This document shows positions 1 through 64,000 of a DNA stretch of 64,000 bases, one piece after another. The stretch covers positions 276,577 through 340,576 of the forward strand of contig CAZDPG010000001.1 in NCBI GenBank assembly GCA_964507275.1, in the 5' to 3' direction. Numbering within the stretch: the first letter of the stretch is position 1; each line of letters starts with the position of its first letter. Source of the DNA: an uncultured Candidatus Saccharibacteria bacterium. Lineage in GTDB: Bacteria; Patescibacteriota; Minisyncoccia; Phycocordibacterales; Phycocordibacteraceae. Below the pieces are notes generated by a model, which saw only the letters and a list, made by a program, of their open reading frames with translations, was not told where the DNA came from and did not search any database. Position numbers and translations under genes: made by a program.

Positions 1-639
1 CGGATCGACCTGCTCAGGCTCCTTCTGCACCTTATCAAGCCCATATTCAATGTAGGTTTTAAGAGGAAGAGGATCTGCCGCAGTATGGACGAAATCACAG
101 CCCCATATCTCCCACTCTTCGGGAGCTGCGGAAAGAAGACGGGTATAGTCAGTCGCTTCGACGATCTGCACGCCCGGGTACTGCGCATACATTTGCGCCT
201 CGATAATCCTGCGGAACCCAGCACGTGTCCAGATGAAAAAATGCACCTGTCCTTCGAGCGACGCAATCTCAAGCGACCACCACGGGCGTACGGCACCCTT
301 TATATACTTCTTGTACCACGTGGCTTCGCCCGGAGAAAGATGCATACCGGAAAGCACTGCTTCCATCGCAAGCGGCGTCTTGACGATATTGCGTGGTGGA
401 CGAATCTCGAGCAGAACTGTTTTCTGCGCGGCGATAAATTCTGAGCGTCGCAGGATAACCCAGAGCGTCCATGCACCAGTGATAAGCATGAGCGGTAGCC
501 ACACCGGAGCAAGAAAGAGAGACAGGGAGAGCGCCATCGAGACAATGTCCGACATCATGACGAACGAGAGGATGAGGAGCGCGAGACCGAGCGCGAAGAT
601 CGGGCGCGGCGTGAGCCGGATGCCGAATTTATCCTTCAT
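1..639 (-). CDS. Hypothetical membrane-anchored protein, N-terminal part (runs off the window start). It shows weak motif-level similarity to the N-region of the VirB4-like ATPase at 40370..43129
   Basis: Open frame from the ATG at 637-639 to position 1 with no stop. It is not in the ORF track because it is partial. The translation MKDKFGIRLTPRPIFALGLALLILSFVMMSDIVSMALSLSLFLAPVWLPLMLITGAW... has two N-terminal TM helices followed by a soluble domain (…EIRPPRNIVKTPLAMEAV… SLEIASLEGQVHFFIWTRAGFRRIIEAQMYAQYPGVQIVEATDYTRLL…). Confidence 0.5.
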   Translation of the reverse strand, partial: MKDKFGIRLTPRPIFALGLALLILSFVMMSDIVSMALSLSLFLAPVWLPLMLITGAWTLWVILRRSEFIAAQKTVLLEIRPPRNIVKTPLAMEAVLSGMHLSPGEATWYKKYIKGAVRPWWSLEIASLEGQVHFFIWTRAGFRRIIEAQMYAQYPGVQIVEATDYTRLLSAAPEEWEIWGCDFVHTAADPLPLKTYIEYGLDKVQKEPEQVDP

Positions 640-754
640 CTTCGTCACCTGTTTTTCTATCGCATGGAGGAACGGGAGCATAGGATGCATAAAGTATAGC
701 AATAAAACAGAACGGGCTCGTCCAAAGACGAGCCCGTTCTGTTTATAGAGAAAC

Positions 755-1843
755 TTAGACTGCGGCGTACCGGCCGTCTTTCATCCGCTTGAAATACCGA
801 GGATCATTAAGATTCACGAGGATGGTATTGTCTTTCACGAAACGAGCAACCTTCACCTGCTTTATAATTTCCTCCTTCTTCATCGGACCATGTTCTTCGA
901 GCGCCTCGCGAATGACGTCGCGCACGACACCTGGCTTATAGCCCCATTCCGTAAGTGCGTAGAGACCGCGACCGACGAGCACGAAACGCGGATCCTTTAT
1001 GAGCTCGTTATGCGTGGTGGCGATATGTGCCTTCTTGGAGAAAAGCGAACCGATTGCTTTCGCGACATCAGAGAAGTGCATTGGCGATCCATGACGCTTG
1101 ATAGCGAGATACGCATAGTCGCGGATGCCCTTGATTCGGATTGCCGGTGCGGTTGCACGTCCCCACTGTGCGAGCGGATTGCTACCAATATGCTTGGAGA
1201 GCGAGAGCCAACGCTTCAGAACCTCTTCGTTCTTATACGCATCATTAATGCCCTTGAGTTCTTCGAGGAACCGGTCGAGGACTTCCCCTTCGGATACGAC
1301 TTCCTCGTCAGGAAGCGACGCATACAACCGTGACAGAGCATCGTGGATATTCTTGGCCGTGGCAGAATCAACATGCCAGCGAGAGAGAAAATCATTCGTT
1401 TCGCGCTCGCGGAAGAATGCAGAATCAAGTACGAGCAGGAAACGGAAACGATTCCGGCTCTTCTCATCTTTCCCGAGCACGGAAAGAAGCTCGTCCTCAG
1501 GCACGATAGCGCCGAGCGAATGGATGAACGCCGCAAGCTCTTCAAATGCTGATTTTGATTCCTTGAAGATTTTGCTTGCGCGTACCGCGTCAAGACCAGC
1601 AGCTTCAATCTGACGAACACGTTCACGGGTAATACTGGAGCGATCGCCAATAGCCTCAAGCGTCTCGCGCTTCACATTGGTACCGAGACCGAAACGGCGA
1701 GTCAGAACTTCGCGAGCGCGCTCTGGCGCGGCGGAAAGAAGGCGTTTTACGAGTGCGACACTATCGAAAGAAAATGAGGCAGAAGCAGGTGCTTTTGCCG
1801 ATCCGCGCTTTTTTGTCGCTTTCGTCTCCTTGGCCTTTGTCAT
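755..1843 (-). CDS. Sigma-70 region-4-like HTH plus C-terminal HARE-HTH domain protein (putative transcription factor)
   Basis: The N-terminal region LTRRFGLGTNVKRETLEAIGDRSSITRERVRQIEAAGL matches the sigma-70 region 4 HTH consensus. The C-terminal MHFSDVAKAIGSL…FVLVGRGLYALTEWGY resembles a HARE-HTH (RpoE delta-like) fold. Confidence 0.6.
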   Translation of the reverse strand: MTKAKETKATKKRGSAKAPASASFSFDSVALVKRLLSAAPERAREVLTRRFGLGTNVKRETLEAIGDRSSITRERVRQIEAAGLDAVRASKIFKESKSAFEELAAFIHSLGAIVPEDELLSVLGKDEKSRNRFRFLLVLDSAFFRERETNDFLSRWHVDSATAKNIHDALSRLYASLPDEEVVSEGEVLDRFLEELKGINDAYKNEEVLKRWLSLSKHIGSNPLAQWGRATAPAIRIKGIRDYAYLAIKRHGSPMHFSDVAKAIGSLFSKKAHIATTHNELIKDPRFVLVGRGLYALTEWGYKPGVVRDVIREALEEHGPMKKEEIIKQVKVARFVKDNTILVNLNDPRYFKRMKDGRYAAV

Positions 1844-1890
1844 GTGGTATAATTTATAACAAACCCCCTATAATAAGTCAACACGTCAGG

Positions 1891-4725
1891 CTATACCACG
1901 AAGTTTATGACTTTCCCTGGTACATACACGACCCGTTTCTCCTCCTTTCCTCCTAGGACAGCCACCACCGTGGGAATGGCTCGCGCCTCCGCAGATACTA
2001 CTTCCTCGGGAGTATCAGCAGCAAGCGAGAGGGTTCCGCGCCGCTTGCCATTCACCTGTACCGTCACCTCTACCGTACTTGAGGCAAGCAGACTCGCGTC
2101 GTACATAGGCCACACCTGCGCATGGACACTCCCCTCCCCTCCGATCTCCTCCCAAAGATGCTCGGCAAGATGCGGGGCGAATGGTGCAAGCAGGATGCAG
2201 AGAGACGCGAGTGCTGATTTCGGTAGCGACGAGACAGCTTCGAGTTCATTCAGAAGAATCATGAGCGCCGCAACCCCTGTATTAAATTTGAATCGATCAC
2301 CGTCTTCAGTAATCTTCAGATTCGCGCGGGCGAATGCCTGATCGAGCCCTTCCGGCATGACCGCGCTCTCGTTCGCACGATCAAAGAGTCGCGCGATGCG
2401 CTCAAGAAACTTTCGCATCGAAGCGACACCATCAATATTCCACGGATAACTTCCCGGCTCATTATACGGACCGATGAAAGCGAGATAGACGCGCACGGCA
2501 TCCGCGCCATACTCCTGCACGAAATCGTCTGGGTTCACGACGTTCCCTTTCGACTTACTCATCTTCTGTCCATCGGGGCCCATGATGAGCCCCCGATTGA
2601 AACGCTCAACGAACGGCTCATCGACCGGTACGAGCGCAAGATCGTAGAGCGCCTGTGTAAAGAATCGCGCATACAGGAGGTGCATCGTCGTGTGTTCGCT
2701 TCCGCCTGAATAACGATTAACGGGCATCCATTTCTTCATCAGTGCCGCATCCGAGAACTGGTGGGCACCCTTGGGGTCGAGATAGCGGAGGAAATACCAT
2801 GAAGAATCAACGAACGTGTCGAGTGTGTCGTATTCCGGCGTCCATCCCTCCCCAAAGATTCGAGTCACGCGTTCTTTCAACTCCTGCGAGGATGCGAGTG
2901 GAGCTTCACCCGTCGGAGTGAAATCAACATCGGTCGGGAGAAGCCAGGGCAGATGTTCGGCCGGAATGACATGCGGATGCCCGTCAGGATCGTAGACGAT
3001 TGGGATCGGGCAGCCCCAATAACGCTGGCGGGAGACGAGCCAATCGCGCAGACGATACTGCGTCGCCTTCTCGCCACCCGCGAATGCGATGATGTCCCAT
3101 TTCGCTTCTGCGCTCTGCCGACCAGTAAATTCGCCCGAGTCGATAAGAACTCCGTCATTCGTATACGCGCCATCTAATCCTGAGAGTCTCGTGAGCCAGA
3201 TATCCATCTCCGCGTGAGTCATTGAAGTGGCTGTTAGGTCTTTCATATCCGCCCATACGACCTCATGTGCCTCATCCTCATCCTTTGCGAGAGGAAGGCA
3301 CTCATCATCAGCAAGATCGAATGTAACAAGCGAGGTATAGGAGACGCGATTCTCATCCTTATGGGCTGCGAAATACTCAGCACGCACCTGCCCTCCCCAC
3401 ACCTTGCCGTTTGTGAGGTTCTGATATCCAGTTTCCTCGGCGACTTCACGACGGGCCGCCTCGATAAGTGTCTCCCCCGATTCAACGCCTCCCATCGGGA
3501 ACGTCGTCCATGCGTGCTTTTTCCATTTCAATATCAAGACTTTCCCGTCTTTTGGATTGCGGACAATGACATGCACATTTCGTCGTTCGACTGCCTTCTT
3601 CCCCTCTACCGGAGGATTTCTCTTATCGACACGTACCGGAACGACAACTTCCTTGATGGATAATTGCATTTTCTGTGCAAATGCAAAATCACGGTCGTCG
3701 TGTGCTGGGACGGCCATGACTGCGCCCGTACCATACGACGCGAGCACATAATCCGCGACATACACTGGTATCTCCTCTTTCGTTGCTGGGTTGATGGCAG
3801 TGACGCCCTCAAGTCTGACGCCGGTCTTCTCTTTATTCTCGCTACGCTCGCGTTCGGTCTTCTTCGCGGTCGCCACGACATACGCCGCGACGGCGTCCCC
3901 ATTTGAGATTATGTCAGCGAGCTTCGTGACGAGCTTGTGTTCAGGCGCAAGCACGACATAGGTCGCGCCAAAGACCGTATCGGGACGGGTCGTGAAGATT
4001 TTGATCGACTCGTCAGACCCTACGAGAGCGAAGTATAGGTACGCGCCCTCTGACTTACCGATCCATGCGCGCTGCGCTTCTTTTATTTCCGTGCGCCACG
4101 GAAGCTTATCGAGACCGTTCAAGAGACGCTCGGCGTAATCAGTAATCTTCAGAAACCACTGTGTGAGATTTTTCTCAACGACTTCAGTACCACACCGCTC
4201 GCAGCAACCATCCTGCACCTGCTCGTTCGCAAGTACGGTCTGGTCCTTAGGACACCACTTCACGGCAGCAAGGCGATGCTCAGCAAGCTTGTGCTCGAAA
4301 AGCTTCGTGAAGAGCCACTGTGTCCACTGGTAATACGAAGGGTCGCAGGCAATCACCTCCTTGCTCCAGTCGAAGGAAGCACCCATGCTCTTCAGTTGGG
4401 TGCGCATACGCTCGATATTCTTATACGTCCATTCTTTCGGATCGACACCATGCTTGATTGCCGCATTCTCCGCTGGCAGACCGAAGGCATCGAAACCTAT
4501 AGGGAAAAGCACGTTCTCCCCGCGAAGCCGGAGCATGCGCGCGTAGATGTCAGTTACCGCGAAGGCATACCAATGCCCGGTGTGCAGGTCGCCCGAAGGA
4601 TACGGGAATTCGACAAGGAGGTAATACGGTTTCTTCGCATCGTCCGAAAGGTCAGTACGATACAGATCGAGTTCAGCCCATTTCTCCTGAGCTTTCTTCT
4701 CTACGTCACGATGATCGTACGCCAT
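1891..4725 (-). CDS. leuS: Leucyl-tRNA synthetase with an inserted NUDIX hydrolase domain (aa ~375-500)
   Basis: Class I HIGH-type motif PYPSGDLHTGH and KMSKS motif KMSKSKGN are present. The editing-domain end VMAVPAHDDRDFAFAQK is recognisable. The catalytic core resumes at YRLRDWLVSRQRYWGCPIPIV. The stretch in between contains a canonical Nudix box, GGVESGETLIEAARREVAEETGY. Confidence 0.95.
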   Translation of the reverse strand: MAYDHRDVEKKAQEKWAELDLYRTDLSDDAKKPYYLLVEFPYPSGDLHTGHWYAFAVTDIYARMLRLRGENVLFPIGFDAFGLPAENAAIKHGVDPKEWTYKNIERMRTQLKSMGASFDWSKEVIACDPSYYQWTQWLFTKLFEHKLAEHRLAAVKWCPKDQTVLANEQVQDGCCERCGTEVVEKNLTQWFLKITDYAERLLNGLDKLPWRTEIKEAQRAWIGKSEGAYLYFALVGSDESIKIFTTRPDTVFGATYVVLAPEHKLVTKLADIISNGDAVAAYVVATAKKTERERSENKEKTGVRLEGVTAINPATKEEIPVYVADYVLASYGTGAVMAVPAHDDRDFAFAQKMQLSIKEVVVPVRVDKRNPPVEGKKAVERRNVHVIVRNPKDGKVLILKWKKHAWTTFPMGGVESGETLIEAARREVAEETGYQNLTNGKVWGGQVRAEYFAAHKDENRVSYTSLVTFDLADDECLPLAKDEDEAHEVVWADMKDLTATSMTHAEMDIWLTRLSGLDGAYTNDGVLIDSGEFTGRQSAEAKWDIIAFAGGEKATQYRLRDWLVSRQRYWGCPIPIVYDPDGHPHVIPAEHLPWLLPTDVDFTPTGEAPLASSQELKERVTRIFGEGWTPEYDTLDTFVDSSWYFLRYLDPKGAHQFSDAALMKKWMPVNRYSGGSEHTTMHLLYARFFTQALYDLALVPVDEPFVERFNRGLIMGPDGQKMSKSKGNVVNPDDFVQEYGADAVRVYLAFIGPYNEPGSYPWNIDGVASMRKFLERIARLFDRANESAVMPEGLDQAFARANLKITEDGDRFKFNTGVAALMILLNELEAVSSLPKSALASLCILLAPFAPHLAEHLWEEIGGEGSVHAQVWPMYDASLLASSTVEVTVQVNGKRRGTLSLAADTPEEVVSAEARAIPTVVAVLGGKEEKRVVYVPGKVINFVV

Positions 4726-4749
4726 AATCCGAACCGAGGATACTCCTCG

Positions 4750-5298
4750 TTAGTCGCGGAAGCGGCGCCAGCCGATATAGAGCAACGCAATGAGACCGAC
4801 CGTAGCAATACCGAGTCTGATCCAATTTCCTGCCGTACCCCAGTACTCTGCCGAACCAATAACGAAGGCGAGCACGCCACCATACGAAAGACCGGAAGAG
4901 ACAATCGATGAACCAATCGGCATGAGTCCTGCAACAAGAGCGAGGATACCGAGACCGACCGTAAGCACAAAGGCATAGAGCGCGTGCTGATCATTTGCAG
5001 CCTGGAATGGCTTCTGGCACTTCGCATACATGTCGCAGTACCCGGTCGTCTTCGGAGACGAAGGATCAACGCGTTCCAATGCAGGAGAGTATTCCGTCCA
5101 AACGCCGCCTTCAGCGTCGCAGGTCGGAGCATCGGTCGGCGACACCTTGAGCTGAGCCGGGCAGAAGTCTTCGTACTTCGGCGCAGGATACGCAAGTGCG
5201 AGCACAACGGAGAAGAAGATATTAAGAATAACGACAATACCGATCATGAGCGCCCAGCGGACGAACTTCGGATGCTGTTGTGTGGTTGGTGTTTCCAT
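4750..5298 (-). CDS. Hypothetical membrane protein with a Cys-containing extracytoplasmic segment
   Basis: N-terminal TM helix, a Cys-containing loop, then a C-terminal hydrophobic block. Amino-acid composition is protein-like. Confidence 0.55.
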   Translation of the reverse strand: METPTTQQHPKFVRWALMIGIVVILNIFFSVVLALAYPAPKYEDFCPAQLKVSPTDAPTCDAEGGVWTEYSPALERVDPSSPKTTGYCDMYAKCQKPFQAANDQHALYAFVLTVGLGILALVAGLMPIGSSIVSSGLSYGGVLAFVIGSAEYWGTAGNWIRLGIATVGLIALLYIGWRRFRD

Positions 5299-5375
5299 AG
5301 ACGTGCATTATACCACGTGCAAAAACAGAAGTCCCCGCACCGAAGTGCAGGGACGAAACGAAACTTAGGATTGGC

Positions 5376-5921
5376 TTAGCGACTCGGGATGGGGATTGGC
5401 TCAGGCTCGGGCAAAAGCGAATTGAGCCCTTGCAACCCTTTCTCTAGCCACTCGCGCACCTTGCTCTTCCCAGGTGGTCGCGGAATACAGGCGGAGAAGT
5501 ATATCCTCGCCAAGACGCTGACTGTCCATGCACAGAACCAGATCTGTTCGTGCGCAGAGCCGACCTCCATCAGAAAGATGCTGAACCCCAGGAAACTACT
5601 GTAGAGTACGAGTGACATGATGCGCACCGTACAGGAGTGGTTGATATTGTGCCGCAACTCTTGACGAGCCAGGAAAGCCCTCTCTTCGGACTCGATCTCG
5701 CGAATCATGAAGATGCATGAGAACGAAAACACCAGAGCGATTAGCGCAACAGCTGGTACCAACGTCTCAATCGCGAACATCCAGTATGCCGCTCCTGCGG
5801 CTACGATTAACCACTTCTCGATCCTGAATTTCGTGAACCCAGTTAACCGCTGGAACGTGTCGCAAAGCTTCTGCGCCTTGCCCAAGAGAAAACTATCCAT
5901 ACGCGCAAGCATGATCTGCAC
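5376..5921 (-). CDS. Hypothetical membrane protein
   Basis: Multiple hydrophobic helices. The opposite strand carries no better ORF. Confidence 0.5.
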   Translation of the reverse strand: MQIMLARMDSFLLGKAQKLCDTFQRLTGFTKFRIEKWLIVAAGAAYWMFAIETLVPAVALIALVFSFSCIFMIREIESEERAFLARQELRHNINHSCTVRIMSLVLYSSFLGFSIFLMEVGSAHEQIWFCAWTVSVLARIYFSACIPRPPGKSKVREWLEKGLQGLNSLLPEPEPIPIPSR

Positions 5922-6015
5922 TCCTTTACTGTTGTTGATGTGCGGAAAGGAACTGCACCCTGTTTAAAGGTGCTTCAACTGGACATGAGTATACAAAGAA
6001 TTGTTGATTCGTCAA

Positions 6016-7122
6016 CTACCCGTGCAAAAACACCATAACATCGCCATCCTTCACGACGTACTCCTTCCCTTCGACACGCACCATACCTTTCTCGCGAGCG
6101 GCGGCGTAGGAGCCGAGCTCAAGGAGCTTGTTCCATTCGATGACTTCGGCACGAATGAACTTCTCCAAGAAATCGTTGTGAATCGCGGCACCGGCGACTG
6201 GCGCCGTACTGCCTTGGGAGATCGTCCAGGCGCGCGTCTCTACCTGACCCGTCGTGAAGAATGAGATGAGACCGAGCGTCTCATAGGCACCCCGGATGAG
6301 ATCGGCAAGACCGTCTTCGTTTACGCCGAGCTCCTGACGAAAACTCGTACGATCTTCATCAGCGACATCGTTCAGCTCGCGCTCGGTCGCGGCATCGACA
6401 AATACGTAGCGTCCGCCGAGCGTTTCGATAAGCTCATACGCCCGCTCTGCCCGCCCATCATTAGCTTCGTCGAGATTATGTCCGCCACTCTTCTTATTGA
6501 GTGCATACAGGATAGGCTTCATCGTGAGCAGGTTCAAGCTGGACACCAGTTTCTTTTCCTCATCCGTAAGTCCGGCATGAAGCGCGAGCTTCCCCGCAGC
6601 AAATCCCTGAGCCAGCTTCGCGAGCGCAGCGTCTTCAGCGACGGCATCCTTCACGCCAGCCTTGATGTCGCGTGCGAGCTTGTCGCGACGCTTACGCACC
6701 TGTTCAGCATCAGCAAGCGCAAGCTCCAAATTGATGATCTCGATATCCTTGTACGGTTCGATGTCGCCTTCGACATGATGCACCTCCGAATCGTCGAAAA
6801 AGCGCACGACCTGCAGTATTGCATCGGTCTCGCGTATATTCGCAAGGAATTGATTTCCGAGTCCTTCACCTTCTGCGGCACCCTTCACCAGGCCGGCGAT
6901 GTCGACGAACTCTATCGCTGCCGGGATTATCTTCTCGGTCTTCGAGAAGGCCGCGAGCTTGCCGAGACGCTCGTCTGGAACCCCGACGACACCGACCGAA
7001 GGATCGATGGTGCAGAACGGATAATTCTCCGCCGGCACAGAAGCTTTTGTGAGTGCATTAAAAAGCGTGGATTTCCCCACGTTCGGTAGACCGACGATTC
7101 CTATCTTAAGCATGTTACCCAC
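6016..7122 (-). CDS. ychF: Ribosome-binding ATPase YchF (Obg-like ATPase)
   Basis: G1 motif GLPNVGKSTLFNALT and NYPFCTIDP are present, and a TGS-like C-terminus. The probable start is the internal MLKIGIV at 7113. Confidence 0.9.
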   Translation of the reverse strand: MGNMLKIGIVGLPNVGKSTLFNALTKASVPAENYPFCTIDPSVGVVGVPDERLGKLAAFSKTEKIIPAAIEFVDIAGLVKGAAEGEGLGNQFLANIRETDAILQVVRFFDDSEVHHVEGDIEPYKDIEIINLELALADAEQVRKRRDKLARDIKAGVKDAVAEDAALAKLAQGFAAGKLALHAGLTDEEKKLVSSLNLLTMKPILYALNKKSGGHNLDEANDGRAERAYELIETLGGRYVFVDAATERELNDVADEDRTSFRQELGVNEDGLADLIRGAYETLGLISFFTTGQVETRAWTISQGSTAPVAGAAIHNDFLEKFIRAEVIEWNKLLELGSYAAAREKGMVRVEGKEYVVKDGDVMVFLHG

Positions 7123-7194
7123 TATTGCCTTTTTCTACTGAAACTTCAAGTTTCAAAGAAATGAAATTAGTGCATCGACCCAGTAACATTGTTA

Positions 7195-7230
7195 TATAAA
7201 AACGAAAAGCCCACGAGAAGCTCATGGGCT
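7195..7230 (-). terminator. Rho-independent terminator downstream of the 7256..7786 gene
   Basis: Hairpin agcccacgag-aagc-ctcatgggct followed (on the minus strand) by tttcgttttta. Confidence 0.5.
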
Positions 7231-7255
7231 TTCGTAGACTGGTGGAGCTACATCA

Positions 7256-7786
7256 TCAAGCGGCCTTCAAGAATCGTGGCCGGGTTTCTTCTTGCGCTAT
7301 GGTCTCGAGCCATTCATTGAGCCAGTTTCTCTGAGCCAGAGTTACCAGCCGCTTGTCGGCTCCAGGTTCGAAGATGCATTCACCGTGTTGGTTATAAGGA
7401 AGCCCAACGGTGAATTTCAACCATCCTGCCGCACAGGCCTTGTCGCATTCGTCAAAGCCCGTTATTTGCCTGACAGTTACATCATGTTGCGCGAATCTGA
7501 CCGGGATGAATTTTCCTTCAGGGTTAAGCCATCCATAGCAGAATACCAACATGCACGTTTTTTCCTTAGTTTCTTCATCGCCTTCCGCCATTTCTACGAT
7601 GCGATCCGGAAGAATATCGATGAAGCGGAGAAATACTTCGATGCGGTTCTCGTAGTTGTTAGCCAGGAACCTAGCGGACTGACCACCGCACATCCTCATC
7701 AGGGCGAGGATGTTAAAAAGCTGACTATTGAACGCCATGATACCCTCCCTCATCCATTGGTTGTCGACAAAAAGCAAAAATTGCAC
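7256..7786 (-). CDS. Hypothetical protein in a compositionally atypical (AT-richer) segment
   Basis: 176-aa ORF with a protein-like composition and a terminator downstream. No recognisable domain. The surrounding intergenic DNA (7787-8166) is markedly AT-rich. Confidence 0.45.
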   Translation of the reverse strand: MQFLLFVDNQWMREGIMAFNSQLFNILALMRMCGGQSARFLANNYENRIEVFLRFIDILPDRIVEMAEGDEETKEKTCMLVFCYGWLNPEGKFIPVRFAQHDVTVRQITGFDECDKACAAGWLKFTVGLPYNQHGECIFEPGADKRLVTLAQRNWLNEWLETIAQEETRPRFLKAA

Positions 7787-8166
7787 GCCGCCGACAAGAT
7801 ACTATACAAAGACAGGAATGTCTAACTAATGGTCAAAGATTTTCAGGTACGAAAAATTCGATAATGACTATCCCCAGCGTCATTGTTTTTTTATCTTAGA
7901 TGACTCTATATCACGACGACGGGTTTGCGCGGCTCACCTACTATGACATCTTCGATGATGACTGATGATTGTTGCTTCTTGCGGTTACGATAGTCCGGCG
8001 GCGGTAATATGATAGTGAAAGTAAATGGAATTCCCTTTCCTTTGCCTGGTCTAAAAAAATGGTTCATAGAGAACATGCGGTACCTATCTTGAGCATAGTC
8101 TCAAACTACCCTGTCGGAAGAGAAAAAGGACGGGTTTGTGTATTGCTGGGGCAAAAAAACAACCGG

Positions 8167-8865
8167 CTATGCCGGCTGTTCAACGATGCCAAGTACACTG
8201 AGCGATGCTTCGAGAAGCAGATTCTGCAGGACCGCATCTACCTGAGACCGATTAGCGATGGTTCCTTTGTCGGTATCGGTCAGGATTCGATCAATCTCGT
8301 TCCCGAAATCCATCCAATACTTCCTGTTTCGCGCAGGGAGCCGACACGAGCAGTGGGCACTACCCGATTTCGAGAGAGACTCCGGACCAGGGTGACCACA
8401 TCGGCACGACATCACCCTAATAAGCCCGGCTTCCCTGAACCGCACGAACTGCCAGAGGTGCGATGCCGTAATCTGTTTGTCGAAGTGCCCGTCCGACGCA
8501 AACTTCTTAAGATGCGCGACGTACTCCTTCTGAAACAGCTCCTGGGCGATGACGAACGTGAAGACAGTGAGAAGCTTCTCGTTCTCGAACTGGTAGCAAC
8601 TTTGAACGTGCTCCTTCACTTTAGTGAACACCTGGAAGAAGGCATGCCCCGCGAGACTTTTGAACCTGGACCTGAGAAACCCCTCCGGCTGGATGAACAT
8701 CCCTTTGATGAAAGTCTTCGGGACGAACTGAACCATGCTCGCGCTCGACATCCAATTCTGGATAGACATTTGAGACATCTCCAACATGCTGGCGGCAAGG
8801 CTCAAGCGCAACCCAGTCCGGAAAAGCAGGTAAATCAACAATTCACTTCCTAGATTCTTTTTCAT
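8167..8865 (-). CDS. Hypothetical protein, Cys-containing C-terminus, in the AT-richer segment
   Basis: 232-aa ORF with the SD-like aagggga 7 nt upstream of the ATG. Preferred over the overlapping Arg-rich plus-strand ORF 8059..8853. Confidence 0.4.
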   Translation of the reverse strand: MKKNLGSELLIYLLFRTGLRLSLAASMLEMSQMSIQNWMSSASMVQFVPKTFIKGMFIQPEGFLRSRFKSLAGHAFFQVFTKVKEHVQSCYQFENEKLLTVFTFVIAQELFQKEYVAHLKKFASDGHFDKQITASHLWQFVRFREAGLIRVMSCRCGHPGPESLSKSGSAHCSCRLPARNRKYWMDFGNEIDRILTDTDKGTIANRSQVDAVLQNLLLEASLSVLGIVEQPA

Positions 8866-8944
8866 TATTGTCCCCTTGGTTGTGAAAAAACAGACCGGCG
8901 ACAGTCTACCCCACTAGCCCAGAGATAAGCAAGACGTTAGAGGA

Positions 8945-9451
8945 TCATCCTCGCGGATGAGCAAGCATGCGCACATAGTAGAGGATGCCGTAGAAAATGG
9001 CCGTTGCGACGATGAAGAATGCCACTGTCGCTCCGAACGAGAGCGAAGGTATCCAACCGAGCGTGAGATAGGCAAGGAACCACCACGCAGTGAACGCTAT
9101 CGCAGAACCGAACGCGAACGAGATGCGATGGCGCGAGAGTGCCCACGATACGTAAATGATGAGGAGAGCGAACAATACGAGCGTCCAATAGCTTGGCATG
9201 AGCGCCGGCTGGACGGTCTCGTGCGACAGATATGCCACGATGACGAGAGCGAACGAAGCGAGGAGCAGGAGCGTCATACCGAAATGAAGTCCATGAGCGA
9301 TGATGCGTAGGTGCACGCGCTCAGCATGGTCTATCTTGCCATCGCGGATTGCACGGAGATACGCAAGCTCGCCCCAGACGGTCGTGCCGGCACCGATGAG
9401 CGCGCCGAGCGCTTGGCAGAACACGATGAAAGCAATAAGTGTTGTCGTCAT
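8945..9451 (-). CDS. Hypothetical polytopic membrane protein
   Basis: About 5 hydrophobic helices, W/Y-rich. Confidence 0.55.
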   Translation of the reverse strand: MTTTLIAFIVFCQALGALIGAGTTVWGELAYLRAIRDGKIDHAERVHLRIIAHGLHFGMTLLLLASFALVIVAYLSHETVQPALMPSYWTLVLFALLIIYVSWALSRHRISFAFGSAIAFTAWWFLAYLTLGWIPSLSFGATVAFFIVATAIFYGILYYVRMLAHPRG

Positions 9452-9455
9452 GGCA

Positions 9456-9686
9456 TCATTTCTGCATGAGTTCTGCGAGCTCGACGCGGTACTTCTTCAT
9501 CACGTCCATCGACGCTTTCATCTCACTTTCGCCACCTTTCTTCCGGCGCTCAATCTCTTCACCAATCTTTTTGAAAAGATCTGGATTCTTCACAATGAGT
9601 GCTGTCATTTGCTCGCGCTGTGCCTCCGGCATATCCTTCAGCTTCCACTTCGCGTATTGATTGAGAACAAAGCTCTGGACAGACAT
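9456..9686 (-). CDS. Small hypothetical protein (Lys/Glu-rich)
   Basis: 76-aa ORF that fits tightly between two same-strand genes. Composition is lysine-rich rather than Arg-rich. Confidence 0.4.
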   Translation of the reverse strand: MSVQSFVLNQYAKWKLKDMPEAQREQMTALIVKNPDLFKKIGEEIERRKKGGESEMKASMDVMKKYRVELAELMQK

Positions 9687-9692
9687 AGGAAA

Positions 9693-10145
9693 TCAGGAGA
9701 GGCGCGCACGCTGGATAATGCCGCGGATGGTGCGCGTCGTGAAGTACAGGGCGAGGAGCGAGAGGAGTGCGAGCGCTTCGGTCGACGCGAAGGAAGCATC
9801 AAACACACTGAGACCGGCACGATAATGACTAACCGCCGATATACCAAAGAGAAGCGTGCCCGAGAGCGCGAAGAGCGCGTTGAACCAGTGGATTCCCGAC
9901 TGCATCGGATTCGTGATGCCTGCGGCGATGACAAGGAGCGCAGCACTTACGACAGCGCCGGTCGTCGATAGCGGGAGATCCGCGCCGGTCGACTGCGCGA
10001 TGATGAGGACGAGTGCGCCCACAAGGAAGAGCACACGCACTTCGTCGCCATGATAATGCGGCACGCGCTTGCGGCGCGGAACGCTATCACCTCCATTCCC
10101 TTCAAACGTCATATCTCTAGTATACGCTTTGTACGTATGACGCAA
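9693..10145 (-). CDS. Hypothetical membrane protein
   Basis: Three or four TM helices. Sits directly downstream of atpC on the same strand. Confidence 0.5.
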   Translation of the reverse strand: MRHTYKAYTRDMTFEGNGGDSVPRRKRVPHYHGDEVRVLFLVGALVLIIAQSTGADLPLSTTGAVVSAALLVIAAGITNPMQSGIHWFNALFALSGTLLFGISAVSHYRAGLSVFDASFASTEALALLSLLALYFTTRTIRGIIQRARLS

Positions 10146-10148
10146 GCT

Positions 10149-10394
10149 CTAGAGGAGGATAGTCGCTTGATTATGCGAGACTTCTGCCACTCCTCCTTCT
10201 GCGACAACAAAGTGGTGTACCTCGCCTTCTTCTGTCGTGACACGCACGCGTCCGTCTCGCAACAAAGAGACGAAGGCTTCATGTTCGGCAAGAACCTCGA
10301 ACGTTCCTTCCGCACCAGGAAACGATGCCGATACGACAGGACCGTCGAAGACGTGTTCTCCGACTCTCGCAATCGTGAGACGAAACGTCTTCAT
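10149..10394 (-). CDS. atpC: F-type ATP synthase epsilon subunit (short form)
   Basis: MKTFRLTIARVGEHVFDGPVVSASFPGAEGTFEVLAEHEAFVSLL matches the epsilon beta-sandwich. Its position after atpD fits the operon order. Confidence 0.85.
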   Translation of the reverse strand: MKTFRLTIARVGEHVFDGPVVSASFPGAEGTFEVLAEHEAFVSLLRDGRVRVTTEEGEVHHFVVAEGGVAEVSHNQATILL

Positions 10395-10395
10395 A

Positions 10396-12697
<2,302 letters not shown>

Positions 12698-12703
12698 AGG
12701 TAC

Positions 12704-14263
12704 CTATGCGACGACCGTCAGATGCCGTGCGACGAACGCAGATAACTTCTCACGGAGCGTCGTGTCTGAATCCTCACGAATCTCTTTCGATTCTTTAATC
12801 GCCATGAGGACACCACCGGCCTCGCGCGAGAGATACTCTTGCAACTTCGCTTCAACCGCACCCACGTCCCCCGCCTCGACGGTATCAAGATAGCCGTTCG
12901 TTGCGGCAAATATGACCGCCGACTCCATCTCGAACGGAAGCGGCACGCCGCGACCCTGATTCAAAATCTCCGTCATGCGGCGACCGGCATCGATACGCTT
13001 CTTCGTATCGGCATCGAGGTCGGATGAGAACTGCATGAACGCTTCGAGCTCGCGGAACTGCGCCAGCTCAAGCTTGATCTTGCCCGAGACTTTCTTCATC
13101 GCTTTCGTCTGCGCAGCGCTTCCCACGCGCGAGACCGAGATGCCGACATTGATTGCCGGACGCTGACCTTTGTTGAAGAGATCAGCTTCGAGATAGATCT
13201 GTCCATCGGTGATAGAAATGACATTCGTCGGGATATAGGCCGAGACGTCCCCTTCTTGCGTCTCAATGATCGGGAGCGCTGTGAGCGACCCTCCGCCCTT
13301 TTCTTTGGAGAGCTTCGCCGCGCGCTCAAGAAGGCGCGAATGCAGGTAGAAGATATCTCCCGGATATGCTTCGCGACCTGGCGGACGGCGCAGGAGGAGC
13401 GACATCTGGCGATACGCAACAGCCTGTTTGGAAAGATCATCGTAGATGACGAGTGCATCCCTTCCCTGTTCCATGAAATATTCACCTATGGTCGCCCCGG
13501 CAAACGGCGCGAGGAACTGCAGTGCAGCAGGGGCCGAGGCAGGAGCGGTCACGACGATGGTGTACTCCATCGCGCCACGAGCCGCGAGCTCGGCAACAAT
13601 CTTCGCAGTCTTCGACTCCTTCTGCCCGATAGCCACATAGATGCAGATCGGCCGCGTTGCTTCCGGTTCGCTCTTCTGGTTCAAGATTGTATCGATAGCG
13701 ATACTGGTTTTGCCAGTGCCTCGATCACCGATGATGAGCTCGCGCTGTCCACGACCAATCGGAATCATCGCGTCAACCGCCTTGATACCCGTGTGAAGCG
13801 GGACATTCACCGGAGCGCGATCGATAACGCCATATGCTTCGCGCTCGATAGAGCGTATCTCCTTCGCACCGGTCGCGCCCTTGCCATCGACTGGTTCAGC
13901 AAGCGGATTCACGACGCGTCCGATGAGCGAATCGCCGACGTTGATGGAAAGCAAGCGTCCAAGGCGGCGCACGAGCATGCCTTCATAGACTTTCGAAGCA
14001 TCACCGAGGATCACAGTGCGCACCCCGTCTTCCTCAAGATTGAGGACAAGACCGTATATAGGCGCGGGATCTTTCAATGCTTCAGCGAGCGTCCGGTCGA
14101 AGGTAGGGTCGAAGAGCACCATTTCGGACATGGCGACTTTGGACAGACCGTCAATCTCTGCGATACCGTCACCGGTCGCGCGTACGATGCCTGTCTCCTC
14201 TGCACCTACTTCTGGTGCCCACGCAGCGATCTCTTTCTCAATTCTCTCGATGATGCTCTGCAT
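12704..14263 (-). CDS. atpA: F-type ATP synthase alpha subunit
   Basis: P-loop [18 protein letters not shown] and alpha-subunit blocks. Confidence 0.97.
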
Positions 14264-14266
14264 ACG

Positions 14267-14638
14267 TTATGCGGTTACCTTCTGATAAATCTGAATAAGT
14301 GCTTGCTTTGCGGAATGATCGATAAGCTTCCCGCCGCCATGAGCTCGCCAGCCACGGATAAGTGAAGGATTCACCTGCGCATGTTTGGCAGTGATACCCT
14401 CTCGAGCTGCTGCGTGCAGGGCCACCGACACTTCGCTCTCATGTGCGACTTCGACACGAGGACGAAGCGCGGCGCGACGCGCAGCGACTCTCCGTAATTC
14501 ACCCGCAATCTTCGGAAGCATGTTCATGCGTCCCATACTCTTCAGATGGATGATGAGCTTCGTAATCGCTGCATCAGCAGCTTCCTTATCTTCGAGTTCA
14601 GCAGTCGCCTCGAGAAGCCGAGTGTACGTGTCAATCAT
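14267..14638 (-). CDS. atpH: F-type ATP synthase delta (OSCP) subunit, N-terminally truncated form
   Basis: Sits between atpF and atpA. The OSCP C-terminal domain motifs LPKIAGEL and GGGKLIDHSAKQALIQIYQKV are present. Only about 40 aa precede this domain, versus ~100 in the canonical protein. Confidence 0.7.
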   Translation of the reverse strand: MIDTYTRLLEATAELEDKEAADAAITKLIIHLKSMGRMNMLPKIAGELRRVAARRAALRPRVEVAHESEVSVALHAAAREGITAKHAQVNPSLIRGWRAHGGGKLIDHSAKQALIQIYQKVTA

Positions 14639-15081
14639 GCGCGTTCTTCGAGAACCTTTTCTGCAGCAAGCACCGCAAGGCGGGCGATATCCTTCTCGCT
14701 CTCACGCCGCGCCCGGAGCGTCGCCTCAGCGGCATGTGCTTCAGCGTCTTTGGTGACATGAGCCGCACGCTCTTCTGCTTCTTTCAGGAGTCTCGCCTTT
14801 TCAGTTGTGGCCGACTCACGCGCTGCTGCGACAATCTTCTCGGCCTCGACATCAGCTGCCTTTACGCGTTCCTCTGCCTCGCTATCAGCACGTGCAAACA
14901 GCTCTTCCGCCTGTTTCGCCTCCTCGACACTCTTGGCGACGAGCTCTTGCCGCTTCGCCAAAGTCGCAAGCACTGGCTTGTAGAGGAAGTACCAGAGCGC
15001 CACAAGGACAATGCCGAAGTTCACCGCTTGCGCGATGAGAAGACTCCAATTGACGCCGAAGGCTGCGAAGAGTTCTTGCAT
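14635..15081 (-). CDS. atpF: F-type ATP synthase subunit b
   Basis: Single N-terminal TM helix followed by a long Ala/Glu/Lys-rich coiled coil. Operon position fits. Confidence 0.75.
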   Translation of the reverse strand: MQELFAAFGVNWSLLIAQAVNFGIVLVALWYFLYKPVLATLAKRQELVAKSVEEAKQAEELFARADSEAEERVKAADVEAEKIVAAARESATTEKARLLKEAEERAAHVTKDAEAHAAEATLRARRESEKDIARLAVLAAEKVLEERA

Positions 15082-15097
15082 GGAACGTTAGTCCGGA

Positions 15098-15334
<237 letters not shown>

Positions 15335-15385
15335 TTACGTTGCAATAATAAAAGGCCCAGAATCCCGGAGCCGCATGAAGCGCCG

Positions 15386-16138
15386 CTAGTGCGCCTCGTG
15401 CGGATCCATGATCGCCAACTTGATGAAGAACAGGGTGAGCATCGCGAACACGAGCGCCTGCACGAGCCCGATGAACATCTCAAACCCCATAAGCGGCGCG
15501 GGAAGCACATACGGGAGGAAGTAAATAGCGACGAGTACCATTACTTCTCCTGCGAAGATGTTCCCGAAGAGACGAAATGAGAACGAGACAAGCCGACCAA
15601 GATTGCTCACGAGCTCGATGAGCCCGACAGCAAACCCGATCGGCGATTTTAGATTAACATACTTTCCAGCATACTTGAAAAAACCCAAGGTCGCGATGCC
15701 CGTGATTTCAATGGTGAAGAAGGCGATCATGGCGAGCGCAAGTGTGAAGTTGAGGTCGGTTGTCGGCGCACGCAGAATCGGCAGGAATTCTGATGCGTGC
15801 CAGAGGCCAATCGATCCAACACCAGGGAAAAACTCAATCTCGTTGATGAATGCGACGAAAATAAAGATAGATGCCACGAGCGGGAAGAAACGACGAGCAA
15901 GCTTCTCGCTCCCAAGCACATCAGCCATGTATGCGAGCGCCCCCTCGAACGCCCATTCGACACCCGCCTGGAGCTTCCCCGGGACGAGCGTGAGCGATTT
16001 GCCGAAGAAATACGCGCCCGTAATGAGAAGCGCCATCACGATCCACGCCATGATAAGCGAGTTGGTGATAGGAAAATTGAAAACGGAGCCTAATTGCTCC
16101 GCCTTGAGGACGACCGCGATACCCTCATGCATATACAC
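15386..16138 (-). CDS. atpB: F-type ATP synthase subunit a
   Basis: About 5 TM helices, a conserved Arg-containing helix, and first position in the operon. Confidence 0.85.
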   Translation of the reverse strand: MYMHEGIAVVLKAEQLGSVFNFPITNSLIMAWIVMALLITGAYFFGKSLTLVPGKLQAGVEWAFEGALAYMADVLGSEKLARRFFPLVASIFIFVAFINEIEFFPGVGSIGLWHASEFLPILRAPTTDLNFTLALAMIAFFTIEITGIATLGFFKYAGKYVNLKSPIGFAVGLIELVSNLGRLVSFSFRLFGNIFAGEVMVLVAIYFLPYVLPAPLMGFEMFIGLVQALVFAMLTLFFIKLAIMDPHEAH

Positions 16139-16213
16139 CCACTATAGCAGAAGACCCCTATTCCATGCTATATACTACGATAGTCCCACAGACTTAATAC
16201 AATCATATTCACT

Positions 16214-16465
16214 ATGGCAATAAACGCAGCACTATCGAAGCCCCTTACCCTCTCCCCTGAATTGGAGGCGGTCGTCGGAGCGGGCCCGATGCCTCGCACC
16301 GAGGTGGTCAAGCAGCTCTGGGTATACATCAAGAAGCATGACCTCCAGAACCCAGCAAACAAGCGCAACATCCTTGCAGATGACAAGCTGAAGCCGGTCT
16401 TCGGCGGAAAGAGCGAAGTCACGATGTTCGAGATGACGAAACTCGTCTCAGCGCATTTGAAATAA
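16214..16465 (+). CDS. SWIB/MDM2 domain protein (stand-alone)
   Basis: SWIB core LSPELEAVVGAGPMPRTEVVKQLWVYIKKHDLQNPANKRNILADDKLKPVFGG. Confidence 0.75.
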   Translation: MAINAALSKPLTLSPELEAVVGAGPMPRTEVVKQLWVYIKKHDLQNPANKRNILADDKLKPVFGGKSEVTMFEMTKLVSAHLK

Positions 16466-16501
16466 CTCGCGCTCCTCTGGGAGGATAAACCTCCGCACAA
16501 C

Positions 16502-16540
16502 AATCCCCGCCCGGCGAAGCCTTGCGGGGATTGTTTTGAT
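16502..16540 (+). terminator. Rho-independent terminator after the SWIB gene
   Basis: Hairpin aatccccgc…gcggggatt followed by gttttgat. Confidence 0.55.
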
Positions 16541-16545
16541 ATAGA

Positions 16546-16570
16546 AAAAGCCCGCGAGGTACGGGCTTTT
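16546..16570. terminator. Bidirectional hairpin terminator (aaaagcccg-cgaggta-cgggctttt)
   Basis: Perfect 6-bp GC stem flanked by an A-run on one side and a T-run on the other. It lies between convergent genes. Confidence 0.5.
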
Positions 16571-16587
16571 GCCTGAATTACACAGGC

Positions 16588-17244
16588 CTATCGTTCGACA
16601 AACAAGAAGTGCGTCCCCGGATTGCAGTAGACGCCGCCAGCCTCAAAACAGAGACCGCGCGCACCGTCCTGACCCCACAGATTGGGCTGGAAAGATTTCG
16701 GGCTGATGCCGCCATACGCCTTGCCGAAGATACCGTGTGGACATCGGAGTTGGACCTTCGGATACGTAGAGCCGAACGCAAGGATCTCTTCGTACGACGC
16801 GAGTCGATAACGCTCGCCACACATACCCTCCGCCTCATTTTCCGCCAGGTTGAGATTCCCTTCGAGAAGTTGACGGAGCTGAATCTTCACATTTTTCCTT
16901 CCCCTCCCGGCCCTGGTGTCAAAGTATAGCCGGGCATTCCCCATGTGGTCTACGACCCGGTCATATTGACCAGCGGTGACCAATTCTTCGAAGGAGAGGT
17001 CGTGGTCGACAACCATGGTAGGCTTCTTGGGCAAGAGCCCTAGAAACACACGCAACTCGTCCCTCGTCGGGAAACAGGTTCCGCGAGAGTAGCGAACCCC
17101 TTCGAGAAAGTCGCTCAGGAATCCATCGTGCAGGAAACGCATGTCGGTGCTGCTGATGTCTTGTTGATCAAAGATTTCAAGCGTGTGCTTGGCCTGTGCA
17201 AGCGTCGGCTTATTGCTCATAGGTATTTCCTTCCTATGTGGCAC
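16588..17244 (-). CDS. Hypothetical protein (no recognisable domain), part of a 2-gene cassette
   Basis: 218-aa ORF with a protein-like composition. The likely start is MSNKPTLAQ. Confidence 0.45.
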   Translation of the reverse strand: MPHRKEIPMSNKPTLAQAKHTLEIFDQQDISSTDMRFLHDGFLSDFLEGVRYSRGTCFPTRDELRVFLGLLPKKPTMVVDHDLSFEELVTAGQYDRVVDHMGNARLYFDTRAGRGRKNVKIQLRQLLEGNLNLAENEAEGMCGERYRLASYEEILAFGSTYPKVQLRCPHGIFGKAYGGISPKSFQPNLWGQDGARGLCFEAGGVYCNPGTHFLFVER

Positions 17245-17450
17245 TATCGTGAGATAGTTTGCTGACAGATTTTGCCGGATGGCTCCACCCCAGCGGTACT
17301 TCCGCGATTACTATACTTTAGAATCAGGAATCGTCAATCGAGACAAACATCCCTGCGGAGACTAAGCCTCCGCAAGACAACCCCGCGCGGGTGTTGTGTT
17401 GGTATAAAAAACGGACCCCCTTGCGAGGGCCCGTCGTCGGCCACTAGACT

Positions 17451-18563
17451 TCAGCCAGCAGTGGCGGTGATTTTCTTCAACTTTCGTGAAGCTTCTTCTG
17501 CTTCCCATTCAGCCCTCTGAATCGCCGAGAGTCGATTGTGCACGGTCTTCCGCAACTGGTATTGCAAGAGAAACCGTGCCGAGTTTGAGCCGACGTATGC
17601 CGCCTCCTCGACGGAGGTGACCAGGCGAGACTTTGAAACCGGGCTGTGGTATTCGCTCAACTCGGTCTGTAAAGCAATTTCTTCGAGCTTCGCCAGACAC
17701 ACATCGTCAAGCCCGACAAATTCGCCCCATCGTTGCGAAGGGTGCATTCCCCACAACAAATCGAGCTTATTGAGGCACGCCAACACCTCGATCGCCCAAG
17801 GCTTCGCCGAATCGACGCGTTGCCGCGTCTCAACGTTCTTGCTTGCGACCTCTTCGGGCTTGGAGGTCCATGACTCGATTTTCTCTTCCTCCCATCTGAA
17901 GATGACGCCGATGAGTCCAAGGAGGAAATTGGTCACGTGCGGTATCCCACGCACCGCTTCATCATGGCGGGAGATATTGCGAATCCCCCCCTTCCCCTCG
18001 ATCCTGAAGAAGTCGAGGATGATCGGGAAGAGCCGCCCAGACACAATACTCACGCCCCAAGGAGGATTGTTGCCCTTGTCAAAAGAGCGTTGCGATTCTT
18101 CAACTTCGGACCTGAAGAAATTGCGAACCAGCATGTCGAAGGCCTTTTGCGCCAACTGTTGGCGCAGTTCCCATAGACTCATTCGCTCGATATTCCCATG
18201 CTTGTCGTAACCGACGCGGTATTTCTTGTCTCCATCCGCTTCACTCTTCAGTTGGTAATAACCGTCGGCCCAGCCATCGGCGATGGCGAAGTAGGTCTCG
18301 AGCCGATCGATGTAATCGTACTCCTGCTCGCCACGCTCGTATCGGTCGAACCCGACACTGAACCCCCCATGCAATAGCCCGGCAAGCTGGTGTGTCGTGA
18401 CAGACGCATGCCAACAAGTCCGCCACTCGGCCCAATTGCGGGGCGGGCGAATCTCGCGCATAAGGAGCGGGTGGACTACATCTGCGGCAATACTGTTGGT
18501 GGTACCATCAGATTCAGACATTTTTACTGCCTCCGTTTCTTTCTCTAGGGTTATGCCCCGCAC
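17451..18563 (-). CDS. Hypothetical protein (no recognisable domain), part of a 2-gene cassette
   Basis: 370-aa ORF rich in W, Y and E. An internal Met (MSESDG…) may be the true start. Confidence 0.45.
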   Translation of the reverse strand: MRGITLEKETEAVKMSESDGTTNSIAADVVHPLLMREIRPPRNWAEWRTCWHASVTTHQLAGLLHGGFSVGFDRYERGEQEYDYIDRLETYFAIADGWADGYYQLKSEADGDKKYRVGYDKHGNIERMSLWELRQQLAQKAFDMLVRNFFRSEVEESQRSFDKGNNPPWGVSIVSGRLFPIILDFFRIEGKGGIRNISRHDEAVRGIPHVTNFLLGLIGVIFRWEEEKIESWTSKPEEVASKNVETRQRVDSAKPWAIEVLACLNKLDLLWGMHPSQRWGEFVGLDDVCLAKLEEIALQTELSEYHSPVSKSRLVTSVEEAAYVGSNSARFLLQYQLRKTVHNRLSAIQRAEWEAEEASRKLKKITATAG

Positions 18564-18625
18564 TGTGGCGGGACGGGTACATCCGTCTCAAACCATACTC
18601 TGAAGACGAGAATTGTAAAGAAACG

Positions 18626-19036
18626 CTATGCGACCAACTGCGCACAATGTGAACAGCGCTTCGCAGCAAGCGGTATCTCGGAGAGGCATTCCGGACATTT
18701 CTTGGTGGTAGGGTCTGCCGGAGCTTCTTTACGCGACCGAGCAACAAGGAGATTCATCGGCTTCACCACGAAAAAGAATACTGCGGCGGCGACAAGAAGG
18801 AAGGAGATGAGCGCGTTGATCAGGTGGCCGTACATAAACTTGCTTCCGTTTAGAGTGAAAACCAGTCCGCTGAAATCAGGGACCTTGGCGATGGCTGCGA
18901 TGAACGGGGTCAGGAGATCTGCGACGACCGCCGACACAACGGTACCAAACGCTGCACCGACCACGACGCCGACTGCCAAATCGACGACATTCCCGCGAAG
19001 GAGGAATTGTTTGAATTCATTCAACATGCCCTTCAT
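18626..19036 (-). CDS. mscL: Large-conductance mechanosensitive channel MscL (C-terminal Cys4 extension)
   Basis: MLNEFKQFLLRGNVVDLAVGVVVGAAFG is the MscL N-terminal signature. The ORF-track start at 19084 would overlap tRNA-Ala, so the start is placed at the internal Met at 19036 or 19027. Confidence 0.85.
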   Translation of the reverse strand: MKGMLNEFKQFLLRGNVVDLAVGVVVGAAFGTVVSAVVADLLTPFIAAIAKVPDFSGLVFTLNGSKFMYGHLINALISFLLVAAAVFFFVVKPMNLLVARSRKEAPADPTTKKCPECLSEIPLAAKRCSHCAQLVA

Positions 19037-19048
19037 GATAGCACTAAG

Positions 19049-19121
19049 TGGACCATAGGAGAGTCGAACTCCTGACCTCGTCAATGCGAATGACGCGCTC
19101 TACCAACTGAGCTAATGGCCC
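19049..19121 (-). tRNA. tRNA-Ala (anticodon CGC)
   Basis: Hand-folded cloverleaf GGGCCAT-TA-GCTC…, anticodon loop TTCGCAT, G3:U70 Ala identity pair, T-loop TTCGACT. Confidence 0.9.
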
Positions 19122-19157
19122 GCGTGAGATATGCTATCACGCTCAAAAAATATTTCA

Positions 19158-19228
19158 TCGGGCCGCCGGGAATTGAACCCGGCCTACCAACACCCCATGC
19201 TGGCGTACTACCGACATACTCCGGCCCG
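19158..19228 (-). tRNA. tRNA-Pro (anticodon GGG)
   Basis: 71-nt cloverleaf with acceptor CGGGCCG/CGGCCCG, anticodon loop ATGGGGT (G37) and T-loop TTCAATT. Confidence 0.85.
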
Positions 19229-19253
19229 TGATCCTTTCAAGAGACGTTCTCTG

Positions 19254-19324
19254 TCGGGCCGCCGGGAATCGAACCCGGTCTATACGAACCCGAATCGTAC
19301 GTACTACCGGCATACTCCGGCCCG
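19254..19324 (-). tRNA. tRNA-Pro (anticodon CGG)
   Basis: 71-nt cloverleaf with the same acceptor as the GGG isoacceptor, anticodon loop TTCGGGT and T-loop TTCGATT. Confidence 0.85.
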
Positions 19325-19343
19325 ACACAGAACACCTCCCGAG

Positions 19344-19417
19344 TGCGCTCCGCAGGATTCGAACCTGCGACCTTTCGCGTGTGAAGCGAACGCTCTAACC
19401 AACTGAGCTAGGAGCGC
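19344..19417 (-). tRNA. tRNA-Val (anticodon CAC)
   Basis: 74-nt cloverleaf GCGCTCC-TA-GCTC-AGTTGGTTA-GAGC…, anticodon loop TTCACAC, T-loop TTCGAAT. Confidence 0.9.
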
Positions 19418-19460
19418 GCGAACATTCCTACCATATCAGATATCCAATGAGATTCCCAGA

Positions 19461-19934
19461 TTATCCCTTCTTGAGTTGCTCAAGATCGGTAAGTACCCGC
19501 TGGAGATCCTTCGTGAGCTGCTCGATTGCGACTGTCTGGCGCTTCTCGTGCTGTTCTTCATCCGTCTCCTCTTCAGTGATCTCTTCCACATTCTCTTGAA
19601 TCTCGCCAACGTCTTCTTGAATTTCATCGACATCCTTCTGAATTTCATCGACATCCTGACTGATCTCTTCGATGTCTTCCTGGATGTCTTCCACGTCTTC
19701 ACTCACCTCAGCAAGTTCTTTGGCGTGGCGATTCACTGACATTTGGATGAATATGGCAAGGTAGATTGCTTCGAGCGAGACGAGTGTCGTGAGCACGAGT
19801 AGCATGACGCTCCATGAGACGATGCCCAGGAGCGCGAGCAAGAAGAAAGACACGAAAAATATCGTGTGGAGGATGAGCGAGTATACCGATCCAACTGAGG
19901 TGATTACTCTTTCAATTAAAGTCTCTCGGGGCAT
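19461..19934 (-). CDS. Membrane protein with C-terminal acidic heptad tandem repeats (coiled coil)
   Basis: Two N-terminal TM helices followed by DVEDIQEDIEEISQDVDEIQKDVDEIQEDVGEIQENVEEI. The encoding DNA is a roughly 21-bp tandem repeat. Confidence 0.55.
   Translation of the reverse strand: MPRETLIERVITSVGSVYSLILHTIFFVSFFLLALLGIVSWSVMLLVLTTLVSLEAIYLAIFIQMSVNRHAKELAEVSEDVEDIQEDIEEISQDVDEIQKDVDEIQEDVGEIQENVEEITEEETDEEQHEKRQTVAIEQLTKDLQRVLTDLEQLKKG
19575..19725. repeat. In-frame ~21-bp tandem repeat array (about 6 units) inside gene 19461..19934
   Basis: Units such as aatttcatcgacatccttctg / aatttcatcgacatcctgactg recur, and the protein repeats DEIQxDV. Confidence 0.6.
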
Positions 19935-19980
19935 CTTTTCAGTATGCCACTAGAGGTTCTTAATGGCTACTTGGGGAGAA

Positions 19981-20781
19981 TCAGAACTCCTCGAATATCG
20001 GGACGACATTTACTCTCGCTGACTTTACAAGAGGATCACCATTCGTCTCACACGAGACTGTGTACGTAGTTTGGGTGGTGATGACGTCTGATGCTCCCGA
20101 CGGGGAGAGATACGGGGCACCGTTCTTGGTGACGACACAATTCCCCACGTCCCTTGTCTCCCAGGTGATGGTGGATGAGCCGTTTACCCGCACGCGGACC
20201 GGCGACGCGCTAATGGCGACAAACGGATGGAGCACCGTTATGACCACTTGTGCCGCAGGACTGCACACGCCGCTCGCATACGCACAACAAATCTGATACG
20301 CCGACGAGTCGGTTAAAGGCCCGGTCGATATACTTCCGGAAGGCCCGACCGTGGACTCGGCGAAACCTCCTGACCACCGACACGACACCGCATCTGACGA
20401 TTCCCAGAAAAGTGTCGCGGACTGTCCAGTATCGATGGTGGTATCCCCCGTGGGAGACATATACATGGTCACGCTCGGAACGGGACACGAGGAATCTGGA
20501 GGTGTCGTCACTGAGCACGATCCATCGGACTGGACGATCCCGGTACTCGCCTGTCCGCATGCATTCGCAGGAGAAACGCAAGAAAGTACAAAACTCGAAC
20601 CGCACGCCGGGAAGACTTCACCTGCTCCCAACCGTTCTGACCATTTTGGAATTTTCGCAACTGTCCTGGAACCGGCTTCTTGCACAGCACTACTCACCGC
20701 AACAATTAATCCAAGGATGATGATGACCCCGAAGAATACTTGGTGCGCACGAGGAACTTCACTTACTCTTTTCATAGACAC
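19981..20781 (-). CDS. Secreted/anchored Cys-rich protein with beta-sandwich (Ig-like) character
   Basis: N-terminal signal anchor, more than 15 Cys, Ser/Thr/Gly-rich. Confidence 0.5.
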   Translation of the reverse strand: MSMKRVSEVPRAHQVFFGVIIILGLIVAVSSAVQEAGSRTVAKIPKWSERLGAGEVFPACGSSFVLSCVSPANACGQASTGIVQSDGSCSVTTPPDSSCPVPSVTMYMSPTGDTTIDTGQSATLFWESSDAVSCRWSGGFAESTVGPSGSISTGPLTDSSAYQICCAYASGVCSPAAQVVITVLHPFVAISASPVRVRVNGSSTITWETRDVGNCVVTKNGAPYLSPSGASDVITTQTTYTVSCETNGDPLVKSARVNVVPIFEEF

Positions 20782-20829
20782 AGTATATGTTCAATTCCCC
20801 GCATGTACCACGATTATCAACAAGTCCCA

Positions 20830-21957
20830 TCAAAAATCAGACTCCTGCCACCCAAGCGAGAGAAGGTAGCCCTTAAAGCTGCTATCTATCTTTCCTAGAG
20901 CAACGAGCTGCTGAATCCGTGCGGAGGGAACCTCTTCTGTTCTCACGGAACGGAGATAATCCACCGAAGTAGCATGAATACTCCTCTCATTACCTAACCT
21001 GAATGATGCGAGGAGGTTCCTAATGTCTTGGGCACGCGTATCTCCATACCGATTCGCGAGAAAAGAAGCATATCTGAGTGCATAAGAGTTCCCTGGTTTG
21101 TCGCCTAGGGCGGTGGCGTACTGCACGCCATCCCCGAAATAAGGTTCCGCTTGTTCCGGACCACTAATTACACCAAGCGTCGCAAGATTATCAACCGTAC
21201 TTCCTGCTCGTACGAGAACTTCTGGAACAAGAAATCTTTCTTCACCGGCGCTCCGCATCCTCACGAGATCGGCGCCCGCCGCCTCCAGTCCTTGAACAAC
21301 ACGCGCGATGTATTCTTTCCCTTGCGGTGTTGACGTCGCTGCCTGTATCCCGAGGAGTTCGTCACTATACCCGTGGGCGATAAGCGCTTCACTGAGCGCG
21401 AACGGATATATGCTCGCAGCATGCTCAAAGAGTTTGATATACGCCATATTTAAGCTAGCACCGTTGTTCCTGAACGAACTATAAGGCGAATCCTTGAATG
21501 TCTCTGTGATGATCTTCTGGAGCGTTATGCTCCCCGAACCCGAATATGTGTGGTACATGAGACCGACGCTCGTGAGCGCAGCGGCACGAATGACGGCGTA
21601 ACTAGATGAGTCAGCGGCAATGGCCTTGAACTGAATGATTGCCTCTTCATATCTACCCAACTGTTCAGTCTCGCGCGCGATGTCGAGTGCTATCTGCGCT
21701 CTCTGGAAATCATCTTCTGCCACATCGAGAGACTTTTGATAACTCTTCAATGCAAGACCATGCTTCCCTTCTTTTCGAAGACCCTCCGCTACTGCATAAT
21801 CCGAATTGTACTTCATCAAGACACTGGCAGGAGTCTGACTAGCTGAGTATATCTGGGACGGCATACTTAAGATGACGTACCACACGGCGCCAGTGATGAG
21901 GAACAGTGGGAGTATGACGAAAATCCAAATCCTATTTATTGCTGTTGACTCCATCAT
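20830..21957 (-). CDS. Membrane-anchored hypothetical protein (helical-repeat or TPR-like region)
   Basis: N-terminal TM helix, then an Ala/Leu-rich helical region. Confidence 0.5.
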   Translation of the reverse strand: MMESTAINRIWIFVILPLFLITGAVWYVILSMPSQIYSASQTPASVLMKYNSDYAVAEGLRKEGKHGLALKSYQKSLDVAEDDFQRAQIALDIARETEQLGRYEEAIIQFKAIAADSSSYAVIRAAALTSVGLMYHTYSGSGSITLQKIITETFKDSPYSSFRNNGASLNMAYIKLFEHAASIYPFALSEALIAHGYSDELLGIQAATSTPQGKEYIARVVQGLEAAGADLVRMRSAGEERFLVPEVLVRAGSTVDNLATLGVISGPEQAEPYFGDGVQYATALGDKPGNSYALRYASFLANRYGDTRAQDIRNLLASFRLGNERSIHATSVDYLRSVRTEEVPSARIQQLVALGKIDSSFKGYLLSLGWQESDF

Positions 21958-22035
21958 GTATGTGGAAGTATAGCAACCCGAGAGGCGCTTAACATGCAGA
22001 GACAGCGGGAGTGTGTGAACAAGTTAGATGTCGCT

Positions 22036-22926
22036 TCACTTCTCGAACTCCGCGCGCGCAGCATCCAGGTTCCTCGCGATGCTCATCTGCATCTCTTCAA
22101 TACCCGCACGGGTAGCTGAAGGGTCATTCCCCGGATATGCTTTCTGCCATTCAACTTCGGTAAGGGATACAGCGAACGTCTGCGCCTTTGTCAGCGCGGA
22201 AACTGCTTCCGTGGGATTCCCCGAGTTCAGTTCCATCACACCGAGAGCATTCCAGAGCCACGGGTTCGTGTCACCGCCATCAGCCCTTTCGATTCCCTCT
22301 TTAAGCGTCGCGAGGGCGTGAGCATACCGTGTACCCTTTGCGAGCACGAATGCCAGGTCGTTGTACCCTGCCCACTCGCGTGGCGCCCAAGCTACGAACT
22401 CCTTGAAATCCTGCTCAGCACGGACGAGATCCCCCGGAAAGCCTCGATATGCGTATGCGAGACCGCGCATATACAACGCTCGTCTATTCTCCGGGAAAAG
22501 AGAAAGCTCCTTGGCAAGATCCGTAAGCGATGCACTGAAATCTGATTGAATGAACTCTATGCGAGCACGCATGTAATGTGCAAGCGGCAGTGATGGGTTG
22601 ATTACTGATGCTCTGCTAAAGGATCTCTTGGCAAGAGACAGATCATAAAGATGATTCTCTGCCGTGCCGATAGCCGTTTGGTTTCCGAAATAATAACTCC
22701 CGATAATAAAAGCTAGGTCTGCATCTGACCTATCGAGCGCGAGCGCGAGCTCGCCCGCGTGCCACTCGTCCCAAACATAGCGAGCGGCAATCGTCGGCAA
22801 GGGAGTGAAGAACCAGACGGTCGCCACAACAACGAGCGTTGCTATCGCAACCATAAAAAAGAAAAATCCTTCTTTTCTGAAGAGACTCATCATACATGAC
22901 GATAGTAACATGACTGGACTGGGCAT
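22036..22926 (-). CDS. Membrane-anchored TPR-like repeat protein
   Basis: N-terminal hydrophobic anchor followed by repeated A..Y…A..G helical pairs. Confidence 0.5.
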   Translation of the reverse strand: MPSPVMLLSSCMMSLFRKEGFFFFMVAIATLVVVATVWFFTPLPTIAARYVWDEWHAGELALALDRSDADLAFIIGSYYFGNQTAIGTAENHLYDLSLAKRSFSRASVINPSLPLAHYMRARIEFIQSDFSASLTDLAKELSLFPENRRALYMRGLAYAYRGFPGDLVRAEQDFKEFVAWAPREWAGYNDLAFVLAKGTRYAHALATLKEGIERADGGDTNPWLWNALGVMELNSGNPTEAVSALTKAQTFAVSLTEVEWQKAYPGNDPSATRAGIEEMQMSIARNLDAARAEFEK

Positions 22927-22989
22927 AAATCCAAAGAAGAAGACCCACGCGCGCGGAGGCGGAGGGTCTTTGGCAACATGCCGAATTGT

Positions 22990-23598
22990 TTACTGGATCC
23001 GATACTTCATCAGCTCACGGACGATGAGTCCGGAGCCCGCGCGATCGCCATCATCGGAGAAGGTTCTTTTGACGAAGTTCTTGACGGCCGGAGCGTACCA
23101 CCATATGTCGGTGATGGTGCCACTTGAAATCGCGCCGAAGCCAGCCGACCCGGTGTACTTGTTCACGAATACGACTTTAAAAGCATCGAACGTGCCTGCT
23201 GGCACTTCGATCTTCTCGATTGCAACCACTTCGCGCGTGACGTTGAAATCCCAGTGCAGCCCTTGTGCATCATCGCTCGCCTTGTACGACTCCTTGCCAA
23301 TCTTTATCGGAAAAGTGAAATCGAGACTCTTGGCGGCAGTCGTTACGCCCCCTTTATCCTTCCCGAAGGGAACCTTCTGCCCGCCGATATCGGCAGTGAA
23401 CCCGCCCGTCGCAACGACGTCTATCACCGTCACCGAAAACAGCGAACTCGGATTACTCCTCCTGGTGTCGAGATAGGAGTATTCCCACGTATCGCCCACA
23501 TGACGATCTGGCAGATCCGCTTGCTGGACGAGGTCCTGGGCACTGACTGGCATGATTGCAGCAAACGCAAGTGTGATAACGGCTATAAGTGCTTTCAT
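22990..23598 (-). CDS. Secreted hypothetical protein (cleavable signal peptide)
   Basis: MKALIAVITLAFAAIMPVSAQD is a Sec signal with an AxA site, followed by a beta-rich mature part. Confidence 0.55.
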   Translation of the reverse strand: MKALIAVITLAFAAIMPVSAQDLVQQADLPDRHVGDTWEYSYLDTRRSNPSSLFSVTVIDVVATGGFTADIGGQKVPFGKDKGGVTTAAKSLDFTFPIKIGKESYKASDDAQGLHWDFNVTREVVAIEKIEVPAGTFDAFKVVFVNKYTGSAGFGAISSGTITDIWWYAPAVKNFVKRTFSDDGDRAGSGLIVRELMKYRIQ

Positions 23599-23715
23599 GG
23601 CTTTCCTCTCTTTTTATCGTGTCGAGTTACAAACAACCGCAGAGCAACACGCCCTCACGATTTCCAGAAGCTATTGTACACAATTTACTAAGTCTGTCAA
23701 GTCCCCTCGTTATTG

Positions 23716-24963
23716 TTATTTGAATGTCTCTTCCAGTGCAAAATCCTTATCGGTCCACCCGTCTTTCGCGACGAGGAATGCGTGCAGTGTAGGACTCCGA
23801 CGAGCAACCGCGGCGATGTTTTCTCTTCGATAAGCATTCGAGAAATCAGTGCTCTTCGAGCCGATGAGTCTCCTCATAGCCCACGAATTCCTGCTCAGAG
23901 TGTTGAACGGCGGCACACCCGTCAGACGCCTAACCAGGGTTTCTATGGTGTCGTTATTTTCTGAAGTATTCTCCGAGAATCTGGCGAGATGCGCGGCATA
24001 CAGATACGTCGTATACGTGTCCAGGCCGACCGCCTCAGACTTGGCGATGGAGTGTGCGGTCTTGAGCATTTCTGTCGCATCCAGACCTGCGGCCTCAGGG
24101 AATTCATTCCCGAGATGATACAGCGTGATGCCGTCCATGATGATGGACAGATTATCCAAGCCAGCGACCGTGTCATATGCTGATATTCCACTTACGGAAG
24201 GAGAGAGTACCTTCTTGGCACCCGTAACAGCACGGCCGAGGAGCATGTGGGACAACGCCTTAAACTTCGCTAGAGTCTCCGCGTCCGTACCCGGTGTCCG
24301 AGAGATATACATGTAGTAGCTTCCGATTATCAAAGAGGCGTTGGCTGACGCAGCGAAAGCGTCTTCCCTCTCGCTCAGGGCTACGAGGTAGCTCGCGGCG
24401 AATCTCGTCTTCTGCCCGGAAGTTATCCCTTCGGCAGAAGCCGCCAGCTCTCGAGGGAAGAACACTGTCTCCGCAACTGATCTGAATTGCTGCAGGAATG
24501 GAGAGGTGGTTACTGCAGGAATGAGAATCCGCGGATCATCGACCGCATCATTGATGAGGAAGAACGCAGCGACGCTCTTGAATGACTCTGCGTTTACACT
24601 GTCTGAATCGAGAATCTTGAGCAGATAGGCAACGTTTTCCCGCGTGGCGCCAAAAGAGGCCGCGAGTCGGGACAAATCAAACAACCGAGAGACTTCATCG
24701 ATGGTTTCTGCCTTGAGCGTATCCGCTTTCGGTAGCCTGCTCAGAATGCTTGCGTCTGCTCGCTGTATCGCCTGGAGATATTCCATGTTGTGCTGCTCTA
24801 TGAATATATCGCTTCCCCTTACTTCTTCACTAGTTTCGGAAGGGGCTCCCGCGATATTAATGTTAACGTCCTCCGATACTTTCTGGTAATACAGGAACGC
24901 TCCGACGGCGATGGAGCTTACCAAGACGACTATGACGGACCCCACCAATAATCGATTGTTCAT
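23716..24963 (-). CDS. Membrane-anchored hypothetical protein (415 aa)
   Basis: N-terminal TM anchor followed by a large extracytoplasmic domain with no recognisable motif. Confidence 0.5.
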   Translation of the reverse strand: MNNRLLVGSVIVVLVSSIAVGAFLYYQKVSEDVNINIAGAPSETSEEVRGSDIFIEQHNMEYLQAIQRADASILSRLPKADTLKAETIDEVSRLFDLSRLAASFGATRENVAYLLKILDSDSVNAESFKSVAAFFLINDAVDDPRILIPAVTTSPFLQQFRSVAETVFFPRELAASAEGITSGQKTRFAASYLVALSEREDAFAASANASLIIGSYYMYISRTPGTDAETLAKFKALSHMLLGRAVTGAKKVLSPSVSGISAYDTVAGLDNLSIIMDGITLYHLGNEFPEAAGLDATEMLKTAHSIAKSEAVGLDTYTTYLYAAHLARFSENTSENNDTIETLVRRLTGVPPFNTLSRNSWAMRRLIGSKSTDFSNAYRRENIAAVARRSPTLHAFLVAKDGWTDKDFALEETFK

Positions 24964-25604
24964 GCGGTTTTCCTAAAGACAATAGGTGTCATACGAAGAG
25001 AGCTACCGACCGCTCGACATATCGGCATACCGATGTACATCACCGTTCTTCCGAACAGGGATCCGGTCGTCTCCACTCCCATACGATATGCCATCTCCTT
25101 TGCCCATGGGAGCGCGAATAGCGCAACGAATGAGGTCGCTATGGAGGAAGACTTCATGAGGTGCACCACGGTCGGTGCCCACGCGTGATACCCGACCACG
25201 GTGTTAGGGTCCGATACCGAGAGCCGTCGCCCAAACGCTTGATCCGCACGCCAGACGCGCTCAGGCATAAGTCCCTGTCGGTACAGTTCCGTACATATGA
25301 CAGACCCGCCACCACCGCCACCACCGCCACCACCGTCAGCCCCGCAGGCGGCCGCCCCACTACTTGCACTGCCACAGTCACCAGATGCCGAACCGTCGCC
25401 GCCACCGAAACTGGCATCGCTACTTGGCGTTTCAGCGAGCGCGAACGGTATGTCTCCCGGAGAGCTGCCATGCGACAACACGTAATCAGAAACTCCCTTG
25501 TTCCCAACAAATACCGACATAAGTGCGGCTACCACCAAGGCGACGAGGTACACAGAGCCTTTTATTATTTTCTTCAGCATGGAAACGTACTTAGATATTC
25601 CCAC
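24960..25604 (-). CDS. Membrane-anchored protein with a Gly11 linker and a conserved-looking C-terminal domain
   Basis: TM anchor, a Ser/Gly/Asp-rich spacer with an 11-residue polyglycine run, then a compact C-terminal domain. The 4-bp overlap with the upstream gene indicates an operon. Confidence 0.45.
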   Translation of the reverse strand: MGISKYVSMLKKIIKGSVYLVALVVAALMSVFVGNKGVSDYVLSHGSSPGDIPFALAETPSSDASFGGGDGSASGDCGSASSGAAACGADGGGGGGGGGGSVICTELYRQGLMPERVWRADQAFGRRLSVSDPNTVVGYHAWAPTVVHLMKSSSIATSFVALFALPWAKEMAYRMGVETTGSLFGRTVMYIGMPICRAVGSSLRMTPIVFRKTA

Positions 25605-25689
25605 GGTAACAAAGTATCCACAATCACCTGATTGTGGACAGTCGGCAATGGAAATCCCGAATGGAAGACGATGATGCTAGAATGGCGCG

Positions 25690-27351
25690 ATGGGTAATGG
25701 CGCGGATGATTTAGTATCCCTCAAGCAGAAGATTGCACAAGTGTGTTTTGTGAGCGAAAAAGAATACGAGCAATTGACCTATGGGCTAATAGTTTCTACG
25801 TGGTTATTCAATATAAAGAAAGTGCTGCTTGAAGCTGGCACATTGGACAACATATCGGCACTCCTTTTAGAGAAGGTGCGCGCACGCGAAGACTTCCAGA
25901 TAGGAGGGGTGGAGAGTGCCGCCATCCCACTCATCTCGGGAATCATAATGAAGTCGAAAGAGCGCGGCATACCGGCAAACGGGTTTTTCATACGGAAGGG
26001 CCGCAAGAAAGGAGGGATGTTCCAGACTATCGAGGGATCGCTCGGTGACGAAAGAATCGTCCTAGTGGACGACATCATGAATACAGGGAAGAGCTTCATC
26101 AAGCAAATCGAAGTGCTTGAATCCGTCGGGAAGAAAGTCGATACTGTCCTCTCCATCATCAGGTTCCGCGATATGGCCTATTACGAATATTTTCATAAGC
26201 GCGGCATTATGGTGTTATCGCTCTTTACGCTCGATGATTTCAAGGATCTCATCCGTGTAGAGAATATCGTCGACAAGCAGAAGAGCGCCCCGACGATGCC
26301 CTTCCAAGTGATGTGGCGATTTCAGAGCGAGAAGCCGAATTATTTCTATGTGGTGCCTAAGTCAGCGCCAGCAATCGATGACACGCGTATCTATTTCGGG
26401 AGCGACGTCGGCGTCTTCTGGGCGCTGAACCAAGAGGACGGGTCGGTGGCATGGAAACACACTGTCATGTTCGGCGCGGGAGGGAAGATGATATTTTCCT
26501 CTCCCGCCCTCTCCAATGATACCGTCTTCTTCGGCGCGTATGACGGAAATTTCTATGCGCTCGACAAAGAGACCGGGAAGAAGAAGTGGGTCTTCATGGA
26601 GGCTGACTGGATCGGCTCATCGCCCTGCATATCAGACAAGCTCGGGCTGGTGTATGTCGGTCTGGAATTCGGCCTCTGGAAGAAACAGGGCGGTATCGCT
26701 GCGCTCTCCATGGGGACCGGCAAGAAGGTCTGGGAATACCCGATGCCCGGCCTCACCCACTCGTCTCCTGCGTATTCGGCACGGCACAATGTCGTGGTGT
26801 GCGGATGCAACGACAACACGGTCTACGCTCTGCATGCCAAGACTGGCGCGCTCCTGTGGAAGTTTGAGACCGGGGGCGAGGTGAAAACATCTTTCGCATT
26901 CGACGAGAAGCGCGGATTGGTCTGCTTCGGCTCATTCGACACGCATCTCTACATACTGAATGTGAAGACGGGCGCGCTCGTGCACAAGATACCGACCGGC
27001 GAAGCGATCTACTCGACGCCGCTCGTATACGGCTCATACGTCTATATCGCATCGCTCGACAAGAATCTCTACTGCGTACATCTGGACACGGGGGCCGTGG
27101 CGTGGAAATTCGCGACCAACGGGAGGATCTTCTCCTCGCCTGAAGTGATAGACGGCAAGATCTATATCGGCTCTAACGATGGCCGGCTGTACGAGCTCGA
27201 TGCGCAGACCGGGACGTGTGTCGGATTCTTCCAGACGGCTGAACGTATCACGAACAAGCTCGCTTACAACAAGCAAACGCGAAATGTTTTCCTCCCGACC
27301 TTTGCGAACGAAATATATTGCCTGACGAGGAAGCATCCTGCAAAACAATAA
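25690..27351 (+). CDS. Fusion protein: type I phosphoribosyltransferase (orotate-PRTase-like) domain plus PQQ-type beta-propeller repeats
   Basis: PRPP-binding motif ERIVLVDDIMNTGKSF and an OPRT-like flexible loop FFIRKGRKKGG. At least 7 repeats of the G.DG.(V/L)YALD..TG...WK PQQ-propeller type follow. Confidence 0.8.
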   Translation: MGNGADDLVSLKQKIAQVCFVSEKEYEQLTYGLIVSTWLFNIKKVLLEAGTLDNISALLLEKVRAREDFQIGGVESAAIPLISGIIMKSKERGIPANGFFIRKGRKKGGMFQTIEGSLGDERIVLVDDIMNTGKSFIKQIEVLESVGKKVDTVLSIIRFRDMAYYEYFHKRGIMVLSLFTLDDFKDLIRVENIVDKQKSAPTMPFQVMWRFQSEKPNYFYVVPKSAPAIDDTRIYFGSDVGVFWALNQEDGSVAWKHTVMFGAGGKMIFSSPALSNDTVFFGAYDGNFYALDKETGKKKWVFMEADWIGSSPCISDKLGLVYVGLEFGLWKKQGGIAALSMGTGKKVWEYPMPGLTHSSPAYSARHNVVVCGCNDNTVYALHAKTGALLWKFETGGEVKTSFAFDEKRGLVCFGSFDTHLYILNVKTGALVHKIPTGEAIYSTPLVYGSYVYIASLDKNLYCVHLDTGAVAWKFATNGRIFSSPEVIDGKIYIGSNDGRLYELDAQTGTCVGFFQTAERITNKLAYNKQTRNVFLPTFANEIYCLTRKHPAKQ

Positions 27352-27380
27352 TCGCCACATGCTTTCGCATCCGGCGATTA
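27350..27380 (+). terminator. Putative terminator after the PRTase-propeller gene
   Basis: Stem aatcgcc…ggcgatt around a large loop, followed by a weak T tract. Confidence 0.3.
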
Positions 27381-27387
27381 TGTTCTG

Positions 27388-27460
27388 TGGACCGTACAGG
27401 ATTCGAACCTGCGACCCCCTCATTGCAAATGAGGTGCTCTACCAACTGAGCTAACGGCCC
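27388..27460 (-). tRNA. tRNA-Ala (anticodon TGC)
   Basis: 73-nt cloverleaf GGGCCGT-TA-GCTC-AGTTGGTA-GAGC, anticodon loop TTTGCAA, G3:U70, T-loop TTCGAAT. Confidence 0.9.
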
Positions 27461-27502
27461 GAACGAAGGAATAATACCACACGCAATTCCTATGCAAATA
27501 CT

Positions 27503-28465
27503 CTACCGCGAGAGCGCTAAATTGACCAGATGTGAGAAGAAATCAGGAAGCGGGATGCCGACTGTTGCAAGGGACTTGGGCATGAGCGACTCCGGCGTGA
27601 GTCCTGGAAGCGTATTGGTTTCGAGATAATAGACGCCTTTCGGCGTAACGATGAAATCACTCCGCGAGTAATGACGTAGACCAAGTGTGCGATGTACGAG
27701 ACGCGCAACTCGTTGTAATTCTTCGGCGGCAACGCGAGAGAAATTACCCGGACAGACTTCGCGTGTGGCACCCGAGTATTTCGCACCATAGGAGAAGAAA
27801 TCTCCTTCTGGCGGGATGATCTCGATGGCCGGTAACGCGTAGAGCGGTTCGCCACGGAAGTTCTCGACGATACCGACCGTTGCCTCCTTGCCACGAATAT
27901 ATTCTTCGACGAGTACACTCGGCGCGCCGAGCGCGAAGAGGTTCTGAATCGCGGTAAGTACCGGGGCGTACCCGCCCACGACCGACACACCGACTGAAGA
28001 ACCCCAGCCGATGGGCTTCACGACGACTGGCTGATGGAAAGAGCGGATGACATCCTGTGCGACGGCTTCGCTTTCGTCTTCGTTTTCTACAAGACGAAAA
28101 TCCGGTGTGAGCAGCCCTGCCTCCCGCGCGTGCATCTTCGCCATGACTTTATGCATCGCGAGATACGAGCCGAATGAATCTGCACCGGCATAGGGAACGC
28201 CGAAACGCTCTAGGAGCTTCTGCACTTCCCCATCTTCTCCGTATTCGCCGTGCAGACCGACAAGCACGACGTCGAGCTGTCGCAATATACGCTCAGGAGT
28301 GGTTAATCGTCCGCGATCGTGCCACTGTCCTTGTTTGTCTATATAAATATCGCGCGTACTGAAACGCTCACCGGGGAGGTGTGCGAGCATAGCAGCGCCC
28401 GTCTTGAGCGAGACTTCATGTTCGCGCGATGGTCCGCCCCGGAGCACCCCGACGATGGTTTGCAT
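27503..28465 (-). CDS. ddl: D-alanine--D-alanine ligase
   Basis: N-terminal VGVLRGGPSREHEVSLKTG and ATP-grasp blocks. Confidence 0.92.
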   Translation of the reverse strand: MQTIVGVLRGGPSREHEVSLKTGAAMLAHLPGERFSTRDIYIDKQGQWHDRGRLTTPERILRQLDVVLVGLHGEYGEDGEVQKLLERFGVPYAGADSFGSYLAMHKVMAKMHAREAGLLTPDFRLVENEDESEAVAQDVIRSFHQPVVVKPIGWGSSVGVSVVGGYAPVLTAIQNLFALGAPSVLVEEYIRGKEATVGIVENFRGEPLYALPAIEIIPPEGDFFSYGAKYSGATREVCPGNFSRVAAEELQRVARLVHRTLGLRHYSRSDFIVTPKGVYYLETNTLPGLTPESLMPKSLATVGIPLPDFFSHLVNLALSR

Positions 28466-28483
28466 GGGGAAAGTATAGCAGAC

Positions 28484-29728
28484 TCACTTCAGACGTATGT
28501 CTCGCGAACGGGCCTGCCGGTGCTTCGCAAGAGAGAATCGGTGCGCCTCGCTGTTGGCAAGGACGGCATCTGCTTCGGAGACACGCTCGCGACGGGCGCC
28601 TATAATCTCACGCGGGCGATGCCGCTCGTCTTTGACGACTGCGATGACGGGAATCATGACACCCGCCTCGGCAAGTACCGCCTCTGCTGCCTTCTTCTGC
28701 ATTTTGCCGCCATCGACGACAATCACTTTCGGCAACGACCACTCCGGGTGCCCGAGACGCCGCGACAGGATTTCTTTAAGCGAGGCAATGTCGTCGTTCT
28801 TTTGCACACCGCGTATACGAAACGTTCGATACTCTTTTCTATTCGGTGCGCCACCCTCGACAACGACCATCACACCAATTGCGTTCGTTCCCGACAGATG
28901 TGCCGTGTCATACGCTTCAATTCGACCACTGACATACCCACTACGAGTATCCTTGAGGTTCTCATCTTTGATGAGCGATACGTCCTGTATATGATTGAGC
29001 GCGAAAAGCTCGCGCCGCGCTTCTGCTGCGTCTTCGAACCGCTCTTCTTTTGCTGCCTGCTTCATTTCTTTCTCGAGCATTGCGCGCAATTCTTTTCCAC
29101 GACCGCTCAGGAAGAGCATCACGCGACGTATCGTGCGGCGGTATTCCTTTTCGCTAAACGCGCGGGGATACTGCTTGATCTGTGTATTGAATTCTATCTT
29201 GGCCGCCTGGTGCTTACTCTTCGTCCCGACCGGCTTCGGCGTATCGAAGAACGGAAAGATACGCCTAATGAGGCGCAGACCTTCTTTCAGCTGCGCGCCT
29301 GAAGGGAACGGCCCGTAAATCGATTTTAGCGAATAACCGTCTGTCGTCTGCTTCTTAAAATCAATATCCTTCCCGCGTATCATGAGCACGCGAGGGATCT
29401 CTTCTTCGGTGATGCCGACATAGAGGAATGTCGAGTCGTCCTTTCCGTCGACATTCGCCTTCGGTTGATATTTCTTGATGAGCGCAGCCTCACGCACGAG
29501 TGCCTCGAGGACGGTCGGAGTCGCCTCATGCACGATACGGTCGGCCTTCGTCACCATATCGACGATGCGCGGTCCGCGCGTTGCAATGAGGTCATCGTCG
29601 AAATAGCTCCGCACCCGACTGCGTAGCGACGTAGCTTTCCCTACGTACAGTACCGTACGTCCCTTCCTGAACAGGTACACGCCCGGCACGTCCGGCAGGT
29701 CGAATTTAGCTAGATTTTTCCTTTCCAC
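28484..29728 (-). CDS. uvrC: Excinuclease ABC subunit C, short form lacking the C-terminal (HhH)2 domain
   Basis: GIY-YIG motif GVYLFRKGRTVLYVGKATSLRSRVRSYF, UVR motif EERFEDAAEARRELFAL and an RNase-H-like endonuclease region. The protein ends at aa 414 with no HhH. Confidence 0.85.
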   Translation of the reverse strand: MERKNLAKFDLPDVPGVYLFRKGRTVLYVGKATSLRSRVRSYFDDDLIATRGPRIVDMVTKADRIVHEATPTVLEALVREAALIKKYQPKANVDGKDDSTFLYVGITEEEIPRVLMIRGKDIDFKKQTTDGYSLKSIYGPFPSGAQLKEGLRLIRRIFPFFDTPKPVGTKSKHQAAKIEFNTQIKQYPRAFSEKEYRRTIRRVMLFLSGRGKELRAMLEKEMKQAAKEERFEDAAEARRELFALNHIQDVSLIKDENLKDTRSGYVSGRIEAYDTAHLSGTNAIGVMVVVEGGAPNRKEYRTFRIRGVQKNDDIASLKEILSRRLGHPEWSLPKVIVVDGGKMQKKAAEAVLAEAGVMIPVIAVVKDERHRPREIIGARRERVSEADAVLANSEAHRFSLAKHRQARSRDIRLK

Positions 29729-29766
29729 ATCTTTAGTGTGCCCTATCTAAAGACTTTCTATAAGAC

Positions 29767-29794
29767 TTGACAAATATTTATACATGTGTATACT
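29767..29794 (+). promoter_or_regulatory. Sigma-70-like promoter (TTGACA, 16 bp, TATACT with an adjacent TG)
   Basis: A near-consensus -35/-10 pair about 50 bp upstream of the 29844 ORF. It lies in the divergent region with uvrC. Confidence 0.35.
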
Positions 29795-29843
29795 TTGGAG
29801 CATCGGTTAGATTGATCTTTCAACCAACAGACGGGGGGTTCAT

Positions 29844-30068
29844 ATGTACACTGCAATCGGCTGGATCGGCATGATCTTGTTTCTGCTCAACTACGCAGCA
29901 GTCGCCAATGAAAAAATCAAGGCGACGAGCAAGCTGTACAACGCAATACAGGTCATCGCCGCCGTGGCAATTGCAATCAGCCTGCTGCCAGGCGAGGGCA
30001 CATTGCCAACAATCCTTCTAGAACTTGCCTTCGTGATTATCGGCCTCGTGGCCATCTTCAAGAAGTAA
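29844..30068 (+). CDS. Small two-TM membrane protein (hypothetical)
   Basis: 74-aa hydrophobic ORF with a good promoter upstream. Confidence 0.35.
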   Translation: MYTAIGWIGMILFLLNYAAVANEKIKATSKLYNAIQVIAAVAIAISLLPGEGTLPTILLELAFVIIGLVAIFKK

Positions 30069-30136
30069 GTACCGAGAAACACAAAAGCTGACGCGTGGAA
30101 GAGGGCAAACTAGCTCTCCTCCCCACCGTCAGCTTT

Positions 30137-32776
30137 TCATTTACTACGCTTTGCATGGCGTTTGAGCGCTTTCGACAAATACTCGCCCGTATGCGAACCC
30201 TTCGTGTCGGCAACTTCTTCGGGCGTACCCTTCGCAATAACTTTGCCCCCGCCCGCGCCACCTTCGGGACCGAAGTCGATGAGATGATCGGCACTCTTGA
30301 TGACGTCGAGGTTATGCTCGATGACCACGACCGTATTGCCGCGCACGACGAGCTCCTGCAGTATCTCAATGAGTTTCTTCACGTCTTCGTAGTGGAGACC
30401 AACGGTCGGTTCATCGAGTAGGTAGATTGTCTTCATCGACATTGGGCGATAGAGTTCGCTCGCTATCTTCACGCGCTGCGCTTCGCCACCAGAGAGAGTC
30501 GTCGCACTCTGCCCGAGCGTGAGGTATTCGAGACCGGTCGAATTGAGGCTCGTGAGCCGCTCGGCAATCGCGGGAATATCACCAAAGAATTTCTCAGCCT
30601 CCTCGACGGTCATCTGGAGCACTTCATAGATATTTTTGCCGCGATACGTCACTTCAAGCGTCTCTTTCATGAAGCGCTTTCCCATACAGATGTCGCACGT
30701 AACGTATACGGTCGGGAGGAAGTGCATCTCCACCGCAATGGAGCCATTGCCCTGGCACGCTTCGCACCGACCGCCCGGGACGTTGAAGGAGAAACGGCCC
30801 GGCTTCCAGCCGCGCGCACGTGCTTCGCCAGTGGCAGCAAAGAGATCGCGGATATAGGTGAAGGCACCTGTGTAGGTAGCAGGATTTGAGCGCGGCGTAC
30901 GACCAATCGGCGACTGATCGATGAGCACGGCTCGCCCGACGTATTCTGTGCCGGTAAGCGAGGCAACGTGTTCGAGCTTCGCTTCTCGCTTCGCAAAGCG
31001 TGCCGCGATATTGCGATGCAGTATGTCGTACAGGAACGTCGACTTCCCGCTCCCGGACACGCCGGTGATACACACGAGCTTGCCGAGCGGAATGTCGATA
31101 TTCTGATTCACGAGGTTATGGAGCGTCGCCCCTCGCACCTTTATCGACCCCTTCTCGCTCGTACGGCGCGTCTCAGGGACCGCGACCTCCTTCTCCTGCC
31201 GCAGGTAGGCGAGCGTGACGGAATTCGTATCATTCTTTTTGGCCGTGAGCAGGTCATCGAGCCAGCCGGATGCGACCACTGTGCCTCCGTGGATGCCCGC
31301 ACCCGGACCGATATCGACAAGGTAATCGGCGGAGTAAATAGTGTCTTCGTCGTGTTCGACGACAACGATCGTATTACCGAGTTCTTTGAGCGTAAGTAAC
31401 GTCTTAATCAATCGGTCATTGTCACGCTGATGCAAACCGATGGTCGGCTCGTCGAGTACGTAGAGCGCGCCCGTGAGCCCGCTACCGAGCTGCGATGCCA
31501 GACGGATGCGCTGTGCCTCGCCGCCGGAGAGAGTCGCTGCCGAGCGATTGAGCGTCAAATAATCGAGGCCGACATTCAGCATGAACGTAAGACGACTGTC
31601 GATTTCCTTCAGTATCGGCGCCGCAATGTCGAACTTCATATCCGAAAGTTCGATACCATCGACGAAATCCTTGGCTTCGCGTATCGACATGTTGGTGAAG
31701 TCGACAATGCTCTTGCCGAGCGTCTTATCCTTCTTACTTTTCAGAAATACGCGAAGCGCTTCGGGGCGGAGTCGCTTCCCTTCACAGACCGGGCACATCT
31801 CCTCAGAGAAGAGTGTCGCTGTACCGAGACCGTTGCAAGCTGGGCAGGCGCCATAGGGTGAGTTGAAAGAGAAGAGACGCGGTTCGACTTCAGGGAACGA
31901 GGCTCCGTCGTCCGGACAGATGAAGCGCGAAGACAGCGTCTCCATCGTGCCATCCGCGTGTTGGATCTTCACCAATCCATCGGCCTGCTTGAGGGCCAAC
32001 TCGAGCGCCTCCGAGAGACGTTCGCGTGCGGCCACGGTCGAACGTATGAATTCTGAGACGAAGATTGAATCGACGACCGCATCAATGCTGTGCCGCTTAT
32101 TCCTATCGAGCTCTATCTTCTCGCGCAGCGATTGTAGCTTGCCATCGATCACAACCTTCTCATACCCCTTGCCGAGAAGGTCATAGAGGAGCTGGTAGTA
32201 TTCACCCTTCCGCCCCACGACGACCGGTGCATAAATAGTGACAGCCGTCTTGTCGACCGCGACACCCATGACGTTCGTGCTCGTGCCCGCACGTTTCGCC
32301 TCGACGCGATTGAACACCATTTTGATCATCTCTTCTTTCGAGAGGCGCACGATGGGTACATCATGATGAATACAGTACGGTTGTCCCGCGCGCGCATACA
32401 GGACGCGCAGATAGTCATAAATCTCGGTGACCGTCGCCACGGTCGAGCGGGGATTGTTCGAACGACTCTTCTGATCTATGGAAATGGCTGGTGAAAGACC
32501 GGTAATCTCATCGACATCCGGTTTCGCCATTTGATTAAGAAATTGCCGTGCATACGCCGAGAGCGACTCTACGTAGCGGCGCTGACCCTCGGCGAAGATA
32601 GTATCGAAGGCGAGCGAGGATTTGCCCGAGCCGGAGAGACCGGTGATGACCGTCATCGCTCCGCGCGGCATCTCAACCGATATGTTCTTCAGGTTATGAG
32701 TGCGCGCACCTTTCACAGAAAGCCAGTCGCTTCCGTGTTTATGCTTATGTTCTTCTTTTGCGCTCTGTTTTTTCAT
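30137..32776 (-). CDS. uvrA: Excinuclease ABC subunit A
   Basis: Two ABC cassettes ([12 protein letters not shown]…, [12 protein letters not shown]…) and zinc-finger Cys clusters. Confidence 0.97.
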
Positions 32777-32828
32777 GAGAAATTCCTACCCGTGGCGGGG
32801 CAGGTACGGTATGACTGTACCACTTTTA

Positions 32829-34901
32829 TTAAGACCCGGAAAGCGCCTTACGGGTGCGCCGCTTCTTGGCTTTCGGGCCAGTACCTTCCAGTTTGTATAT
32901 CTCATCACGTATGAGCGCTGCGGTCTCGAAGTCCAATTTCTCTACCGCCTCTTCCATCTCTTCCCTCTTCCGCTTGAGGAACTCTTTCGGATCGTCTTTG
33001 TACGCGAGCGTATCGAGCACGAGCAGTTCATCGATCGTCTTCTGGTGTTCTGTGCGCATCGATGCAGCGATATCATGAATCTCTTTCTTGATAGTGAGCG
33101 GCGTAATGCCGTGCTTTTCGTTATACGCGAGTTGGAGCGCGCGCCGGCGGTTCGTCTCGCTGATGGCCTTGGTAAGCGAGTTCGTCATGACATCAGCGTA
33201 GAGAATGACGCGACCAAGCACATTACGCGCTGCCCGGCCGATGGTCTGGATGAGCGACGTCTCGGAACGGAGAAATCCTTCCTTGTCTGCGTCGAGAATG
33301 CCGACGAGCTCGACCTCGGGCAAGTCGAGTCCTTCGCGAAGCAGGTTCACGCCAACCAGAATATCGAAGCCACCTTTGCGGAACTTCGTGAGGATATCGA
33401 TACGGTCGATTGTCTTCACGTCCGAGTGGAGATATTCGGCCTTGATGCCCTTCTCACGCAGGAACGAGGCCAGGTCTTCTGCCATCTGTTTGGTAAGCGT
33501 CGTCGCGAGTGCGCGACCACCGCGTTTGATGACTATCTCTGCCTCGCCGATGAAATCAGCTATCTGACCTTTATAGCCCTTCGCCTCGACGACACCGCGC
33601 ACGGTGAGCTCTGGATCGATGAGTCCGGTCGGACGGATAACCTGCTCGACAATTTGCTCAGAGTGCTCGCGCTCATAGTTGCCGGGTGTCGCCGTCGTAT
33701 AGACGACTTGCCCTACACGTTCCTCGAACTCTTCGAAACGGAGCGGGCGATTATCTCGCGCCGACGGGAGGCGGAAGCCGTATTCGACGAGCACATCCTT
33801 ACGCGATTTATCCCCGGCATACATGCCGCCGATCTGCGATACAGTGACGTGCGATTCGTCGATGACCGTGAGGAAATCCGCCGAACCGTCTTTTTTATGC
33901 GGGAAATATGAGAGGAGTGTATGTGGCGGCTCGCCTGCTTTCCGCCCATCGAAGTGGCGAGAATAATTCTCAATACCGGTCGTATAGCCGAGCTCGCGGA
34001 TGAGTGCGAGATCGTGGAGCGTGCGACGCTTCAGTCGCTCGGCTTCGAGCGGCTTCTCTTCGCGCTTCAGTTTCGCCAACTGTTCCTCAAGCTCAAGCTT
34101 AATATCTCCGATAGCCCGGTCGCGCTCTGCTTCGTCCGTCACGAAATGCTTCGCCGGAAAAATGAAGACCGATTCGGGTTCGGCGACCTTCGCTCTAGAC
34201 ACCGGATCAAGCTGGTCGATACTGCCGATGATATCGCCCTCGAAGGTGACGCGGTACATCACACGCTCGTTGACCGGCATGAACTCGAGCGAGTTGCCGA
34301 TAGCGCGCAACTGCCCGGGATTCAGATCGGCATTCGTCCGTTCGAAGTAAATGCGAACGAGCTTGCGGATAAGCGCCGCACGGTCCTCGACACTGTCCTT
34401 TTCGATCTTCACATGCACTTTCTCGTATTGTTCCGGCGAACCGAGGCCGTAGATAGCGGAGACTGACGCAACAATGATGACATCCTTGCGCGTGAGTAAG
34501 GCCTGCGTCGCAGCATGGCGCAAACGATCGATCTCAGCGTTGATCATCGCTTCCTTCTCTATATAAGTATCCGAGTGCGCGATGTACGCCTCCGGCTGGT
34601 AATAGTCATAGTACGAAACGAAATAATGAACCGCATTCTCAGGAAAGAATTCCCGATACTCCTGGGCAAGCTGCGCCGCGAGCGTCTTATTATGCGCAAG
34701 AACAAGTGTCGGCTTGTCATAGGCGGCGATGACATTCGCCATGGTAAACGTCTTGCCGGAACCGGTCACACCGAAAAGCGTCTGGTGACGCAGGCCCTTT
34801 GTAAGCCCTTTTTCAAGAGCTTTAATCGCCGCTGGCTGATCGCCTGCCGGAGGATAGGGGGTATGGAGTTTGAAGTTAGCCATGCCTTGACAATATAGCA
34901 C
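32829..34901 (-). CDS. uvrB: Excinuclease ABC subunit B
   Basis: Walker A GVTGSGKTFTMANVIA, helicase motifs and a C-terminal UVR domain. Confidence 0.97.
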   Translation of the reverse strand: MLYCQGMANFKLHTPYPPAGDQPAAIKALEKGLTKGLRHQTLFGVTGSGKTFTMANVIAAYDKPTLVLAHNKTLAAQLAQEYREFFPENAVHYFVSYYDYYQPEAYIAHSDTYIEKEAMINAEIDRLRHAATQALLTRKDVIIVASVSAIYGLGSPEQYEKVHVKIEKDSVEDRAALIRKLVRIYFERTNADLNPGQLRAIGNSLEFMPVNERVMYRVTFEGDIIGSIDQLDPVSRAKVAEPESVFIFPAKHFVTDEAERDRAIGDIKLELEEQLAKLKREEKPLEAERLKRRTLHDLALIRELGYTTGIENYSRHFDGRKAGEPPHTLLSYFPHKKDGSADFLTVIDESHVTVSQIGGMYAGDKSRKDVLVEYGFRLPSARDNRPLRFEEFEERVGQVVYTTATPGNYEREHSEQIVEQVIRPTGLIDPELTVRGVVEAKGYKGQIADFIGEAEIVIKRGGRALATTLTKQMAEDLASFLREKGIKAEYLHSDVKTIDRIDILTKFRKGGFDILVGVNLLREGLDLPEVELVGILDADKEGFLRSETSLIQTIGRAARNVLGRVILYADVMTNSLTKAISETNRRRALQLAYNEKHGITPLTIKKEIHDIAASMRTEHQKTIDELLVLDTLAYKDDPKEFLKRKREEMEEAVEKLDFETAALIRDEIYKLEGTGPKAKKRRTRKALSGS

Positions 34902-34957
34902 AAAGAATGTTAATCCTGATACGGGACAGTCTGGTCCTCATTTCGAGAGGAATTTTG

Positions 34958-35143
34958 ATGGAGGAATATTTCAGCTCTTGGTTCTCGTGGCGTTTTCTCT
35001 GGGTCATGTTGCTGTCGAGCATCGCGACCGGTGTGCTTTCGCAATTTCTCGATATCTATCAAACACCGACGGGGCGGAAGACTGGCATCATTTGCGCCGT
35101 TGCATTCATCTTCGGCACGATAGCGATGTTCATCGCGAAATGA
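34958..35143 (+). CDS. Small two-TM membrane protein (hypothetical)
   Basis: SD gagagga 8 nt upstream of the ATG at 34958. The longer track ORF from 34907 is probably an over-extension. Confidence 0.3.
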   Translation: MEEYFSSWFSWRFLWVMLLSSIATGVLSQFLDIYQTPTGRKTGIICAVAFIFGTIAMFIAK

Positions 35144-35186
35144 CGAACCAGCGACAACTTACAAAGCAGGCCCCGGTCTGCTTTGT

Positions 35187-36407
35187 TTATTTTCCATAAT
35201 ACCTACGCACAAAATCTGCGCGATATTCATCAAAGCGACCGTCGAGGATAGCTTGGCGCGCACCCGCCACAAGATTGAGTATGAAGCCGATATTGTGCAT
35301 CGAGCAAATGATGGAGCCGGTCATCTCACCCGCGCGCACCAGGTGCGACGCATACGCACGGGTGAATGCCTCCGTCCCTGGGACAAGAGTCTCAGGATCA
35401 AGTGGAGAGAAATCATTCGCGAACTGCCCATTCCGGAGATGGATGATCCCTTTCTTCGTATAGATAGAGCCGTGCCGACCGATGCGGGTCGCCGCGACGC
35501 AGTCAAAAAGATCCATACCGTTTGCAATACCCTCCAAGATATCGCCCGGCTCGCCGATACCGAGGAAGTGTCTTGGTAGTTCTTCAGGCAATTCGCTCAC
35601 CGCTGCCACAAGTGCGCTCTTCATGTCCTCCTTCGAGAACGATCCGCCGATACCAATACCATCGAAACCCATGCGTGCAATCTCACGAGCAGACTCCCGG
35701 CGCAGATCCTCATGCCGACCGCCCTGCACGATGCCAAAAAGAGCCTGCTTCTTATTTGCTTCGATATTCTGCCGATGCGCCTTCAAGCCACGCTCGGCCC
35801 AACGATGGGTACGCTCCATCGCTTCTCGCTGGTATGCGTAGGGGGCCGTCGGTGAAGTGCATTCGTCGAAAGAGAAGAAGATGTCTGCTCCAAGATTGTG
35901 CTGGATCTCAACCGAACGCTCGGGCGTAAACCGGTGGAGCGAGCCATCGAGGTGCGATGTGAAAGTAACGCCCTCATCGTCAATAATGGCGAGCTGTCCA
36001 TGCTGACTCTGCACGCCCTCATCGTACACGGCAACACCCTCCTCCTGTGGTGCATCCTCCTTAACGAATTTCGATATGGTCTTGCCGAATGCTGCGCCGA
36101 GCGAGAACACCTGGAAGCCGCCTGAGTCCGTGATAGTTGGTCCATTCCAGCTCATGAACTTTGCTAGGCCACCTGCCTCTTTCACAATCTTCTCGCCGGG
36201 CTGGAGATACAGATGATACGTATTCGCGAGCACGACGCCAGCACCGAGCGTCTTCAGTTGATCAGGTAGAATGCCTTTCACGTTCGCTTTCGTGCCGACC
36301 GGTGTGAAAGCGGGTGTGCGAATGACGCCATGCGGCGTAGTAAGTAAGCCAGCACGCGCCCCGCCAGATGATGTACGTTTTTCTATCTTAAAACCGATGG
36401 CACTCAT
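35187..36407 (-). CDS. tgt: Queuine tRNA-ribosyltransferase
   Basis: LTTPHGVIRTPAFTPVGT…ANTYHLYLQPG…DSGGFQV and zinc-site cysteines. Confidence 0.93.
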   Translation of the reverse strand: MSAIGFKIEKRTSSGGARAGLLTTPHGVIRTPAFTPVGTKANVKGILPDQLKTLGAGVVLANTYHLYLQPGEKIVKEAGGLAKFMSWNGPTITDSGGFQVFSLGAAFGKTISKFVKEDAPQEEGVAVYDEGVQSQHGQLAIIDDEGVTFTSHLDGSLHRFTPERSVEIQHNLGADIFFSFDECTSPTAPYAYQREAMERTHRWAERGLKAHRQNIEANKKQALFGIVQGGRHEDLRRESAREIARMGFDGIGIGGSFSKEDMKSALVAAVSELPEELPRHFLGIGEPGDILEGIANGMDLFDCVAATRIGRHGSIYTKKGIIHLRNGQFANDFSPLDPETLVPGTEAFTRAYASHLVRAGEMTGSIICSMHNIGFILNLVAGARQAILDGRFDEYRADFVRRYYGK

Positions 36408-36523
36408 TACTCCCTACCATACCGTATTGCATGGGTATTGACAAATGGTAATAATGGTATATTCTTGTATACGGAGCTATTTGAAGCCGATTCATCCCGA
36501 ATCGGTACCACTCACGGAGGTCT

Positions 36524-37066
36524 TTGACCATGAAAACGAATACCAAGATCGCCGTTTTGGCGATGACAGTACTGCTTGGCGCATGCGCCGGCCCTGGCCC
36601 GCGTGTCAATATCTCGGTGACCATGCCGGACGGCGAAAGAGCAACGATTGTCGCCCACCAGCAGGCGGTCCCGGATTGGATGCTCGATCGCGGCAAACTT
36701 GCTCTGAACTACATCGTGAAGGGTGAGGTGGGCGCGAAACAGCTCGCTGCCGTTGCCGAAACTGAACGCGCGTGCCGCATTTACACCGACACGGTGCGTC
36801 CGAGCAATCTGGTCGGCGTCGTATCGAGCGGTGTGCTCTACGCCGCCGCTGGCTTCATCGGTGTCGGTATCGGATCGCAAGCCTTCACGGGCGCTGTCCA
36901 AAGCGAGTATGCAACATACGGCGCATGGGCAAGCGGCGTTTCCGGTACGGCAAACGGTGTGGTCACTCTCGGCGGTCAGACGTATACCTTCGAGAACTGC
37001 GGTCGAGAAGTGCTCGGCCTGTTCCCCGGATACGAAGTGCGGGTGCTCAACAAGAGCCCCTACTGA
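36524..37066 (+). CDS. Lipoprotein (hypothetical)
   Basis: Signal peptide with lipobox LLGAC and a Gly/Ala-rich mature domain. The Arg/Cys-rich antisense ORF was rejected. Confidence 0.6.
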   Translation: MTMKTNTKIAVLAMTVLLGACAGPGPRVNISVTMPDGERATIVAHQQAVPDWMLDRGKLALNYIVKGEVGAKQLAAVAETERACRIYTDTVRPSNLVGVVSSGVLYAAAGFIGVGIGSQAFTGAVQSEYATYGAWASGVSGTANGVVTLGGQTYTFENCGREVLGLFPGYEVRVLNKSPY

Positions 37067-37087
37067 CCTGGTCTTTCTTGAAACACA

Positions 37088-37130
37088 ATGGGCACGAACC
37101 TCACGGTTCGTGCCCATCTTCTTTTTTTAT
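37088..37130. terminator. Strong rho-independent terminator (13-bp perfect stem + T9), probably bidirectional between convergent genes
   Basis: atgggcacgaacc-tcac-ggttcgtgcccat followed by cttcttttttttat. Confidence 0.7.
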
Positions 37131-37132
37131 AT

Positions 37133-37639
37133 CTAGTTAGCCTTCTGCACCTTCACGAGCTCCACTTCGAAAATGAGCGTGGAATTCGCAGGAATGACAT
37201 TCCCGATGGCCTGGTCGCCATATGCATAGGCAGCAGGGATGACGAGCTTTCGCTTGCCGCCCTCCTTCATGCCAGCAACGCCGAGGTCCCAACCCTTAAT
37301 CACCTGCCCTGCTCCGAGAGTAAACGTGAAGCCGGCAGTACCATGATTAGCGGAAGCATCGAAGACTGTTCCGTTAGTGAGTGAACCGACGTAGTTCACG
37401 GTCACACTATCGCCAGCCTCGGCGGTTGCGCCCGTGCCGACCGTCTCATCAAGTGCCTGGAGTTGGTCGGAATTTTCTGTAGTCATAGAAGTTGATTCGA
37501 TTTGAGTATTAGTAGATCCTAGTGAAGCTTCGTCCGCCGCCGCTGGCTGTCCCCACGGTAGAAGACCCGGGAAGATGAAGAATAGCGCGACGACGGCGAG
37601 TGCGAGTGCTACGGCGATGCCAGTCTGAGTTGGTTTCAT
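37133..37639 (-). CDS. FKBP-type peptidyl-prolyl cis-trans isomerase (secreted or anchored)
   Basis: FKBP core GDSVTVNYVGSLTNGTVFDAS…GQVIKGWDLGVAGMKEGGKRKLVIPAAYAYG. Confidence 0.85.
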   Translation of the reverse strand: MKPTQTGIAVALALAVVALFFIFPGLLPWGQPAAADEASLGSTNTQIESTSMTTENSDQLQALDETVGTGATAEAGDSVTVNYVGSLTNGTVFDASANHGTAGFTFTLGAGQVIKGWDLGVAGMKEGGKRKLVIPAAYAYGDQAIGNVIPANSTLIFEVELVKVQKAN

Positions 37640-37654
37640 ATCAATGGATTAGAG

Positions 37655-37963
37655 TTATGCAGATTGAAAATCTTTGAACCGTTTGACCTCCTCGGCAACA
37701 GCGGTCCTGACGACCGCCTCGTGCCCAGGTACCTCCTGATCAAGGAACATCTTCAGCGCAGAAGCATCACCCGCTTCTGCGAGCTTCGCGAACGCTTCGC
37801 GCTTATCTTCGGCAAGATTCCCCAGCACCGCTAGCGTCGCCGCCTTGAGGGCGACTTCGCCGAACTGCGCGATAAGTGGCTTTTGCTCTTCGATGGGAAG
37901 GGCGGATATGCCGAGATCGGCAGCGATGGCGGCGGTTAATTCATCTTGCATAGGGGATATCAT
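37655..37963 (-). CDS. Small hypothetical protein, last gene of the VirB4-like/VirB6-like operon
   Basis: 102-aa Ala/Glu-rich ORF starting 9 nt after the upstream gene ends. Confidence 0.4.
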   Translation of the reverse strand: MISPMQDELTAAIAADLGISALPIEEQKPLIAQFGEVALKAATLAVLGNLAEDKREAFAKLAEAGDASALKMFLDQEVPGHEAVVRTAVAEEVKRFKDFQSA

Positions 37964-37972
37964 ATCACAGGG

Positions 37973-40363
37973 TTATTTGATAACTTTCTCAAATTCATCA
38001 GGGCCTGGAGCTTTCATAAACTCCCTGAAGAAACCAAGAAACCCGGTTGTCTGTACAGGGGCACCAGAAGGAACCACCTTCCCGTCTACGAGGTGCCACG
38101 GAATGCGGTGCTCCCCATTATCGTCAGCGGCATAGATAATCTTGTCTGGATTCTTGATGAGATAGTCGAGAATCATCTTCCCCCGCTCTACCGGCGAGCC
38201 GCCATACGCAAATATACGATTAGCGCTATCGGCATACAAATGCGGCACTGCTGCCGGCACTTCCACGCCGAACGAGTTTACGACGCTATGGGGTTCCATA
38301 ATCGGAGCCCGAACCGCTTCAGCAGTCCCTTGATTGGCGACATCCTGCGCAGGTGTAAGGTCCACGGTCTTTACCGGTTCTGGAGAGACGATCTGCTCAG
38401 GAGCAATAGTATGTGGCATCGCCGTCTCTACCGGAGCGGGCGTTTGTTCATTCACGAGTCCCGTCAATGGGTTTATCTCTTGCGGAGCGGCCGACTGCGT
38501 ACCGAAGTACAAATCGAGCGCTTCCGGCGTCGGTGCTGGCGATTCGACATGCGGTATGGTGAACGCCGTAGGTGTCACCGCGACATGCGCCGGAGCAACC
38601 TGCAGCTCACGGCCGGCATCAGAGAGGAAGAGCTCGCCTCGTGCGCCAATCGTCATCTGCGCATCCGGCGTGATGAGGACACTCGAACCATCAGCGCGGA
38701 AGAACTGATGCTTCGAATCAGATGCAATCTCATGTACGAGTTTATCTATAGAATCCTCATCCGCTGCGAGAAGCCGCGCGAGGTCACTCTCGGGATTCGC
38801 ATTTGCAGGCAGCTCGACGCCTTTCGTATGCAAATCTTCCCAAAGTCGCTTCATCATATATTCATAGCCGTGCCCGGCCGACGCTTTAACGGTCGGCATT
38901 TCGATTGTCGTAGGAGCTGTTGCTTCCGGTGCTGTAGTTGGAGCGGCTTCGCCCACTACGGGAGCATGGATTTCTGGCCCTGGCGCGGTGTCAGGAGCGA
39001 GCGTTTTGTTCCCGGTCATGCTCCCAATCCACCTGAGTATCGCCTCATCCTTCTGAGGCTGGTTCGCGAAATCGATAGCCTCCTTCACCCCCTCGACCAA
39101 AAGCATCATGGCCCCGGTCATACCAGCCGTATAGAGTATCGCCTTCCCCATCGCCTTTTCTTTCTCCCATTTTCCATCCTGTGCAGACTTTTCGTATTTC
39201 AAGAACATTGCTGATAATCCAGCGATACGCTGTGCGCCGATGCCTGCCCCGGTAAAGACGAGCCCCAGAGCCGCCGGGATCGACGCTCCTGCTGCTGCCG
39301 AGACGCCCATCCCGATGCCGAGACTGAGACCAACGGCAACCTTACTCTTCCATCCGAGTTTCCCGTACCACTCCCCAAGTGATCGGAAACCTTTTTCTGT
39401 TTTAGCGGCTATGGCCGTATCCAGTTCGCCCAATCGCCCAGAGAGATGTGTCTTCATGCGTTCAGGTCCTCCAGAGACTTTCTCTTTCGCGCCCTCGCCG
39501 AACTTTCCGACGAGCTCGCGCAATTTCTGCTTCCACTCTTTCGGTGTACCGTCCGCCATGGGGACGTCTTCTGTCTCGCCTTCCGCGGCGTCTGCGACAA
39601 ACTCTCCTCTCGTTCGAGCTTTCTTGTTTCTGTTTATTTGTTCTTGCACGTCTGCTTCAAGTGCATTTCTTGCTCCGGCGCCGAATAACACATCCATGTC
39701 AGCCTGCATCTCGGGGTTAATGGTGTATTGTGACGCATTCAGAGTACTTTCGTCTACGCTCGGTACCGAATGCGGATCAAAAGGTTCTTCTGTCTGGGCG
39801 GCTGACTCCGAAAGGTCAATATCGAGACCACGTCGTGCGATGGACTTCTTCGCAGAGCGCACATCGGAACTCGTGGGAGACTTCTTGCTTTTCTTCTTGC
39901 TTCGCGCCACATCAGCGCGCAGTTTTTCCAGATACCCTTCCCGTCTGGATTCAGGGAGTCTCTCATACAGCCGCAATGCGTCGGCAGGAATCTTGTCGCC
40001 AAATATTGCTGAGAGTTCGCTCGGAACGTTCGCGACATCTTTCGACACGGCCTCAGGCATTGAAGACCCATCTGCTGCTCCCTGCTTACTAAGCAATTCA
40101 AAGACTTCGTTCCCGACAGATACACCAAGCTCCCTTTCTTCTTTCCGTCGTGCCTCGGCCTCTTGCATCGCGAGCCCTATTGCTGTCGACTGTGCCTCTG
40201 ATTTCGCGTCGGCAATAGGGGTTGCTATAGGTAGTTCCCCGCCATTTCTCTTAGCATCAACGGCGGCTCTTCTATCTTTCTTATTTCGCCCACCATTCTT
40301 CTCAGAAGAATCGTCGTCATCTCGTGGAGGATAGTCTTTTCTAGGGTTTATACGTTCAGACAT
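37973..40363 (-). CDS. Large (796 aa) VirB6/TrbL-like membrane protein with long low-complexity flanks (tentative)
   Basis: A central cluster of 3-4 TM helices sits between charged, Pro/Ala-rich arms. The start lies 6 nt after the upstream ATPase stop. Confidence 0.5.
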   Translation of the reverse strand: MSERINPRKDYPPRDDDDSSEKNGGRNKKDRRAAVDAKRNGGELPIATPIADAKSEAQSTAIGLAMQEAEARRKEERELGVSVGNEVFELLSKQGAADGSSMPEAVSKDVANVPSELSAIFGDKIPADALRLYERLPESRREGYLEKLRADVARSKKKSKKSPTSSDVRSAKKSIARRGLDIDLSESAAQTEEPFDPHSVPSVDESTLNASQYTINPEMQADMDVLFGAGARNALEADVQEQINRNKKARTRGEFVADAAEGETEDVPMADGTPKEWKQKLRELVGKFGEGAKEKVSGGPERMKTHLSGRLGELDTAIAAKTEKGFRSLGEWYGKLGWKSKVAVGLSLGIGMGVSAAAGASIPAALGLVFTGAGIGAQRIAGLSAMFLKYEKSAQDGKWEKEKAMGKAILYTAGMTGAMMLLVEGVKEAIDFANQPQKDEAILRWIGSMTGNKTLAPDTAPGPEIHAPVVGEAAPTTAPEATAPTTIEMPTVKASAGHGYEYMMKRLWEDLHTKGVELPANANPESDLARLLAADEDSIDKLVHEIASDSKHQFFRADGSSVLITPDAQMTIGARGELFLSDAGRELQVAPAHVAVTPTAFTIPHVESPAPTPEALDLYFGTQSAAPQEINPLTGLVNEQTPAPVETAMPHTIAPEQIVSPEPVKTVDLTPAQDVANQGTAEAVRAPIMEPHSVVNSFGVEVPAAVPHLYADSANRIFAYGGSPVERGKMILDYLIKNPDKIIYAADDNGEHRIPWHLVDGKVVPSGAPVQTTGFLGFFREFMKAPGPDEFEKVIK

Positions 40364-40369
40364 ACGAAA

Positions 40370-43129
40370 TTAGTTCGAGAGGTATCGCTCGCGAATCATA
40401 TTCTCAACTGTAGCACGGTCGCGGCCGTAGGTGAGCGAGGAGAGGTGCACGAGATCGTCTATCTGTGCGGGGTTCGTTTGTGGCAAATTCGGCGTCTTCA
40501 TATCAAAAGGCTTCTGCGGTATGCCTCCCACGAGTATCCGTACATAAGCGTTCCTATTCTCGATATTCACGAAATCGAGCGATTCAAAAACGGGAGCGAA
40601 CTGTTTCGCGAAGAATTCCGCGTCCTCCTCCCCCACGCGGAAGACCGCCATATTCCCGACGTTGCCGAAGACGGCACTGCGCGTTTTCTCTTCGATCTGA
40701 CTCAGGAACTGATGTGCCATAGAGAGGGCGAGTTTGTACTTGCGGGCTTCGGAGAGGATGCCTGGGATGGAGTCGGTAGTGACGTTCTGGAATTCGTCGA
40801 TGTAGAGATAGAACGGCGGGTATGGAGTACGCGGATTATCTGCGCGAGACAGGGCTGCCATGAAGAGCTTCCCGACAATAATGAGGCCAAGCAAGTTCGC
40901 ATTACGTTCACCAAGCCGACCCTTCGACAGATTCACGAGGAGAATCTTCTTCGAGTCCATCACCTCGCGGAAATTGAATGAGGACTTCTGCTGCCCCACG
41001 ATCGGACGTATGAAGTCGTTTGCAGTGAAGTCATCGAACTTGTTCGTAATATACGGGACGATATTCTCAAGAGCGGCATCACCGCCCGCCTTCGTCGCGA
41101 TGTCATTCCAGAATTGATTCACGACTGGGTTCATACTCTTCGCAAGTTTCTGTCGGCGGAACTCGCTATTGGAGAGCACACGAGCGATGTCGAGCATCGT
41201 CGAGCCACTCGCCGGATCCTCCATCACGAGCAGAGTCGCATTACGGAAATACTGTTCGAACGCCGGGCCCATGCTCTCAGGCACGTCACCGTAGAGCCGT
41301 TTGAAGATCATCAGGAGTTCATTCACGATGAACGTCTTCTGCTCAGGGCGCGCCATATCGTATTCGAGGAAGTTGAGTCCGAAGGGACGAGATAGGTCGG
41401 CAGGATCGAAATAGATGACATCCTGATACCGCTCGGGAGGCACCGCAGCAAGGATGTCGAGGATGTCAGAGCCGTGAGGATCAATGTAGCAACACCCGTC
41501 GCCATTCTGGATGTCCTGGATGATCATACTCTTCATGAGTCCAGTCTTACCGGTACCGGTCTGCCCGACGACATAGAGATGACGCAAACGATCCTCGGGA
41601 CTCAAGTGTATCTCGGTCACCGATCCTCGATACTCATTGACCCCAAACAGAGACCCTTCGCTCGGAAGCCCGAGCGGGGCTGGCGCGTGTGTGAAGCGCG
41701 ACTGCTTCAAATGCGGCGAGCTCTCAATGCCAGTCGGCGGGAAGTGATACAAGGTCGTGAGTTCACGAAGTGATAGCGGGAGTGCCTCCGCGCTCGGCAG
41801 GCGGAAGGAGAAATCTTCGAGCACCCGCGGCGCATGGCGAGCGTCCACGCGCACAAACTGCAACCGATTACCCTGCGTGTTCGCGAATTGATTGAACGCC
41901 GCTTCAAGATCACCGAGCACCTGATTCGCAACACCAGTGTCGCCCGAGGAGACGGCAAGACGCAACGTCGTACCGACGATGGGTGTCGCGATCTTCTTCT
42001 CCACTTGCTCAATATGCGCTTTATTCGCTTCAATCTGCCGCGTCTCGGCTTCCTTCGCTTTCTCGACATCCTTCGGTTTATTCCCGAAGAGCGTCTTGCT
42101 GAAGTCTCGCGCGATTTCGCCAATCATCGTCTCTGGCGTGTTGAATGCCGTGCCCTGCTTCTCGCCCTTGCGGAGCGCCTGGAGAATCTTCCGGTAGTGC
42201 TTCACGTGTCGCTCGCCGCGAGGTTCTATGATGATTTGAAGTGCTGCTCCTTCGCCAGTGTGTTCTATCTTCGCGAACGCATTCATGACGGCGTTTATCG
42301 GGTCATAATCGAAATCAGTGTATTCCTTGAGTGGAAGCGCCGGATTCTCTGCGAGGCGCGCGACCGATGCGAGCGCGGTTCCATTCGTCGCAAAAATGTT
42401 GTAGTCGTGCGGCTGAGGCATGAGATGCGCATCGGGGAATATCGCCAAGAGCTGCTTCTCGAAAAGATTACGCTTCCCGTTCGGCACCGCGGCATAGAAT
42501 TGGAGCTCAGGACTATCAGCGGGCACCGCAAGCTCGAGCGCGAAATAATTCGGTTCACCGTGCGTTGCGTCAGCGACCGAGAGGAGCCCGGCATAAAATT
42601 GCTCCATACCGGAGATGAGCTCCTTGAGCGTTTTCGCACGCGTGTGCGGTTCACCGCCCTTCGGACCGGGGAGTTCTATCTCATACAGCGTCATATGGAG
42701 CGCCTGAAAGCGCGGTGCTTTTTCGTCGAAACCAAGCGCGGGCAATCCAGCGGCAATATAGCGTACGAGATAGCGATGGAAATCGTCTGCAACATGCGGG
42801 TCGCCGAGCTTCTCAAGCACCGCGAGCGCATTCTTGATTCCCTTCTCTTCCATCGTCTTCTGCAGACTCCTCACGGCCTGCTCGCTTCCACCCATATTGA
42901 GATCAGCAAGTATCGCCTCTGCTTCGCTTATTTTCGTCGCTTCGCTTATGCGATATTCGGGCGCAAGCATTTCCTCTCCGGCTGCATGATGTGCATGCAG
43001 ATGCTCGACGATGACCTGTTCGCGTTCCGGCACACCGACCTCAGCAAGCTCCGCCTCCTTTGCAGCAACTTGCTCGCGCAGATATGCAAGCTCTTCCTCA
43101 GGCGTCGATAGTTTCGGTACTGATTCCAT
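40370..43129 (-). CDS. VirB4/TrbE-like (AAA_10/DUF87-type) P-loop ATPase, conjugation/T4SS-like
   Basis: Walker A LYVVGQTGTGKTGLMKS in the C-terminal half and Walker B FYLYIDEFQN, with a long N-terminal non-ATPase domain. The layout matches VirB4/TrbE rather than VirD4. Confidence 0.7.
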   Translation of the reverse strand: MESVPKLSTPEEELAYLREQVAAKEAELAEVGVPEREQVIVEHLHAHHAAGEEMLAPEYRISEATKISEAEAILADLNMGGSEQAVRSLQKTMEEKGIKNALAVLEKLGDPHVADDFHRYLVRYIAAGLPALGFDEKAPRFQALHMTLYEIELPGPKGGEPHTRAKTLKELISGMEQFYAGLLSVADATHGEPNYFALELAVPADSPELQFYAAVPNGKRNLFEKQLLAIFPDAHLMPQPHDYNIFATNGTALASVARLAENPALPLKEYTDFDYDPINAVMNAFAKIEHTGEGAALQIIIEPRGERHVKHYRKILQALRKGEKQGTAFNTPETMIGEIARDFSKTLFGNKPKDVEKAKEAETRQIEANKAHIEQVEKKIATPIVGTTLRLAVSSGDTGVANQVLGDLEAAFNQFANTQGNRLQFVRVDARHAPRVLEDFSFRLPSAEALPLSLRELTTLYHFPPTGIESSPHLKQSRFTHAPAPLGLPSEGSLFGVNEYRGSVTEIHLSPEDRLRHLYVVGQTGTGKTGLMKSMIIQDIQNGDGCCYIDPHGSDILDILAAVPPERYQDVIYFDPADLSRPFGLNFLEYDMARPEQKTFIVNELLMIFKRLYGDVPESMGPAFEQYFRNATLLVMEDPASGSTMLDIARVLSNSEFRRQKLAKSMNPVVNQFWNDIATKAGGDAALENIVPYITNKFDDFTANDFIRPIVGQQKSSFNFREVMDSKKILLVNLSKGRLGERNANLLGLIIVGKLFMAALSRADNPRTPYPPFYLYIDEFQNVTTDSIPGILSEARKYKLALSMAHQFLSQIEEKTRSAVFGNVGNMAVFRVGEEDAEFFAKQFAPVFESLDFVNIENRNAYVRILVGGIPQKPFDMKTPNLPQTNPAQIDDLVHLSSLTYGRDRATVENMIRERYLSN

Positions 43130-43271
43130 TTGTTTCTAGTATAAGGCATCCGTGCTCATATATTGAGCATTCGGTTGTGCATCTCCTCGAAATTAGGTAG
43201 AGTCTGACCGGTCTGAACATTCGTTTGAACCTTGTCATTTTCCACTCACAATAAAGAAAGCGAGGTGCGCT

Positions 43272-44285
43272 GTGCAAAACTACTTCATCGGCGGTGTCGG
43301 GATGAGCCTACCCATTATGGTCGGGGCTGGTGCCTGCAAGACCCCTATGAGCACCCTTCCGTATATGCGGCACGATGTTTCGGTGGGAGCTGTTTCCACC
43401 GGTTCATACACGCCCCAAATACGGACCGGCAACGAAGGGGTGCTGTCCTGGCCGGAAGATGCTTCTGAGTTCATGCAGGAGGTCGTTGGCCTCAATTCGT
43501 TCGGCATGCCGAACATGGGAAACGAGCGAGCGGCGGCAGAACTCAAGCGCTTCAGCCTCGCACACCCGCTCATCGCAAGTGTCGCCGGATTCTCTGTTGA
43601 CGACTACGTTGCAGGGGTACGAGCATTCGATAGCGTTCCGTGCGTTTCCGCCATTAAGGCAAATCTCGGATGCCCGAACGTACACGGCAAGCCGGTACCT
43701 ATCGCCTATGACCCCGACTCGCTCCTGGAAATCCTCGAGGCAATGTTCCAACTGCAACCCACGAAACCAATCTGGCTCAAGCTGTCGCCATACATTACCG
43801 CGAAGGAGCGCGACAATCTTCAATCGACCTATCCGCTCATCGATTTCTCCAACGTACCAGTGGTTGATCCGGGTTTTCTCGGCGACATCCTGAGCATCGT
43901 ATGGGAATATCAGCACTTTGTCCGGGCGGTCGTCTTCAGCAACACGCTGCCAAACGTCACCATCCTTGGTGAATCTGGGAATCCAGTCACGACGCCGAAC
44001 GGCGGCAAGGCTGGCCTTTCCGGAAAGATACTCAGGCCGATCTCTATCAACTTGATACGGCAAGCGGCAACCATGCTTCCGGGCCATGTTGATCTAATCG
44101 GCTCTGGCGGCGTCACGCATGGAGATCATGCAGTCGAGTATTTCGCCGCCGGTGCACAAGCGGTGTTCTGCACGTCCGGTCCTTTCTGGGCTGGGAACAA
44201 CCCGCGATTCTTCGCGGACATGCTGTCCGGAAGCGAACGTCTTCAGGAATACCTTTCGCAACATTCCCAACACAAGGAGGACTGA
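43272..44285 (+). CDS. pyrD: Dihydroorotate dehydrogenase family protein (class 1-like)
   Basis: FMN/substrate TIM-barrel blocks (NSFGMPN…, GSGGVTHGDHAVEYFAAGA). Directly adjacent to pyrC. A GTG start is possible. Confidence 0.8.
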   Translation: MQNYFIGGVGMSLPIMVGAGACKTPMSTLPYMRHDVSVGAVSTGSYTPQIRTGNEGVLSWPEDASEFMQEVVGLNSFGMPNMGNERAAAELKRFSLAHPLIASVAGFSVDDYVAGVRAFDSVPCVSAIKANLGCPNVHGKPVPIAYDPDSLLEILEAMFQLQPTKPIWLKLSPYITAKERDNLQSTYPLIDFSNVPVVDPGFLGDILSIVWEYQHFVRAVVFSNTLPNVTILGESGNPVTTPNGGKAGLSGKILRPISINLIRQAATMLPGHVDLIGSGGVTHGDHAVEYFAAGAQAVFCTSGPFWAGNNPRFFADMLSGSERLQEYLSQHSQHKED

Positions 44286-44288
44286 ACC

Positions 44289-45392
44289 ATGACGATGAAA
44301 GCATATCCGCCCTGCGTACTCGACATGGAGTACGCAGGGTCGACACTTACCATCACCCGGCCGGACGATTGGCATCTGCATCTGCGCCACGGCCGATACA
44401 TGGCCGATATCGTCGGCGACTCGGCACGGCGCTTCGGTCGGGCACTTATCATGCCTAACCTGAAGCCGCCGATTACGACCACCCTCCAAGCGTGGGCGTA
44501 CTACGAAGAAATCCGCGCGGAGGTGAAAAAACTCGATCTGGGTCACTTCGAACCCTTGATGACGCTCTATCTCACGGACAACACACCGCCCGACGAGATC
44601 AATCGCGCTAACGGAAGCACCTTCATGAAGGCGGTCAAGTACTATCCCGCCGGTGCGACCACCAACTCTGATTCCGGCGTGACCGACATCAGGCTGGTGT
44701 ACCCCGTACTGGAGCGGATGCAGAAGCTCGGCATGGTGCTGTGCGTTCATGGCGAAGTCACCGACCCCGACGTCGACATCTTCGACCGCGAAGCCGTCTT
44801 CATCGACCGTGTGCTCGAGCCGCTCCGCAAAGACTTCCCCGCTCTCAAGATCGTGCTCGAGCACGTCACCACGAGGCAGGGTGTGGAGTTCATCATCCAC
44901 GAAGAAAGGAATCGCCATCCGACCGCCGCAACCATCACAGCGCACCACCTGCTCCTGAACCGGAACGCAATCTTCAAGGGCGGCATCAATCCGCACCATT
45001 ACTGCTTGCCAGTATTGAAACGCGAAGAGCATCGCCAAGCGCTTCTGTGGGCAGCGACGAGCGGCAGCCCGTTCTTTTTCCTCGGCACTGACTCGGCACC
45101 GCATTTGCGCGGCACCAAGGAATCCGCGTGCGGCTGCGCCGGATGCTTCACGGCCCATGCAGGCATCGAGCTCTATGCCGAGGTATTCGAATCGGCTGGC
45201 AAGCTCGATATGCTCGAGAGTTTCGCGAGCGAGTTCGGCGCAGACTTCTATGGACTTCTGCCGAACACGGACACGATCACACTCGTGAAAGAGTCGTGGG
45301 AAGTCCCTGGACAGCTGCCGTTCGGCGACCACGTCGATGGCGTCGTCCCTCTCCGGGCCAGTGAGATGATGAAGTGGAAGATACAGGAGTAG
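44289..45392 (+). CDS. pyrC: Dihydroorotase (type II)
   Basis: [12 protein letters not shown] metal-binding motif and a conserved C-terminal Asp region. Confidence 0.9.
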
Positions 45393-45407
45393 TTCGCAAG
45401 AGCTTCG

Positions 45408-45444
45408 CGGGCGTCGGTACTACACCGGCGCCCGTATTTTTTTG
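45408..45444 (+). terminator. Rho-independent terminator after pyrC
   Basis: GC-rich stem cgggcgtcggt…accggcgcccg followed by tatttttttg. Confidence 0.55.
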
Positions 45445-45460
45445 CTAGAATACGTCGTAC

Positions 45461-46078
45461 ATGACTGACTTCCTACTCGCCGCCATCCATCTCGACCCGG
45501 TCGCTATGCTCACGGCCGGAGGCTACCTCGGACTCGCACTCGCGGTCTTCGCAGAGACAGGCCTCCTGATTGGCATTTTTCTTCCCGGCGATTCGCTCCT
45601 TTTCGCTGCCGGCATGCTCTCATCCGGCGGATTCCTCGCGATACAGCCTCTCATTCTGATTGTCGTCGTGGCAGCGATACTCGGCGATTCGGTCGGGTAC
45701 TGGCTCGGCATGAAAGCGGGAGATTCGCTTGCGCTGCGACCAGACTCGCGTTTCTTCAAGCGTGAGTACCTCGCGCGTACGGAGCAGTTCTTCGCGACAT
45801 ACGGCGGACGAGCGGTCGTACTCGCTCGCTTCGTACCCATCGTGCGCACGATTGCACCACTGTTCGCTGGAGCAGGATCCATGCGCTATCGGACCTTCCT
45901 CGCGTATAACGTGATCGGTGGAATCCTCTGGGGTGCCGGGATGCTCCTGCTCGGCTACTCGCTCGGCTCGATAGTGCCTGAGAGCGAGAAATACCTGCTC
46001 CCGATTTCGCTTGCCATCATCGCAATCTCGTTCTTTCCTATCCTCATCAATCTCGCCCGAGGAAAGCGCGTCGTCTAG
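45461..46078 (+). CDS. DedA/VTT-family membrane protein
   Basis: LPGDSLLFAAG…GRAVVLARFVPIVRT motifs. Confidence 0.8.
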   Translation: MTDFLLAAIHLDPVAMLTAGGYLGLALAVFAETGLLIGIFLPGDSLLFAAGMLSSGGFLAIQPLILIVVVAAILGDSVGYWLGMKAGDSLALRPDSRFFKREYLARTEQFFATYGGRAVVLARFVPIVRTIAPLFAGAGSMRYRTFLAYNVIGGILWGAGMLLLGYSLGSIVPESEKYLLPISLAIIAISFFPILINLARGKRVV

Positions 46079-46284
46079 AGACCAAGTCCGCCGAGCGTTG
46101 CCGTATATGAGCTGATGAATTGCGGAATAGCGAATGCGAGGCCGATGAGAGGCAGCACGATGAGAGTTATCGTGACGACACCGGTCCAGAAAAGATATTT
46201 GCGTGTCGATTCAGCGGATTGATACGCGTTATCGGCAATGGCGCGTATCTCATCAAGTTTCGCAGCAAGCTCGGGATCAATCAT
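46075..46284 (-). CDS. Small membrane protein (hypothetical)
   Basis: The internal Met start MIDPELAAKLDEIR avoids overlap with the next gene. Confidence 0.3.
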   Translation of the reverse strand: MIDPELAAKLDEIRAIADNAYQSAESTRKYLFWTGVVTITLIVLPLIGLAFAIPQFISSYTATLGGLGL

Positions 46285-46285
46285 A

Positions 46286-46621
46286 TTAATCGCGCCCCCA
46301 GGAATTGAAGACCCAGTTGATAACAGAGAGCACGACAGCAAAGAGGAACGCCTCCCAGAATCCGATGATCAGGAATCCAGGTACGAGATATGACGTGAGC
46401 ATCACAAGGAGCGCATTGATAACGAGAGAGAACAGTCCGAGCGTGAGGATATTCAACGGGAGCGTAAGAAGGAGGATAACCGGTCTGATGAAGAGATTGA
46501 GCGCACCCAAGACCACTGCGGCGACAAAGGCGACCATTGGCGTCACGACGACGCCCGGGACAATAAAGCTCGCAATAAGAATCGCGAGTGCTCCGATAAT
46601 CCAATGTAAGAATATTTTCAT
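46286..46621 (-). CDS. Phage-holin-4_2-like four-TM membrane protein
   Basis: MKIFLHWIIGALAILIASFIVPGV…LTLGLFSLVINALLV fits the PF04020-type pattern. Confidence 0.5.
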   Translation of the reverse strand: MKIFLHWIIGALAILIASFIVPGVVVTPMVAFVAAVVLGALNLFIRPVILLLTLPLNILTLGLFSLVINALLVMLTSYLVPGFLIIGFWEAFLFAVVLSVINWVFNSWGRD

Positions 46622-46628
46622 AGAATAA

Positions 46629-47342
46629 TTATACCAGCTGCACAATCACATAGATCGTGGCTGCACCGAAGAGCGTCATAATCGTCGTGAGGGCGCGCGG
46701 GTGCCGGTGATGACTCTCAGGAATAAGATCGCTCGCCGAGAGATAGAGGAAGGTGCCGGTGAAGACGGCGAGTACGAGACCGAGAGCAGACTCGGGGATA
46801 CTGAAGAACAGCGTCGAGAACACACCGAGAACCGGTGCTACTGCATCTACCAAAAGCCACTTGAAAGCGCGCTGCCAGCTCCCGCCGTTACGCAGTATGA
46901 GATTCACCGTGTTGATGCCGTCAGAGAAATCATGCGCAAGCACGGCTGCCGTGATGATGATGCCGACCGGTACCGATACCTGGAATCCGATACCGATTGC
47001 CATACCATCGAGGAAGCTGTGCGTCGAGAGCGTGAGTGCACCCAGGAATCCGCGCGGTGCATTCTCCTTCTCGTCTTCTTCGTGCGTATGGAGGAGGATG
47101 AGTCGATCGAGGATGAGGTAGCCGAAGAAACCGAGCGCGGCAAAGAGAGCGATGGTTGAAGCGGCATGGTACCGCGTACCGAGCTCAATCGCTTCCGGAA
47201 GGAGGTCGAAGATGGCGACACCGGCCACAGCACCCGCCGAGAAGCCGAGAACGAGATGCAGACGGTCACGGAACTTGAGTGCAAAGAGGCCGCCGATGAG
47301 GGTAGCCGCTCCCGCAGCGAGGGCAATAACCAAGATGTTCAT
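46629..47342 (-). CDS. ZIP-family metal transporter (ZupT-like)
   Basis: HSFLDGMAIG and HDFSDG metal-binding helices. The start is taken at MNILVIAL. Confidence 0.8.
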   Translation of the reverse strand: MNILVIALAAGAATLIGGLFALKFRDRLHLVLGFSAGAVAGVAIFDLLPEAIELGTRYHAASTIALFAALGFFGYLILDRLILLHTHEEDEKENAPRGFLGALTLSTHSFLDGMAIGIGFQVSVPVGIIITAAVLAHDFSDGINTVNLILRNGGSWQRAFKWLLVDAVAPVLGVFSTLFFSIPESALGLVLAVFTGTFLYLSASDLIPESHHRHPRALTTIMTLFGAATIYVIVQLV

Positions 47343-47411
47343 CCCGCCATGATACACCAATGCGCGGCTGGTAAAACCAGCCGCGCATTGGTACCAGAAC
47401 AATGGCGCGAC

Positions 47412-48101
47412 TTACTTCAGAGCTGCTTCAATCGAGGCCTGGAACTTCGCATACGGGTATGCGCCCTGGATGAGCTCCTTCCCGATGATAAGCGACGGGG
47501 TCGCATTGACACCGACCTTCTGTGCCTCAGCACGATCGGCATCAACAGCTGCCTTGTACGCATCTGTATTCGCCTTCACGTCCGCGGCAACCTTCGCCGC
47601 ATCGAGACCAGCGACAGTGGCGTTGAGCGCATCAATCGATGCAGCATCGCCGAACCCAATGTCGCCCTCGTCATCCTGCGCCGTCATCATTGCTTCGTGC
47701 CATGTAGCATAGGCCTCCGGATAGAGCTTCCATACCGAGCGACTATAGAGTGCGCCGGTAATGGAGTCCTCGCCGAGGAACGGGAAATCCATGAAGACGA
47801 CTTTCACTTTCCCGGTCTTAACATAATTCTCGACGATTTGTGGGAAGGTCTCGGTCTCGAAACGCTTGCAGAACGGGCACTGATAATCGCTCCAGAAAGC
47901 GATTGTGACAGGAGCATCGGCTGAACCGATAAACGGATCGCCCTCGGTCTTCACGTCCTTCACATCGACTGCTGCGAACGCGCCAGTACCTCCCGTGCCA
48001 GCAGGACGTGAGCCATTCCAGAGGACCGCGCCGGCGATAAGCAGTCCTGCGAGCAAGACCGCTGCTGGTAAAAAGTATTTGTTTTCGTTGTTGGTTTCCA
48101 T
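47412..48101 (-). CDS. DsbA-family thiol:disulfide oxidoreductase (secreted/anchored)
   Basis: CPFC active site within a thioredoxin fold. N-terminal anchor. Confidence 0.8.
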   Translation of the reverse strand: METNNENKYFLPAAVLLAGLLIAGAVLWNGSRPAGTGGTGAFAAVDVKDVKTEGDPFIGSADAPVTIAFWSDYQCPFCKRFETETFPQIVENYVKTGKVKVVFMDFPFLGEDSITGALYSRSVWKLYPEAYATWHEAMMTAQDDEGDIGFGDAASIDALNATVAGLDAAKVAADVKANTDAYKAAVDADRAEAQKVGVNATPSLIIGKELIQGAYPYAKFQASIEAALK

Positions 48102-48151
48102 ATGTGAGTGATGATACCATACGGGCAGAATGCACACCTGAGGAGAACCCT

Positions 48152-48625
48152 ATGAAAATCGCATCACTCGGCATCGTGCTTCAAGGCGACAAAATACTGC
48201 TCGGCGAAAAGAAGCGCGGGGAGATAGGGGCCGGAAAACTTTCTGGTCCTGGTGGAAAACTCGACCCTGGTGAGACCTGCGCAGAATGCATGTTGCGCGA
48301 AACGCGCGAGGAACTCGAGATTGAACTCGATCCCGCTTCACTTGAGCTCGTCGCACTCATCGACTTCTACGCCATCGGCGAAATCGATTTCCGCGTATAC
48401 ATCTATCGCGCGAAAATCCTGTCGGGCGAGATTCACGAGACTGACGACATGATCCCGGGATGGTATCCGCTCGATGACGCCACGTTTGACCGGACGTACG
48501 AGGCGGACCGCCATTGGCTCCCCAGAGCGGCACGAGGAGAGAAATTCTGCGCAAACGTCTACTACCTAGACCGTGCAAAGAAATTTGAACGCATTGAATT
48601 TTTCCCATTCGTCGAACCCGACTGA
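48152..48625 (+). CDS. NUDIX hydrolase
   Basis: Nudix box GPGGKLDPGETCAECMLRETREELEIE. Confidence 0.8.
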   Translation: MKIASLGIVLQGDKILLGEKKRGEIGAGKLSGPGGKLDPGETCAECMLRETREELEIELDPASLELVALIDFYAIGEIDFRVYIYRAKILSGEIHETDDMIPGWYPLDDATFDRTYEADRHWLPRAARGEKFCANVYYLDRAKKFERIEFFPFVEPD

Positions 48626-48627
48626 CC

Positions 48628-48658
48628 CAGCCGCGCTCATGCGCGGCTGCTTTTATTG
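48628..48658 (+). terminator. Rho-independent terminator after the NUDIX gene
   Basis: cagccgcgc-tcat-gcgcggctg followed by cttttatt. Confidence 0.6.
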
Positions 48659-49711
48659 ATACTGGACGTACACTGGTGACGGAGTGAGCTTCAATACCTC
48701 AGCAGGAGTGAGGAGGCCATTGGCTGGCGGTCGCACATCGTTCTTATAGAAGAGCTTAATACCCGTGAACTGCACTGGCTCCGGTATGATGACTCGGCTA
48801 TACGTACCGCGTTTCTTCTCTTTCGAGCCGAAGCCATCCATGTCTATGACAATCTGCACCTCCGGCAATGGCTCTATGTTTTTATAGTTGGTGATCATGT
48901 CCTGCGTGAAGCGGTGCACGATAAGCACCTTCGGCGGCAGGTGATTGTCCCGCACGATGCCTGCCAGATACTGCGCGGCATAGTTCACGTCAATAGCATC
49001 AAAGGTACCGATGACCGTACCGGGACGCTCATTATGCTTCATGGAGAACTCTGGATCGATAGCAAGATGCACCTGCGGCATCTTCAAGTACTTCTCAAGC
49101 TGAGGAAGTTCATACTGAAGTGTGCTCTGCGCTACTTGCACGTCGAGGAATACGATACCTCGCACTTGGCGAGCGAGATCAAGTGCATGGTCGATCTGAT
49201 CATCCGGCATTCGGAGGATGTACTTCCCTTCTTTCCCTGCCGTTGCCTGCGCGACGGTCGCTATGTAGTGAATTGCCGGCACGGCTGGTGTCGAGGGGTC
49301 AGCGGCCGTCCACATGGCCGTCGTACTCGCAAGCATCGAAAGCATCTGCTCAGCCGGGTATTCACCGAGCACGCCCATCTGTTTCGAATAGAAATTCCCA
49401 TAATACGCGACGATGCGTTTGAACGGCAGGATGGCTCCGGCATTGGGATACACCGCATCCACCGGCCACAAGCGAGGGGTCGATGTAGCTGTCGTCGTGG
49501 CAGTAGCGAGCGTCGATGTGCTCACGTGTGCGAGTGCGAGAAGCCGAGCATCATAATCCGCCTTGTCGAGTTCAGGAAGCGGGATGAAACGTTCTGGGGC
49601 GCCTGCATCAGGCGAGGTGTATTCGCTTATGACGAGATTCGAGTAGCCGAAGGTATACACGAGCGCGAGCATAGCGACACCTGTGATCGCCGTATGCCTC
49701 TTAGTAATCAT
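48653..49711 (-). CDS. Secreted hypothetical protein, possibly a TIM-barrel glycoside-hydrolase-like fold
   Basis: N-terminal signal/anchor and a Thr/Ala-rich linker. Blocks such as GIVFLDVQ and IDMDGFG hint at a GH-like barrel but the assignment is weak. Confidence 0.5.
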   Translation of the reverse strand: MITKRHTAITGVAMLALVYTFGYSNLVISEYTSPDAGAPERFIPLPELDKADYDARLLALAHVSTSTLATATTTATSTPRLWPVDAVYPNAGAILPFKRIVAYYGNFYSKQMGVLGEYPAEQMLSMLASTTAMWTAADPSTPAVPAIHYIATVAQATAGKEGKYILRMPDDQIDHALDLARQVRGIVFLDVQVAQSTLQYELPQLEKYLKMPQVHLAIDPEFSMKHNERPGTVIGTFDAIDVNYAAQYLAGIVRDNHLPPKVLIVHRFTQDMITNYKNIEPLPEVQIVIDMDGFGSKEKKRGTYSRVIIPEPVQFTGIKLFYKNDVRPPANGLLTPAEVLKLTPSPVYVQYQ

Positions 49712-49744
49712 GATGAGAGCATTCTAACTGAGTCGGACAGAAAG

Positions 49745-49778
49745 CGCCAAAGACAAAACGCCAGCATGAAGCTGGCGT
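49745..49778 (-). terminator. Rho-independent terminator downstream of the TnpA-like gene
   Basis: acgccagc-atgaa-gctggcgt followed (on the minus strand) by tttgtcttt. Confidence 0.5.
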
Positions 49779-49801
49779 TTACGTGAATCTACGCACGGGT
49801 C

Positions 49802-50290
49802 TCAACCGTGGACAAGACCTCCGGCGTAGGACAGGAGGCTGGTGACTTGATAGACCGCACTCCCTTTCGAGGGAACCTTATGGACTTTCTCGGAACCACA
49901 GAACGCTTCGAACCGCCCGGGGAACGGTCTGTTCCCATACGCCCGCAAACCGCGTTCGTAGTGGATCTGCCCCCGCCCGCCGATGAATTCCCTTCTCGCG
50001 TACGAGTGCAGAAGGACATGCCGGAGGAAAGGCAAATCCCGTTTCCTGCAGCGACCTTCGCAGTGCATGGACCAAATCTGCGTCCCTCTGAAGGAAATGC
50101 TCATCCTGGCATGCACGAGGACGGTCGACTTGAAGTCGTTGACAATCTTGAGCATCCCATAAAAGCGAAGACCGCCTTCTTGGTGGAAAAACGTCTGCCC
50201 AGACCATCCCGCCTCGGACGACAGCGCTCGGCGCATCGCCCTGAAGAAAAACAATTTTGTTTGTTCGACTGCTTCTTTCGGTATTTCCAT
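49802..50290 (-). CDS. Degenerate IS200/IS605-family (RAYT-like) transposase-like protein; possibly an inactive remnant
   Basis: About 163 aa counted from the internal Met. Segments …TQIWSMHCEG…RHVLLHS…RAYGNRPFPGRFEAFC loosely resemble the RAYT/TnpA HuH and GRF regions. An 11-bp perfect hairpin sits 20 nt upstream. The long Arg-rich N-terminal extension in the ORF track is likely spurious. Confidence 0.3.
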   Translation of the reverse strand: MEIPKEAVEQTKLFFFRAMRRALSSEAGWSGQTFFHQEGGLRFYGMLKIVNDFKSTVLVHARMSISFRGTQIWSMHCEGRCRKRDLPFLRHVLLHSYARREFIGGRGQIHYERGLRAYGNRPFPGRFEAFCGSEKVHKVPSKGSAVYQVTSLLSYAGGLVHG

Positions 50291-50311
50291 CTTGTTCTCC
50301 CGTTTTTGATG

Positions 50312-50337
50312 CATTGCACGATACCCATCGTGCAATG
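50312..50337. repeat. Perfect 11-bp inverted repeat hairpin (cattgcacgat-accc-atcgtgcaatg)
   Basis: Read directly. It lies between the rhodanese stop and the TnpA-like start, where IS200/IS605 elements carry their subterminal hairpins. Confidence 0.6.
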
Positions 50338-50379
50338 AGACTTCATCCAGAAATACTTTAATATGAATATGGCCTTGCG

Positions 50380-50634
50380 TCAACCCGCCACGACTTCCAT
50401 CGCTTCTTCGAGTCCTCCTATATTCACGGCATTCGTGAAGCCCGCTGATTGCAGGAGTGCACACGCATAGGCGGCTCGTGCGCCTGAGCGGCAATAGAGT
50501 TGGAGCTCTGCATCCCGCTCCACGAGCGCGAGCTCGCCGAAGTGTCCCTCGTCGAGGTCGCTGACCGGGATGTTCACAGCACCCTTGATGTGCCCCATCG
50601 AATATTCTTCAGGAGTTCGTACGTCGATAAGCAT
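50380..50634 (-). CDS. Single-domain rhodanese (sulfurtransferase-like)
   Basis: LIDVRTPEEYSMGHIKGAVNIP and the active-site loop CRSGARA. Confidence 0.8.
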   Translation of the reverse strand: MLIDVRTPEEYSMGHIKGAVNIPVSDLDEGHFGELALVERDAELQLYCRSGARAAYACALLQSAGFTNAVNIGGLEEAMEVVAG

Positions 50635-50637
50635 CGT

Positions 50638-50898
50638 TCATACCGTAGCACAGACCGAAGTGCTCACCAACACTAGCTTCTTTTCGCGCGGCCATGCCTT
50701 AATCTCCGCTTCGCGCTTGCTGGCCGCACTCCGATTCGGATGCGGTTCCGTATACACGATGCGCTTCGCCTTCTTCGATCTGGTGAAGCTACTCCCGATA
50801 CCCTTCTGATGTTCAGCAAACCGCCGCGTGACGTCGGTCGTAATGCCGGTGTAAAGAGAACCGTCCTCGCACTCGAGTAGATAGACGAAGTACTGCAC
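50638..50898 (-). CDS. GIY-YIG nuclease family protein (UPF0213/YhbQ-like)
   Basis: YFVYLLECEDGSLYTGITTDVTRRFAEH…RE..IK. Confidence 0.8.
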   Translation of the reverse strand: MQYFVYLLECEDGSLYTGITTDVTRRFAEHQKGIGSSFTRSKKAKRIVYTEPHPNRSAASKREAEIKAWPREKKLVLVSTSVCATV

Positions 50899-51054
50899 TT
50901 AGTTTTTTTCTCTGTCCGCCCAGAGGAATACTGCGCCGATGACTACCCAGAATGCGACACGCAGCCAATTCTGCGTCTGCACTGCGTCGAGAAGAGCCAC
51001 GCCGAAGAACAGTGCGAAGATTGCGAAATTCGTCCCAAGCTTCAGACCTTTCAT
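50899..51054 (-). CDS. Very small (51 aa) two-TM membrane protein; below the ORF-track cutoff
   Basis: MKGLKLGTNFAIFALFFGVALLDAVQTQNWLRVAFWVVIGAVFLWADREKN, translated by hand. Its stop abuts the GIY-YIG start. Confidence 0.25.
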   Translation of the reverse strand: MKGLKLGTNFAIFALFFGVALLDAVQTQNWLRVAFWVVIGAVFLWADREKN

Positions 51055-51083
51055 AGCTATAGTATAGCCGACCTATCTCTGTG

Positions 51084-51392
51084 CTAGAGCCCGCCGTTTA
51101 GCAGGAGCCCTATGGAGACCAGCACCGCCGTGATGCACACGAAAGATCCTATCGTCATAAGGAAGAGCCGTGTCGCCTCTTTCGGCTTGCTCTCAATCAA
51201 AAACTGAAGCGGCTGATACAGGAAGAAGAATCCCATGAGGGCGGCAGAGAGCACGAAGAGCGACAAGAAAGTGACAGGAGCGATGATGCCCGGCGAAGCA
51301 TCAAACGAATTAGGAACATAAAACACTGCAGACGCGACAAGAGTGATATACGCTGCCGCTGCGAGTGCATTCAGGAATGGGTTCTTTGTCAT
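51084..51392 (-). CDS. Hypothetical three-TM membrane protein
   Basis: Hydrophobic 102-aa ORF on the same strand as its neighbours. Confidence 0.45.
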   Translation of the reverse strand: MTKNPFLNALAAAAYITLVASAVFYVPNSFDASPGIIAPVTFLSLFVLSAALMGFFFLYQPLQFLIESKPKEATRLFLMTIGSFVCITAVLVSIGLLLNGGL

Positions 51393-51456
51393 ACTTACTC
51401 TAACGCACGGACGCGCTCGCGGGTTTCTCCACTCGCGGCGTCTAGCCTCGTTGGTT

Positions 51457-51708
51457 TTAGGATTTCTCCTTCTTCACCACGATGATGGTGCACTTGGTCG
51501 CGAGAGCGGCTATCGCCCCGACGGCAGCGAGCACTGGCACAAGGACAGCACCGATGGCCCCGATTGTGAGCGGTATCTCGATGACTGTCTCCCCGGACTC
51601 ATTCTTGATGATGATGCGCCGTGCATTTCCAGCTGCGATAAGCTCCTTGACCTTCTTCACGACTTCCTTTCCATCGACGCTGAATTCTTCTTGGTTGTTG
51701 GTGTCCAT
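51457..51708 (-). CDS. DUF4342-like small protein
   Basis: GNARRIIIKNESGETVIEIPLTIGAIGAVLVPVLAAVGAIAAL matches the DUF4342 pattern as recalled. Confidence 0.55.
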   Translation of the reverse strand: MDTNNQEEFSVDGKEVVKKVKELIAAGNARRIIIKNESGETVIEIPLTIGAIGAVLVPVLAAVGAIAALATKCTIIVVKKEKS

Positions 51709-51770
51709 ATGCGCCTAGTATACAGAATTTGAGATTCTTGGCTGGCCGTGCGAGACGTTTTCGAGATCTT

Positions 51771-52478
51771 CTAACGAACCTCAAAAAACACTTTCGGTTT
51801 TGTGTCTAGAATATTAGCCTTAATCTCTGGGAATTCCTCCCCTTGTTGGATTCTTTCTACAAACTGTGCAAGCTCTCCGTCAAATGGGTACGCGTACGCG
51901 TCACAGGGAATACCTCTGACGGGTACACGACTTATACACTCTGGCAACTCCTCCAAGATATACGTCGCAAACTTCGATACGTCTTCTTCTGAGAACTTTC
52001 GTTCCTCTTTTGCTATTTGATTTCTTACAATTGCCTTTAAAGCTTCCGCGAACGCCACACTGGATTCAAAAAGTCCATATAGATAGTTCACTTTTCTCTT
52101 GTATGTCGAATCGTCCAGATCTTTCCAGGTAGCATAGAAGACTTTCTCGGCCTCATCCGGCCGGAAATTGATTTTTATATACTCCTCAACTTTAGAGAGG
52201 ATTTCTCTCCCCTTTCCAGTCGCGGAGCGCACCGCCTTATCATAAGGAATACGATTCCTGACTTCTAGGTTTATGGCATGAATCGTGTCAGCGGCGTAAA
52301 CAACCACACTCTCACGAGAGTATTGCAGGGCCCATCGTACGAGTTCCGCTGTATTCTCTACAGAAAACCATTTATTACCAAGACTTATCGCGACTCCGAT
52401 ATTATATTTCCTTGCCTGAAGTTCAGCTTTACTTCCGCCGCGAATCTTATATAGCTCCATGTAACTGGAATATGGCAC
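51771..52478 (-). CDS. Cyclodipeptide synthase (tRNA-dependent CDPS) family protein
   Basis: IGVAISLGNKWFSVENTAELVRWALQYSRESVVVYAADTIHAINL aligns with the AlbC/YvmC pocket block L(I/V)GIS.(G/F)N(S)(Y/R)FS…W…V.V……H. A later YILEELPECI block matches Y(V)(L/I)AE(A/L)P(L/F)F, which carries the catalytic Glu. GTG start at 52478, or ATG at 52460. The gene is clearly lower in GC than its surroundings. Confidence 0.7.
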   Translation of the reverse strand: MPYSSYMELYKIRGGSKAELQARKYNIGVAISLGNKWFSVENTAELVRWALQYSRESVVVYAADTIHAINLEVRNRIPYDKAVRSATGKGREILSKVEEYIKINFRPDEAEKVFYATWKDLDDSTYKRKVNYLYGLFESSVAFAEALKAIVRNQIAKEERKFSEEDVSKFATYILEELPECISRVPVRGIPCDAYAYPFDGELAQFVERIQQGEEFPEIKANILDTKPKVFFEVR

Positions 52479-52494
52479 ATCTTATGAACATTGT

Positions 52495-52524
52495 CAGCTG
52501 GGGGGGGTTAGGGAACAATCCTAG
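52495..52524. repeat. Degenerate direct copy of the tRNA-Gln 3' end (att-site-like remnant)
   Basis: cagctgggggggttagggaacaatcc compares with the tRNA's cagctgggggacagggaatcgaacc. The first 10 nt are identical and the rest partly conserved. It sits 17 nt 3' of the tRNA, between the tRNA and the CDPS start. Confidence 0.4.
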
Positions 52525-52540
52525 AGTCTCCTACACACAG

Positions 52541-52611
52541 CTGGGGGACAGGGAATCGAACCCCGATTAGATCCTTCAAAGGGACCTGTCCGACCATTAG
52601 ACGATCCCCCA
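52541..52611 (-). tRNA. tRNA-Gln (anticodon TTG)
   Basis: 71-nt cloverleaf TGGGGGA-TC-GTCT…, with a U1:A72 pair and G73 discriminator (Gln identity), anticodon loop CTTTGAA and T-loop TTCGATT. Confidence 0.85.
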
Positions 52612-52642
52612 GCTGTGGGCACGAGCGCACAAGGACACATTA

Positions 52643-53677
52643 TCACTTACCTGCTTGTTCAGGAAAGAGCTCGAGGACGGCGAGCTCAAGCGGAAGTGCG
52701 GGGATAGGTGCGTAGCGGATACGGTCAGCGGCAGTGAGGAAGGCGAGCATGGTCGCATGCGTGATGCCCTTCCCTTTTGCGAATTCCTCCAGCGCCACAG
52801 ACTCGTCCGCACCAAGCTCACTCTTGAGCGCTTCACGGAGTTCAGGTGCATAGCGTAGGAGGAGCGTGGAGCGGAGCACTTCGAGTATGAGCTCAAGGAA
52901 GAGCTTCATGTCCGCGTCCGACTTCGCGGCGCTCTCTATCGCGGAGAGCGCAGCTCCGCGCTCTCCCTTAGCAAGGGCGGCTATGAGCGCGTGCACCTGC
53001 TCGCGACGTGGAGCACCGGTCGTCTGCTCCACGATCGTGCGCGACAGAGTCTTCTCTCCTGTCGCAAGCACCTTCTGCAACACAGAGAGTGCATCGCGGT
53101 ATGAGCCGCCGGCGAGCATCGCGATGAGGTCAGCGGCATCAGGCGCGAGCGTGTATCCCTCTCTCGAAGCGACGGCTGCCGTCATCTTGGCGAGGACAGC
53201 ACGTGTCGGCTTCTTGAACTCGAATACCTGGCAACGCGATTGTACCGTCTCAGGCACCTTCGAGAGTTCGGTCGTGGCGAGAATGAACACCGCATGCGCC
53301 GGAGGTTCTTCGAGCGTCTTCAGGAATGCATTCCATGCACCCTTCGAGAGCATGTGCACCTCGTCGAGGATGTACACCTTGTATGGCGACGCGAACGGAA
53401 GCGTATATACGCCGTCAGTGAGCGCGCGGATATCTTCAACGCTGTTGTTGCTCGCTGCGTCGATCTCATAGAGATCATTCTCGGTGCAACCAATAGCGCC
53501 AGCGAATATCCGCGCGACTGAGGTCTTCCCGAGACCGCGCGAACCAGAGAAGAGGTATGCATGACCGATCTTCTTCGCCTTCACCGCTTCCTCCAGCGGT
53601 TTCGTCACCTGTTCCTGTCCCACGACATCAGCGAAGGATGCGGGGCGGTGAATACGATAGAGAGACTGGTGCGCCAT
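52643..53677 (-). CDS. dnaX: DNA polymerase III gamma/tau subunit, short (345 aa, domains I-III only)
   Basis: MAHQSLYRIHRPASFADVVGQEQV start, Walker A GSRGLGKTSVARI, DEVHMLS box and SRC motif. The upstream in-frame extension to 54085 is Arg/Asp-rich and overlaps a divergent gene, so it is treated as spurious. Confidence 0.85.
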   Translation of the reverse strand: MAHQSLYRIHRPASFADVVGQEQVTKPLEEAVKAKKIGHAYLFSGSRGLGKTSVARIFAGAIGCTENDLYEIDAASNNSVEDIRALTDGVYTLPFASPYKVYILDEVHMLSKGAWNAFLKTLEEPPAHAVFILATTELSKVPETVQSRCQVFEFKKPTRAVLAKMTAAVASREGYTLAPDAADLIAMLAGGSYRDALSVLQKVLATGEKTLSRTIVEQTTGAPRREQVHALIAALAKGERGAALSAIESAAKSDADMKLFLELILEVLRSTLLLRYAPELREALKSELGADESVALEEFAKGKGITHATMLAFLTAADRIRYAPIPALPLELAVLELFPEQAGK

Positions 53678-53803
53678 ATCGGAAGTATACAGGGAGGAGG
53701 TTGGAGGTGGTAGTTCAAACAGGACGGTATTTGACAAATCGCATTGATACTCTATGATATAGCCAGGTTCTTTCTTCGACAACGTATACATCGGGAGATT
53801 CGT

Positions 53804-54238
53804 ATGAACGCAACAGCACTCAGTATCAACCACGTCCTGTATGCATTCGGCATCGGGTCGGCCTCCGCTCTCTGGCCCATCATCGGAAGATATTCCGGGG
53901 CGCCGGGGACGTGGATCAACACTGTCGTCATCATCGGGTCGGCCATCAGCGGCATCGCGCTGGCCTACCCTTCGATGAGGGAGCAACCCTTGCCGAGCAT
54001 GAATGCCATCTGGGTTCTGCTTTTCGCAGGACTCGTCAACGGAGCGGCGGTTTACTTCTACTCCGTCAAGGCGGCTGATCCACACGTCCCAATGAACGCT
54101 TTTATCGTCACAACCATCGTCATGATGATTGTGATGACGCTCGCGTTCAATTTCCTTCTGAACGGTGTCGTACCTTCCGTAAAGCAGGGACTCGGACTCA
54201 CCTTTGCAGTCCTGGCAGTCATTCTTCTCGCAAGCTAA
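53804..54238 (+). CDS. Hypothetical four-TM membrane protein (small DMT/EamA-like shape)
   Basis: The internal Met start MNATALSINHVLYAFG is followed by four helices. It is divergent from dnaX. Confidence 0.5.
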   Translation: MNATALSINHVLYAFGIGSASALWPIIGRYSGAPGTWINTVVIIGSAISGIALAYPSMREQPLPSMNAIWVLLFAGLVNGAAVYFYSVKAADPHVPMNAFIVTTIVMMIVMTLAFNFLLNGVVPSVKQGLGLTFAVLAVILLAS

Positions 54239-54255
54239 TCACGGAGACACAAAAC

Positions 54256-54561
54256 ATGTACATCACACACGTCACGCCGCTCGAGAAGAAGGAAGGCGTT
54301 CTTACCCAACTTCCCTTCCTGTGCACGGAACACCAGGACAGCCTCGTATTCCAAATCGGGTTTCAGCCAAACCTGATTCTGGCGATTGACGATGTCCAGG
54401 AACGGGTGAAAATCGGTTCACTCTTCGTCTTACCGAACCCCGTGCATATTGATTCGGAAGCGCGTATTCCCTGGCTCGACCCCAGTGGCCACATCTGGCT
54501 CTTGGATAAGGCAAATCCACACGGAGACCTTCATCCCAAGATCATCGGTTCACTTCACTGA
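54256..54561 (+). CDS. Hypothetical protein (101 aa)
   Basis: ORF with a terminator immediately downstream. No recognisable motif. Confidence 0.4.
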   Translation: MYITHVTPLEKKEGVLTQLPFLCTEHQDSLVFQIGFQPNLILAIDDVQERVKIGSLFVLPNPVHIDSEARIPWLDPSGHIWLLDKANPHGDLHPKIIGSLH

Positions 54562-54567
54562 GACACA

Positions 54568-54611
54568 ACCCGCCGGCAAGAAACCTTGCCTCGGCGGGTT
54601 TCTTGTTTTTA
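54568..54611 (+). terminator. Rho-independent terminator (acccgccg…cggcgggt + ttcttgttttt)
   Basis: 8-bp GC stem enclosing a nested small stem, followed by a T-run. Confidence 0.6.
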
Positions 54612-54619
54612 TTATGGTC

Positions 54620-54657
54620 ATAAAAAATAACGGCCGACTGGGCAACCAGTCGGCCGT
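54620..54657 (-). terminator. Rho-independent terminator for the 54673..55380 gene (12-bp perfect stem acggccgactgg-gcaa-ccagtcggccgt)
   Basis: The minus-strand reading gives the hairpin followed by tattttttatg. Confidence 0.65.
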
Positions 54658-54672
54658 ACACGAGGCTCGTCG

Positions 54673-55380
54673 CTACGCGTTCAGTGCCCGCACGAGTCCG
54701 ATCATTCCTTCAGCGGTGTCGTATCTCGTCCTATCGGCGCGGTCAAGGATGGCGTCCAGCCGGTTGTAGCCGTACTCGTCTCGGTCCAAACACGTGCCAT
54801 GGAAGAGCGCGCTGAATAGATTCTCGCCGGCAATGCCCCATTCGGTATACGGGATGTCCATCCCTATGCACCGGCCGCCATGAGCGTCGAAGATGTGGTT
54901 CTCGCGATCGCTCTTGAGGAGCGGATCCCCACTCTCGAACTGAGTGGTGATGCGATGGAGACCTTCCAAGACACGCTCTCGGAAGGAGTCGAAATACCAC
55001 GCCTTGACCTTCTCGAGAACGAACGCCTGCGACTCGGACGGCAGATGATCAACGATGTAGGCCGTCTGCCGCGGCGTGAGTTCCACGACATGATTGGGAT
55101 AGCTGATTTGGTCGACGAAAACCAGGAACCGCACGTTGAGCCACAGGTCGTCCCCGTACACGATGGGATGACTCAAAATGACGAACGCGGTATCAGCCGA
55201 CATCGGACTTCGCGCGATGCGCTCGATGACGGCTAGACCTTCCTTGCCGTTCAGGCAGAGATGGGGCCGAAACCAACTCTCGGAGGCGGACGTGAGCGAT
55301 GCGACACCTCGGTTCAGATCCTCCTTCAGTTGTGAAGCTTCCTTCAGGGTTACCAGCTTACAGCGTTCATTGTCAGACAT
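54673..55380 (-). CDS. Hypothetical protein (235 aa), monocistronic, flanked by terminators
   Basis: Protein-like composition. No motif recognised. Confidence 0.45.
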   Translation of the reverse strand: MSDNERCKLVTLKEASQLKEDLNRGVASLTSASESWFRPHLCLNGKEGLAVIERIARSPMSADTAFVILSHPIVYGDDLWLNVRFLVFVDQISYPNHVVELTPRQTAYIVDHLPSESQAFVLEKVKAWYFDSFRERVLEGLHRITTQFESGDPLLKSDRENHIFDAHGGRCIGMDIPYTEWGIAGENLFSALFHGTCLDRDEYGYNRLDAILDRADRTRYDTAEGMIGLVRALNA

Positions 55381-55438
55381 GAGATGTCTCCTCGTATCGA
55401 TTTGTTAGGCTGCGGATGTTCTTTATTCCGGTGTGATA

Positions 55439-56416
55439 CTACGACGACTTAATAAATGAGTCAATCTCTGCTTCGAGCCCAGCCGCGGAGGTAGTCTCCA
55501 TGAGTCGCGCACGAAGATGCGCTGCACCGTCGAAGCCGGTAGCGAACGCTTTGATATGCTTCTTGAGTATCGCGAAACTTTTGGGCGGCGTTATCTTCTC
55601 GAAATCATGAGCGAGCTCAATGAGCGCAGCAAGCTTCTCCGAGAGCGGCGTGTCCTCCGGCTTCCTGCCGGCGAAGACCCATGGATTGCCGAACATACCG
55701 CGGCCGATCATCGCGCCGTCGCAGCCACTCTCGAGGACGAGCTGTCTTCCCTGTTCGATACTCGTTACGTCGCCATTACCGATGAGAATGACTTCTGGAT
55801 TGATGCGATTACGCATGGAAACCGCTTTCTTCATGAGCTCCCAGTCGGCCGGCACGAGCGACATCTCCTTACGTGTACGCAGATGGAGCGTGAGCGCAGC
55901 GGGTGCCTCTTCGAGAATGACCGGTAGCCATTCATCGAGTGACTCCTTGCCGTATCCAACGCGCGTCTTCACCGAGACAGGAAGACCACTCGCTTCTTTG
56001 GCAGCCCGGATGACTGCGCGCGCCACCTCTGGCGTCTTTATCATCGCCGCGCCGCATCCCTGCTTCTCGATACTGCGATCGGGACAACCCATGTTCAGAT
56101 CGACACCATCGAAGCCGAGTTCAGCGACGAGTTTGGTCGCGTAAGCGATCATCTCCGGCTTGCTCGAGAATATCTGTGCAACGATGGGATGCTCGCCCGG
56201 ACCCTTCAGGAGATCGCGCATGAGTGGATTCTCCTCATCCTTCATCTTCTGTATCTCTCGCGTATGGTACAGACCATCAGCCGAGACGAACTCGGTCCAG
56301 AAGACGTCCGGCCTCCCGTGCTTAGCGACAAGCGCACGGAAAGCGGCGTCCGTGACGTCCGCCATCGGGGCCATGACAAAACACGGCTTCTTGAGTTCCT
56401 TCCAGAACGATTTCAT
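55439..56416 (-). CDS. dus: tRNA-dihydrouridine synthase
   Basis: CFVMAPMADVTDAAFRAL…GFDGVDLNMGCP…GNGDV FMN-barrel motifs. Confidence 0.9.
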   Translation of the reverse strand: MKSFWKELKKPCFVMAPMADVTDAAFRALVAKHGRPDVFWTEFVSADGLYHTREIQKMKDEENPLMRDLLKGPGEHPIVAQIFSSKPEMIAYATKLVAELGFDGVDLNMGCPDRSIEKQGCGAAMIKTPEVARAVIRAAKEASGLPVSVKTRVGYGKESLDEWLPVILEEAPAALTLHLRTRKEMSLVPADWELMKKAVSMRNRINPEVILIGNGDVTSIEQGRQLVLESGCDGAMIGRGMFGNPWVFAGRKPEDTPLSEKLAALIELAHDFEKITPPKSFAILKKHIKAFATGFDGAAHLRARLMETTSAAGLEAEIDSFIKSS

Positions 56417-56437
56417 ACCGTTACCCTAGCACCAACC

Positions 56438-57274
56438 TTACATTGGCGCTTCTGCTTTCTTCAGATACACCTTCCCCTCGAAACGCAGGTCGACATATTC
56501 GACTGAACCATCGGCGAGATTGAAGTTCGTCCGAGAAGACGTGAGCGCTGTAAAAGCATTCTGTTCGTTCCCGAGCACATAGGTGATGCGCGTCCCGCTC
56601 GCGAGAATATCATCGACTTCATCTCCCTTTATGATGACCCGCACGACTGGAGCGCCAAACGCAGCGAACTGACGCGCGAAGTCGAAAGCAGCAGGAAGTT
56701 TGTCGGCGTGAGCGAGCGAGGCACGAAGCGGTTCAAGTGTCTCTCCCTCAAGCGCCGCATAGAGAGCGAAGTTGTTTACGGTCTGTGTGGAAGTGGCGAT
56801 GACGTCTGCGTCCGCGAAGACGAATCCATTTGCGTCAAAGAGATAGCAGTACTCATCGACCCCTTCCGTGGGAGCGAGCCCGCACCAGCGCGCTATCGGC
56901 ACGCGATAATCCACCCGAATAGAAAGTCCCATCAACCCATTCCGAAAGATCGATACTGCGGCGATGTCCGGATGCTCTTCAATGATGCTCGATCGGATAC
57001 TCGGCGCAGGGAAAAAGAACGTCGAGTTGCGCGGAATGATGCCGAAATAGCTTCCCTGCATCGTGCTTGTCGCGAGGGCGGCAAACGATTGGTCAGCACC
57101 GTACACGACGACGCGCGATATGCGCACCGGACTCTGCCAGAGCCCGTGCAGGATTGCTGCGAGCACGATACAAAAAAGGACACCGCTCGCTATGCGGATG
57201 CGGCGGCGGCGCGTCTTGCGGCGCTCCGCGAGCCGCTCATGACTACGAACCTCTGATGACGGTCTTTCCGACAT
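56438..57274 (-). CDS. FtsQ/DivIB-like POTRA-domain membrane protein (tentative)
   Basis: Basic N-terminus, one TM helix, then a POTRA-like ISRVVVYGADQS followed by a beta-rich domain. Confidence 0.5.
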   Translation of the reverse strand: MSERPSSEVRSHERLAERRKTRRRRIRIASGVLFCIVLAAILHGLWQSPVRISRVVVYGADQSFAALATSTMQGSYFGIIPRNSTFFFPAPSIRSSIIEEHPDIAAVSIFRNGLMGLSIRVDYRVPIARWCGLAPTEGVDEYCYLFDANGFVFADADVIATSTQTVNNFALYAALEGETLEPLRASLAHADKLPAAFDFARQFAAFGAPVVRVIIKGDEVDDILASGTRITYVLGNEQNAFTALTSSRTNFNLADGSVEYVDLRFEGKVYLKKAEAPM

Positions 57275-58511
57275 ACGGCACGAGCGCCTCGGGCACTCGT
57301 ATCGTGCCGTCTGCCTGCTGATAGTTCTCGACGAGGACCGCGAGGAAGCGCGGCGTCGCGAGCGCGGTGTTGTTCAGAGAGTGCGCGAACTTCATGTCGC
57401 CCTGCTCGTCGCGATAGCGGATATTCAGACGACGCGTCTGGAAGTCATGAAAATAAGATGAGGAATGCGTCTCGCGATACTTCCCCTCCGAAGGCATCCA
57501 ACACTCGATGTCGTATTTTTTGACTTGGCCCAAGCCAAGGTCGCCGCCGCAATTCACCACCACATGATACGGGATGCCGAGGAGTTTGATCATTTCTTCG
57601 GCATTCGCCGTGAGCTCCTCATGGTACTTCACGCTCGTCTCGTGCGACGCTTCGCACAGAATCACCTGCTCGAACTTGTAGAACTCGTGCACGCGCACGA
57701 GACCCTTCGTGTCCTTGCCATGTGCGCCTGCTTCGCGACGGAATGCCGGCGAGAACGAGAAGTACTTGATTGGGAACTGTTTCGCGTCGAGCACTTCGTC
57801 CATGTGATAGCCCATCGTTGCGACTTCGGCCGTACCGGAAAGATATTCGCCATCCTGCGTCTTGTAGAGATCCTCTTCAGATTGCGGGAGGTAGCCCGTA
57901 CCCATGAACGGTTCGCGACGCACAAGCGAAGGGACAATCATCGGCGTGAAGCCGCCCTTCTTCACGAAATGATCCGAGATGAAGTGCCAGAGCGCATAGG
58001 AAAGGAGCGCACCATCACCCTTGAGGAAATATCCGCGGAAGCCGGCGACCTTCGCGCCACGCTCGAAGTCGGCCATACAAAGCGACGTCATGAGCTCGAC
58101 ATGGTCCTTCGGGGTAAACGAGAATGCCGCTGTGTCGCCCCACTTCCTCACTTCGACATTCTCAGCATCACTCCCGCCGTCCGGCACAGACATATCAGGA
58201 ATGTTCGGCACGGAGAGCATGAGCTTCTGCCACTCGACCATCACTTCTTTCAGACGCTCCTCGCCTTCGGTCATACCGTCTTTCAGATGACGCATCGCCT
58301 CGAGCAACTTCTCGCGCTCTTCGCCCTGTGCGCGCTGGATCTCAGAACTCCGGCGATTCTGTTCCGAGCGCTTCGCATCGAGCTCCTGGCGGATGAGCTT
58401 GCGCTCGTCGTCGACCTTGATGAGCCGATCGATGTCGACTGAGATGCGCTTCTTCACGGCACCGGCCCGCACGATATCTGCGTTTTCCCGAATGAGATGT
58501 ATGTCGAGCAT
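57243..58511 (-). CDS. serS: Seryl-tRNA synthetase
   Basis: N-terminal coiled-coil arm MLDIHLIRENADIVRAG… and class II motifs 2 and 3. Confidence 0.95.
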   Translation of the reverse strand: MLDIHLIRENADIVRAGAVKKRISVDIDRLIKVDDERKLIRQELDAKRSEQNRRSSEIQRAQGEEREKLLEAMRHLKDGMTEGEERLKEVMVEWQKLMLSVPNIPDMSVPDGGSDAENVEVRKWGDTAAFSFTPKDHVELMTSLCMADFERGAKVAGFRGYFLKGDGALLSYALWHFISDHFVKKGGFTPMIVPSLVRREPFMGTGYLPQSEEDLYKTQDGEYLSGTAEVATMGYHMDEVLDAKQFPIKYFSFSPAFRREAGAHGKDTKGLVRVHEFYKFEQVILCEASHETSVKYHEELTANAEEMIKLLGIPYHVVVNCGGDLGLGQVKKYDIECWMPSEGKYRETHSSSYFHDFQTRRLNIRYRDEQGDMKFAHSLNNTALATPRFLAVLVENYQQADGTIRVPEALVPYVGKTVIRGS

Positions 58512-58535
58512 AGTGCTCCCTAGTATACTTCACTC

Positions 58536-59390
58536 ATGGAAATACGTGAACTTGCGCGCGACGCATGGCCTGCACAACTCCTAGAGATACCGCAGCTACC
58601 GGAAAAGCTCTGGATACGAGGAAGCCTGCCGAAAGAAGGGACGAGACTGCTCGCGGTCGTCGGCAGCCGCGCGATGTCGCGCTACGGACAAGAAGCGTGC
58701 GAGACACTCATCAAAGGACTTGCCGGCTATCCTATCTCAATCGTGAGTGGACTGGCGCTTGGCGCAGACGCATGTGCGCACCGAGCGGCACTCGCCGCAG
58801 GACTCCACACCATCAGCATCCCCGGCTCGGGACTCGATGATTCCGTCATCAGTCCGCGTACGAACTTCGGCCTTGCGAAAGACATCCTTGCTGCCGGCGG
58901 CGCGCTCATATCGGAGCAGGAGCCGCTGCATAGGCCGTGGATGAAAGAATTTCCCTCGCGCAACCGACTCATGGTCGGCATGAGCGATGCCGTACTCATC
59001 GTCGAAGCCGGACCGAAGTCCGGCACGCTCATCACCGCACGCCTGGCAGGTGAATATAATCGCGACCTCCTCTGTATCCCGCATCGTATTGGCGATCCAC
59101 ACGCATTCGGCCCGCACCTCTTCATCCGTCTCGGCGCGGCGCTCGTGACCGAGCCGATGCACATCCTCGAAGCGCTTCGCATAACACCACGCGAAACAAC
59201 CGGGAAACGCGAAGTCCCGAGCGACCTCACGGACACCGAGCTCGTTATATGGGATATGCTCCAAGAGCCAAAGACGCGCGATGAAATACTTAGAAAAAGT
59301 GTCGATGCAGACGAATGTCTCACGGCGCTTCTCGCGCTCGAACTGCGCGGGCTCGTGAGGGAAGAATTCGGCGCATGGCATCGTACCTAA
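58536..59390 (+). CDS. dprA: DNA-processing protein DprA (Smf)
   Basis: Rossmann block LLAVVGSRAMSRYGQEA…IVSGLALGADACAHRAAL. Confidence 0.9.
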   Translation: MEIRELARDAWPAQLLEIPQLPEKLWIRGSLPKEGTRLLAVVGSRAMSRYGQEACETLIKGLAGYPISIVSGLALGADACAHRAALAAGLHTISIPGSGLDDSVISPRTNFGLAKDILAAGGALISEQEPLHRPWMKEFPSRNRLMVGMSDAVLIVEAGPKSGTLITARLAGEYNRDLLCIPHRIGDPHAFGPHLFIRLGAALVTEPMHILEALRITPRETTGKREVPSDLTDTELVIWDMLQEPKTRDEILRKSVDADECLTALLALELRGLVREEFGAWHRT

Positions 59391-59394
59391 CTCC

Positions 59395-60168
59395 ATGAGA
59401 ATCTATTCCTGGAACATGCTCTACCGCAATCGTGAACTCCACGAGGCGTTCCGGTTCATCGCCAAGAGCGATTTCGATATCTTCTGTCTGCAGGAAGTGC
59501 CGGAGGAAATCCTCACGCGTCTGCAGACGCTCCCCTACTCGATTGCTTTCCGTATCGACATGGAGAAGACGTTCCCTTCGAGGGTAGTTCCTATGTATAA
59601 CGTCATACTCTCCAAGCATCCTATCGAAGCGCAGCATGAAGTGACGTTTGATGATTACTGGCCGCTCCTCCCGCTGCGCACCCGCGCCTTCATACACCTG
59701 ATGCCGAGACAGCTTTTCTCAAAAATCAGAAACCGTGGCGGACTCTATGCCGACATCACCGTACACGGTGTATCGATACGCGTATTCTGTCTCCACCTCA
59801 TCCTCGCCCAGCCGGCGTGGCGGATGAAGGAGTTCGAACGGGCAATGGTCGAGCGCGACTCGACACGACCTTCGATCGTCTGCGGTGACTTCAATATTCT
59901 CGAGAAGCCGCACATCACGCCCTTGAACTGGATGCTCGGTGGTCGCGTGACCGATGCTCTGTTCTACGGCCGTGAACGCACGAGTATCGAGAAGCATTTC
60001 GTCGAGCACAAACTTACGAATGCGCTACGCGGACACATCACGCATCCGCTCTCCCGTTCACAGCTCGATCATATCCTTGTGTCGCATTCTTTCTCCATTG
60101 AAAATGCATCCGTTCTTCCTGAGAGAATCGGCTCCGATCATCACCCGATACGTGTGGAAATCTCATAG
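59395..60168 (+). CDS. Endonuclease/exonuclease/phosphatase (EEP) family protein
   Basis: YSWNM…DIFCLQEV…GDFN…SDHHPI catalytic motifs. Confidence 0.8.
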   Translation: MRIYSWNMLYRNRELHEAFRFIAKSDFDIFCLQEVPEEILTRLQTLPYSIAFRIDMEKTFPSRVVPMYNVILSKHPIEAQHEVTFDDYWPLLPLRTRAFIHLMPRQLFSKIRNRGGLYADITVHGVSIRVFCLHLILAQPAWRMKEFERAMVERDSTRPSIVCGDFNILEKPHITPLNWMLGGRVTDALFYGRERTSIEKHFVEHKLTNALRGHITHPLSRSQLDHILVSHSFSIENASVLPERIGSDHHPIRVEIS

Positions 60169-60190
60169 CTCCTCTTGACCATATATAGGT

Positions 60191-62605
60191 GTGCGCGTTA
60201 TGAGTGAATGCATGACCAATCGGTTACTCATCGTCGAATCGCCCACCAAGGCGCGCACTATCGGCACATACCTCGGCAAGGGATACACCGTCCTTGCTTC
60301 GGTGGGCCATGTGCGCGACCTACCGAAAAGCAATAAAGACGCTGTCGATATCGAGGGCGGCTTCATCCCCCGCTACGTGATTCCCGCCGAGAAGCGCGAG
60401 GTGATAGAGAAGATAGAACGCGCTGCCGCGAAAGCCGATGAGATATATCTCGCGACCGACCCCGACCGCGAAGGTGAAGCCATCGCGTGGCATATTAAAG
60501 AAGTCGCCGGACTGAAGTCCCCGCAGCGTGTCGTCTTCCACGAGATCACGAAAGCAGCTATCGAGGAAGCGCTCGCGCACCCGCGCAAAATCGATGAGCA
60601 CCTGCGCCGTGCACAGGAAGCGCGACGTGTGCTCGACCGCATCGTGGGCTACGATCTCTCGGGGCTCATCTGGAAGAAAGTCCGATACGGGCTCTCGGCC
60701 GGGCGTGTGCAGTCACCGGCGCTTCGCATCCTCGCAGAGCGAGAGCGCGAAATCAAAGCGTTCATCCCCGTAACCTATTTTGTGCTCACGGCGCTTTTCA
60801 AATCAAAGGATGGCGACATTCCCACGACCTGCGCGACCGAACCTTCAACCCAAGAAGAAGCTGATCGCATCGTGCAGGCCGGAAGGACCGCCGCATGGAG
60901 CGTCGCCGATATCACCGAGAAAGCTGAGGAGCGCAACCCTCGTCCGCCGTTCACAACATCGACATTGCAGCAGGCCGCATCGACTCGGCTCGGCTTTGCG
61001 CCATCGCGTGCGATGCGTGCCGCACAGAAGCTCTACGAAGCCGGGCATATCACCTACATGCGTACCGACTCAGTGAACTTGGGTGCAGAAGCCGTCGCAA
61101 AAATGGCGACCGTCATCGGGCAGGAATTCGGGAAAGAATACCTCCAGGTGCGCGCCTACAAGACGACGAGTAAGAACGCCCAGGAGGCTCACGAGGCTAT
61201 CCGCCCAACCGATGCCGCACATGCGCACGCTGGCTCAACGCCGGACGAAACACAGCTCTACGAGCTCATCCGCACCCGCACGCTCGCGTCCCAAATGGCG
61301 AGCGCAAAGATCATGCGTACGAGCCTTGTCGCGAAGGCCGACGCGGACATCCCGCTCTTCACAGCAAACGGTTCGCGCACACTCTTCCCTGGCTGGCTCG
61401 CACTCGACACGACAGCGAGAGGCGAGGACGTCGAACTCCCGAAAATTGCGGTGAATGATCCGCTCACCCTCCTCTCGCTCGGGGCACTTGAGAAGCAGAC
61501 TGAACCGCCGAACCGCTACACCGAAGCAGGGCTCATCAAAGAGCTTGAAAAGCGCGGCATCGGGCGCCCATCGACCTACGCCTCCATCATGAAGACGATT
61601 CAGGACCGTGGCTATGTCGAAAAGGTCGGTCGTGCACTCAAACCGACCGCAACCGGCATGGTCGTCTCAGGCTGGCTTGAAGAGCACTTCCCCGAGTACA
61701 TCAGCGACTCGTTCACGGCAGAGATGGAAAACGAACTCGACGAGATTGCACGCGGCGAACGCGGCTATACAGAAACCTTGACTCAGTTCTACGGCCCGTT
61801 CGAGAAAGCGGTACAAGCGAAGGATAAGCTTCCGAAAGCAACGTCGCTCGGCGATGCCCCGGGCGAATTCCCTTGCCCGTTGTGCAGCAGCCCGATGGAA
61901 TTCAAGCTCGGTCGTGGCGGCATCTTCATGAGTTGCAAGAAATATCCTGAATGCCTCGGTGCGCGCACCGAAGAAGGCGTCGAACTGAAAGGCGACGAAC
62001 CTATCGGTCATGATCCGAAAACGGGTGCACCTATTTTCATAAAAACCGGACGTTTCGGACCCTACGTCGAGATGGCACTCGAAGAAACGAAAGAGCCTGA
62101 ACCTGAAATCGAAGCGACCGAGAAAAAGAAGAAGCCGGTGAAGCGTGCCAAGGGTCGCCCGAAGACTGCGGCACGACGCGCAAGCATCCCTGCTGGCACT
62201 GATCTCGCCAGCGTCACGCTCGCCGATGCGCTCAAGTATCTCTCGCTCCCACGCGAGCTAGGGACACATCCTTCTACCGGTAAGCCTGTCTTCGCTTCGA
62301 CCGGCCGCTTCGGCCCGTATGTCGGAAGTGACGGCGAGTTCCGCTCTCTCAAAGTTGCGGTAGGTGACCCATACACCATCACACTCGATGCGGCGCTTGC
62401 GCTTCTCGCTGAACCTAAGAAGCCGCCGCGCGGTGTCGAGATTGTGAAAGAAATCGGCAAACACCCGAAGACCGGCAAGATGATGGTGCTCTATAAATCA
62501 AAACAGGGTCTCTTCTTGAAGAAAGGCCTCCGCCGCATCTACCTCCCTGAAGCGACAAATCCCGACTCCTTTACTCCTATCGAAGCTGCTGAGTACCTGA
62601 AGTGA
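60191..62605 (+). CDS. topA: DNA topoisomerase I
   Basis: Toprim block LLIVESPTKARTIGTYLGKGYTVLASVGHVRDLP, an active-site Tyr region, and C-terminal Zn-ribbon and basic repeats. Confidence 0.97.
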   Translation: MRVMSECMTNRLLIVESPTKARTIGTYLGKGYTVLASVGHVRDLPKSNKDAVDIEGGFIPRYVIPAEKREVIEKIERAAAKADEIYLATDPDREGEAIAWHIKEVAGLKSPQRVVFHEITKAAIEEALAHPRKIDEHLRRAQEARRVLDRIVGYDLSGLIWKKVRYGLSAGRVQSPALRILAEREREIKAFIPVTYFVLTALFKSKDGDIPTTCATEPSTQEEADRIVQAGRTAAWSVADITEKAEERNPRPPFTTSTLQQAASTRLGFAPSRAMRAAQKLYEAGHITYMRTDSVNLGAEAVAKMATVIGQEFGKEYLQVRAYKTTSKNAQEAHEAIRPTDAAHAHAGSTPDETQLYELIRTRTLASQMASAKIMRTSLVAKADADIPLFTANGSRTLFPGWLALDTTARGEDVELPKIAVNDPLTLLSLGALEKQTEPPNRYTEAGLIKELEKRGIGRPSTYASIMKTIQDRGYVEKVGRALKPTATGMVVSGWLEEHFPEYISDSFTAEMENELDEIARGERGYTETLTQFYGPFEKAVQAKDKLPKATSLGDAPGEFPCPLCSSPMEFKLGRGGIFMSCKKYPECLGARTEEGVELKGDEPIGHDPKTGAPIFIKTGRFGPYVEMALEETKEPEPEIEATEKKKKPVKRAKGRPKTAARRASIPAGTDLASVTLADALKYLSLPRELGTHPSTGKPVFASTGRFGPYVGSDGEFRSLKVAVGDPYTITLDAALALLAEPKKPPRGVEIVKEIGKHPKTGKMMVLYKSKQGLFLKKGLRRIYLPEATNPDSFTPIEAAEYLK

Positions 62606-62640
62606 TTTCGCGCCTAAATGCCGGCGGTGTATAGTGGTCT

Positions 62641-64000
62641 CATGACCACCGCCAAAGAAATAGTCGGCGCGATGACATCTCATTCGAAAGAAGACGCTGC
62701 CTACGTCGAAAAGGCGTATGAACTCTCCAAGAAGGCTCATGAGGGCCAGACTCGCTTCTCCGGCGAACCCTATTTCATCCACCCGGCTGCCACCGCGAAA
62801 GTACTCGCTGAATACGGCATGGACGCCGTGACGATTGCAGCAGGTCTCCTGCATGACGTCGTCGAAGACGGAAAAGCATCACGCGAAGAGATAGAGAAAG
62901 AGTTCGGGAAAGAGCTTCTTTTCATAGTCGATGGCGTGACGAAGCTCGGCACGCATAAATACCGAGGTGCGGAGCGTCACGCTGAGTCGCTTCGCCGACT
63001 CCTCGTCGCCACCGCAAGCGACATTCGCGTCCTTATCGTGAAGCTCGCCGATCGCTTCCACAACATGCAGACACTGGAACATGTTCCTGCGAATAAGCGC
63101 CGACGAATCGCGCTCGAGACACTTGAGATATATGCTCCCATCGCTGATCGTCTCGGCATGGGCAAGATGAAGCGTGCACTCGAAGACCTCGCGTTTCCGT
63201 TCGTCGATCCAGACGCTGCAACTCACGCCGGTGAGGTGCGGAAGTTGAAAACAAAAGAAACCGAGGATGGCCTGGAGAAAGTGCGTCGCGAGATCGGTCG
63301 CGAGCTTGCGAAGAAAGGGATGAAATCATTCCGCACGGATATCCGTATGAAAGGGCTTTGGAGTCTGCATCAGAAACTGAAACGGAAGCAGGATGACATC
63401 AGTCTCATCCACGATATCGCAGCACTTCGCGTCATCGTGCCGACTATCGAGGACTGCTACACGACGCTCGGCACCGTGCATGCACTCTATAAGCCACTGC
63501 CGGGAGAATTTAAGGACTACATCGCCTTCTCGAAACCGAACGGCTATCAGTCCCTCCACACCACCGTCGTGACTCCTGAAGCAGGTCTCGTTGAAGTCCA
63601 GATCCGCACAGAGGAAATGCACCGACATGCGATGTTCGGTATCGCGTCTCATATGTCCTACAAACAACTCGGGAAAAGCATCGAGCGGCTCGATAAGACC
63701 ACACAGAAGAGCCGTTTTGCTGCGCTCTCTTTCTCATGGCGGTCGCTTATCCCCTCGCTCATGCGCGTAACGAAAAAAGATGGCGAAGCGAATGGTCCCA
63801 CGAAAGTCCCGCCCTGGCTCGCCGAACTCGCTGACGCGCACGCTGGTGTCGCGGGGTCAGAAGAATTCGTCGAGGGATTGAAGGAAGACTTCTTCTCACA
63901 TCGCGTCTTCGTCTTCACGCCCCAAGGAGACGTCATCGATCTCCCAGCAACGTCGACTCCAATCGACTTCGCCTACGCCATACACAGCGACCTCGGCGAC
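62641..64000 (+). CDS. rel: Bifunctional (p)ppGpp synthetase/hydrolase Rel/SpoT, N-terminal ~450 aa (runs off the window end)
   Basis: HD hydrolase motif AAGLLHDVVED and synthetase motif DIAALRVIV…YKPLPGEFKDYIA…GYQSLHTTV. Absent from the ORF track because no stop falls within the window. Confidence 0.9.

Follow-up and report, generated by a model that had tools for sequence, protein, structure and literature searches.

What does an orotate phosphoribosyltransferase (OPRT)-like domain do on a β-propeller? The question is raised by a gene in the 64,000-nucleotide stretch of DNA analyzed here, referred to as the window, which the initial annotation had described as a fusion of an OPRT-like type I phosphoribosyltransferase (PRTase) to a PQQ-type propeller. 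Two options had been proposed, a functional PyrE with an added protein-interaction module or a PRTase-like regulatory domain attached to a surface or scaffold propeller. Our analysis reveals an enzyme of two domains, located in the cytoplasm, whose family extends across the Patescibacteria. Since this large family sits in clusters for the modification of small secreted Gly-rich peptides, the protein probably serves peptide maturation rather than being the cell's ordinary pyrimidine enzyme.

The two-domain architecture was confirmed by HMMs, by structure alignments, and by an AlphaFold2 model of the whole protein (pLDDT 86.6, pTM 0.76), and the matches of both domains have E-values that, at the level of sequence, far exceed chance. 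The N-terminal domain has the PRTase HMM support that had been sought for it: the NCBIfam pyrE model TIGR00336 matches residues 36 to 184 over model positions 22 to 173 of 173 (E = 3.8e-20), while Pfam Pribosyltran scores 23.3 bits, slightly short of its gathering score of 26.3. The TIGR00336 scores, 72.4 bits with the full protein as query and 75.7 bits when the N-domain is taken by itself, are under the equivalog cutoff of 106.8 bits, as is that of the best family member (E = 1.5e-24, an estimated ~87 bits). pyrE is the top family match for each of the 21 family N-domains tested. Among PDB sequences, OPRTs are the best matches, both with the single N-domain sequence (2yzk, 5.5e-9; 5hkf, 5e-8) and with the family profile (2p1z, 1.2e-14; 5hkf, 2.2e-13; 2wns, approximately 1e-13 to 1e-14), and the alignment of this profile to OPRT structures runs end-to-end and takes in the hood motif. 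When the N-domain alone was queried by a word-index homology search, no match was returned, which is a limit of that method, and an exhaustive HMMER search was used instead.

The catalytic signatures are also preserved. The two motifs highlighted in the initial annotation correspond, in the alignments, to the flexible loop (FFIRKGRKKGGMFQTIEG) and the PRPP motif (ERIVLVDDIMNTGKS) of OPRTs. Residues R102, K103, K106, D127, D128, T132, G133, and S135 align with PRPP contacts of MtOPRT, all of which are matched by an identical or conservative residue in the family (residue roles and contacts are taken from PMC5430920). Across 101 diverse members, 26 positions reach at least 90% conservation; 19 of them fall in the PRTase domain, in the loop and the PRPP motif, and these include R102, K103, R105, K106, E115, and G116 in the loop and D127, D128, N131, and G133 in the PRPP motif. 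Where OPRTs have a conserved Thr (Thr124 in MtOPRT, which contacts PRPP via its backbone amide; PMC5430920), the family has the invariant Asn131. Together with N131, Q70 and E75 are family-specific invariant residues, which suggests an altered acceptor site. R160 aligns with the Arg found after the fifth strand of OPRTs, which binds orotate in the Salmonella enzyme. Loop residues 105 to 111 have low pLDDT in the model, in keeping with a mobile loop, and the hood of the window protein departs from the family consensus (N41 for D41, K43 for R43, and no SGxxS). Judged by its motifs, the N-terminal domain derives from an OPRT, and its predicted PRPP-binding and catalytic-loop apparatus is complete.

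The C-terminal domain is the more variable of the two in the same 101 members. It matches Pfam Beta-prop_ACSF4 (PF13570, 5.9e-62) and PQQ_2 (PF13360, 1.2e-34), and DSSP analysis of the AlphaFold2 model resolves eight blades of four strands each, with an N-terminal strand (residues 205 to 212) closing the ring. Of the seven or eight blades originally suggested, eight is thus the number in the model. In Foldseek, the top matches are BamB and Cake8, a designed eight-bladed propeller (target-normalized TM-score 0.93), and YxaL and tetrathionate hydrolase are matched as well. The conserved pair E518-R519 is located in the loop preceding strand 525-527, which would place it on the top face of the propeller, and the motif around it (TERIT) is retained in a distant homolog (from locus L089, described below). 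The hydrophobic segments expected of an exported or anchored protein were also searched for, and neither a signal-like nor a TM-like segment was found in the target. In the absence of a signal peptide and a TM segment, the surface or scaffold propeller option is unsupported, and we rejected a secreted or surface location. The features of the locus are listed in the table.

Table. Features of the PRTase-propeller locus and of the pyrimidine genes in the 64-kb window.
Feature	Coordinates	Strand	Basis and remarks
Target gene, OPRT-like PRTase plus eight-bladed propeller	25690..27351	+	ATG start, 553 aa; cytoplasmic
N-terminal OPRT-type type I PRTase domain, aa 1-205	25690..26304	+	HMM core aa 36-184
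Flexible catalytic loop F99-G116 (FFIRKGRKKGGMFQTIEG)	25984..26037	+	R102, K103, R105, K106, E115, G116; alignment to MtOPRT R94, K95, K98
PRPP-binding motif E121-S135 (ERIVLVDDIMNTGKS)	26050..26094	+	D127, D128, N131, T132, G133, S135; alignment to MtOPRT E120, D121, T124, T125, G126, S128
Eight-bladed PQQ/BamB-like β-propeller, aa 205-553	26302..27351	+	Pfam, DSSP, Foldseek
E518-R519	27241..27246	+	Only non-structural propeller positions at least 90% conserved family-wide (conservation on DSSP)
Divergent intergenic region between target and Gly-rich gene	25605..25689	.	85 bp
214-aa Gly-rich membrane protein	24960..25604	-	Candidate substrate or partner
415-aa N-terminally anchored protein	23716..24963	-	4-bp overlap with Gly-rich gene, same operon
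202-aa secreted protein, cluster c38	22990..23598	-	Signal-like N terminus; recurs in 3 loci
296-aa membrane-anchored TPR protein, cluster c3	22036..22926	-	TPR Pfam matches
375-aa membrane-anchored helical-repeat protein, cluster c1	20830..21957	-	BLAST; c1 HMM 4.8e-72
266-aa Cys-rich secreted protein, related to c19 and c6	19981..20781	-	N-terminal TM/signal segment
Weak pyrD-like gene	43272-44285		121 bits vs cutoff 269
pyrC	44289-45392		TIGR00856 442 bits vs cutoff 293

Is the gene then part of a pyrimidine pathway? The report of pyrD and pyrC 16 kb away proved correct, both lying downstream of the target, with the proviso that the pyrD-like match is weak. No pyrE, pyrF, or pyrB was found among the other window ORFs tested, which agrees with the earlier statement that the window holds no other pyrE candidate; the window covers 64 kb of a contig of ~673 kb. 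Relatives of the window PyrC were uninformative as a route to a nearby pyrE or pyrF, the 80 metagenome loci recovered coming from unrelated bacteria (~60% GC); none of them showed a pyrD-like or OPRT-like neighbor.

The immediate surroundings of the target in the window are of a different kind. The divergently transcribed neighbor, which is the sole ORF meeting our precursor-like criteria in the 64 kb, encodes a 214-aa protein with an N-terminal TM helix, a "PGDIP" junction, a Gly/Asp/Ser/Cys-rich stretch (FGGGDGSASGDCGSASSG...GGGGGGGGGGG), and an extra C-terminal domain of ~110 aa. The 415-aa protein of the same operon has no Pfam match and, with no match to the c1 HMM, was rejected as a c1 paralog. 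Further along, the 296-aa TPR protein and the 266-aa Cys-rich protein both have homologs close to the target in three related loci (L001, L003, and L005), the latter by BLAST and with an additional tblastn match to c6. The 375-aa c1 protein ends in a conserved ...SLGWQESDF; its structure model is all-helical and TPR-like (pLDDT 64.5) and gave no clue to an enzymatic role, with generic TPR matches only (TM-scores ~0.3).

Homologs place this arrangement in a much broader context. More than 120 full-length homologs (49 to 100% identity) were found, and the exhaustive HMMER search delineates a family of 415 clusters at 50% identity (E ≤ 1e-10), nearly all of 530 to 575 aa. It spans 115 GTDB species, all in Patescibacteria (Paceibacteria) lineages, except for one contig labeled Bathyarchaeia that is probably mis-binned. 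The architecture, initially termed unusual, is so in comparison with textbook PRTases but not within Patescibacteria, where it defines a large conserved family. Evidence that the architecture is common and annotated had been named, next to a separate canonical pyrE, as an argument against the initial reading, and it applies by half because the fusion is common yet annotated only generically, as "PQQ-binding-like repeat protein" or, at JGI, as "BamB/orotate phosphoribosyltransferase". The N-domain forms its own clade, and its best 150 matches in the exhaustive search are nearly all fusion proteins. Three apparent stand-alone forms of ~190 to 212 aa (P0144, P0187, and P0244) were rejected as free-standing genes; they are probably truncated since their contigs are only 1 to 1.8 kb long or contig data are missing.

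To define recurrent neighbors, we clustered the proteins encoded around the target in 81 loci, 28 of which have at least 8 kb on each side and are termed well-flanked. Among the latter, a TPR protein is present in 23, a c1 or c21 protein in 22, a YcaO in 19, and a SagB in 15, and in about two-thirds of them the target lies within or close to an operon that also encodes a cyclodehydratase (a SagD-type YcaO) and a dehydrogenase (SagB). These two enzymes are the hallmarks of thiazole/oxazole-modified microcin (TOMM) systems. The YcaO (cluster c2) matches TIGR03604 with an E-value of 2.3e-51, under the family cutoff, and the SagB (cluster c4) scores 124 bits on TIGR03605, over the cutoff of 78.4. 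The C termini of the c2 proteins read PHPF(P/S/A), a PxPxP-type motif of the kind tied to azoline-forming YcaOs (PMC12338566). SagB and target genes are adjacent and co-directional in 15 instances, separated by -8 to +20 bp in 10 of these, and 14 collinear YcaO-SagB-target triples were found, the target being often translationally coupled to the YcaO and SagB genes in relatives.

On its other side, the target is divergent from genes for a precursor-like protein and a membrane-anchored TPR protein, a layout conserved in relatives. The precursor-like ORFs, found in 48 of 80 related loci, have a TM segment or leader, a junction of the form (I/V)P(V/T)A(H)A|D(V/A)P, and a core of ~40 aa rich in Gly (31%), Asp (15%), Ser (14%), and Cys (6.5%). 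Cys is present in 51 of 55, and 39 of 41 directly adjoin a c1 or c21 gene. The Gly-rich ORFs are of low complexity and are candidate substrates. Other neighbors include PaaK/F390-synthetase-like ligases, AMMECR1, and rhodanese proteins; with P0227 as a Rosetta stone, a link of the target to the AMMECR1 neighbor (c13) was considered and dropped, the Pfam AMMECR1 match amounting to only 19.8 bits and the c13 profile failing to detect P0227. No pyr gene is adjacent to the target in any of the 81 loci. The window itself keeps the Gly-rich neighbor and the TPR block but, by tblastn, has neither YcaO nor SagB anywhere in its 64 kb, and YcaO is missing from 9 of the 28 well-flanked loci, so the link to azole chemistry is not obligatory. 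Furthermore, the most constant neighbors (c1, TPR, and Cys-rich proteins) are extracytoplasmic whereas the target is cytoplasmic, and part of the synteny could therefore be gene order without functional coupling.

Additional clues come from paralogs and fusions. On one contig, two family paralogs lie 18 kb apart, each near a YcaO gene (L028 and L078), which argues for a specialized rather than a housekeeping role. Relatives are fused to Asp/Asn β-hydroxylase, HlyC acyltransferase, radical SAM (rSAM), formyltransferase, or Stf0 sulfotransferase domains, that is, to tailoring enzymes of the kinds that modify peptides, proteins, or metabolites. In the locus L089, a 539-aa family member directly follows a His-Xaa-Ser (GSH-repeat) precursor ORF, in a cluster with HxsD (Pfam match), at least eight rSAM genes, and also an rSAM-PRTase fusion. 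HxsB, HxsC, HxsD, and the HxS-repeat effector are absent from the window. Taken together, the conserved neighborhood (YcaO, SagB, Gly-rich, and TPR proteins) and the fusions to tailoring domains point to a role other than the two initially considered.

We therefore propose that the target is a PRPP-using peptide-maturation enzyme that forms a module with the precursor-like Gly/Asp/Ser/Cys-rich peptides, a proposal to which we give an even chance of being right. The propeller would dock the precursor peptide, the partner enzymes, or both, and the PRTase domain would transfer ribose-5-phosphate from PRPP onto a nucleophile of the peptide. As acceptor we envisage either a nitrogen of a heterocycle formed by YcaO/SagB or the Asp conserved where leader and core meet. 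Modification would take place in the cytoplasm, preceding export of the peptide and cleavage at the A-x-A|D site, and in this genome the likely partner would be the adjacent 214-aa Gly-rich membrane protein. In its boldest form, the proposal is that the family carries out a new post-translational modification, PRPP-dependent phosphoribosylation of a ribosomal peptide, probably on an azole/heterocycle nitrogen or the junction Asp, yielding acidic Gly-rich peptides, decorated with nucleotide, that ultrasmall episymbiotic bacteria would secrete and carry on their surface; we advance it tentatively, as something of a long shot. To our knowledge, no PRPP-dependent modification of a ribosomal peptide has been described, nor any PRPP-using tailoring enzyme in RiPP enzymology. 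Our literature searches found none, and nothing specific on a YcaO with a PRTase/propeller partner or on CPR RiPP clusters of this type.

One argument against a role on peptides is the target itself, whose N-domain is, as far as its sequence tells, closest to true OPRTs in every motif. This is the basis for the view that the protein is the organism's PyrE, converting orotate and PRPP to OMP, with the propeller as an added interaction or stability module. The unanimous pyrE assignment of family N-domains, their end-to-end alignment with OPRTs, the conservation of all PRPP contacts and of R160, and a window with pyrC and a pyrD-like gene whose other tested ORFs include no pyrE, pyrF, or pyrB are all as expected of such an enzyme. 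We nevertheless consider it improbable, since the scores are short of the curated cutoff (72 to 76 bits vs 106.8), the N-domain forms its own clade and has fusions as nearly all of its best 150 matches, and Q70, E75, and N131 set the family apart. What is more, SagB/YcaO operon partners take the place of adjacent pyr genes, which number zero in 81 loci; paralogs coexist within one contig; and relatives carry tailoring-type fusions, one family member lying in an rSAM peptide cluster.

The peptide context could also be explained by a non-catalytic protein. Azoline-forming YcaOs are thought to need an E1-like partner protein for leader binding, and PRTase domains of the PurR and PyrR type bind ligands in a structural or regulatory role. 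The target might thus be a YcaO partner or scaffold replacing the E1-like "C protein", its propeller binding the leader and its PRTase-like domain only binding a ligand, PRPP or a nucleotide, for structure or regulation. Its conserved third position in YcaO-SagB operons, the lack of any E1/ThiF-like protein among the annotated recurrent neighbor families, and the greater variability of the propeller, as a recognition module should display, would fit. We find this doubtful because conservation is strongest at the Arg/Lys residues of the catalytic loop and at the two adjacent Asp residues, beyond the ligand-binding backbone sites, and because the protein also occurs without YcaO, in the window, in the YcaO-less well-flanked loci, and in the rSAM cluster of L089; in addition, the ~127-aa N-terminal extension of the YcaO could itself hold a leader-binding element. 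Type I PRTases, on the other hand, normally use free bases, and the target could act on a free small molecule, turning a heterocyclic base that is not orotate into a metabolite resembling a nucleotide, with the propeller as a second catalytic or binding site and the peptide neighbors as coincidence. The family-specific residues are indeed close to the acceptor site, and PaaK/F390-synthetase-like, AMMECR1, and rhodanese neighbors are atypical for RiPP clusters. Such a role is highly improbable given the tight, repeated pairing with peptide-specific SagB, YcaO, and precursor-like ORFs, in two unrelated types of system, and the loci share no conserved pathway that could supply such a base. A defense function was also considered and dropped, the PADLOC matches being insignificant (the best, PRTase_III-A, has an E-value of 1.6e-3 and 15.9 bits over 42 residues), with no PADLOC matches among the neighbors of the target.

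An OPRT-derived enzyme-propeller in the third place of YcaO-SagB operons across many Patescibacteria, recurring in an rSAM His-Xaa-Ser cluster, would, if catalytic on peptides, represent both a new modification and a new mode of precursor recognition. Phosphoribosylation, if true, would mirror the cyclize-oxidize-ribosylate logic of PyrC-PyrD-PyrE, and the products might serve in host interaction or as an HXS-like phage barrier. The surface biology of these episymbionts is poorly understood, and the predicted products, small acidic peptides rich in Gly and Cys that would be exported, are candidates for a part in it. Counting family proteins as PyrE would overstate the pyrimidine autonomy of symbiotic, genome-reduced bacteria; conversely, should the target be a true PyrE, these organisms would have a pyrimidine pathway of unrecognized form.

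How does this protein compare with known systems? PRTase domains have been recruited beyond nucleotide synthesis in PyrR, PurR, and retron type III-A effectors, but the target has no significant similarity to these, PyrR being matched by only 1 of 21 members, and OPRTs are its closest relatives. With OPRTs (5hkf from M. tuberculosis, 2p1z from C. diphtheriae, and 2wns, the OPRT domain of human UMPS), it shares the type I PRTase fold, the hood (S)G....(Y/W).(v/f)D.(R/K), the loop RK..K..G...IEG, and an acidic pair followed by (T/N)(T/S)GxS. It differs from them by its sub-cutoff pyrE score, the Asn for Thr in the PRPP loop, the invariant Q70 and E75, a 350-aa propeller, and a gene that is never beside pyr genes. 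The propeller has eight blades and the PQQ-repeat signature in common with BamB, YxaL, the Cake proteins, and the PF13570 domain of AASDH (ACSF4). It is nonetheless distinct from BamB, with 120.8 bits on TIGR03300 against a cutoff of 285.2 and no signal or lipobox, and from PQQ-dependent dehydrogenases, which are alike in fold (TIGR03075, 80 bits vs 480; TIGR03074, 39 vs 833), the target not being exported. AASDH is also an enzyme-propeller fusion, with a different enzyme.

The closest parallels at the level of gene clusters are peptide-maturation systems. As in TOMM systems (SagBCD and McbBCD), most relatives' operons have a SagD-type YcaO and a SagB beside small Gly/Ser/Cys-rich ORFs, whose cores resemble those of microcin B17-type precursors. 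In contrast to TOMM systems, no E1-like C protein was seen among the annotated recurrent neighbor families and the OPRT-like PRTase-propeller holds the third position, while the Patescibacteria precursors are strongly Asp-rich, with an A-x-A|D junction that follows a TM- or signal-like leader; the window itself departs further, with no YcaO or SagB and a precursor-like ORF of 214 aa with an extra domain. In the HXS system, a small signal-bearing protein, its core made of low-complexity repeats, is matured by cytoplasmic enzymes before export (PMC13128918). A PRTase/propeller is not mentioned in that published four-gene system, and the Patescibacteria clusters use YcaO and SagB instead of HxsB and HxsC. 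The logic is nevertheless shared, and a family member sits within the Hxs-type cluster of L089.

The 553-aa open reading frame reported in the initial annotation is indeed present and starts with ATG (coordinates of this and other features are in the table). The proposed phosphoribosyltransferase (PRTase) domain aligns at residues 36-184 with the whole of the pyrE model TIGR00336 (E 3.8e-20); its 72.4 bits stay under the 106.8 required for an equivalog. With Pfam Pribosyltran it falls slightly short, at 23.3 bits against a gathering score of 26.3; its best PDB sequence matches are solved orotate phosphoribosyltransferases (OPRTs). Residues ~205-553 correspond to the expected propeller, with Pfam matches to Beta-prop_ACSF4 (5.9e-62) and PQQ_2 (1.2e-34). 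A confident AlphaFold2 model (pLDDT 86.6, pTM 0.76), built from 44 family members, displays eight blades of four strands each, closed by strand 205-212, where seven or eight blades had been counted. Foldseek matches include BamB, the designed eight-bladed Cake8 (target-normalised TM-score 0.93), YxaL and tetrathionate hydrolase. Since no hydrophobic signal or transmembrane segment, suggested earlier as a point to check, is found in the protein, it is cytoplasmic.

While this architecture had been considered unusual, it is very common within one phylum. A whole-protein search gave 1069 matches, the best 120 of which are 458-732 aa long and 49-100% identical over at least 81% of the query. An exhaustive search with residues 1-200 gave 2146 matches at E<=1e-3 and 415 at E<=1e-10, nearly all of the best 150 being 530-575 aa. 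Pattern scanning across GTDB species genomes brought up 115 confirmed relatives, 80 of which were retrieved and come from Paceibacteria-type lineages, including one complete Kaiserbacteria chromosome. The window itself resembles Patescibacteria DNA: a 673-kb contig encodes an identical protein, and named homologues are all from Paceibacterota, Kaiserbacteria, Wolfebacteria and similar groups. One contig labelled Candidatus Bathyarchaeia (DATGZC010000063.1, locus L039), which carries a typical YcaO-SagB-target operon with a 47% identical homologue, is most likely a mis-binned Patescibacteria contig. The family is named "PQQ-binding-like beta-propeller repeat protein" by NCBI and "BamB/orotate phosphoribosyltransferase" by JGI, and our literature search found no paper on it. 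The supposed oddity is a widespread, uncharacterised Patescibacteria family.

Combined into a profile, 21 N-domains of the family align with OPRT structures from actinobacteria and human (2p1z, 1.2e-14; 5hkf, 2.2e-13; 2wns, 3e-13) across the hood motif, flexible loop and PRPP motif. pyrE is the best family match for all 21 (best E 1.5e-24), and none reaches the cutoff; the window N-domain alone scores 75.7 bits and the best member an estimated ~87. Mapping the PRPP contacts of Mycobacterium tuberculosis OPRT (PMC5430920) onto the window protein pairs R38 with K43 (Arg in most family members), R94 with R102, K95 with K103, K98 with K106, E120/D121 with D127/D128, T125 with T132, G126 with G133 and S128 with S135, while T124, a backbone contact, corresponds to N131, an Asn invariant across the family. 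Although its hood departs from the family consensus (N41, K43, no SGxxS), the window protein retains all loop and PRPP-motif residues. After clustering at 50% identity, the 101 representatives (on median 35% identical to the window protein) share 26 positions that are at least 90% conserved, 19 of them in the PRTase domain (W38, D41, Q70, G73, E75, P80, F99, R102, K103, R105, K106, E115, G116, D127, D128, N131, G133, L143 and F179). Only structural Gly, Trp and Pro residues and E518-R519 reach that level in the propeller, the more variable module. This concentration marks the PRTase as the selected catalytic core, with Q70, E75 and N131 as family-specific features close to the acceptor site. 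The PRPP site of the target is intact, and the PRTase very probably binds PRPP.

The genes upstream of five distant homologues are the same, while the outer flanks differ, and by BLAST they correspond to three window genes (table). We called and clustered neighbouring ORFs within 10 kb of the family gene at 81 loci, 28 of which have at least 8 kb on either side. In this well-flanked subset, a membrane-anchored TPR protein (cluster c3) occurs at 23 loci, a helical-repeat protein of ~375 aa (c1/c21) at 22, a YcaO protein (c2) at 19 and a nitroreductase-fold protein (c4) at 15. The YcaO protein is SagD-family (TIGR03604, E 2.3e-51, under the model cutoff), and c4 belongs among the SagB-family peptide dehydrogenases (TIGR03605, 124 bits, over the 78.4 cutoff). 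YcaO C-termini in relatives end in PHPF(P/S/A), a motif of the PxPxP type associated with azoline-forming cyclodehydratases (PMC12338566). SagB is the immediate co-directional neighbour of the family gene at 15 loci (gap of -8 to +20 bp in 10), and 14 collinear YcaO-SagB-target triples were found; these arrangements are operons, present in many genomes. Other recurrent neighbours are a polytopic membrane protein (c5), Cys-rich secreted proteins (c6, c8), a membrane-anchored rhodanese (c9), a DsbA-like thioredoxin (c14), PaaK/F390-synthetase-like ligases (c10) and an AMMECR1 protein (c13); no pyr gene recurs across the 81 loci.

Several loci show further peculiarities. Contig CAYQQI010000001.1 carries two paralogous PRTase-propeller genes (L028, L078) ~18 kb apart, each with YcaO nearby. 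At L061 and L066 the TPR/c1 block and a YcaO-containing module are duplicated on the far side of a single target gene, the second block of L061 including rhodanese and thioredoxin genes. The S10 ribosomal-protein operon, universal elsewhere, is interrupted in many genomes, with the complete module lying between rpsJ (S10) and rplC (L3) (L003 and L005, also L020, L028, L042, L069 and L072). A recurrent gene pair, c20 (~230 aa) and c18 (~366 aa), is found at L032, L033, L052, L055, L065, L068, L069 and L086; neither protein has a Pfam or NCBIfam match, the larger bears an SGGIDS PP-loop-like motif, and together they may supply these clusters with a further ATP-dependent tailoring enzyme.

The family gene shows conserved divergent pairing with TPR genes and with small precursor-like ORFs (80-135 aa), which adjoin c1 and are mostly divergent from the YcaO-SagB-target operon. 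They consist of an N-terminal hydrophobic segment, a conserved junction joining (I/V)-P-(V/T)-A-(H)-A to D-(V/A)-P, and a C-terminal core of ~40 residues composed of 31% G, 15% D, 14% S and 6.5% C. With its A-x-A|D sequence, the junction looks like a putative signal-peptidase site. By simple criteria such ORFs occur at 48 of 80 loci; a c1/c21 gene lies within 150 bp of 39 of 41, Cys is present in 51 of 55, and Ser+Thr content has a median of 11 with YcaO or SagB at the locus, versus a lower 5 otherwise. In some precursor-like proteins (L047, L048, L049) the leader junction is separated from the Gly/Asp-rich tail by a Hint/intein-like domain (CFP...G...VHN), which points to autoprocessing variants within one substrate family. 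Across the whole 64-kb window, the sole ORF picked out in this way is the divergent neighbour of the target; it is atypical in its length of 214 aa, its "PGDIP" junction and an additional domain at the C terminus.

Coordinates of features in the window and in relatives
Location	Coordinates	Strand	Feature
Window	755-1843	-	362 aa; only match a sigma-70 region-4-like segment of ~60 residues near the N terminus (aa 18-95), with a weak stretch resembling RNA polymerase delta; possible atypical transcription factor
Window	19048-19417	-	Four-tRNA cluster (Ala-CGC, Pro-GGG, Pro-CGG, Val-CAC) bordering the conserved TPR/c1 block
Window	19981-20781		Conserved upstream gene
Window	20830-21957		Conserved upstream gene
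Window	22036-22926		Conserved upstream gene
Window	24960-25604	-	Precursor-like ORF
Window	25690-27351	+	Target, PRTase-propeller
Window	27387-27460	-	tRNA-Ala(UGC), 36 bp past the target stop codon, opposite strand
Window	37973-40363	-	796-aa unannotated ORF adjoining the next; together possibly a module resembling conjugation or type IV secretion
Window	40370-43129	-	919-aa protein with VirD4/TraD-type coupling-protein segment
Window	43272-45392	+	pyrD-like gene adjoining pyrC
Window	near 50.4-50.6 kb		Weak rhodanese-like tblastn match
Window	51771-52478	-	235-aa ORF, tRNA-dependent cyclodipeptide synthase match
L047	354-1124		Precursor-like, Hint/intein-like domain
L048	4071-4976		Precursor-like, Hint/intein-like domain
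L049	2134-2949		Precursor-like, Hint/intein-like domain

Using the neighbour families as tblastn queries, we found c1, the TPR protein and a c6-like protein in the window, and no YcaO, SagB, c5, c8, c10 or c13 across its 64 kb. Both YcaO and SagB are missing from nine of the 28 well-flanked loci, the window's included, and also from that of P0004 (L007), the nearest relative with context. The cyclodipeptide synthase match (TIGR04539, 59.2 bits, over the cutoff of 45) is unexpected in a genome-reduced Patescibacterium and hints for a second time at secondary metabolism of the peptide type in the window.

Long relatives carry tailoring-type fusions: an Asp/Asn beta-hydroxylase domain at either end of the PRTase-propeller core, or HlyC-type acyltransferase, formyltransferase or Stf0 sulfotransferase domains. 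These fusions, the genomic context, the paralogy of L028 and L078 and the sub-threshold pyrE score all argue against a housekeeping PyrE, which we regard as unlikely despite the OPRT-likeness of the N-domain and the pyrC and pyrD-like genes in the window. The latter is weak (121 bits versus 269) and adjoins a dimer-type pyrC that passes its cutoff (442 bits); no pyrB, pyrE or pyrF adjoins the pair, and a DedA-family gene follows pyrC. PyrC relatives (58-66% identity) lie on contigs of median GC ~60% (range 39-73%) versus ~55% in the window, with no pyrD-like or OPRT-like gene beside them, which would fit horizontal acquisition of pyrC.

The most informative fact about the family is its conserved place in TOMM-like (YcaO plus SagB) and radical SAM (rSAM) peptide-maturation clusters. 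We give even chances to a role in peptide maturation with a catalytic PRTase. The small Gly-rich peptides would be the substrate, the propeller might dock them or partner enzymes, and the PRTase would move ribose-5-phosphate onto the peptide; within this reading, true peptide phosphoribosylation has, overall, a low probability. A non-catalytic partner of YcaO is about as improbable as the housekeeping enzyme, and a small-molecule PRTase is very unlikely.

The order cyclise (YcaO), oxidise (SagB), phosphoribosylate (OPRT-like) would parallel PyrC-PyrD-PyrE chemistry, a likeness that is suggestive only. One relative is a fusion of a radical-SAM domain to the PRTase; its gene is located on a 1.5-Mb contig (34% GC) and clusters with HxsD and no fewer than eight rSAM genes. 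The same cluster contains a 539-aa PRTase-propeller gene directly 3' of a 101-aa ORF that combines a hydrophobic leader with a "VVADDVV" junction and GSH repeats. In the HXS system, recently shown to act against phage, rSAM enzymes first mature an HxS-repeat protein that bears a signal, and export follows (PMC13128918). That paper names neither a PRTase nor a propeller. The family thus occurs with two different maturation chemistries, YcaO/SagB and HxsD/rSAM, that act on similarly built substrates.

Follow-up and report, generated by a model that had tools for sequence, protein, structure and literature searches.

Type IV coupling proteins (T4CPs; VirD4/TrwB/TraD/TraG, DotL, Cag-beta) often share their task with a partner in the membrane and with adaptors that are small and acidic (DotM, IcmS/W, CagZ). 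From Patescibacteria, 5,713 VirD4-like T4CP homologues have been reported in 2,918 genomes, only 148 being near virB4, and the authors raised the possibility of their exaptation (PMC12102498). The bona fide T4SS of these bacteria is encoded apart, in a cluster that centres on VirB4 and often lies close to dnaA, and their VirB4 forms a distinct clade of its own (PMC12102498). The T4CP homologue of S. epibionticum is reported as not essential (PMC12102498); it may or may not be of the DUF8128 ATPase family treated here. This family very probably makes up a large part of the published homologue set, with which it shares the phylum, the VirD4-like signal and the absence of virB4 linkage; that set was presented without a description of DUF8128, of the fused or separate 140-aa domain, of TM versus soluble forms, or of the linkage to DUF5663 and a large, hypervariable TM protein.

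The locus described here lies in a 64-kb window (the whole stretch of DNA that was analysed) from a Kaiserbacteria-like CPR (Patescibacteria) bacterium, whose genome is small, as the initial annotation had implied. The ORF map shows a minus-strand operon, from 43129 down to 37133, of four close-packed genes with gaps of 6, 9 and 15 nt and a terminator after the last gene:

43272-44285, plus strand: dihydroorotate-dehydrogenase-like gene (DHO_dh match), divergent from the operon
43130..43271, no strand: intergenic region of 142 bp between the operon and the preceding divergent gene, presumed operon promoter
40370..43129, minus strand: first gene, 919-aa ATPase of the DUF8128 / T4CP-like family (translation; Pfam and NCBIfam matches; precomputed PF26449; AF2 model)
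37973..40363, minus strand: second gene, 796-aa hypervariable membrane protein (translation, modular alignment, AF2 model)
37655..37963, minus strand: third gene, 102-aa acidic helical DUF5663 protein (PF18908 E 2.8e-4 and 21.8 bits, the cut-off being 23.7)
37133..37639, minus strand: fourth gene, 168-aa FKBP-type peptidyl-prolyl isomerase (Pfam FKBP_C E 2e-32)
37088..37117, no strand: bidirectional intrinsic terminator (strong, perfect 13-bp-stem hairpin with an A-run and a T-rich tract at its sides)

All ORFs of the initial annotation were present exactly as it gave them, including the 6 nt between the ATPase stop and the start of the 796-aa gene and the 102-aa protein and FKBP isomerase that follow on the same strand. 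They are real genes and not chance ORFs: for the ATPase, a word-indexed search gave over 1,200 homologues and an exhaustive one 20,631 cluster representatives (5,277 with E<1e-30), and the 796-aa protein has 31 homologues, one of them an identical copy on 19 contigs. Because no match to the sigma-70 consensus was found in 43130..43271, the promoter is placed there by its position alone. At the other end, the hairpin closes both the operon and a convergent 180-aa ORF (36524-37066, plus strand). The FKBP protein begins with a signal/anchor helix (KD peak 2.75 at residues 1-34), and its gene also comes after DUF5663 in Kaiserbacteria-like loci.

The ATPase is a soluble three-domain P-loop protein (AF2 model pLDDT 81.8) with no TM segment by hydropathy and the AF2 model, its KD maximum of 1.57 sitting in a buried helix of the RecA fold. 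Its parts are as follows:

42740..43129, minus strand: N-terminal helical domain, residues 1-130 (HMM match; AF2 helices H10-127)
41690..42712, minus strand: DUF8128 alpha/beta domain, residues ~140-480 (PF26449 annotation)
40373..41662, minus strand: T4CP-type motor domain, residues ~490-919 (TrwB alignment, hhalign to F TraD, Foldseek)
41543..41566, minus strand: Walker A / P-loop GQTGTGKT, residues 522-529 (translation and TrwB alignment)
40784..40813, minus strand: Walker B FYLYIDEFQN, residues 773-782 (translation and TrwB alignment)

The Walker A (LYVVGQTGTGKTG, residues 518-530) and Walker B sequences pointed out in the initial annotation were both confirmed. Alignments of relatives bear them out: G522, G525 and K528 are invariant and G527 nearly so (>=90%) in alignment A2, G522-G525 and G527-K528 are invariant and T526 nearly so in alignment A3, and D778, E779, R796, K797, Q807 and Q811 are invariant as well. 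The Walker A context (RHLyVvGqTGTGKT), the hhhhDEF form of Walker B and the ARK and Q..Q motifs are shared with T4CPs; Walker B is followed by SEARKYK and AHQ..SQ, two conserved motifs that are usual in coupling proteins, and the TrwB alignment of the motor spans the Walker A and the Walker B/ARK/Q..Q regions. In T4CPs and in the ATPase alike, the stretch from Walker A to Walker B also holds an all-alpha insertion, here helices 595-702 in the AF2 secondary structure. PF26449 (DUF8128) was precomputed on the identical protein and on all listed homologues; the DUF8128 region gave no match against PDB sequences, and Foldseek alignments to TrwK/VirB4 reach across it but with low TM-scores. As for the N-terminal ~130 aa, sequence comparison indicates a fusion of a domain that is encoded separately in other lineages: residues 9-122 match an HMM of 17 separately encoded ~140-aa proteins (E 2.9e-12), whose gene adjoins, directly upstream, short TM-anchored forms of the ATPase in other CPR lineages and occurs in 17/32 short-form loci against 0/41 long-form loci. 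An N-terminal TM helix likewise marks 28 of the 32 short forms and none of the 41 long forms. Most relatives carry one such helix; the long form here has the fused domain instead.

Sequence evidence puts the predicted motor in the VirD4/TrwB/TraD/TraG coupling-protein class and not with VirB4, and the placement of the ATPase in the T4SS-related branch of the FtsK/HerA superfamily holds. Pfam TraG-D_C scored 25.6 bits on the ATPase (cut-off 22), and when 17 diverse relatives were compared with Pfam, TrwB_AAD_bind and TraG-D_C each matched 16, AAA_10 matched two weakly and CagE_TrbE_VirB none. The best NCBIfam matches are TraD/VirD4 models, the best PDB sequence/profile matches TrwB (4e-4) and DotL; with hhalign, F TraD aligns over residues 511-887 and F TraC over the P-loop alone. 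Foldseek matched TrwB (TM-score on the target 0.65, rmsd ~5 A) along with HerA and Cag-beta, and annotated plasmid homologues are called 'TraM recognition', 'T4SS DNA-binding', DUF87 or FtsK, never VirB4. The VirB4/TrbE-type ATPase originally proposed thus gives way to a T4CP signal in the profile tests, the VirB4_plasma model reaching 10.8 bits against a cut-off of 590. An N-terminal TM helix anchors most family members, as in T4CPs; unlike T4CPs, however, the relatives have one helix rather than two, and the ATPase here lacks a TM domain, has two additional N-terminal domains (the helical domain and DUF8128), stands in a core chromosomal housekeeping context with no link to relaxase or virB4 clusters, and is far from the curated NCBIfam TraD/VirD4 cut-offs (49 bits against 366).

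The second gene encodes a protein built of the following parts:

39359..40363, minus strand: N-terminal arm, residues 1-335 (composition, alignment invariants, pLDDT profile)
39074..39352, minus strand: Gly/Ala-rich TM cluster, residues ~338-430 (Kyte-Doolittle and conservation)
38594..38908, minus strand: globular domain A, residues ~486-590 (identity to L004, pLDDT, hhalign)
37976..38281, minus strand: C-terminal globular domain B, residues ~695-796 (pLDDT 76-95)

As the initial annotation had it, this protein falls into no recognisable family (Pfam, NCBIfam, PHROGs, PADLOC and a PDB fold search with its AF2 model all gave no match), and a central hydrophobic cluster (residues ~340-430) lies between charged and Pro/Ala-rich regions. 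TM helices are there, about three of them (342-362, 363-388 and 408-426), but they are weak, with KD peaks of 1.47-1.68 and low AF2 confidence; Q378-R379 and K401-E402 are conserved within the cluster. The N-terminal arm is charged, mostly disordered and probably cytoplasmic; it holds a small helical domain (residues ~105-160) in a confident AF2 model, after which long helices enter the membrane, and it closes with a conserved juxtamembrane motif, EKGFRsLGEwYnKLGWKSK, with E323, R327, G330, E331, Y333 and K341 invariant in the alignment. The distribution of positive charges suggests an N-in, C-out topology. Domain A, which would then be extracytoplasmic, sits between Pro/Ala-rich linkers (pLDDT 82-95) and has a homologous counterpart within the large proteins encoded at loci L007, L012, L010 and L044 (hhalign 97%, E 7e-11). 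The earlier comparison with VirB6/TrbL did not stand: a membrane protein encoded beside a T4SS-superfamily ATPase is common to both cases, and 'extended' VirB6 proteins also bear large hydrophilic domains (PMC12857230), but VirB6/TrbL/PrgH proteins have at least five TM helices against about three weak Gly/Ala-rich ones here, and neither family, profile nor fold similarity was seen, the F TraG profile included.

Amid highly conserved neighbours, the 796-aa gene proved hypervariable and mosaic. Its product shares 43% identity with the ortholog of the nearest relative, locus L004, against 96% for the ATPase, 98% for DUF5663, 95% for FKBP, 90% for DHODH and 87% for TGT, and the DNA identity of 88% on both flanks collapses exactly at the gene borders (window 40354 to 37993). 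Within the protein, domain A is 86% identical and the rest 20-58%, with domain B at 25%. Close relatives carry alternative domain B cassettes, and in the modular alignment the protein P0123 joins a window-like N-terminus, TM cluster and domain A to a domain B of the P0126 type.

The 102-aa product (98 aa from the ATG at 37951 according to gene callers on identical contigs) has PF18908 precomputed on its identical copy, and 13/15 syntenic homologues match DUF5663. A DUF5663 gene adjoins the ATPase in 16 of 84 loci, the window's own contigs L001-L003 included, and in most of the 16 the gene directly before it encodes a protein of 580-1,050 aa whose centre holds a TM cluster rich in G/A. Two gene orders were found, ATPase-large-DUF5663 in Kaiser-like loci and large-DUF5663-140aa-ATPase in Moran-like loci, the ATPases of the two being only ~42-45% identical. 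That distant CPR lineages share this gene set in two different orders speaks for a functional module of large TM protein, DUF5663 and ATPase. In hhalign, the juxtamembrane motif of the 796-aa protein aligns to large proteins from loci of the Moranbacteria type (79%, E 1.6e-5); homology between the Kaiser-type and Moran-type large proteins stands on this one motif of 25 columns, which counts against such a module. In many Paceibacteria loci, 16 of which have ndk directly downstream, the 8 kb around the ATPase contain neither the large protein nor DUF5663. The ATPase may therefore function in their absence, or their genes may lie in another part of the genome.

The ATPase family itself is very large, Patescibacteria-wide and chromosomal, set among housekeeping genes. 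It occurs in at least 509 species-level genomes, nearly all of the 80 loci analysed that have an informative label are named as Patescibacteria lineages, and relatives across Kaiserbacteria are 80-96% identical. Its recurrent neighbours in the 80 species loci are S5, L15, SecY, Adk, Ndk, DnaX and TGT, and the gene is a core chromosomal one that adjoins ribosomal-protein, secY, adk or ndk genes in many CPR lineages. No recurrent T4SS family (VirB3, VirB8, pilin, hydrolase) was seen near the ATPase in these 80 loci, where 12 of the 25 largest neighbour clusters were annotated by eye from sequence. The 64-kb window agrees with this: as had been noted, it holds no relaxase, pilin or other T4SS part, and the remainder consists of housekeeping genes, with UvrA/B/C among the operon's neighbours.

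Taken at a probability of about one half, our reading is that the operon encodes a membrane-docked, T4CP-like translocation/coupling complex, a lineage-specific version of a CPR-wide module around an orphan T4CP-like ATPase. The ATPase would assemble into a hexamer and, driven by ATP, serve as a translocase on the cytoplasmic side of the membrane, where, to judge from synteny, it would in this lineage be docked via the cytoplasmic arm of the 796-aa protein, with DUF5663 as a putative small acidic adaptor, an arrangement that may be analogous to the DotL-DotM-IcmS/W or Cag-beta-CagZ coupling complexes. Such a complex would recruit a macromolecular substrate, DNA or protein, and push it towards the envelope, and it may stand alone or feed a T4SS of the VirB4 type whose genes lie elsewhere. 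Held on Pro-rich stalks, the 796-aa protein's extracytoplasmic domains would face outside, presumably under diversifying or recombinational selection, and the exported FKBP may aid the folding of its Pro-rich segments.

It is rather unlikely that the ATPase is instead a housekeeping FtsK/HerA-like translocase or helicase whose substrate is DNA, either that of the cell itself or DNA brought in from outside, with the 796-aa protein a mere membrane or divisome anchor. Segregation of chromosomes during division, recombination/repair and DNA uptake are examples of what such an enzyme might do. T4CPs, FtsK and HerA form one superfamily, HerA is among the top fold matches, weak DUF87, FtsK_SpoIIIE and CedD matches were obtained, and phage homologues are labelled 'DNA helicase or translocase'. 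The core-genome status and extreme conservation of the ATPase fit such a role, as do frequent DNA-metabolism neighbours (UvrA/B/C at this locus; DnaX, which recurs at 8 loci; RmuC; and a helicase-nuclease of AddA/UvrD type). These neighbours are lineage-specific, however, and could reflect small-genome synteny; a DNA-binding domain such as FtsK-gamma or a NurA/Mre11-Rad50 partner was not seen, and this view does not account for the conserved association of the ATPase with DUF5663 and with a hypervariable protein that seems to be exposed at the surface.

We consider it quite improbable that the operon is a dedicated, type VII-like system for export or assembly, with the ATPase secreting or inserting the products of the adjacent genes and DUF5663 or the 796-aa protein as the cargo. 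The linkage conserved in two gene orders speaks for it. By functional analogy only, the operon recalls the type VIIb core (EssC, EsaA, WXG100), since it combines an ATPase of the FtsK/HerA superfamily with a large membrane protein, much of which is exposed, and an acidic, helical protein of ~100 aa; hypervariability, too, is as expected for an exposed component. But DUF5663 matches neither WXG100 nor any other T7SS family and has no WXG motif, its 98% conservation in the nearest relative is unlike that of a host-facing effector, and the ATPase has a single T4CP-type motor and not the multi-domain EssC layout.

Equally doubtful is an incidental adjacency, by which the 796-aa protein, as a variable adhesin or other surface protein, would have nothing to do with the ATPase beyond a shared operon in some lineages. 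The many loci where the ATPase has no such neighbour, and the weak sequence homology among the large proteins, speak for it; against it, the pair of large TM protein and DUF5663 stays by the ATPase despite the permuted order and the divergence of the ATPases, and here gaps of 6 and 9 nt join them in one transcription unit.

The initial annotation had favoured a minimal T4SS-like apparatus in which an ATPase of VirB4/TrbE type is paired with a VirB6/TrbL-like channel protein; this now appears very improbable. What stood of its VirB4-like layout is the soluble, two-lobed form of ~800-900 aa, with an N-terminal alpha/beta domain and the P-loop in a C-terminal RecA-like motor, and the Foldseek result: the lowest PDB E-values went to full-length TrwK/VirB4 of R388 (1.5e-13, ~900 aligned columns), and since the best E-values go to VirB4 we do not regard the family as canonical T4CP. 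The TM-scores of these matches are merely 0.26-0.32, however, so that the fold support is weak; the VirB4 profile families are missing, the F TraC alignment is confined to the P-loop, and the membrane protein encoded by the adjacent gene resembles no TrbL/VirB6. VirB3, VirB6 or VirB8 neighbours are likewise lacking. The operon is no T4SS gene cluster, nor a minimal T4SS complete in itself: the ATPase is a core chromosomal gene among housekeeping neighbours, and the real T4SS of Patescibacteria is a separate cluster (PMC12102498).

Phages and plasmids, too, encode relatives, namely Bacillus phage G gp156 (PHROG 5156) and related proteins of Firmicutes phages and plasmids, homologous over the full length of DUF8128 and motor (phrog_5156 E 1.9e-63, tblastn 2e-33, Foldseek BFVD 1.2e-39 with TM ~0.5), though only ~20-22% identical to the ATPase and in a phage or plasmid context. 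A mobile, phage-derived or anti-phage defence element, with a mad8/HerA-like ATPase and a variable partner, might be read from these homologues, from the PADLOC matches (mad8 E 8.6e-13; HerA/DndH weak) and from the hypervariable neighbouring gene, but is hardly credible with a GC composition continuous across the locus, no integrase, repeat or tRNA boundary found there, housekeeping-gene synteny fixed across hundreds of species, and an ATPase conserved across a candidate phylum-level lineage, in contrast to defence genes, which are patchy. The ATPase homologue of a C. botulinum plasmid has a ~133-aa gene immediately before it.

We read the four-gene operon as an orphan module related to type IV coupling proteins (T4CP) rather than as a T4SS built on VirB4 and VirB6 (probability about 0.8). 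All the open reading frames claimed for it in the initial annotation were found, on the minus strand, in the ORF map:

40370-43129, minus strand, ATPase gene (919 aa)
37973-40363, minus strand, gene of the 796-aa protein
37655-37963, minus strand, gene of the DUF5663 protein (102 aa)
37133-37639, minus strand, gene of an FKBP-type isomerase (168 aa)

The Walker A and Walker B strings reported for the ATPase are both present in its translation, and the gene after the 102-aa gene on the same strand indeed encodes an FKBP isomerase (FKBP_C domain, E 2e-32, 111.8 bits where 21.1 is the cut-off), whose hydropathy profile shows a signal or anchor helix at the N-terminus. The genes form a tight operon with a terminator; gaps of 6, 9 and 15 nt separate them, and a perfect hairpin with a 13-bp stem (37088-37117), bordered by an A-run and, at its opposite end, a T-rich tract, stands 3' of the FKBP gene and looks like a bidirectional terminator between this gene and a convergent 180-aa ORF (36524-37066, plus strand). 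Two minus-strand ORFs, 43404-44087 and 44094-45332, were rejected as operon members, as their translations are Arg/Cys-rich and match no family, and opposite them lie plus-strand dihydroorotate dehydrogenase and amidohydrolase genes. The ORF at 36512-37117 (minus strand), which is also Arg/Cys-rich and is antisense to a hypothetical gene, was likewise not accepted as a real gene. All three are long antisense artefacts owing to the 55% GC content, and the nearest true gene upstream is a divergent dihydroorotate-dehydrogenase-like gene (43272-44285, plus strand); therefore the transcription unit runs from 43129 to 37133. A promoter scan of the 142-bp spacer upstream of the operon found no consensus promoter. 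The remaining window is housekeeping (LeuRS, SerRS, topoisomerase I, ATP synthase alpha and beta, DnaX, YchF, UvrA/B/C, TGT and D-Ala-D-Ala ligase) and holds six tRNA genes. Groundwater-metagenome contigs, the longest of 673 kb, carry an identical 796-aa protein, and the closest homologues of the ATPase are labelled Candidatus Kaiserbacteria, Paceibacterota or Minisyncoccota.

The ATPase had been taken for a member of the VirB4/TrbE/CagE group, an identity that the sequence families do not bear out. In Pfam it matched TraG-D_C above the cut-off (25.6 against 22 bits), with TrwB_AAD_bind and DUF87 weaker, while CagE_TrbE_VirB (PF03135) gave no match at E<=1. Seventeen diverse relatives behaved similarly, as TrwB_AAD_bind and TraG-D_C were each matched by 16, T4SS-DNA_transf by seven, AAA_10 (PF12846) weakly by two and CagE_TrbE_VirB by none. 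The best NCBIfam matches were TraD/VirD4 models, far under their curated cut-offs (SXT_TraD, 49.3 bits against 366; conju_CD1115, 34.1 against 250), and the only VirB4 model among them was VirB4_plasma, with 10.8 bits against 590. TrwB and DotL were the best sequence relatives in the PDB, where the N-terminal 480 residues matched nothing, and plasmid tblastn matches were annotated as 'TraM recognition domain', 'T4SS DNA-binding domain', DUF87 or FtsK, and never as VirB4. When F-plasmid TraC, TraD and TraG were used as reference templates, hhalign aligned the family profile with TraD across ATPase residues 511-887 and with TraC, the VirB4 of F, over 28 P-loop columns only, both at low probability because each template is a single sequence. 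Precomputed Pfam annotation places PF26449 (DUF8128) on the identical 919-aa product of the window's own contigs (L001-L003) and on every listed homologue.

The ATPase has a T4CP-type motor, most of its relatives are anchored in the membrane, and fusion or fission links it to a partner of 140 aa. The AF2 model (pLDDT 81.8) shows three parts:

Residues 1-130, helical N-terminal domain
Residues ~140-480, alpha/beta domain, which is DUF8128 (PF26449) in public annotation
C-terminal part, RecA-like motor with a six-helix insertion (595-702)

The insertion sits between Walker A and Walker B, and the alignment to TraD passes through the same region. In Foldseek searches of the PDB the lowest E-values belonged to full-length TrwK/VirB4 (1.5e-13, ~900 columns), yet with TM-scores of 0.26-0.32, whereas the motor matched TrwB at TM 0.65 (rmsd ~5 A), followed by HerA and Cag-beta. 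VirB4, rejected at the sequence level, persists as a weak resemblance of fold. A housekeeping DNA translocase of the FtsK/HerA kind would fit the HerA match, which is at fold level only; no family-level match to FtsK/SpoIIIE or HerA rose above cut-off in the ATPase (DUF87, 18.6 bits against 23.2; FtsK_SpoIIIE, E 0.15), and we consider this reading unlikely. Were it correct, the phylum would even so have here a core gene that is nearly universal and yet uncharacterised.

A strongly hydrophobic helix, with basic residues after it, opens the short forms of the ATPase (~790-850 aa) in 28 of 32 species loci and in 75 of 116 full-length representatives, while none of the 41 long forms (>=880 aa), the window ATPase included, has an N-terminal TM helix. 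Directly upstream of the ATPase, 17 of the 32 short-form loci encode an acidic protein of ~140 aa, and an HMM built from these separate proteins recognises residues 9-122 in the window ATPase (E 2.9e-12). In the long form, therefore, the membrane anchor has given way to the small partner, which is fused to the ATPase. As judged from these sequences, it follows that ATPase and small partner function together, and that the soluble long form must reach the membrane in another way.

The 102-aa translation scored 21.8 bits against PF18908 (DUF5663), just short of the cut-off of 23.7, but the 98-aa product carries PF18908 in precomputed annotation, and 13 of 15 syntenic homologues match the Pfam family. 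With an iterated DUF5663 profile the small protein was found to adjoin the ATPase in 16 of 84 loci, the window's own contigs (L001-L003) counted. A profile from the alignment of DUF5663 homologues (A7) matched tandem staphylococcal protein A domains in the PDB (E 6.8e-8, only ~14 bits per single domain); we rejected homology, since the likeness is weak, limited to an 'L..LP.EEQ..LI' helix, and probably one of three-helix bundles or of composition. A self-contained export system analogous to T7SS would expect otherwise of both proteins, as the small one matches DUF5663 alone and neither WXG100 nor any other family, and the ATPase has a single motor domain instead of a multi-domain FtsK-like build; this analogy appears quite improbable.

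Linkage of the ATPase to a large TM protein and DUF5663 is conserved. Most loci with DUF5663 and the ATPase encode, directly before DUF5663, a charged protein of 580-1,050 aa with a central Gly/Ala-rich TM cluster. In Kaiserbacteria-like and some other loci the ATPase comes first, then the large protein, then DUF5663. Moranbacteria-like loci, with ATPases that share only ~42-45% identity with that of the window, start with the large protein and continue with DUF5663, the 140-aa protein and the ATPase. In profile comparison, domain A of the 796-aa protein joins its family to the large proteins of four other loci, L007, L012, L010 and L044 (97%, E 7e-11), and a juxtamembrane 'FR.LGE.YN.L..K.K' motif, at an equal position before TM1 in both, joins it to the Moran-type large proteins (79%, E 1.6e-5). 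That the ATPase and the 796-aa gene adjoin each other incidentally would agree with the many Paceibacteria loci in which the ATPase has neither large protein nor DUF5663 within 8 kb; the linkage kept despite rearrangement is the main argument for a joint function of the three, and makes incidental adjacency a poor explanation. A membrane-anchored FKBP also lies near the ATPase in a locus that lacks both the large protein and DUF5663 (L008, 4321-4920) and, in a different gene order, in another (L073, 4228-4698), hence the FKBP link may be more than local synteny.

The 796-aa protein had been described as lacking any recognisable family, and searches of Pfam, NCBIfam, PHROGs and PADLOC agreed, as none gave a match. 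Only 31 homologues are detectable, and their alignment shows a modular build:

Residues 1-270, variable charged arm
Residues 275-450, conserved juxtamembrane motif and Gly/Ala-rich hydrophobic cluster
Residues 486-590, domain A, after a Pro/Ala linker
Residues 695-796, domain B, after a Pro-rich linker

Between 275 and 450 the residues E323, R327, G330, E331, Y333, K341, Q378, R379, K401, E402 and W445 are invariant. The charge distribution suggests an N-in, C-out topology. Hydropathy gave about three weak TM segments (KD19 peaks 1.47-1.68), so that the hydrophobic segments predicted earlier do exist, while the five or more TM helices of VirB6/TrbL do not. AF2 was confident in three small parts only (105-160, 490-590 and 695-796), the model had no fold match in the PDB at E<=0.001, and comparison with F TraG, the VirB6-like protein of F, gave an hhalign probability of 0.25%. 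The VirB6/TrbL assignment thus finds no support in the family, hydropathy, fold and TraG comparisons, and we rejected it. The minimal T4SS of the initial annotation therefore keeps its genes and loses both the VirB4 and the VirB6 identity, with the fold-level likeness to VirB4 left in its favour; no VirB3, VirB6, VirB8 or pilin gene was found among the recurrent neighbour families annotated in 80 species loci, and we regard it as very improbable. Its statement that no relaxase or pilin is nearby held, as no VirB4-, VirB6-, pilin- or relaxase-like gene was seen elsewhere in the 64 kb. The orphan T4CP-like module shares with type IV coupling proteins the nucleotide-binding domain of its ATPase, but differs from them in that the window ATPase has no TM segment and no genomic link to a relaxase or T4SS channel, such genes being absent from the window and from the recurrent neighbour families within 8 kb on either side at the 80 loci.

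Comparison of the window proteins with those of the closest related contig (L004) set the 796-aa protein apart.

Amino acid identity of window proteins to their counterparts in L004
DHODH, 90%
ATPase, 96%
796-aa protein, 43%
DUF5663, 98%
FKBP, 95%
TGT, 87%

The DNA is 88% identical on both flanks and the identity collapses at the exact borders of the 796-aa gene (window 40354 to 37993), within which only islands around domain A can be aligned; by region, the N-terminal arm of the protein is 20-26%, domain A 86% and domain B 25% identical. In one homologue (P0123) a front half like that of the window protein is joined to the alternative domain B seen in another (P0126). By these comparisons the gene is a cassette-like mosaic and among the fastest-evolving in an otherwise conserved neighbourhood. 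Its intact frame, similar length and retained modular plan argue against simple decay, and the pattern points to diversifying selection or recombination acting on a probably exposed protein.

The ATPase family is large: a threshold of E<=1e-3 yields 20,631 cluster representatives, and one of E<=1e-30 still yields 5,277. No fewer than 509 species-level genomes encode it. For the 80 kept loci, those record titles that are informative refer nearly all to Patescibacteria lineages (Kaiser-, Zambryski-, Nomura-, Taylor-, Adler-, Niyogi-, Vogel-, Azam-, Moran-, Falkow-, Komeilibacteria and others), and among Kaiserbacteria-like genomes the ATPase is 80-96% identical over its full length. Ribosomal proteins, SecY, Adk, Ndk, DnaX, TGT and FKBP are its recurrent neighbours at the 80 loci; in many Paceibacteria it follows S5-L15-SecY-Adk and is followed immediately by Ndk, and in other lineages DnaX or TGT adjoins it. 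In four Moranbacteria-like loci (L053, L056, L083, L084) a conserved protein of ~830-860 aa without Pfam family directly follows the ATPase on the opposite strand, and after it come a ~200-aa protein, RmuC, a 3-TM protein and a glycosyl-transferase-4 (MraY-like). Relatives of 1,200-2,000 aa (P0202, P0208, P0223 and others) have C-terminal tails of 900-1,200 residues with a conserved terminal motif, 'GEVFVDE.GNV..GE'. We considered these extensions as 'Rosetta stone' fusions and rejected them, the tails being Pro/Ala/Val-rich, apparently disordered and without Pfam domain.

Remote full-length homologues, with DUF8128 and motor, occur in Bacillus phage G (gp156; JN638751.1, 90946-93066) and in other Firmicutes phages and plasmids; the operon shows no break in composition, and that it is a defence or phage element is scarcely credible. 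On Streptomyces and Clostridium plasmids such homologues are surrounded by unannotated or hypothetical genes. On the C. botulinum plasmid pRSJ20_1 (L086, 6435-9235) a gene of ~133 aa, which echoes the 140-aa partner of the CPR loci, overlaps the start of an 800-aa homologue.

Known T4CP complexes include adaptors, as in DotL-DotM-IcmS/W and Cag-beta-CagZ. By analogy with these, DUF5663 could serve as a small acidic adaptor to the ATPase, which would be a hexameric translocase working at the membrane, docked in the window lineage by the cytoplasmic arm of the 796-aa protein and acting on DNA or protein as its substrate. Those domains of the 796-aa protein that lie outside would be exposed and fast-evolving, and the exported FKBP may aid the folding of its Pro-rich stalks. 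We place this docking or coupling-complex mechanism somewhat below even odds. Patescibacteria account for a large part of bacterial diversity and lead a life attached to other cells, and to our knowledge the mechanism by which they exchange material with their hosts is largely unknown. An ultra-conserved motor with a hypervariable exposed partner offers a testable hypothesis here, namely that the DUF8128 ATPase, the large Gly/Ala-rich TM protein and DUF5663 are a previously unrecognised, CPR-specific envelope translocation machine, descended from a coupling-protein/VirB4-like ancestor and independent of VirB4-type T4SS, whose motor moves DNA or protein across the episymbiont envelope and whose cassette-shuffled surface component serves host contact or phage evasion. 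In this full form the proposal is speculative and rather unlikely.

A 2025 survey counted 5,713 VirD4-like T4CP homologues in 2,918 Patescibacteria genomes, about two per genome on average and unlinked to T4SS, with only 148 close to virB4; its authors raise exaptation and leave the role open (PMC12102498). The DUF8128 ATPase family is very probably part of that set. The family is thus already catalogued (as DUF8128, and among the 'T4CP homologues' of PMC12102498), as is DUF5663, and neither has been studied; our literature searches turned up no publication that mentions DUF8128 or DUF5663. As far as the literature searched shows, no description appears to exist of the architecture, of the change between TM-anchored and soluble ATPase, of the fusion link to the 140-aa protein, or of the three- or four-gene module and its hypervariable partner. 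The locus thus supplies a concrete domain architecture for one orphan T4CP-like family, adds to it a gene-fusion link, an evolutionary switch between membrane-anchored and soluble forms and a conserved partnership with DUF5663 and a large, fast-evolving membrane protein, and gives genomic context to two DUFs.

Elsewhere in the window, four tRNA genes are clustered at 19048-19417 (minus strand; Ala-CGC, Pro-GGG, Pro-CGG, Val-CAC) and two stand alone (tRNA-Ala-UGC, 27387-27460; tRNA-Gln-UUG, 52540-52611). The gene at 49802-50494 (minus strand) has a weak DUF5680 match (E 3.7e-4, 21.3 bits against a Pfam cut-off of 25), and in a 553-aa protein (25690-27351, plus strand) a weak phosphoribosyl-transferase match (residues 111-153) occurs together with a PQQ/BamB-type beta-propeller (E 5.9e-62). 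Five or six genes in a row at 19981-25604 (minus strand), whose products each have one TM or signal helix at the N-terminus and belong to no Pfam family, one of them with a weak TPR match, are possibly a CPR-specific cluster of surface or secreted proteins. In the leucyl-tRNA synthetase (944 aa; 1891-4725, minus strand) the editing domain is directly followed by an inserted NUDIX hydrolase domain (PF00293, E 2.7e-17, residues 381-501), a fusion unusual for LeuRS.

Follow-up and report, generated by a model that had tools for sequence, protein, structure and literature searches.

A ParcuCDPS-type cyclodipeptide synthase gene in a single-gene cassette at a tRNA-Gln gene of an ultra-small bacterium

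Introduction

Cyclodipeptide synthase (CDPS)-type enzymes are encoded by some of the few secondary-metabolite genes found in CPR genomes. A characterised example is ParcuCDPS from Parcubacteria RAAC4_OD1_1, for which the structure PDB 7QB8 and those of the mutants 7QAQ-7QAY are available and the roles of individual residues have been assigned (Sutherland 2022, PMC7613923). It is identical to CDPS 90 of an earlier survey and was described as a cyclo(His-Pro)/cyclo(His-Glu) synthase (Gondry 2018, PMC5816076). Expressed in E. coli, it yielded cyclo(His-Pro) (cHP, 44%) and cyclo(His-Glu) (cHE, 56%) (Gondry 2018, PMC5816076), at a low titre of 0.4 mg/L cHP (PMC5816076). More distant references are the NYH-type enzymes AlbC from Streptomyces noursei (PDB 3OQV) and YvmC. 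A literature search for CDPSs in CPR or DPANN organisms, and for linkage between CDPS and tRNA genes, returned only the ParcuCDPS papers.

Here, we analyse a ParcuCDPS homologue and its surroundings in a stretch of 64,000 nucleotides (the window). Taken together, the gene probably encodes an active ParcuCDPS-clade synthase of the XYP subfamily and is the sole gene of a horizontally acquired, recently exchanged cassette at a tRNA-Gln gene; its activity, histidine specificity, insertion mode and transcription mode are what we infer from these data.

Results

A CDPS of the ParcuCDPS clade

The CDPS coding sequence lies on the minus strand (51771..52460, stop codon included) and encodes 229 residues from an ATG start. 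A first-pass annotation of the window had given the product as 235 residues long, and the corresponding GTG-initiated open reading frame (51771..52478, minus strand) does exist. However, nearly all homologues are 229 residues long and start with MEL, and for this reason the true start is almost certainly the ATG at 52460, which also matches the Met that opens the ParcuCDPS crystal construct. The six-codon extension to the upstream GTG (52461..52478, minus strand) overlaps a promoter-like site and is probably not translated.

The protein exceeds the cut-offs of both relevant family models, with 40.9 bits for Pfam PF16715 (cut-off 27) and 59.2 bits for NCBIfam TIGR04539 (cut-off 45), and phmmer aligns it over its full length with 7QB8, 7QAQ, and related entries (E about 4e-72). 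Its alignment to ParcuCDPS is gap-free (residues 7-235 of the 235-residue version against 1-229; protein lengths 229 and 230 residues) with 48% identity. The AlphaFold2 model (pLDDT 95.3, pTM 0.89) is predicted to adopt the Rossmann-like fold of class-I aminoacyl-tRNA synthetase kin that is common to solved CDPSs: all of the 50 PDB matches listed by Foldseek are CDPSs, and the best seven are ParcuCDPS structures (TM 0.87-0.90), headed by 7QB8 (0.87/0.90). AlbC and YvmC share this fold and the catalytic Ser/Tyr/Glu/Tyr set, but they are far less similar to the window protein (about 20% identity, E = 1.6e-7, TM 0.65-0.75).

The catalytic residues S26, Y167, E171, and Y191, equivalent to AlbC S37 and Tyr178/Glu182/Tyr202, are all in place. 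Across 79 homologues (57 bacterial and 22 archaeal-type), they are invariant save for Y191 (77/79) and S26 (one gapped sequence). The first-pass annotation had recognised the gene as a CDPS from two motif blocks and their catalytic Ser and Glu; both blocks are present as described, and the profile scores, the ParcuCDPS match, and the structural comparison all bear out that call. Family, predicted fold, and conserved residues together identify the product as a true tRNA-dependent cyclodipeptide synthase. As to its subfamily, for which the annotation had named NYH and XYP as the options, the protein carries the Tyr-Pro pair that defines XYP (AlbC positions 202-203) as Y191-P192, and P192 is invariant in the clade. 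ParcuCDPS is likewise an XYP enzyme, and N29 is a further residue that the two proteins have in common. The NYH signature (Asn40, Tyr202, and His203 in AlbC numbering) is incomplete: the protein has N29 and Y191 but carries Pro at position 192 instead of the His found in AlbC and YvmC.

The residues that go with histidine use in ParcuCDPS are likewise conserved, namely D58 of the Ser/Asp dyad, G84 of the helix kink, and the P1 triad Y55/E174/Y189. A single P1 residue differs, with C175 in place of L175. The two proteins also diverge at residues 193-196, which we take, from AlbC numbering, to be positions of the P2 pocket: the window protein has F, D, G, E, and ParcuCDPS has Y, K, T, R, an acidic versus a basic stretch. 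At these positions the majority of the clade is of the window protein's type, and ParcuCDPS is the outlier. A related CDPS clade also occurs in DPANN archaea, and the His triad is lost in the archaeal-type branch of the homologues.

The first-pass annotation had considered a CDPS in a CPR-like bacterium unusual, a view that does not hold. The best characterised match is itself from a Parcubacterium, and the 239 homologues that we collected come mostly from Patescibacteria where a source is named. An identical protein (P0001) is already deposited at NCBI as 'tRNA-dependent cyclodipeptide synthase [Candidatus Paceibacterota bacterium]'. The CDPS belongs to a large clade already known from ultra-small (CPR) bacteria, and the hosts of both the window gene and ParcuCDPS are CPR members, with genomic GC contents of 55% and 30%, respectively. 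The same protein sequence is found on 23 contigs from several samples; outside the population of the window, no homologue is more than 59% identical.

A single-gene cassette at the 3' end of tRNA-Gln

Upstream of the CDPS gene and co-oriented with it lies an intact tRNA-Gln(UUG) gene (52540-52611, minus strand; Rfam tRNA score 54.2 bits), which is in turn preceded by dnaX, encoding DNA polymerase III gamma/tau (52643..53677, minus strand). Co-oriented dnaX followed by tRNA-Gln(ttg) recurs in all four sister lineages (L099-L102), whose DnaX proteins are 86-92% identical to that of the window, so that both genes count as backbone. None of the four has a CDPS in the slot behind this tRNA. The closest sister is L102 (DnaX 92% identical), in which the genes on the far side of the slot are also retained (amino acid identities of 100% for the DUF4342 protein and 87% for the membrane proteins). 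Here, blastn homology to the window stops at 52539, the 3' end of the tRNA, and restarts at 51741. These breakpoints delimit a window-specific cassette of 797 nt (51742..52538, minus strand), which consists of a tRNA relic, a leader, the CDPS gene as sole coding content, and 29 nt past its stop codon. The cassette starts exactly at the 3' end of tRNA-Gln(UUG), the gene that bounds the variable slot on the left, and ends 33 nt short of the right neighbour, the DUF4342 gene (51457..51708, minus strand; Pfam E = 1.7e-27). In L102, the same slot holds 1.5 kb of unrelated open reading frames without a match in the window. Unannotated open reading frames of 232 and 245 residues that follow dnaX in the sisters were considered as divergent CDPSs and rejected, as they have neither a Pfam match nor a tblastn match to the window.

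The relic, AGGAGACTCTAGGATTGTTCCCTAACCCCCCCCAGC (52497..52532, minus strand), is what is left of the 3' half of another tRNA-Gln and lies 7 nt past the intact one. It matches positions 40-71 of the intact tRNA-Gln of L099 at 28/31 positions and scores 25 in this alignment, whereas the tRNA-Gln of the window itself reaches 9 and no non-Gln tRNA exceeds 9. Nothing else like it occurs in the window, where no chance match is expected. In a permissive Rfam scan of 51400-52800, the tRNA was the only hit, all remaining matches having E > 3. A distal copy of either tRNA 3' sequence was found neither among the repeats of 50300-52700 nor by a mismatch-tolerant search of the whole window, and neither the cassette nor the 6 kb of genes on each side include an integrase or recombinase. 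The cassette thus resembles tRNA-associated islands in starting at a tRNA 3' end, in its deviant composition, in its absence from sister lineages, and in the partial tRNA 3' copy at its junction. In contrast to them, it measures only 0.8 kb, carries a single cargo gene without integrase or distal direct repeat, and has its relic on the tRNA-proximal rather than, as is classical, on the distal side.

As the first-pass annotation had stated, the gene is followed by DUF4342 and then by two small membrane-like open reading frames, and neither an oxidase or P450 gene nor any other tailoring gene adjoins it, a difference from AlbC and YvmC. The further suggestion that the downstream proteins might serve the CDPS is contradicted by comparison across loci: phmmer finds no DUF4342 match in the loci of 32 relatives and only one match resembling the membrane protein TM102, encoded immediately after the CDPS of L015, and L102 has both genes and a slot without CDPS. 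No export gene lies near the CDPS, and a SET-domain partner, a kind of neighbour that the CDPS has in eight related loci, was not found within the window. PADLOC made no defence assignment for the CDPS, DUF4342, or the slot open reading frames of the sister lineages; its sole match, located upstream of the tRNA in L100, was to a type II methyltransferase.

The spacer between the tRNA 3' end and the CDPS ATG is 79 nt long. It contains a promoter-like site, CTGACA-17 nt-(TG)CATATT (52469..52497, minus strand), which ends 8 nt ahead of the ATG and, if used, would give rise to a nearly leaderless mRNA; no Shine-Dalgarno sequence is evident before the ATG. Because promoter-like sites and terminators occur in this region at chance level, we take the site as a hint only. 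A conserved form of the leader also precedes the CDPS genes of L018 and L049, with alignment scores of 20 and 16 against a maximum of 13 for shuffled sequences. The CDPS could be transcribed from this short leader of its own or by read-through from the tRNA.

Association of CDPS genes with tRNA genes

Proximity to tRNA genes extends beyond the window. A co-oriented tRNA lies within 300 nt upstream of the CDPS in 13 of 77 loci, whereas among 708 other genes only 15 have one (p = 9e-9, a value that ignores kinship among loci); such a directly upstream tRNA is about eight times commoner for CDPS genes than for other genes. Close CDPS relatives adjoin different tRNAs. This family-wide excess suggests that the cassette habit is general to the clade.

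The adjacency might also be functional, in that co-transcription would tie CDPS expression to tRNA supply, or in that the adjoining tRNA (for example as Glu- or Gln-tRNA(Gln)) would provide the second substrate. In four loci, the ATG follows only 3-8 nt past the tRNA (tRNA-Gln in L011, L021, and L032; tRNA-Pro in L015), a gap that leaves no room for a separate promoter. Moreover, with one exception the tRNAs found within 300 nt upstream are co-oriented with the CDPS, tRNA-Gln recurs beside the gene in 7 loci, and Pro and Glu are both known substrates of ParcuCDPS. The identities of the tRNAs are nevertheless diverse (Gln, Ser, Leu, Arg, Gly, Ile, Pro, and Glu), about 80% of the loci have no tRNA nearby, and that of ParcuCDPS itself (L017) has none within 6 kb of the gene. 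In the window, the spacer with its relic and promoter-like site separates the tRNA from the CDPS. On balance, we regard a functional role of the adjacency as possible but doubtful, and note that co-transcription and insertion at tRNA genes can both hold.

Horizontal acquisition and recent exchange

The CDPS gene stands out from the window by its composition. Its GC content is 0.441, whereas 690-nt segments of the window average 0.547 (sd 0.028); just 0.08% of these segments reach so low a value, and the lowest of all falls on the gene. GC at third codon positions (GC3) is 0.44 compared to 0.62±0.05 in 60 other open reading frames of at least 100 residues (z = -3.5, lowest of 61). The CDPS is, however, AT-richer than its flanks in 31/32 genome loci and has the lower GC3 in 95% of 56 loci, so part of the deficit is a family trait and by itself no proof of recency.

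Direct evidence comes from the diverged strain L003, with which the window shares a near-identical block (51674..52678, minus strand) that shows 2 differences in about 1 kb. The block includes an identical run of 792 nt (51715-52506), with no difference across the 690 nt of the CDPS gene. In contrast, the flanks of the two strains differ by about 4.5%, and DUF4342 by 6.75 differences per 100 nt. For the 934 nt from 51709 to 52642, about 42 differences would be expected, and the probability of finding 2 or fewer is about 4e-16. Within this tRNA-Gln+CDPS block, the cassette has very recently been exchanged between related Paceibacteria populations, probably through recombination in the tRNA and intergenic DNA that flank it.

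Could the gene instead be ancestral and vertically inherited in Paceibacteria, its low GC being a family preference and its absence from the sisters a matter of loss or replacement? The clade is widespread across Patescibacteria, the GC of its CDPS genes lies under that of the flanks whatever the host GC, and CDPS GC3 follows that of the host (r = 0.88), a hint of long residence. Yet the slope of this regression is 0.59, so that the deficit grows with the GC content of the host, the pattern expected if the gene has adjusted only in part to its host's composition. Vertical descent also fits poorly with the CDPS-free slot on the dnaX-tRNA-Gln backbone of all four sisters, with a nearest outside CDPS that is so much less similar (59%) than the DnaX proteins of these sisters, with the near-identity of the block between strains whose flanks have diverged, and with a genomic context that differs at almost every CDPS locus. 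We consider vertical inheritance improbable. We conclude that the cassette entered a variable slot by horizontal acquisition, for which the tRNA-Gln relic at its edge is further evidence, and the comparisons with both sister lineages and strains agree with the original description of the gene as a horizontal, low-GC single-gene insert beside tRNA-Gln.

Proposed reaction

By analogy to ParcuCDPS, Ser26, polarised by Asp58, would be acylated from a first aminoacyl-tRNA bound in pocket P1. A second aminoacyl-tRNA at P2 would then yield a dipeptidyl-enzyme, and Tyr167, Glu171, and Tyr191 would help in its cyclisation to a 2,5-diketopiperazine. Since the His triad Y55/E174/Y189 is intact, His-tRNA(His) is the most likely first substrate, in which case the product would be cyclo(His-X). 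ParcuCDPS suggests Pro and Glu as candidates for X, but its identity is uncertain because F193, D194, G195, and E196 replace Y, K, T, and R. That the open reading frame is an inactive relic, or a CDPS fold with a non-CDPS function, is very unlikely: the absence of tailoring and export genes close by and the low yield of ParcuCDPS itself might be read that way, but the frame is intact, the catalytic residues are near-invariant over bacterial and archaeal-type homologues, the structural model is of high confidence, and the protein is unchanged across its 23 contigs.

Discussion

The enzyme itself adds little to what is known of the family, as earlier work on a 48%-identical homologue from another Parcubacterium already covers expression, crystal structures, and engineering, and the exact protein is publicly named. 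The locus, on the other hand, provides an unusually clean example of a mobile single biosynthetic gene at a tRNA 3' end: its boundaries are known to the base pair, the same slot holds a different cassette in a sister locus, and a near-identical block is present in a diverged strain. The variable residues at the presumed P2 positions and an archaeal-type branch that has lost the His triad both point to unexplored product diversity in the clade.

As a tentative model, ParcuCDPS-type genes of CPR bacteria might be integrase-free single-gene cassettes, equipped with a tRNA 3' fragment and a leader, that insert repeatedly downstream of tRNAs, are co-transcribed with them (some leaderless, via tRNA processing), and are swapped among co-occurring populations. 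If true, this would be a way for a natural-product gene to move and be expressed that has so far gone unrecognised. The role of the diketopiperazine, and the reason why its gene is traded, would bear on the interaction between episymbiont and host; under the same model, His-containing diketopiperazines would be a traded accessory trait among ultra-small symbionts.

A cyclodipeptide synthase of the ParcuCDPS clade with a probable histidine preference

Every testable sequence and structure criterion places the protein encoded beside tRNA-Gln in the cyclodipeptide synthase (CDPS) family, XYP subfamily, within the clade of ParcuCDPS. It scores 40.9 bits against the Pfam CDPS profile (PF16715; gathering score 27) and 59.2 bits against NCBIfam TIGR04539, 'tRNA-dependent cyclodipeptide synthase' (cut-off 45), bearing out the CDPS-like enzyme proposed in the first-pass annotation. 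The best matches in a PDB sequence search were 7QAQ, 7QAT, 7QAU, 7QAW, 7QAX, 7QAY, and 7QB8 (E ~ 1e-72), whose residues 1-229 align without gaps to residues 7-235 of the 235-aa version; the classical NYH-subfamily enzyme AlbC followed far below (E = 1.6e-7). All seven entries are ParcuCDPS from Parcubacteria bacterium RAAC4_OD1_1, an XYP-subfamily enzyme (PMC7613923) that produces cyclo(His-Pro) and cyclo(His-Glu) (PMC7613923; PMC5816076). An AlphaFold2 model built from an input alignment of 24 sequences (pLDDT 95.3) agrees with the expected Rossmann-like CDPS fold: in a Foldseek search of the PDB, the seven ParcuCDPS structures rank first (TM 0.87-0.90), and all further matches listed are likewise CDPSs.

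The catalytic residues of ParcuCDPS (S26, Y167, E171, and Y191), the essential D58 that polarises S26, the kink residue G84, and the P1 triad selecting histidine (Y55/E174/Y189) (PMC7613923) occur at identical positions in the window protein, including the Ser and Glu previously marked as catalytic. N29 and P192 are also found, and P192, following Y191, assigns the protein to the XYP rather than the NYH subfamily. Retention of the P1 triad makes histidine the most likely first substrate. The residues after the YP motif, which we take to line the second pocket (AlbC numbering), are F193, D194, G195, and E196, as is typical of most of the clade, whereas ParcuCDPS carries Y, K, T, and R; position 175 is C instead of L. 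From the intact triad and these altered residues, we predict a cyclo(His-X) product, with X unspecified.

The minus-strand ORF in the window's ORF listing (51771-52478) has a GTG start and encodes 235 aa. Nearly all homologues comprise 229 aa and begin at a methionine equivalent to the ATG at 52460, and we therefore set the coding sequence to 51771-52460.

Occurrence in CPR bacteria and DPANN archaea

The first-pass annotation was correct on both the CDPS and its horizontal transfer; its view that the enzyme would be unusual in a CPR bacterium fails, because the protein belongs to an already characterised CPR clade. An identical 229-aa protein, present on 23 contigs from groundwater metagenomes, already bears the NCBI name 'tRNA-dependent cyclodipeptide synthase [Candidatus Paceibacterota bacterium]', ParcuCDPS itself comes from a Parcubacterium, and we found 239 homologues at E ≤ 1e-3, the best 120 of which are mostly 229 aa long and 46-59% identical to the window CDPS. 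The 32 loci from species-representative genomes are mostly from Patescibacteria, with six from DPANN archaea at 30-39% identity.

These archaeal proteins represent a sister clade, equally 30-39% identical, in Pacearchaeota, Nanoarchaeota, and Woesearchaeota (comparison loci L029, L031, and L033-L036, plus about 16 metagenome loci within L075-L094). Its catalytic residues are invariant and its histidine triad is replaced (L/W at 55; E/G/S/I at 174), which suggests the use of other substrates.

Horizontal acquisition and recent exchange of a single-gene cassette

Using the neighbouring DnaX as query, we retrieved four sister lineages (L102, L099, L101, and L100, with DnaX identities of 92, 89, 87, and 86%). 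The backbone upstream is conserved in all four, as is a tRNA-Gln(ttg) following dnaX in the same orientation, and none carries a CDPS in the slot after this tRNA. In the closest, L102, the DUF4342 protein is 100% and the 102-aa membrane protein 87% identical in amino acids; between tRNA-Gln and the DUF4342 gene, it holds ORFs of 232, 35, and 191 aa with no match in the window. Nucleotide homology to L102 ends at 52539, one base beyond the tRNA (52540-52611, minus strand, co-oriented with the CDPS; ARAGORN; Rfam 54.2 bits), and restarts at 51741, thus defining a window-specific cassette of 797 nt (51742-52538). L003, a diverged strain with the same CDPS, differs by ~4.5% in the flanks (7.8 per 100 nt in DnaX, 6.75 in DUF4342), but shows 0 differences across the 690-nt CDPS gene and only 2 across 51674-52678, where ~42 are expected (P ~ 4e-16). 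The block of tRNA-Gln and CDPS was therefore exchanged very recently with the L003 lineage. Together with a tRNA relic described below, these observations uphold the proposed horizontal single-gene insertion beside tRNA-Gln.

Among the sisters, gene content changes both upstream and downstream of the tRNA: a type II DNA methyltransferase gene (6093-6764) separates dnaX from the tRNA in L100, and different ORFs of no known kind follow the tRNA in each of the four lineages. The dnaX-tRNA-Gln region behaves as a hot spot.

The low GC content noted in the first pass is confirmed by windowed analysis: the 64-kb window reaches its lowest 690-nt GC at the CDPS gene (0.441 versus a mean of 0.547, sd 0.028; equally low in 0.08% of windows). 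The anomaly exceeds an effect of amino-acid composition alone, since GC3 is also low (0.44 versus 0.62±0.05 in 60 other ORFs; z = -3.5, lowest of 61). The CDPS is AT-richer than its own flanks in 31 of 32 genome loci, and its GC3 lies below that of the host in 95% of 56 loci; low GC by itself therefore could not date the acquisition. In a regression of CDPS GC3 on that of the host, the slope is 0.59 (r = 0.88), so that the deficit is greatest in GC-rich hosts. This pattern is consistent with a gene pool that moves among hosts, most of them AT-rich, and has adjusted only partly to the composition of each.

A second low-GC patch (~7041-8400; 690-nt minimum 0.442, nearly matching the CDPS) adjoins a YchF-type GTPase gene. 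Its ORFs (7256-7786, minus; 7292-7825 and 8059-8853, plus) gave no matches in a Pfam search, and it may be another accessory insert.

Neighbouring genes

An export or self-protection role had been suggested for the DUF4342 and small membrane proteins downstream. This idea is unsupported, since they are backbone genes, present in L102 without a CDPS in the slot and normally diverged in L003; DUF4342 neighbours none of the 32 other CDPS loci. Only at L015 among these 32 is the CDPS directly followed by the gene for a protein homologous to the 102-aa membrane protein (~30 nt downstream; E = 3.7e-13); the CDPS there (6001-6684) follows tRNA-Pro(tgg) after a 4-nt gap.

The only recurrent partner, absent from the window, is a SET-domain protein of 150-165 aa (PF00856, E ~ 4e-12; Cys-rich post-SET motif), encoded on the CDPS strand 8-15 nt downstream in eight related loci (L011:4718-5215; L024:6695-7168; L052-L054:4703-5167; L063:4695-5189; L075:1243-1695; L071:1436-1555, which ends at the contig end). 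These proteins are 50-73% identical among themselves, one of the eight loci falls in the archaeal-type clade, and they may be tailoring methyltransferases.

A tRNA-Gln relic and the mode of insertion

The intact tRNA-Gln is followed, after seven nucleotides, by a 36-nt relic of a tRNA-Gln 3' half (52497-52532, minus strand), single-copy within the window. It derives from a different tRNA-Gln, matching that of L099 at 28 of 31 positions (alignment score 25, versus ≤9 for any non-Gln tRNA). The L099 tRNA-Gln(ttg) (2337-2410) has an atypical T-loop, GGATCGTTCC in place of the usual GGTTCGAxTCC; the relic is of this type, and the window's intact tRNA-Gln is canonical. L018 and L049 show comparable relic-plus-leader arrangements ahead of their CDPS genes, with alignment scores of 20 and 16 where shuffled sequences reach at most 13. 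Given these parallels and the relic's position at its edge, the cassette appears to carry a tRNA-Gln fragment along. The relic leads directly into a minus-strand promoter-like site (CTGACA-17-CATATT) ending 8 nt before the ATG.

A 21-nt inverted repeat (52528-52548/52605-52625; 86% complementary) lengthens the acceptor stem of the intact tRNA-Gln into both flanks and could form a precursor-processing helix.

Unlike a classical integrative island, the cassette has no integrase among the genes nearby, and searches of the region and window found no distal repeat of the tRNA 3' sequence. Insertion could instead have proceeded by homologous recombination through tRNA sequence, or by a recombinase acting in trans.

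Family-wide association with tRNA genes

Of 77 CDPS genes, 13 have a co-oriented tRNA ≤300 nt upstream, versus 15 of 708 other genes at the same loci (2.1%; binomial p 9e-9, ignoring kinship among loci). The association is limited to the bacterial clade, with no upstream tRNA among the DPANN sister-clade loci. The tRNAs involved (Gln, Ser, Leu, Arg, Gly, Ile, Pro, and Glu) differ even between close CDPSs. At L011, L021, and L032 (tRNA-Gln) and L015 (tRNA-Pro), the ATG lies only 3-8 nt past the tRNA, so close that co-transcription and a nearly leaderless mRNA are implied.

In the searchable literature, we found neither a recently exchanged tRNA-abutting CDPS cassette nor a family-wide CDPS-tRNA linkage described. 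Together, the clean, recently exchanged cassette and this linkage make the locus moderately interesting; the tRNA association may stem from insertion-site preference, borrowed expression, or both.
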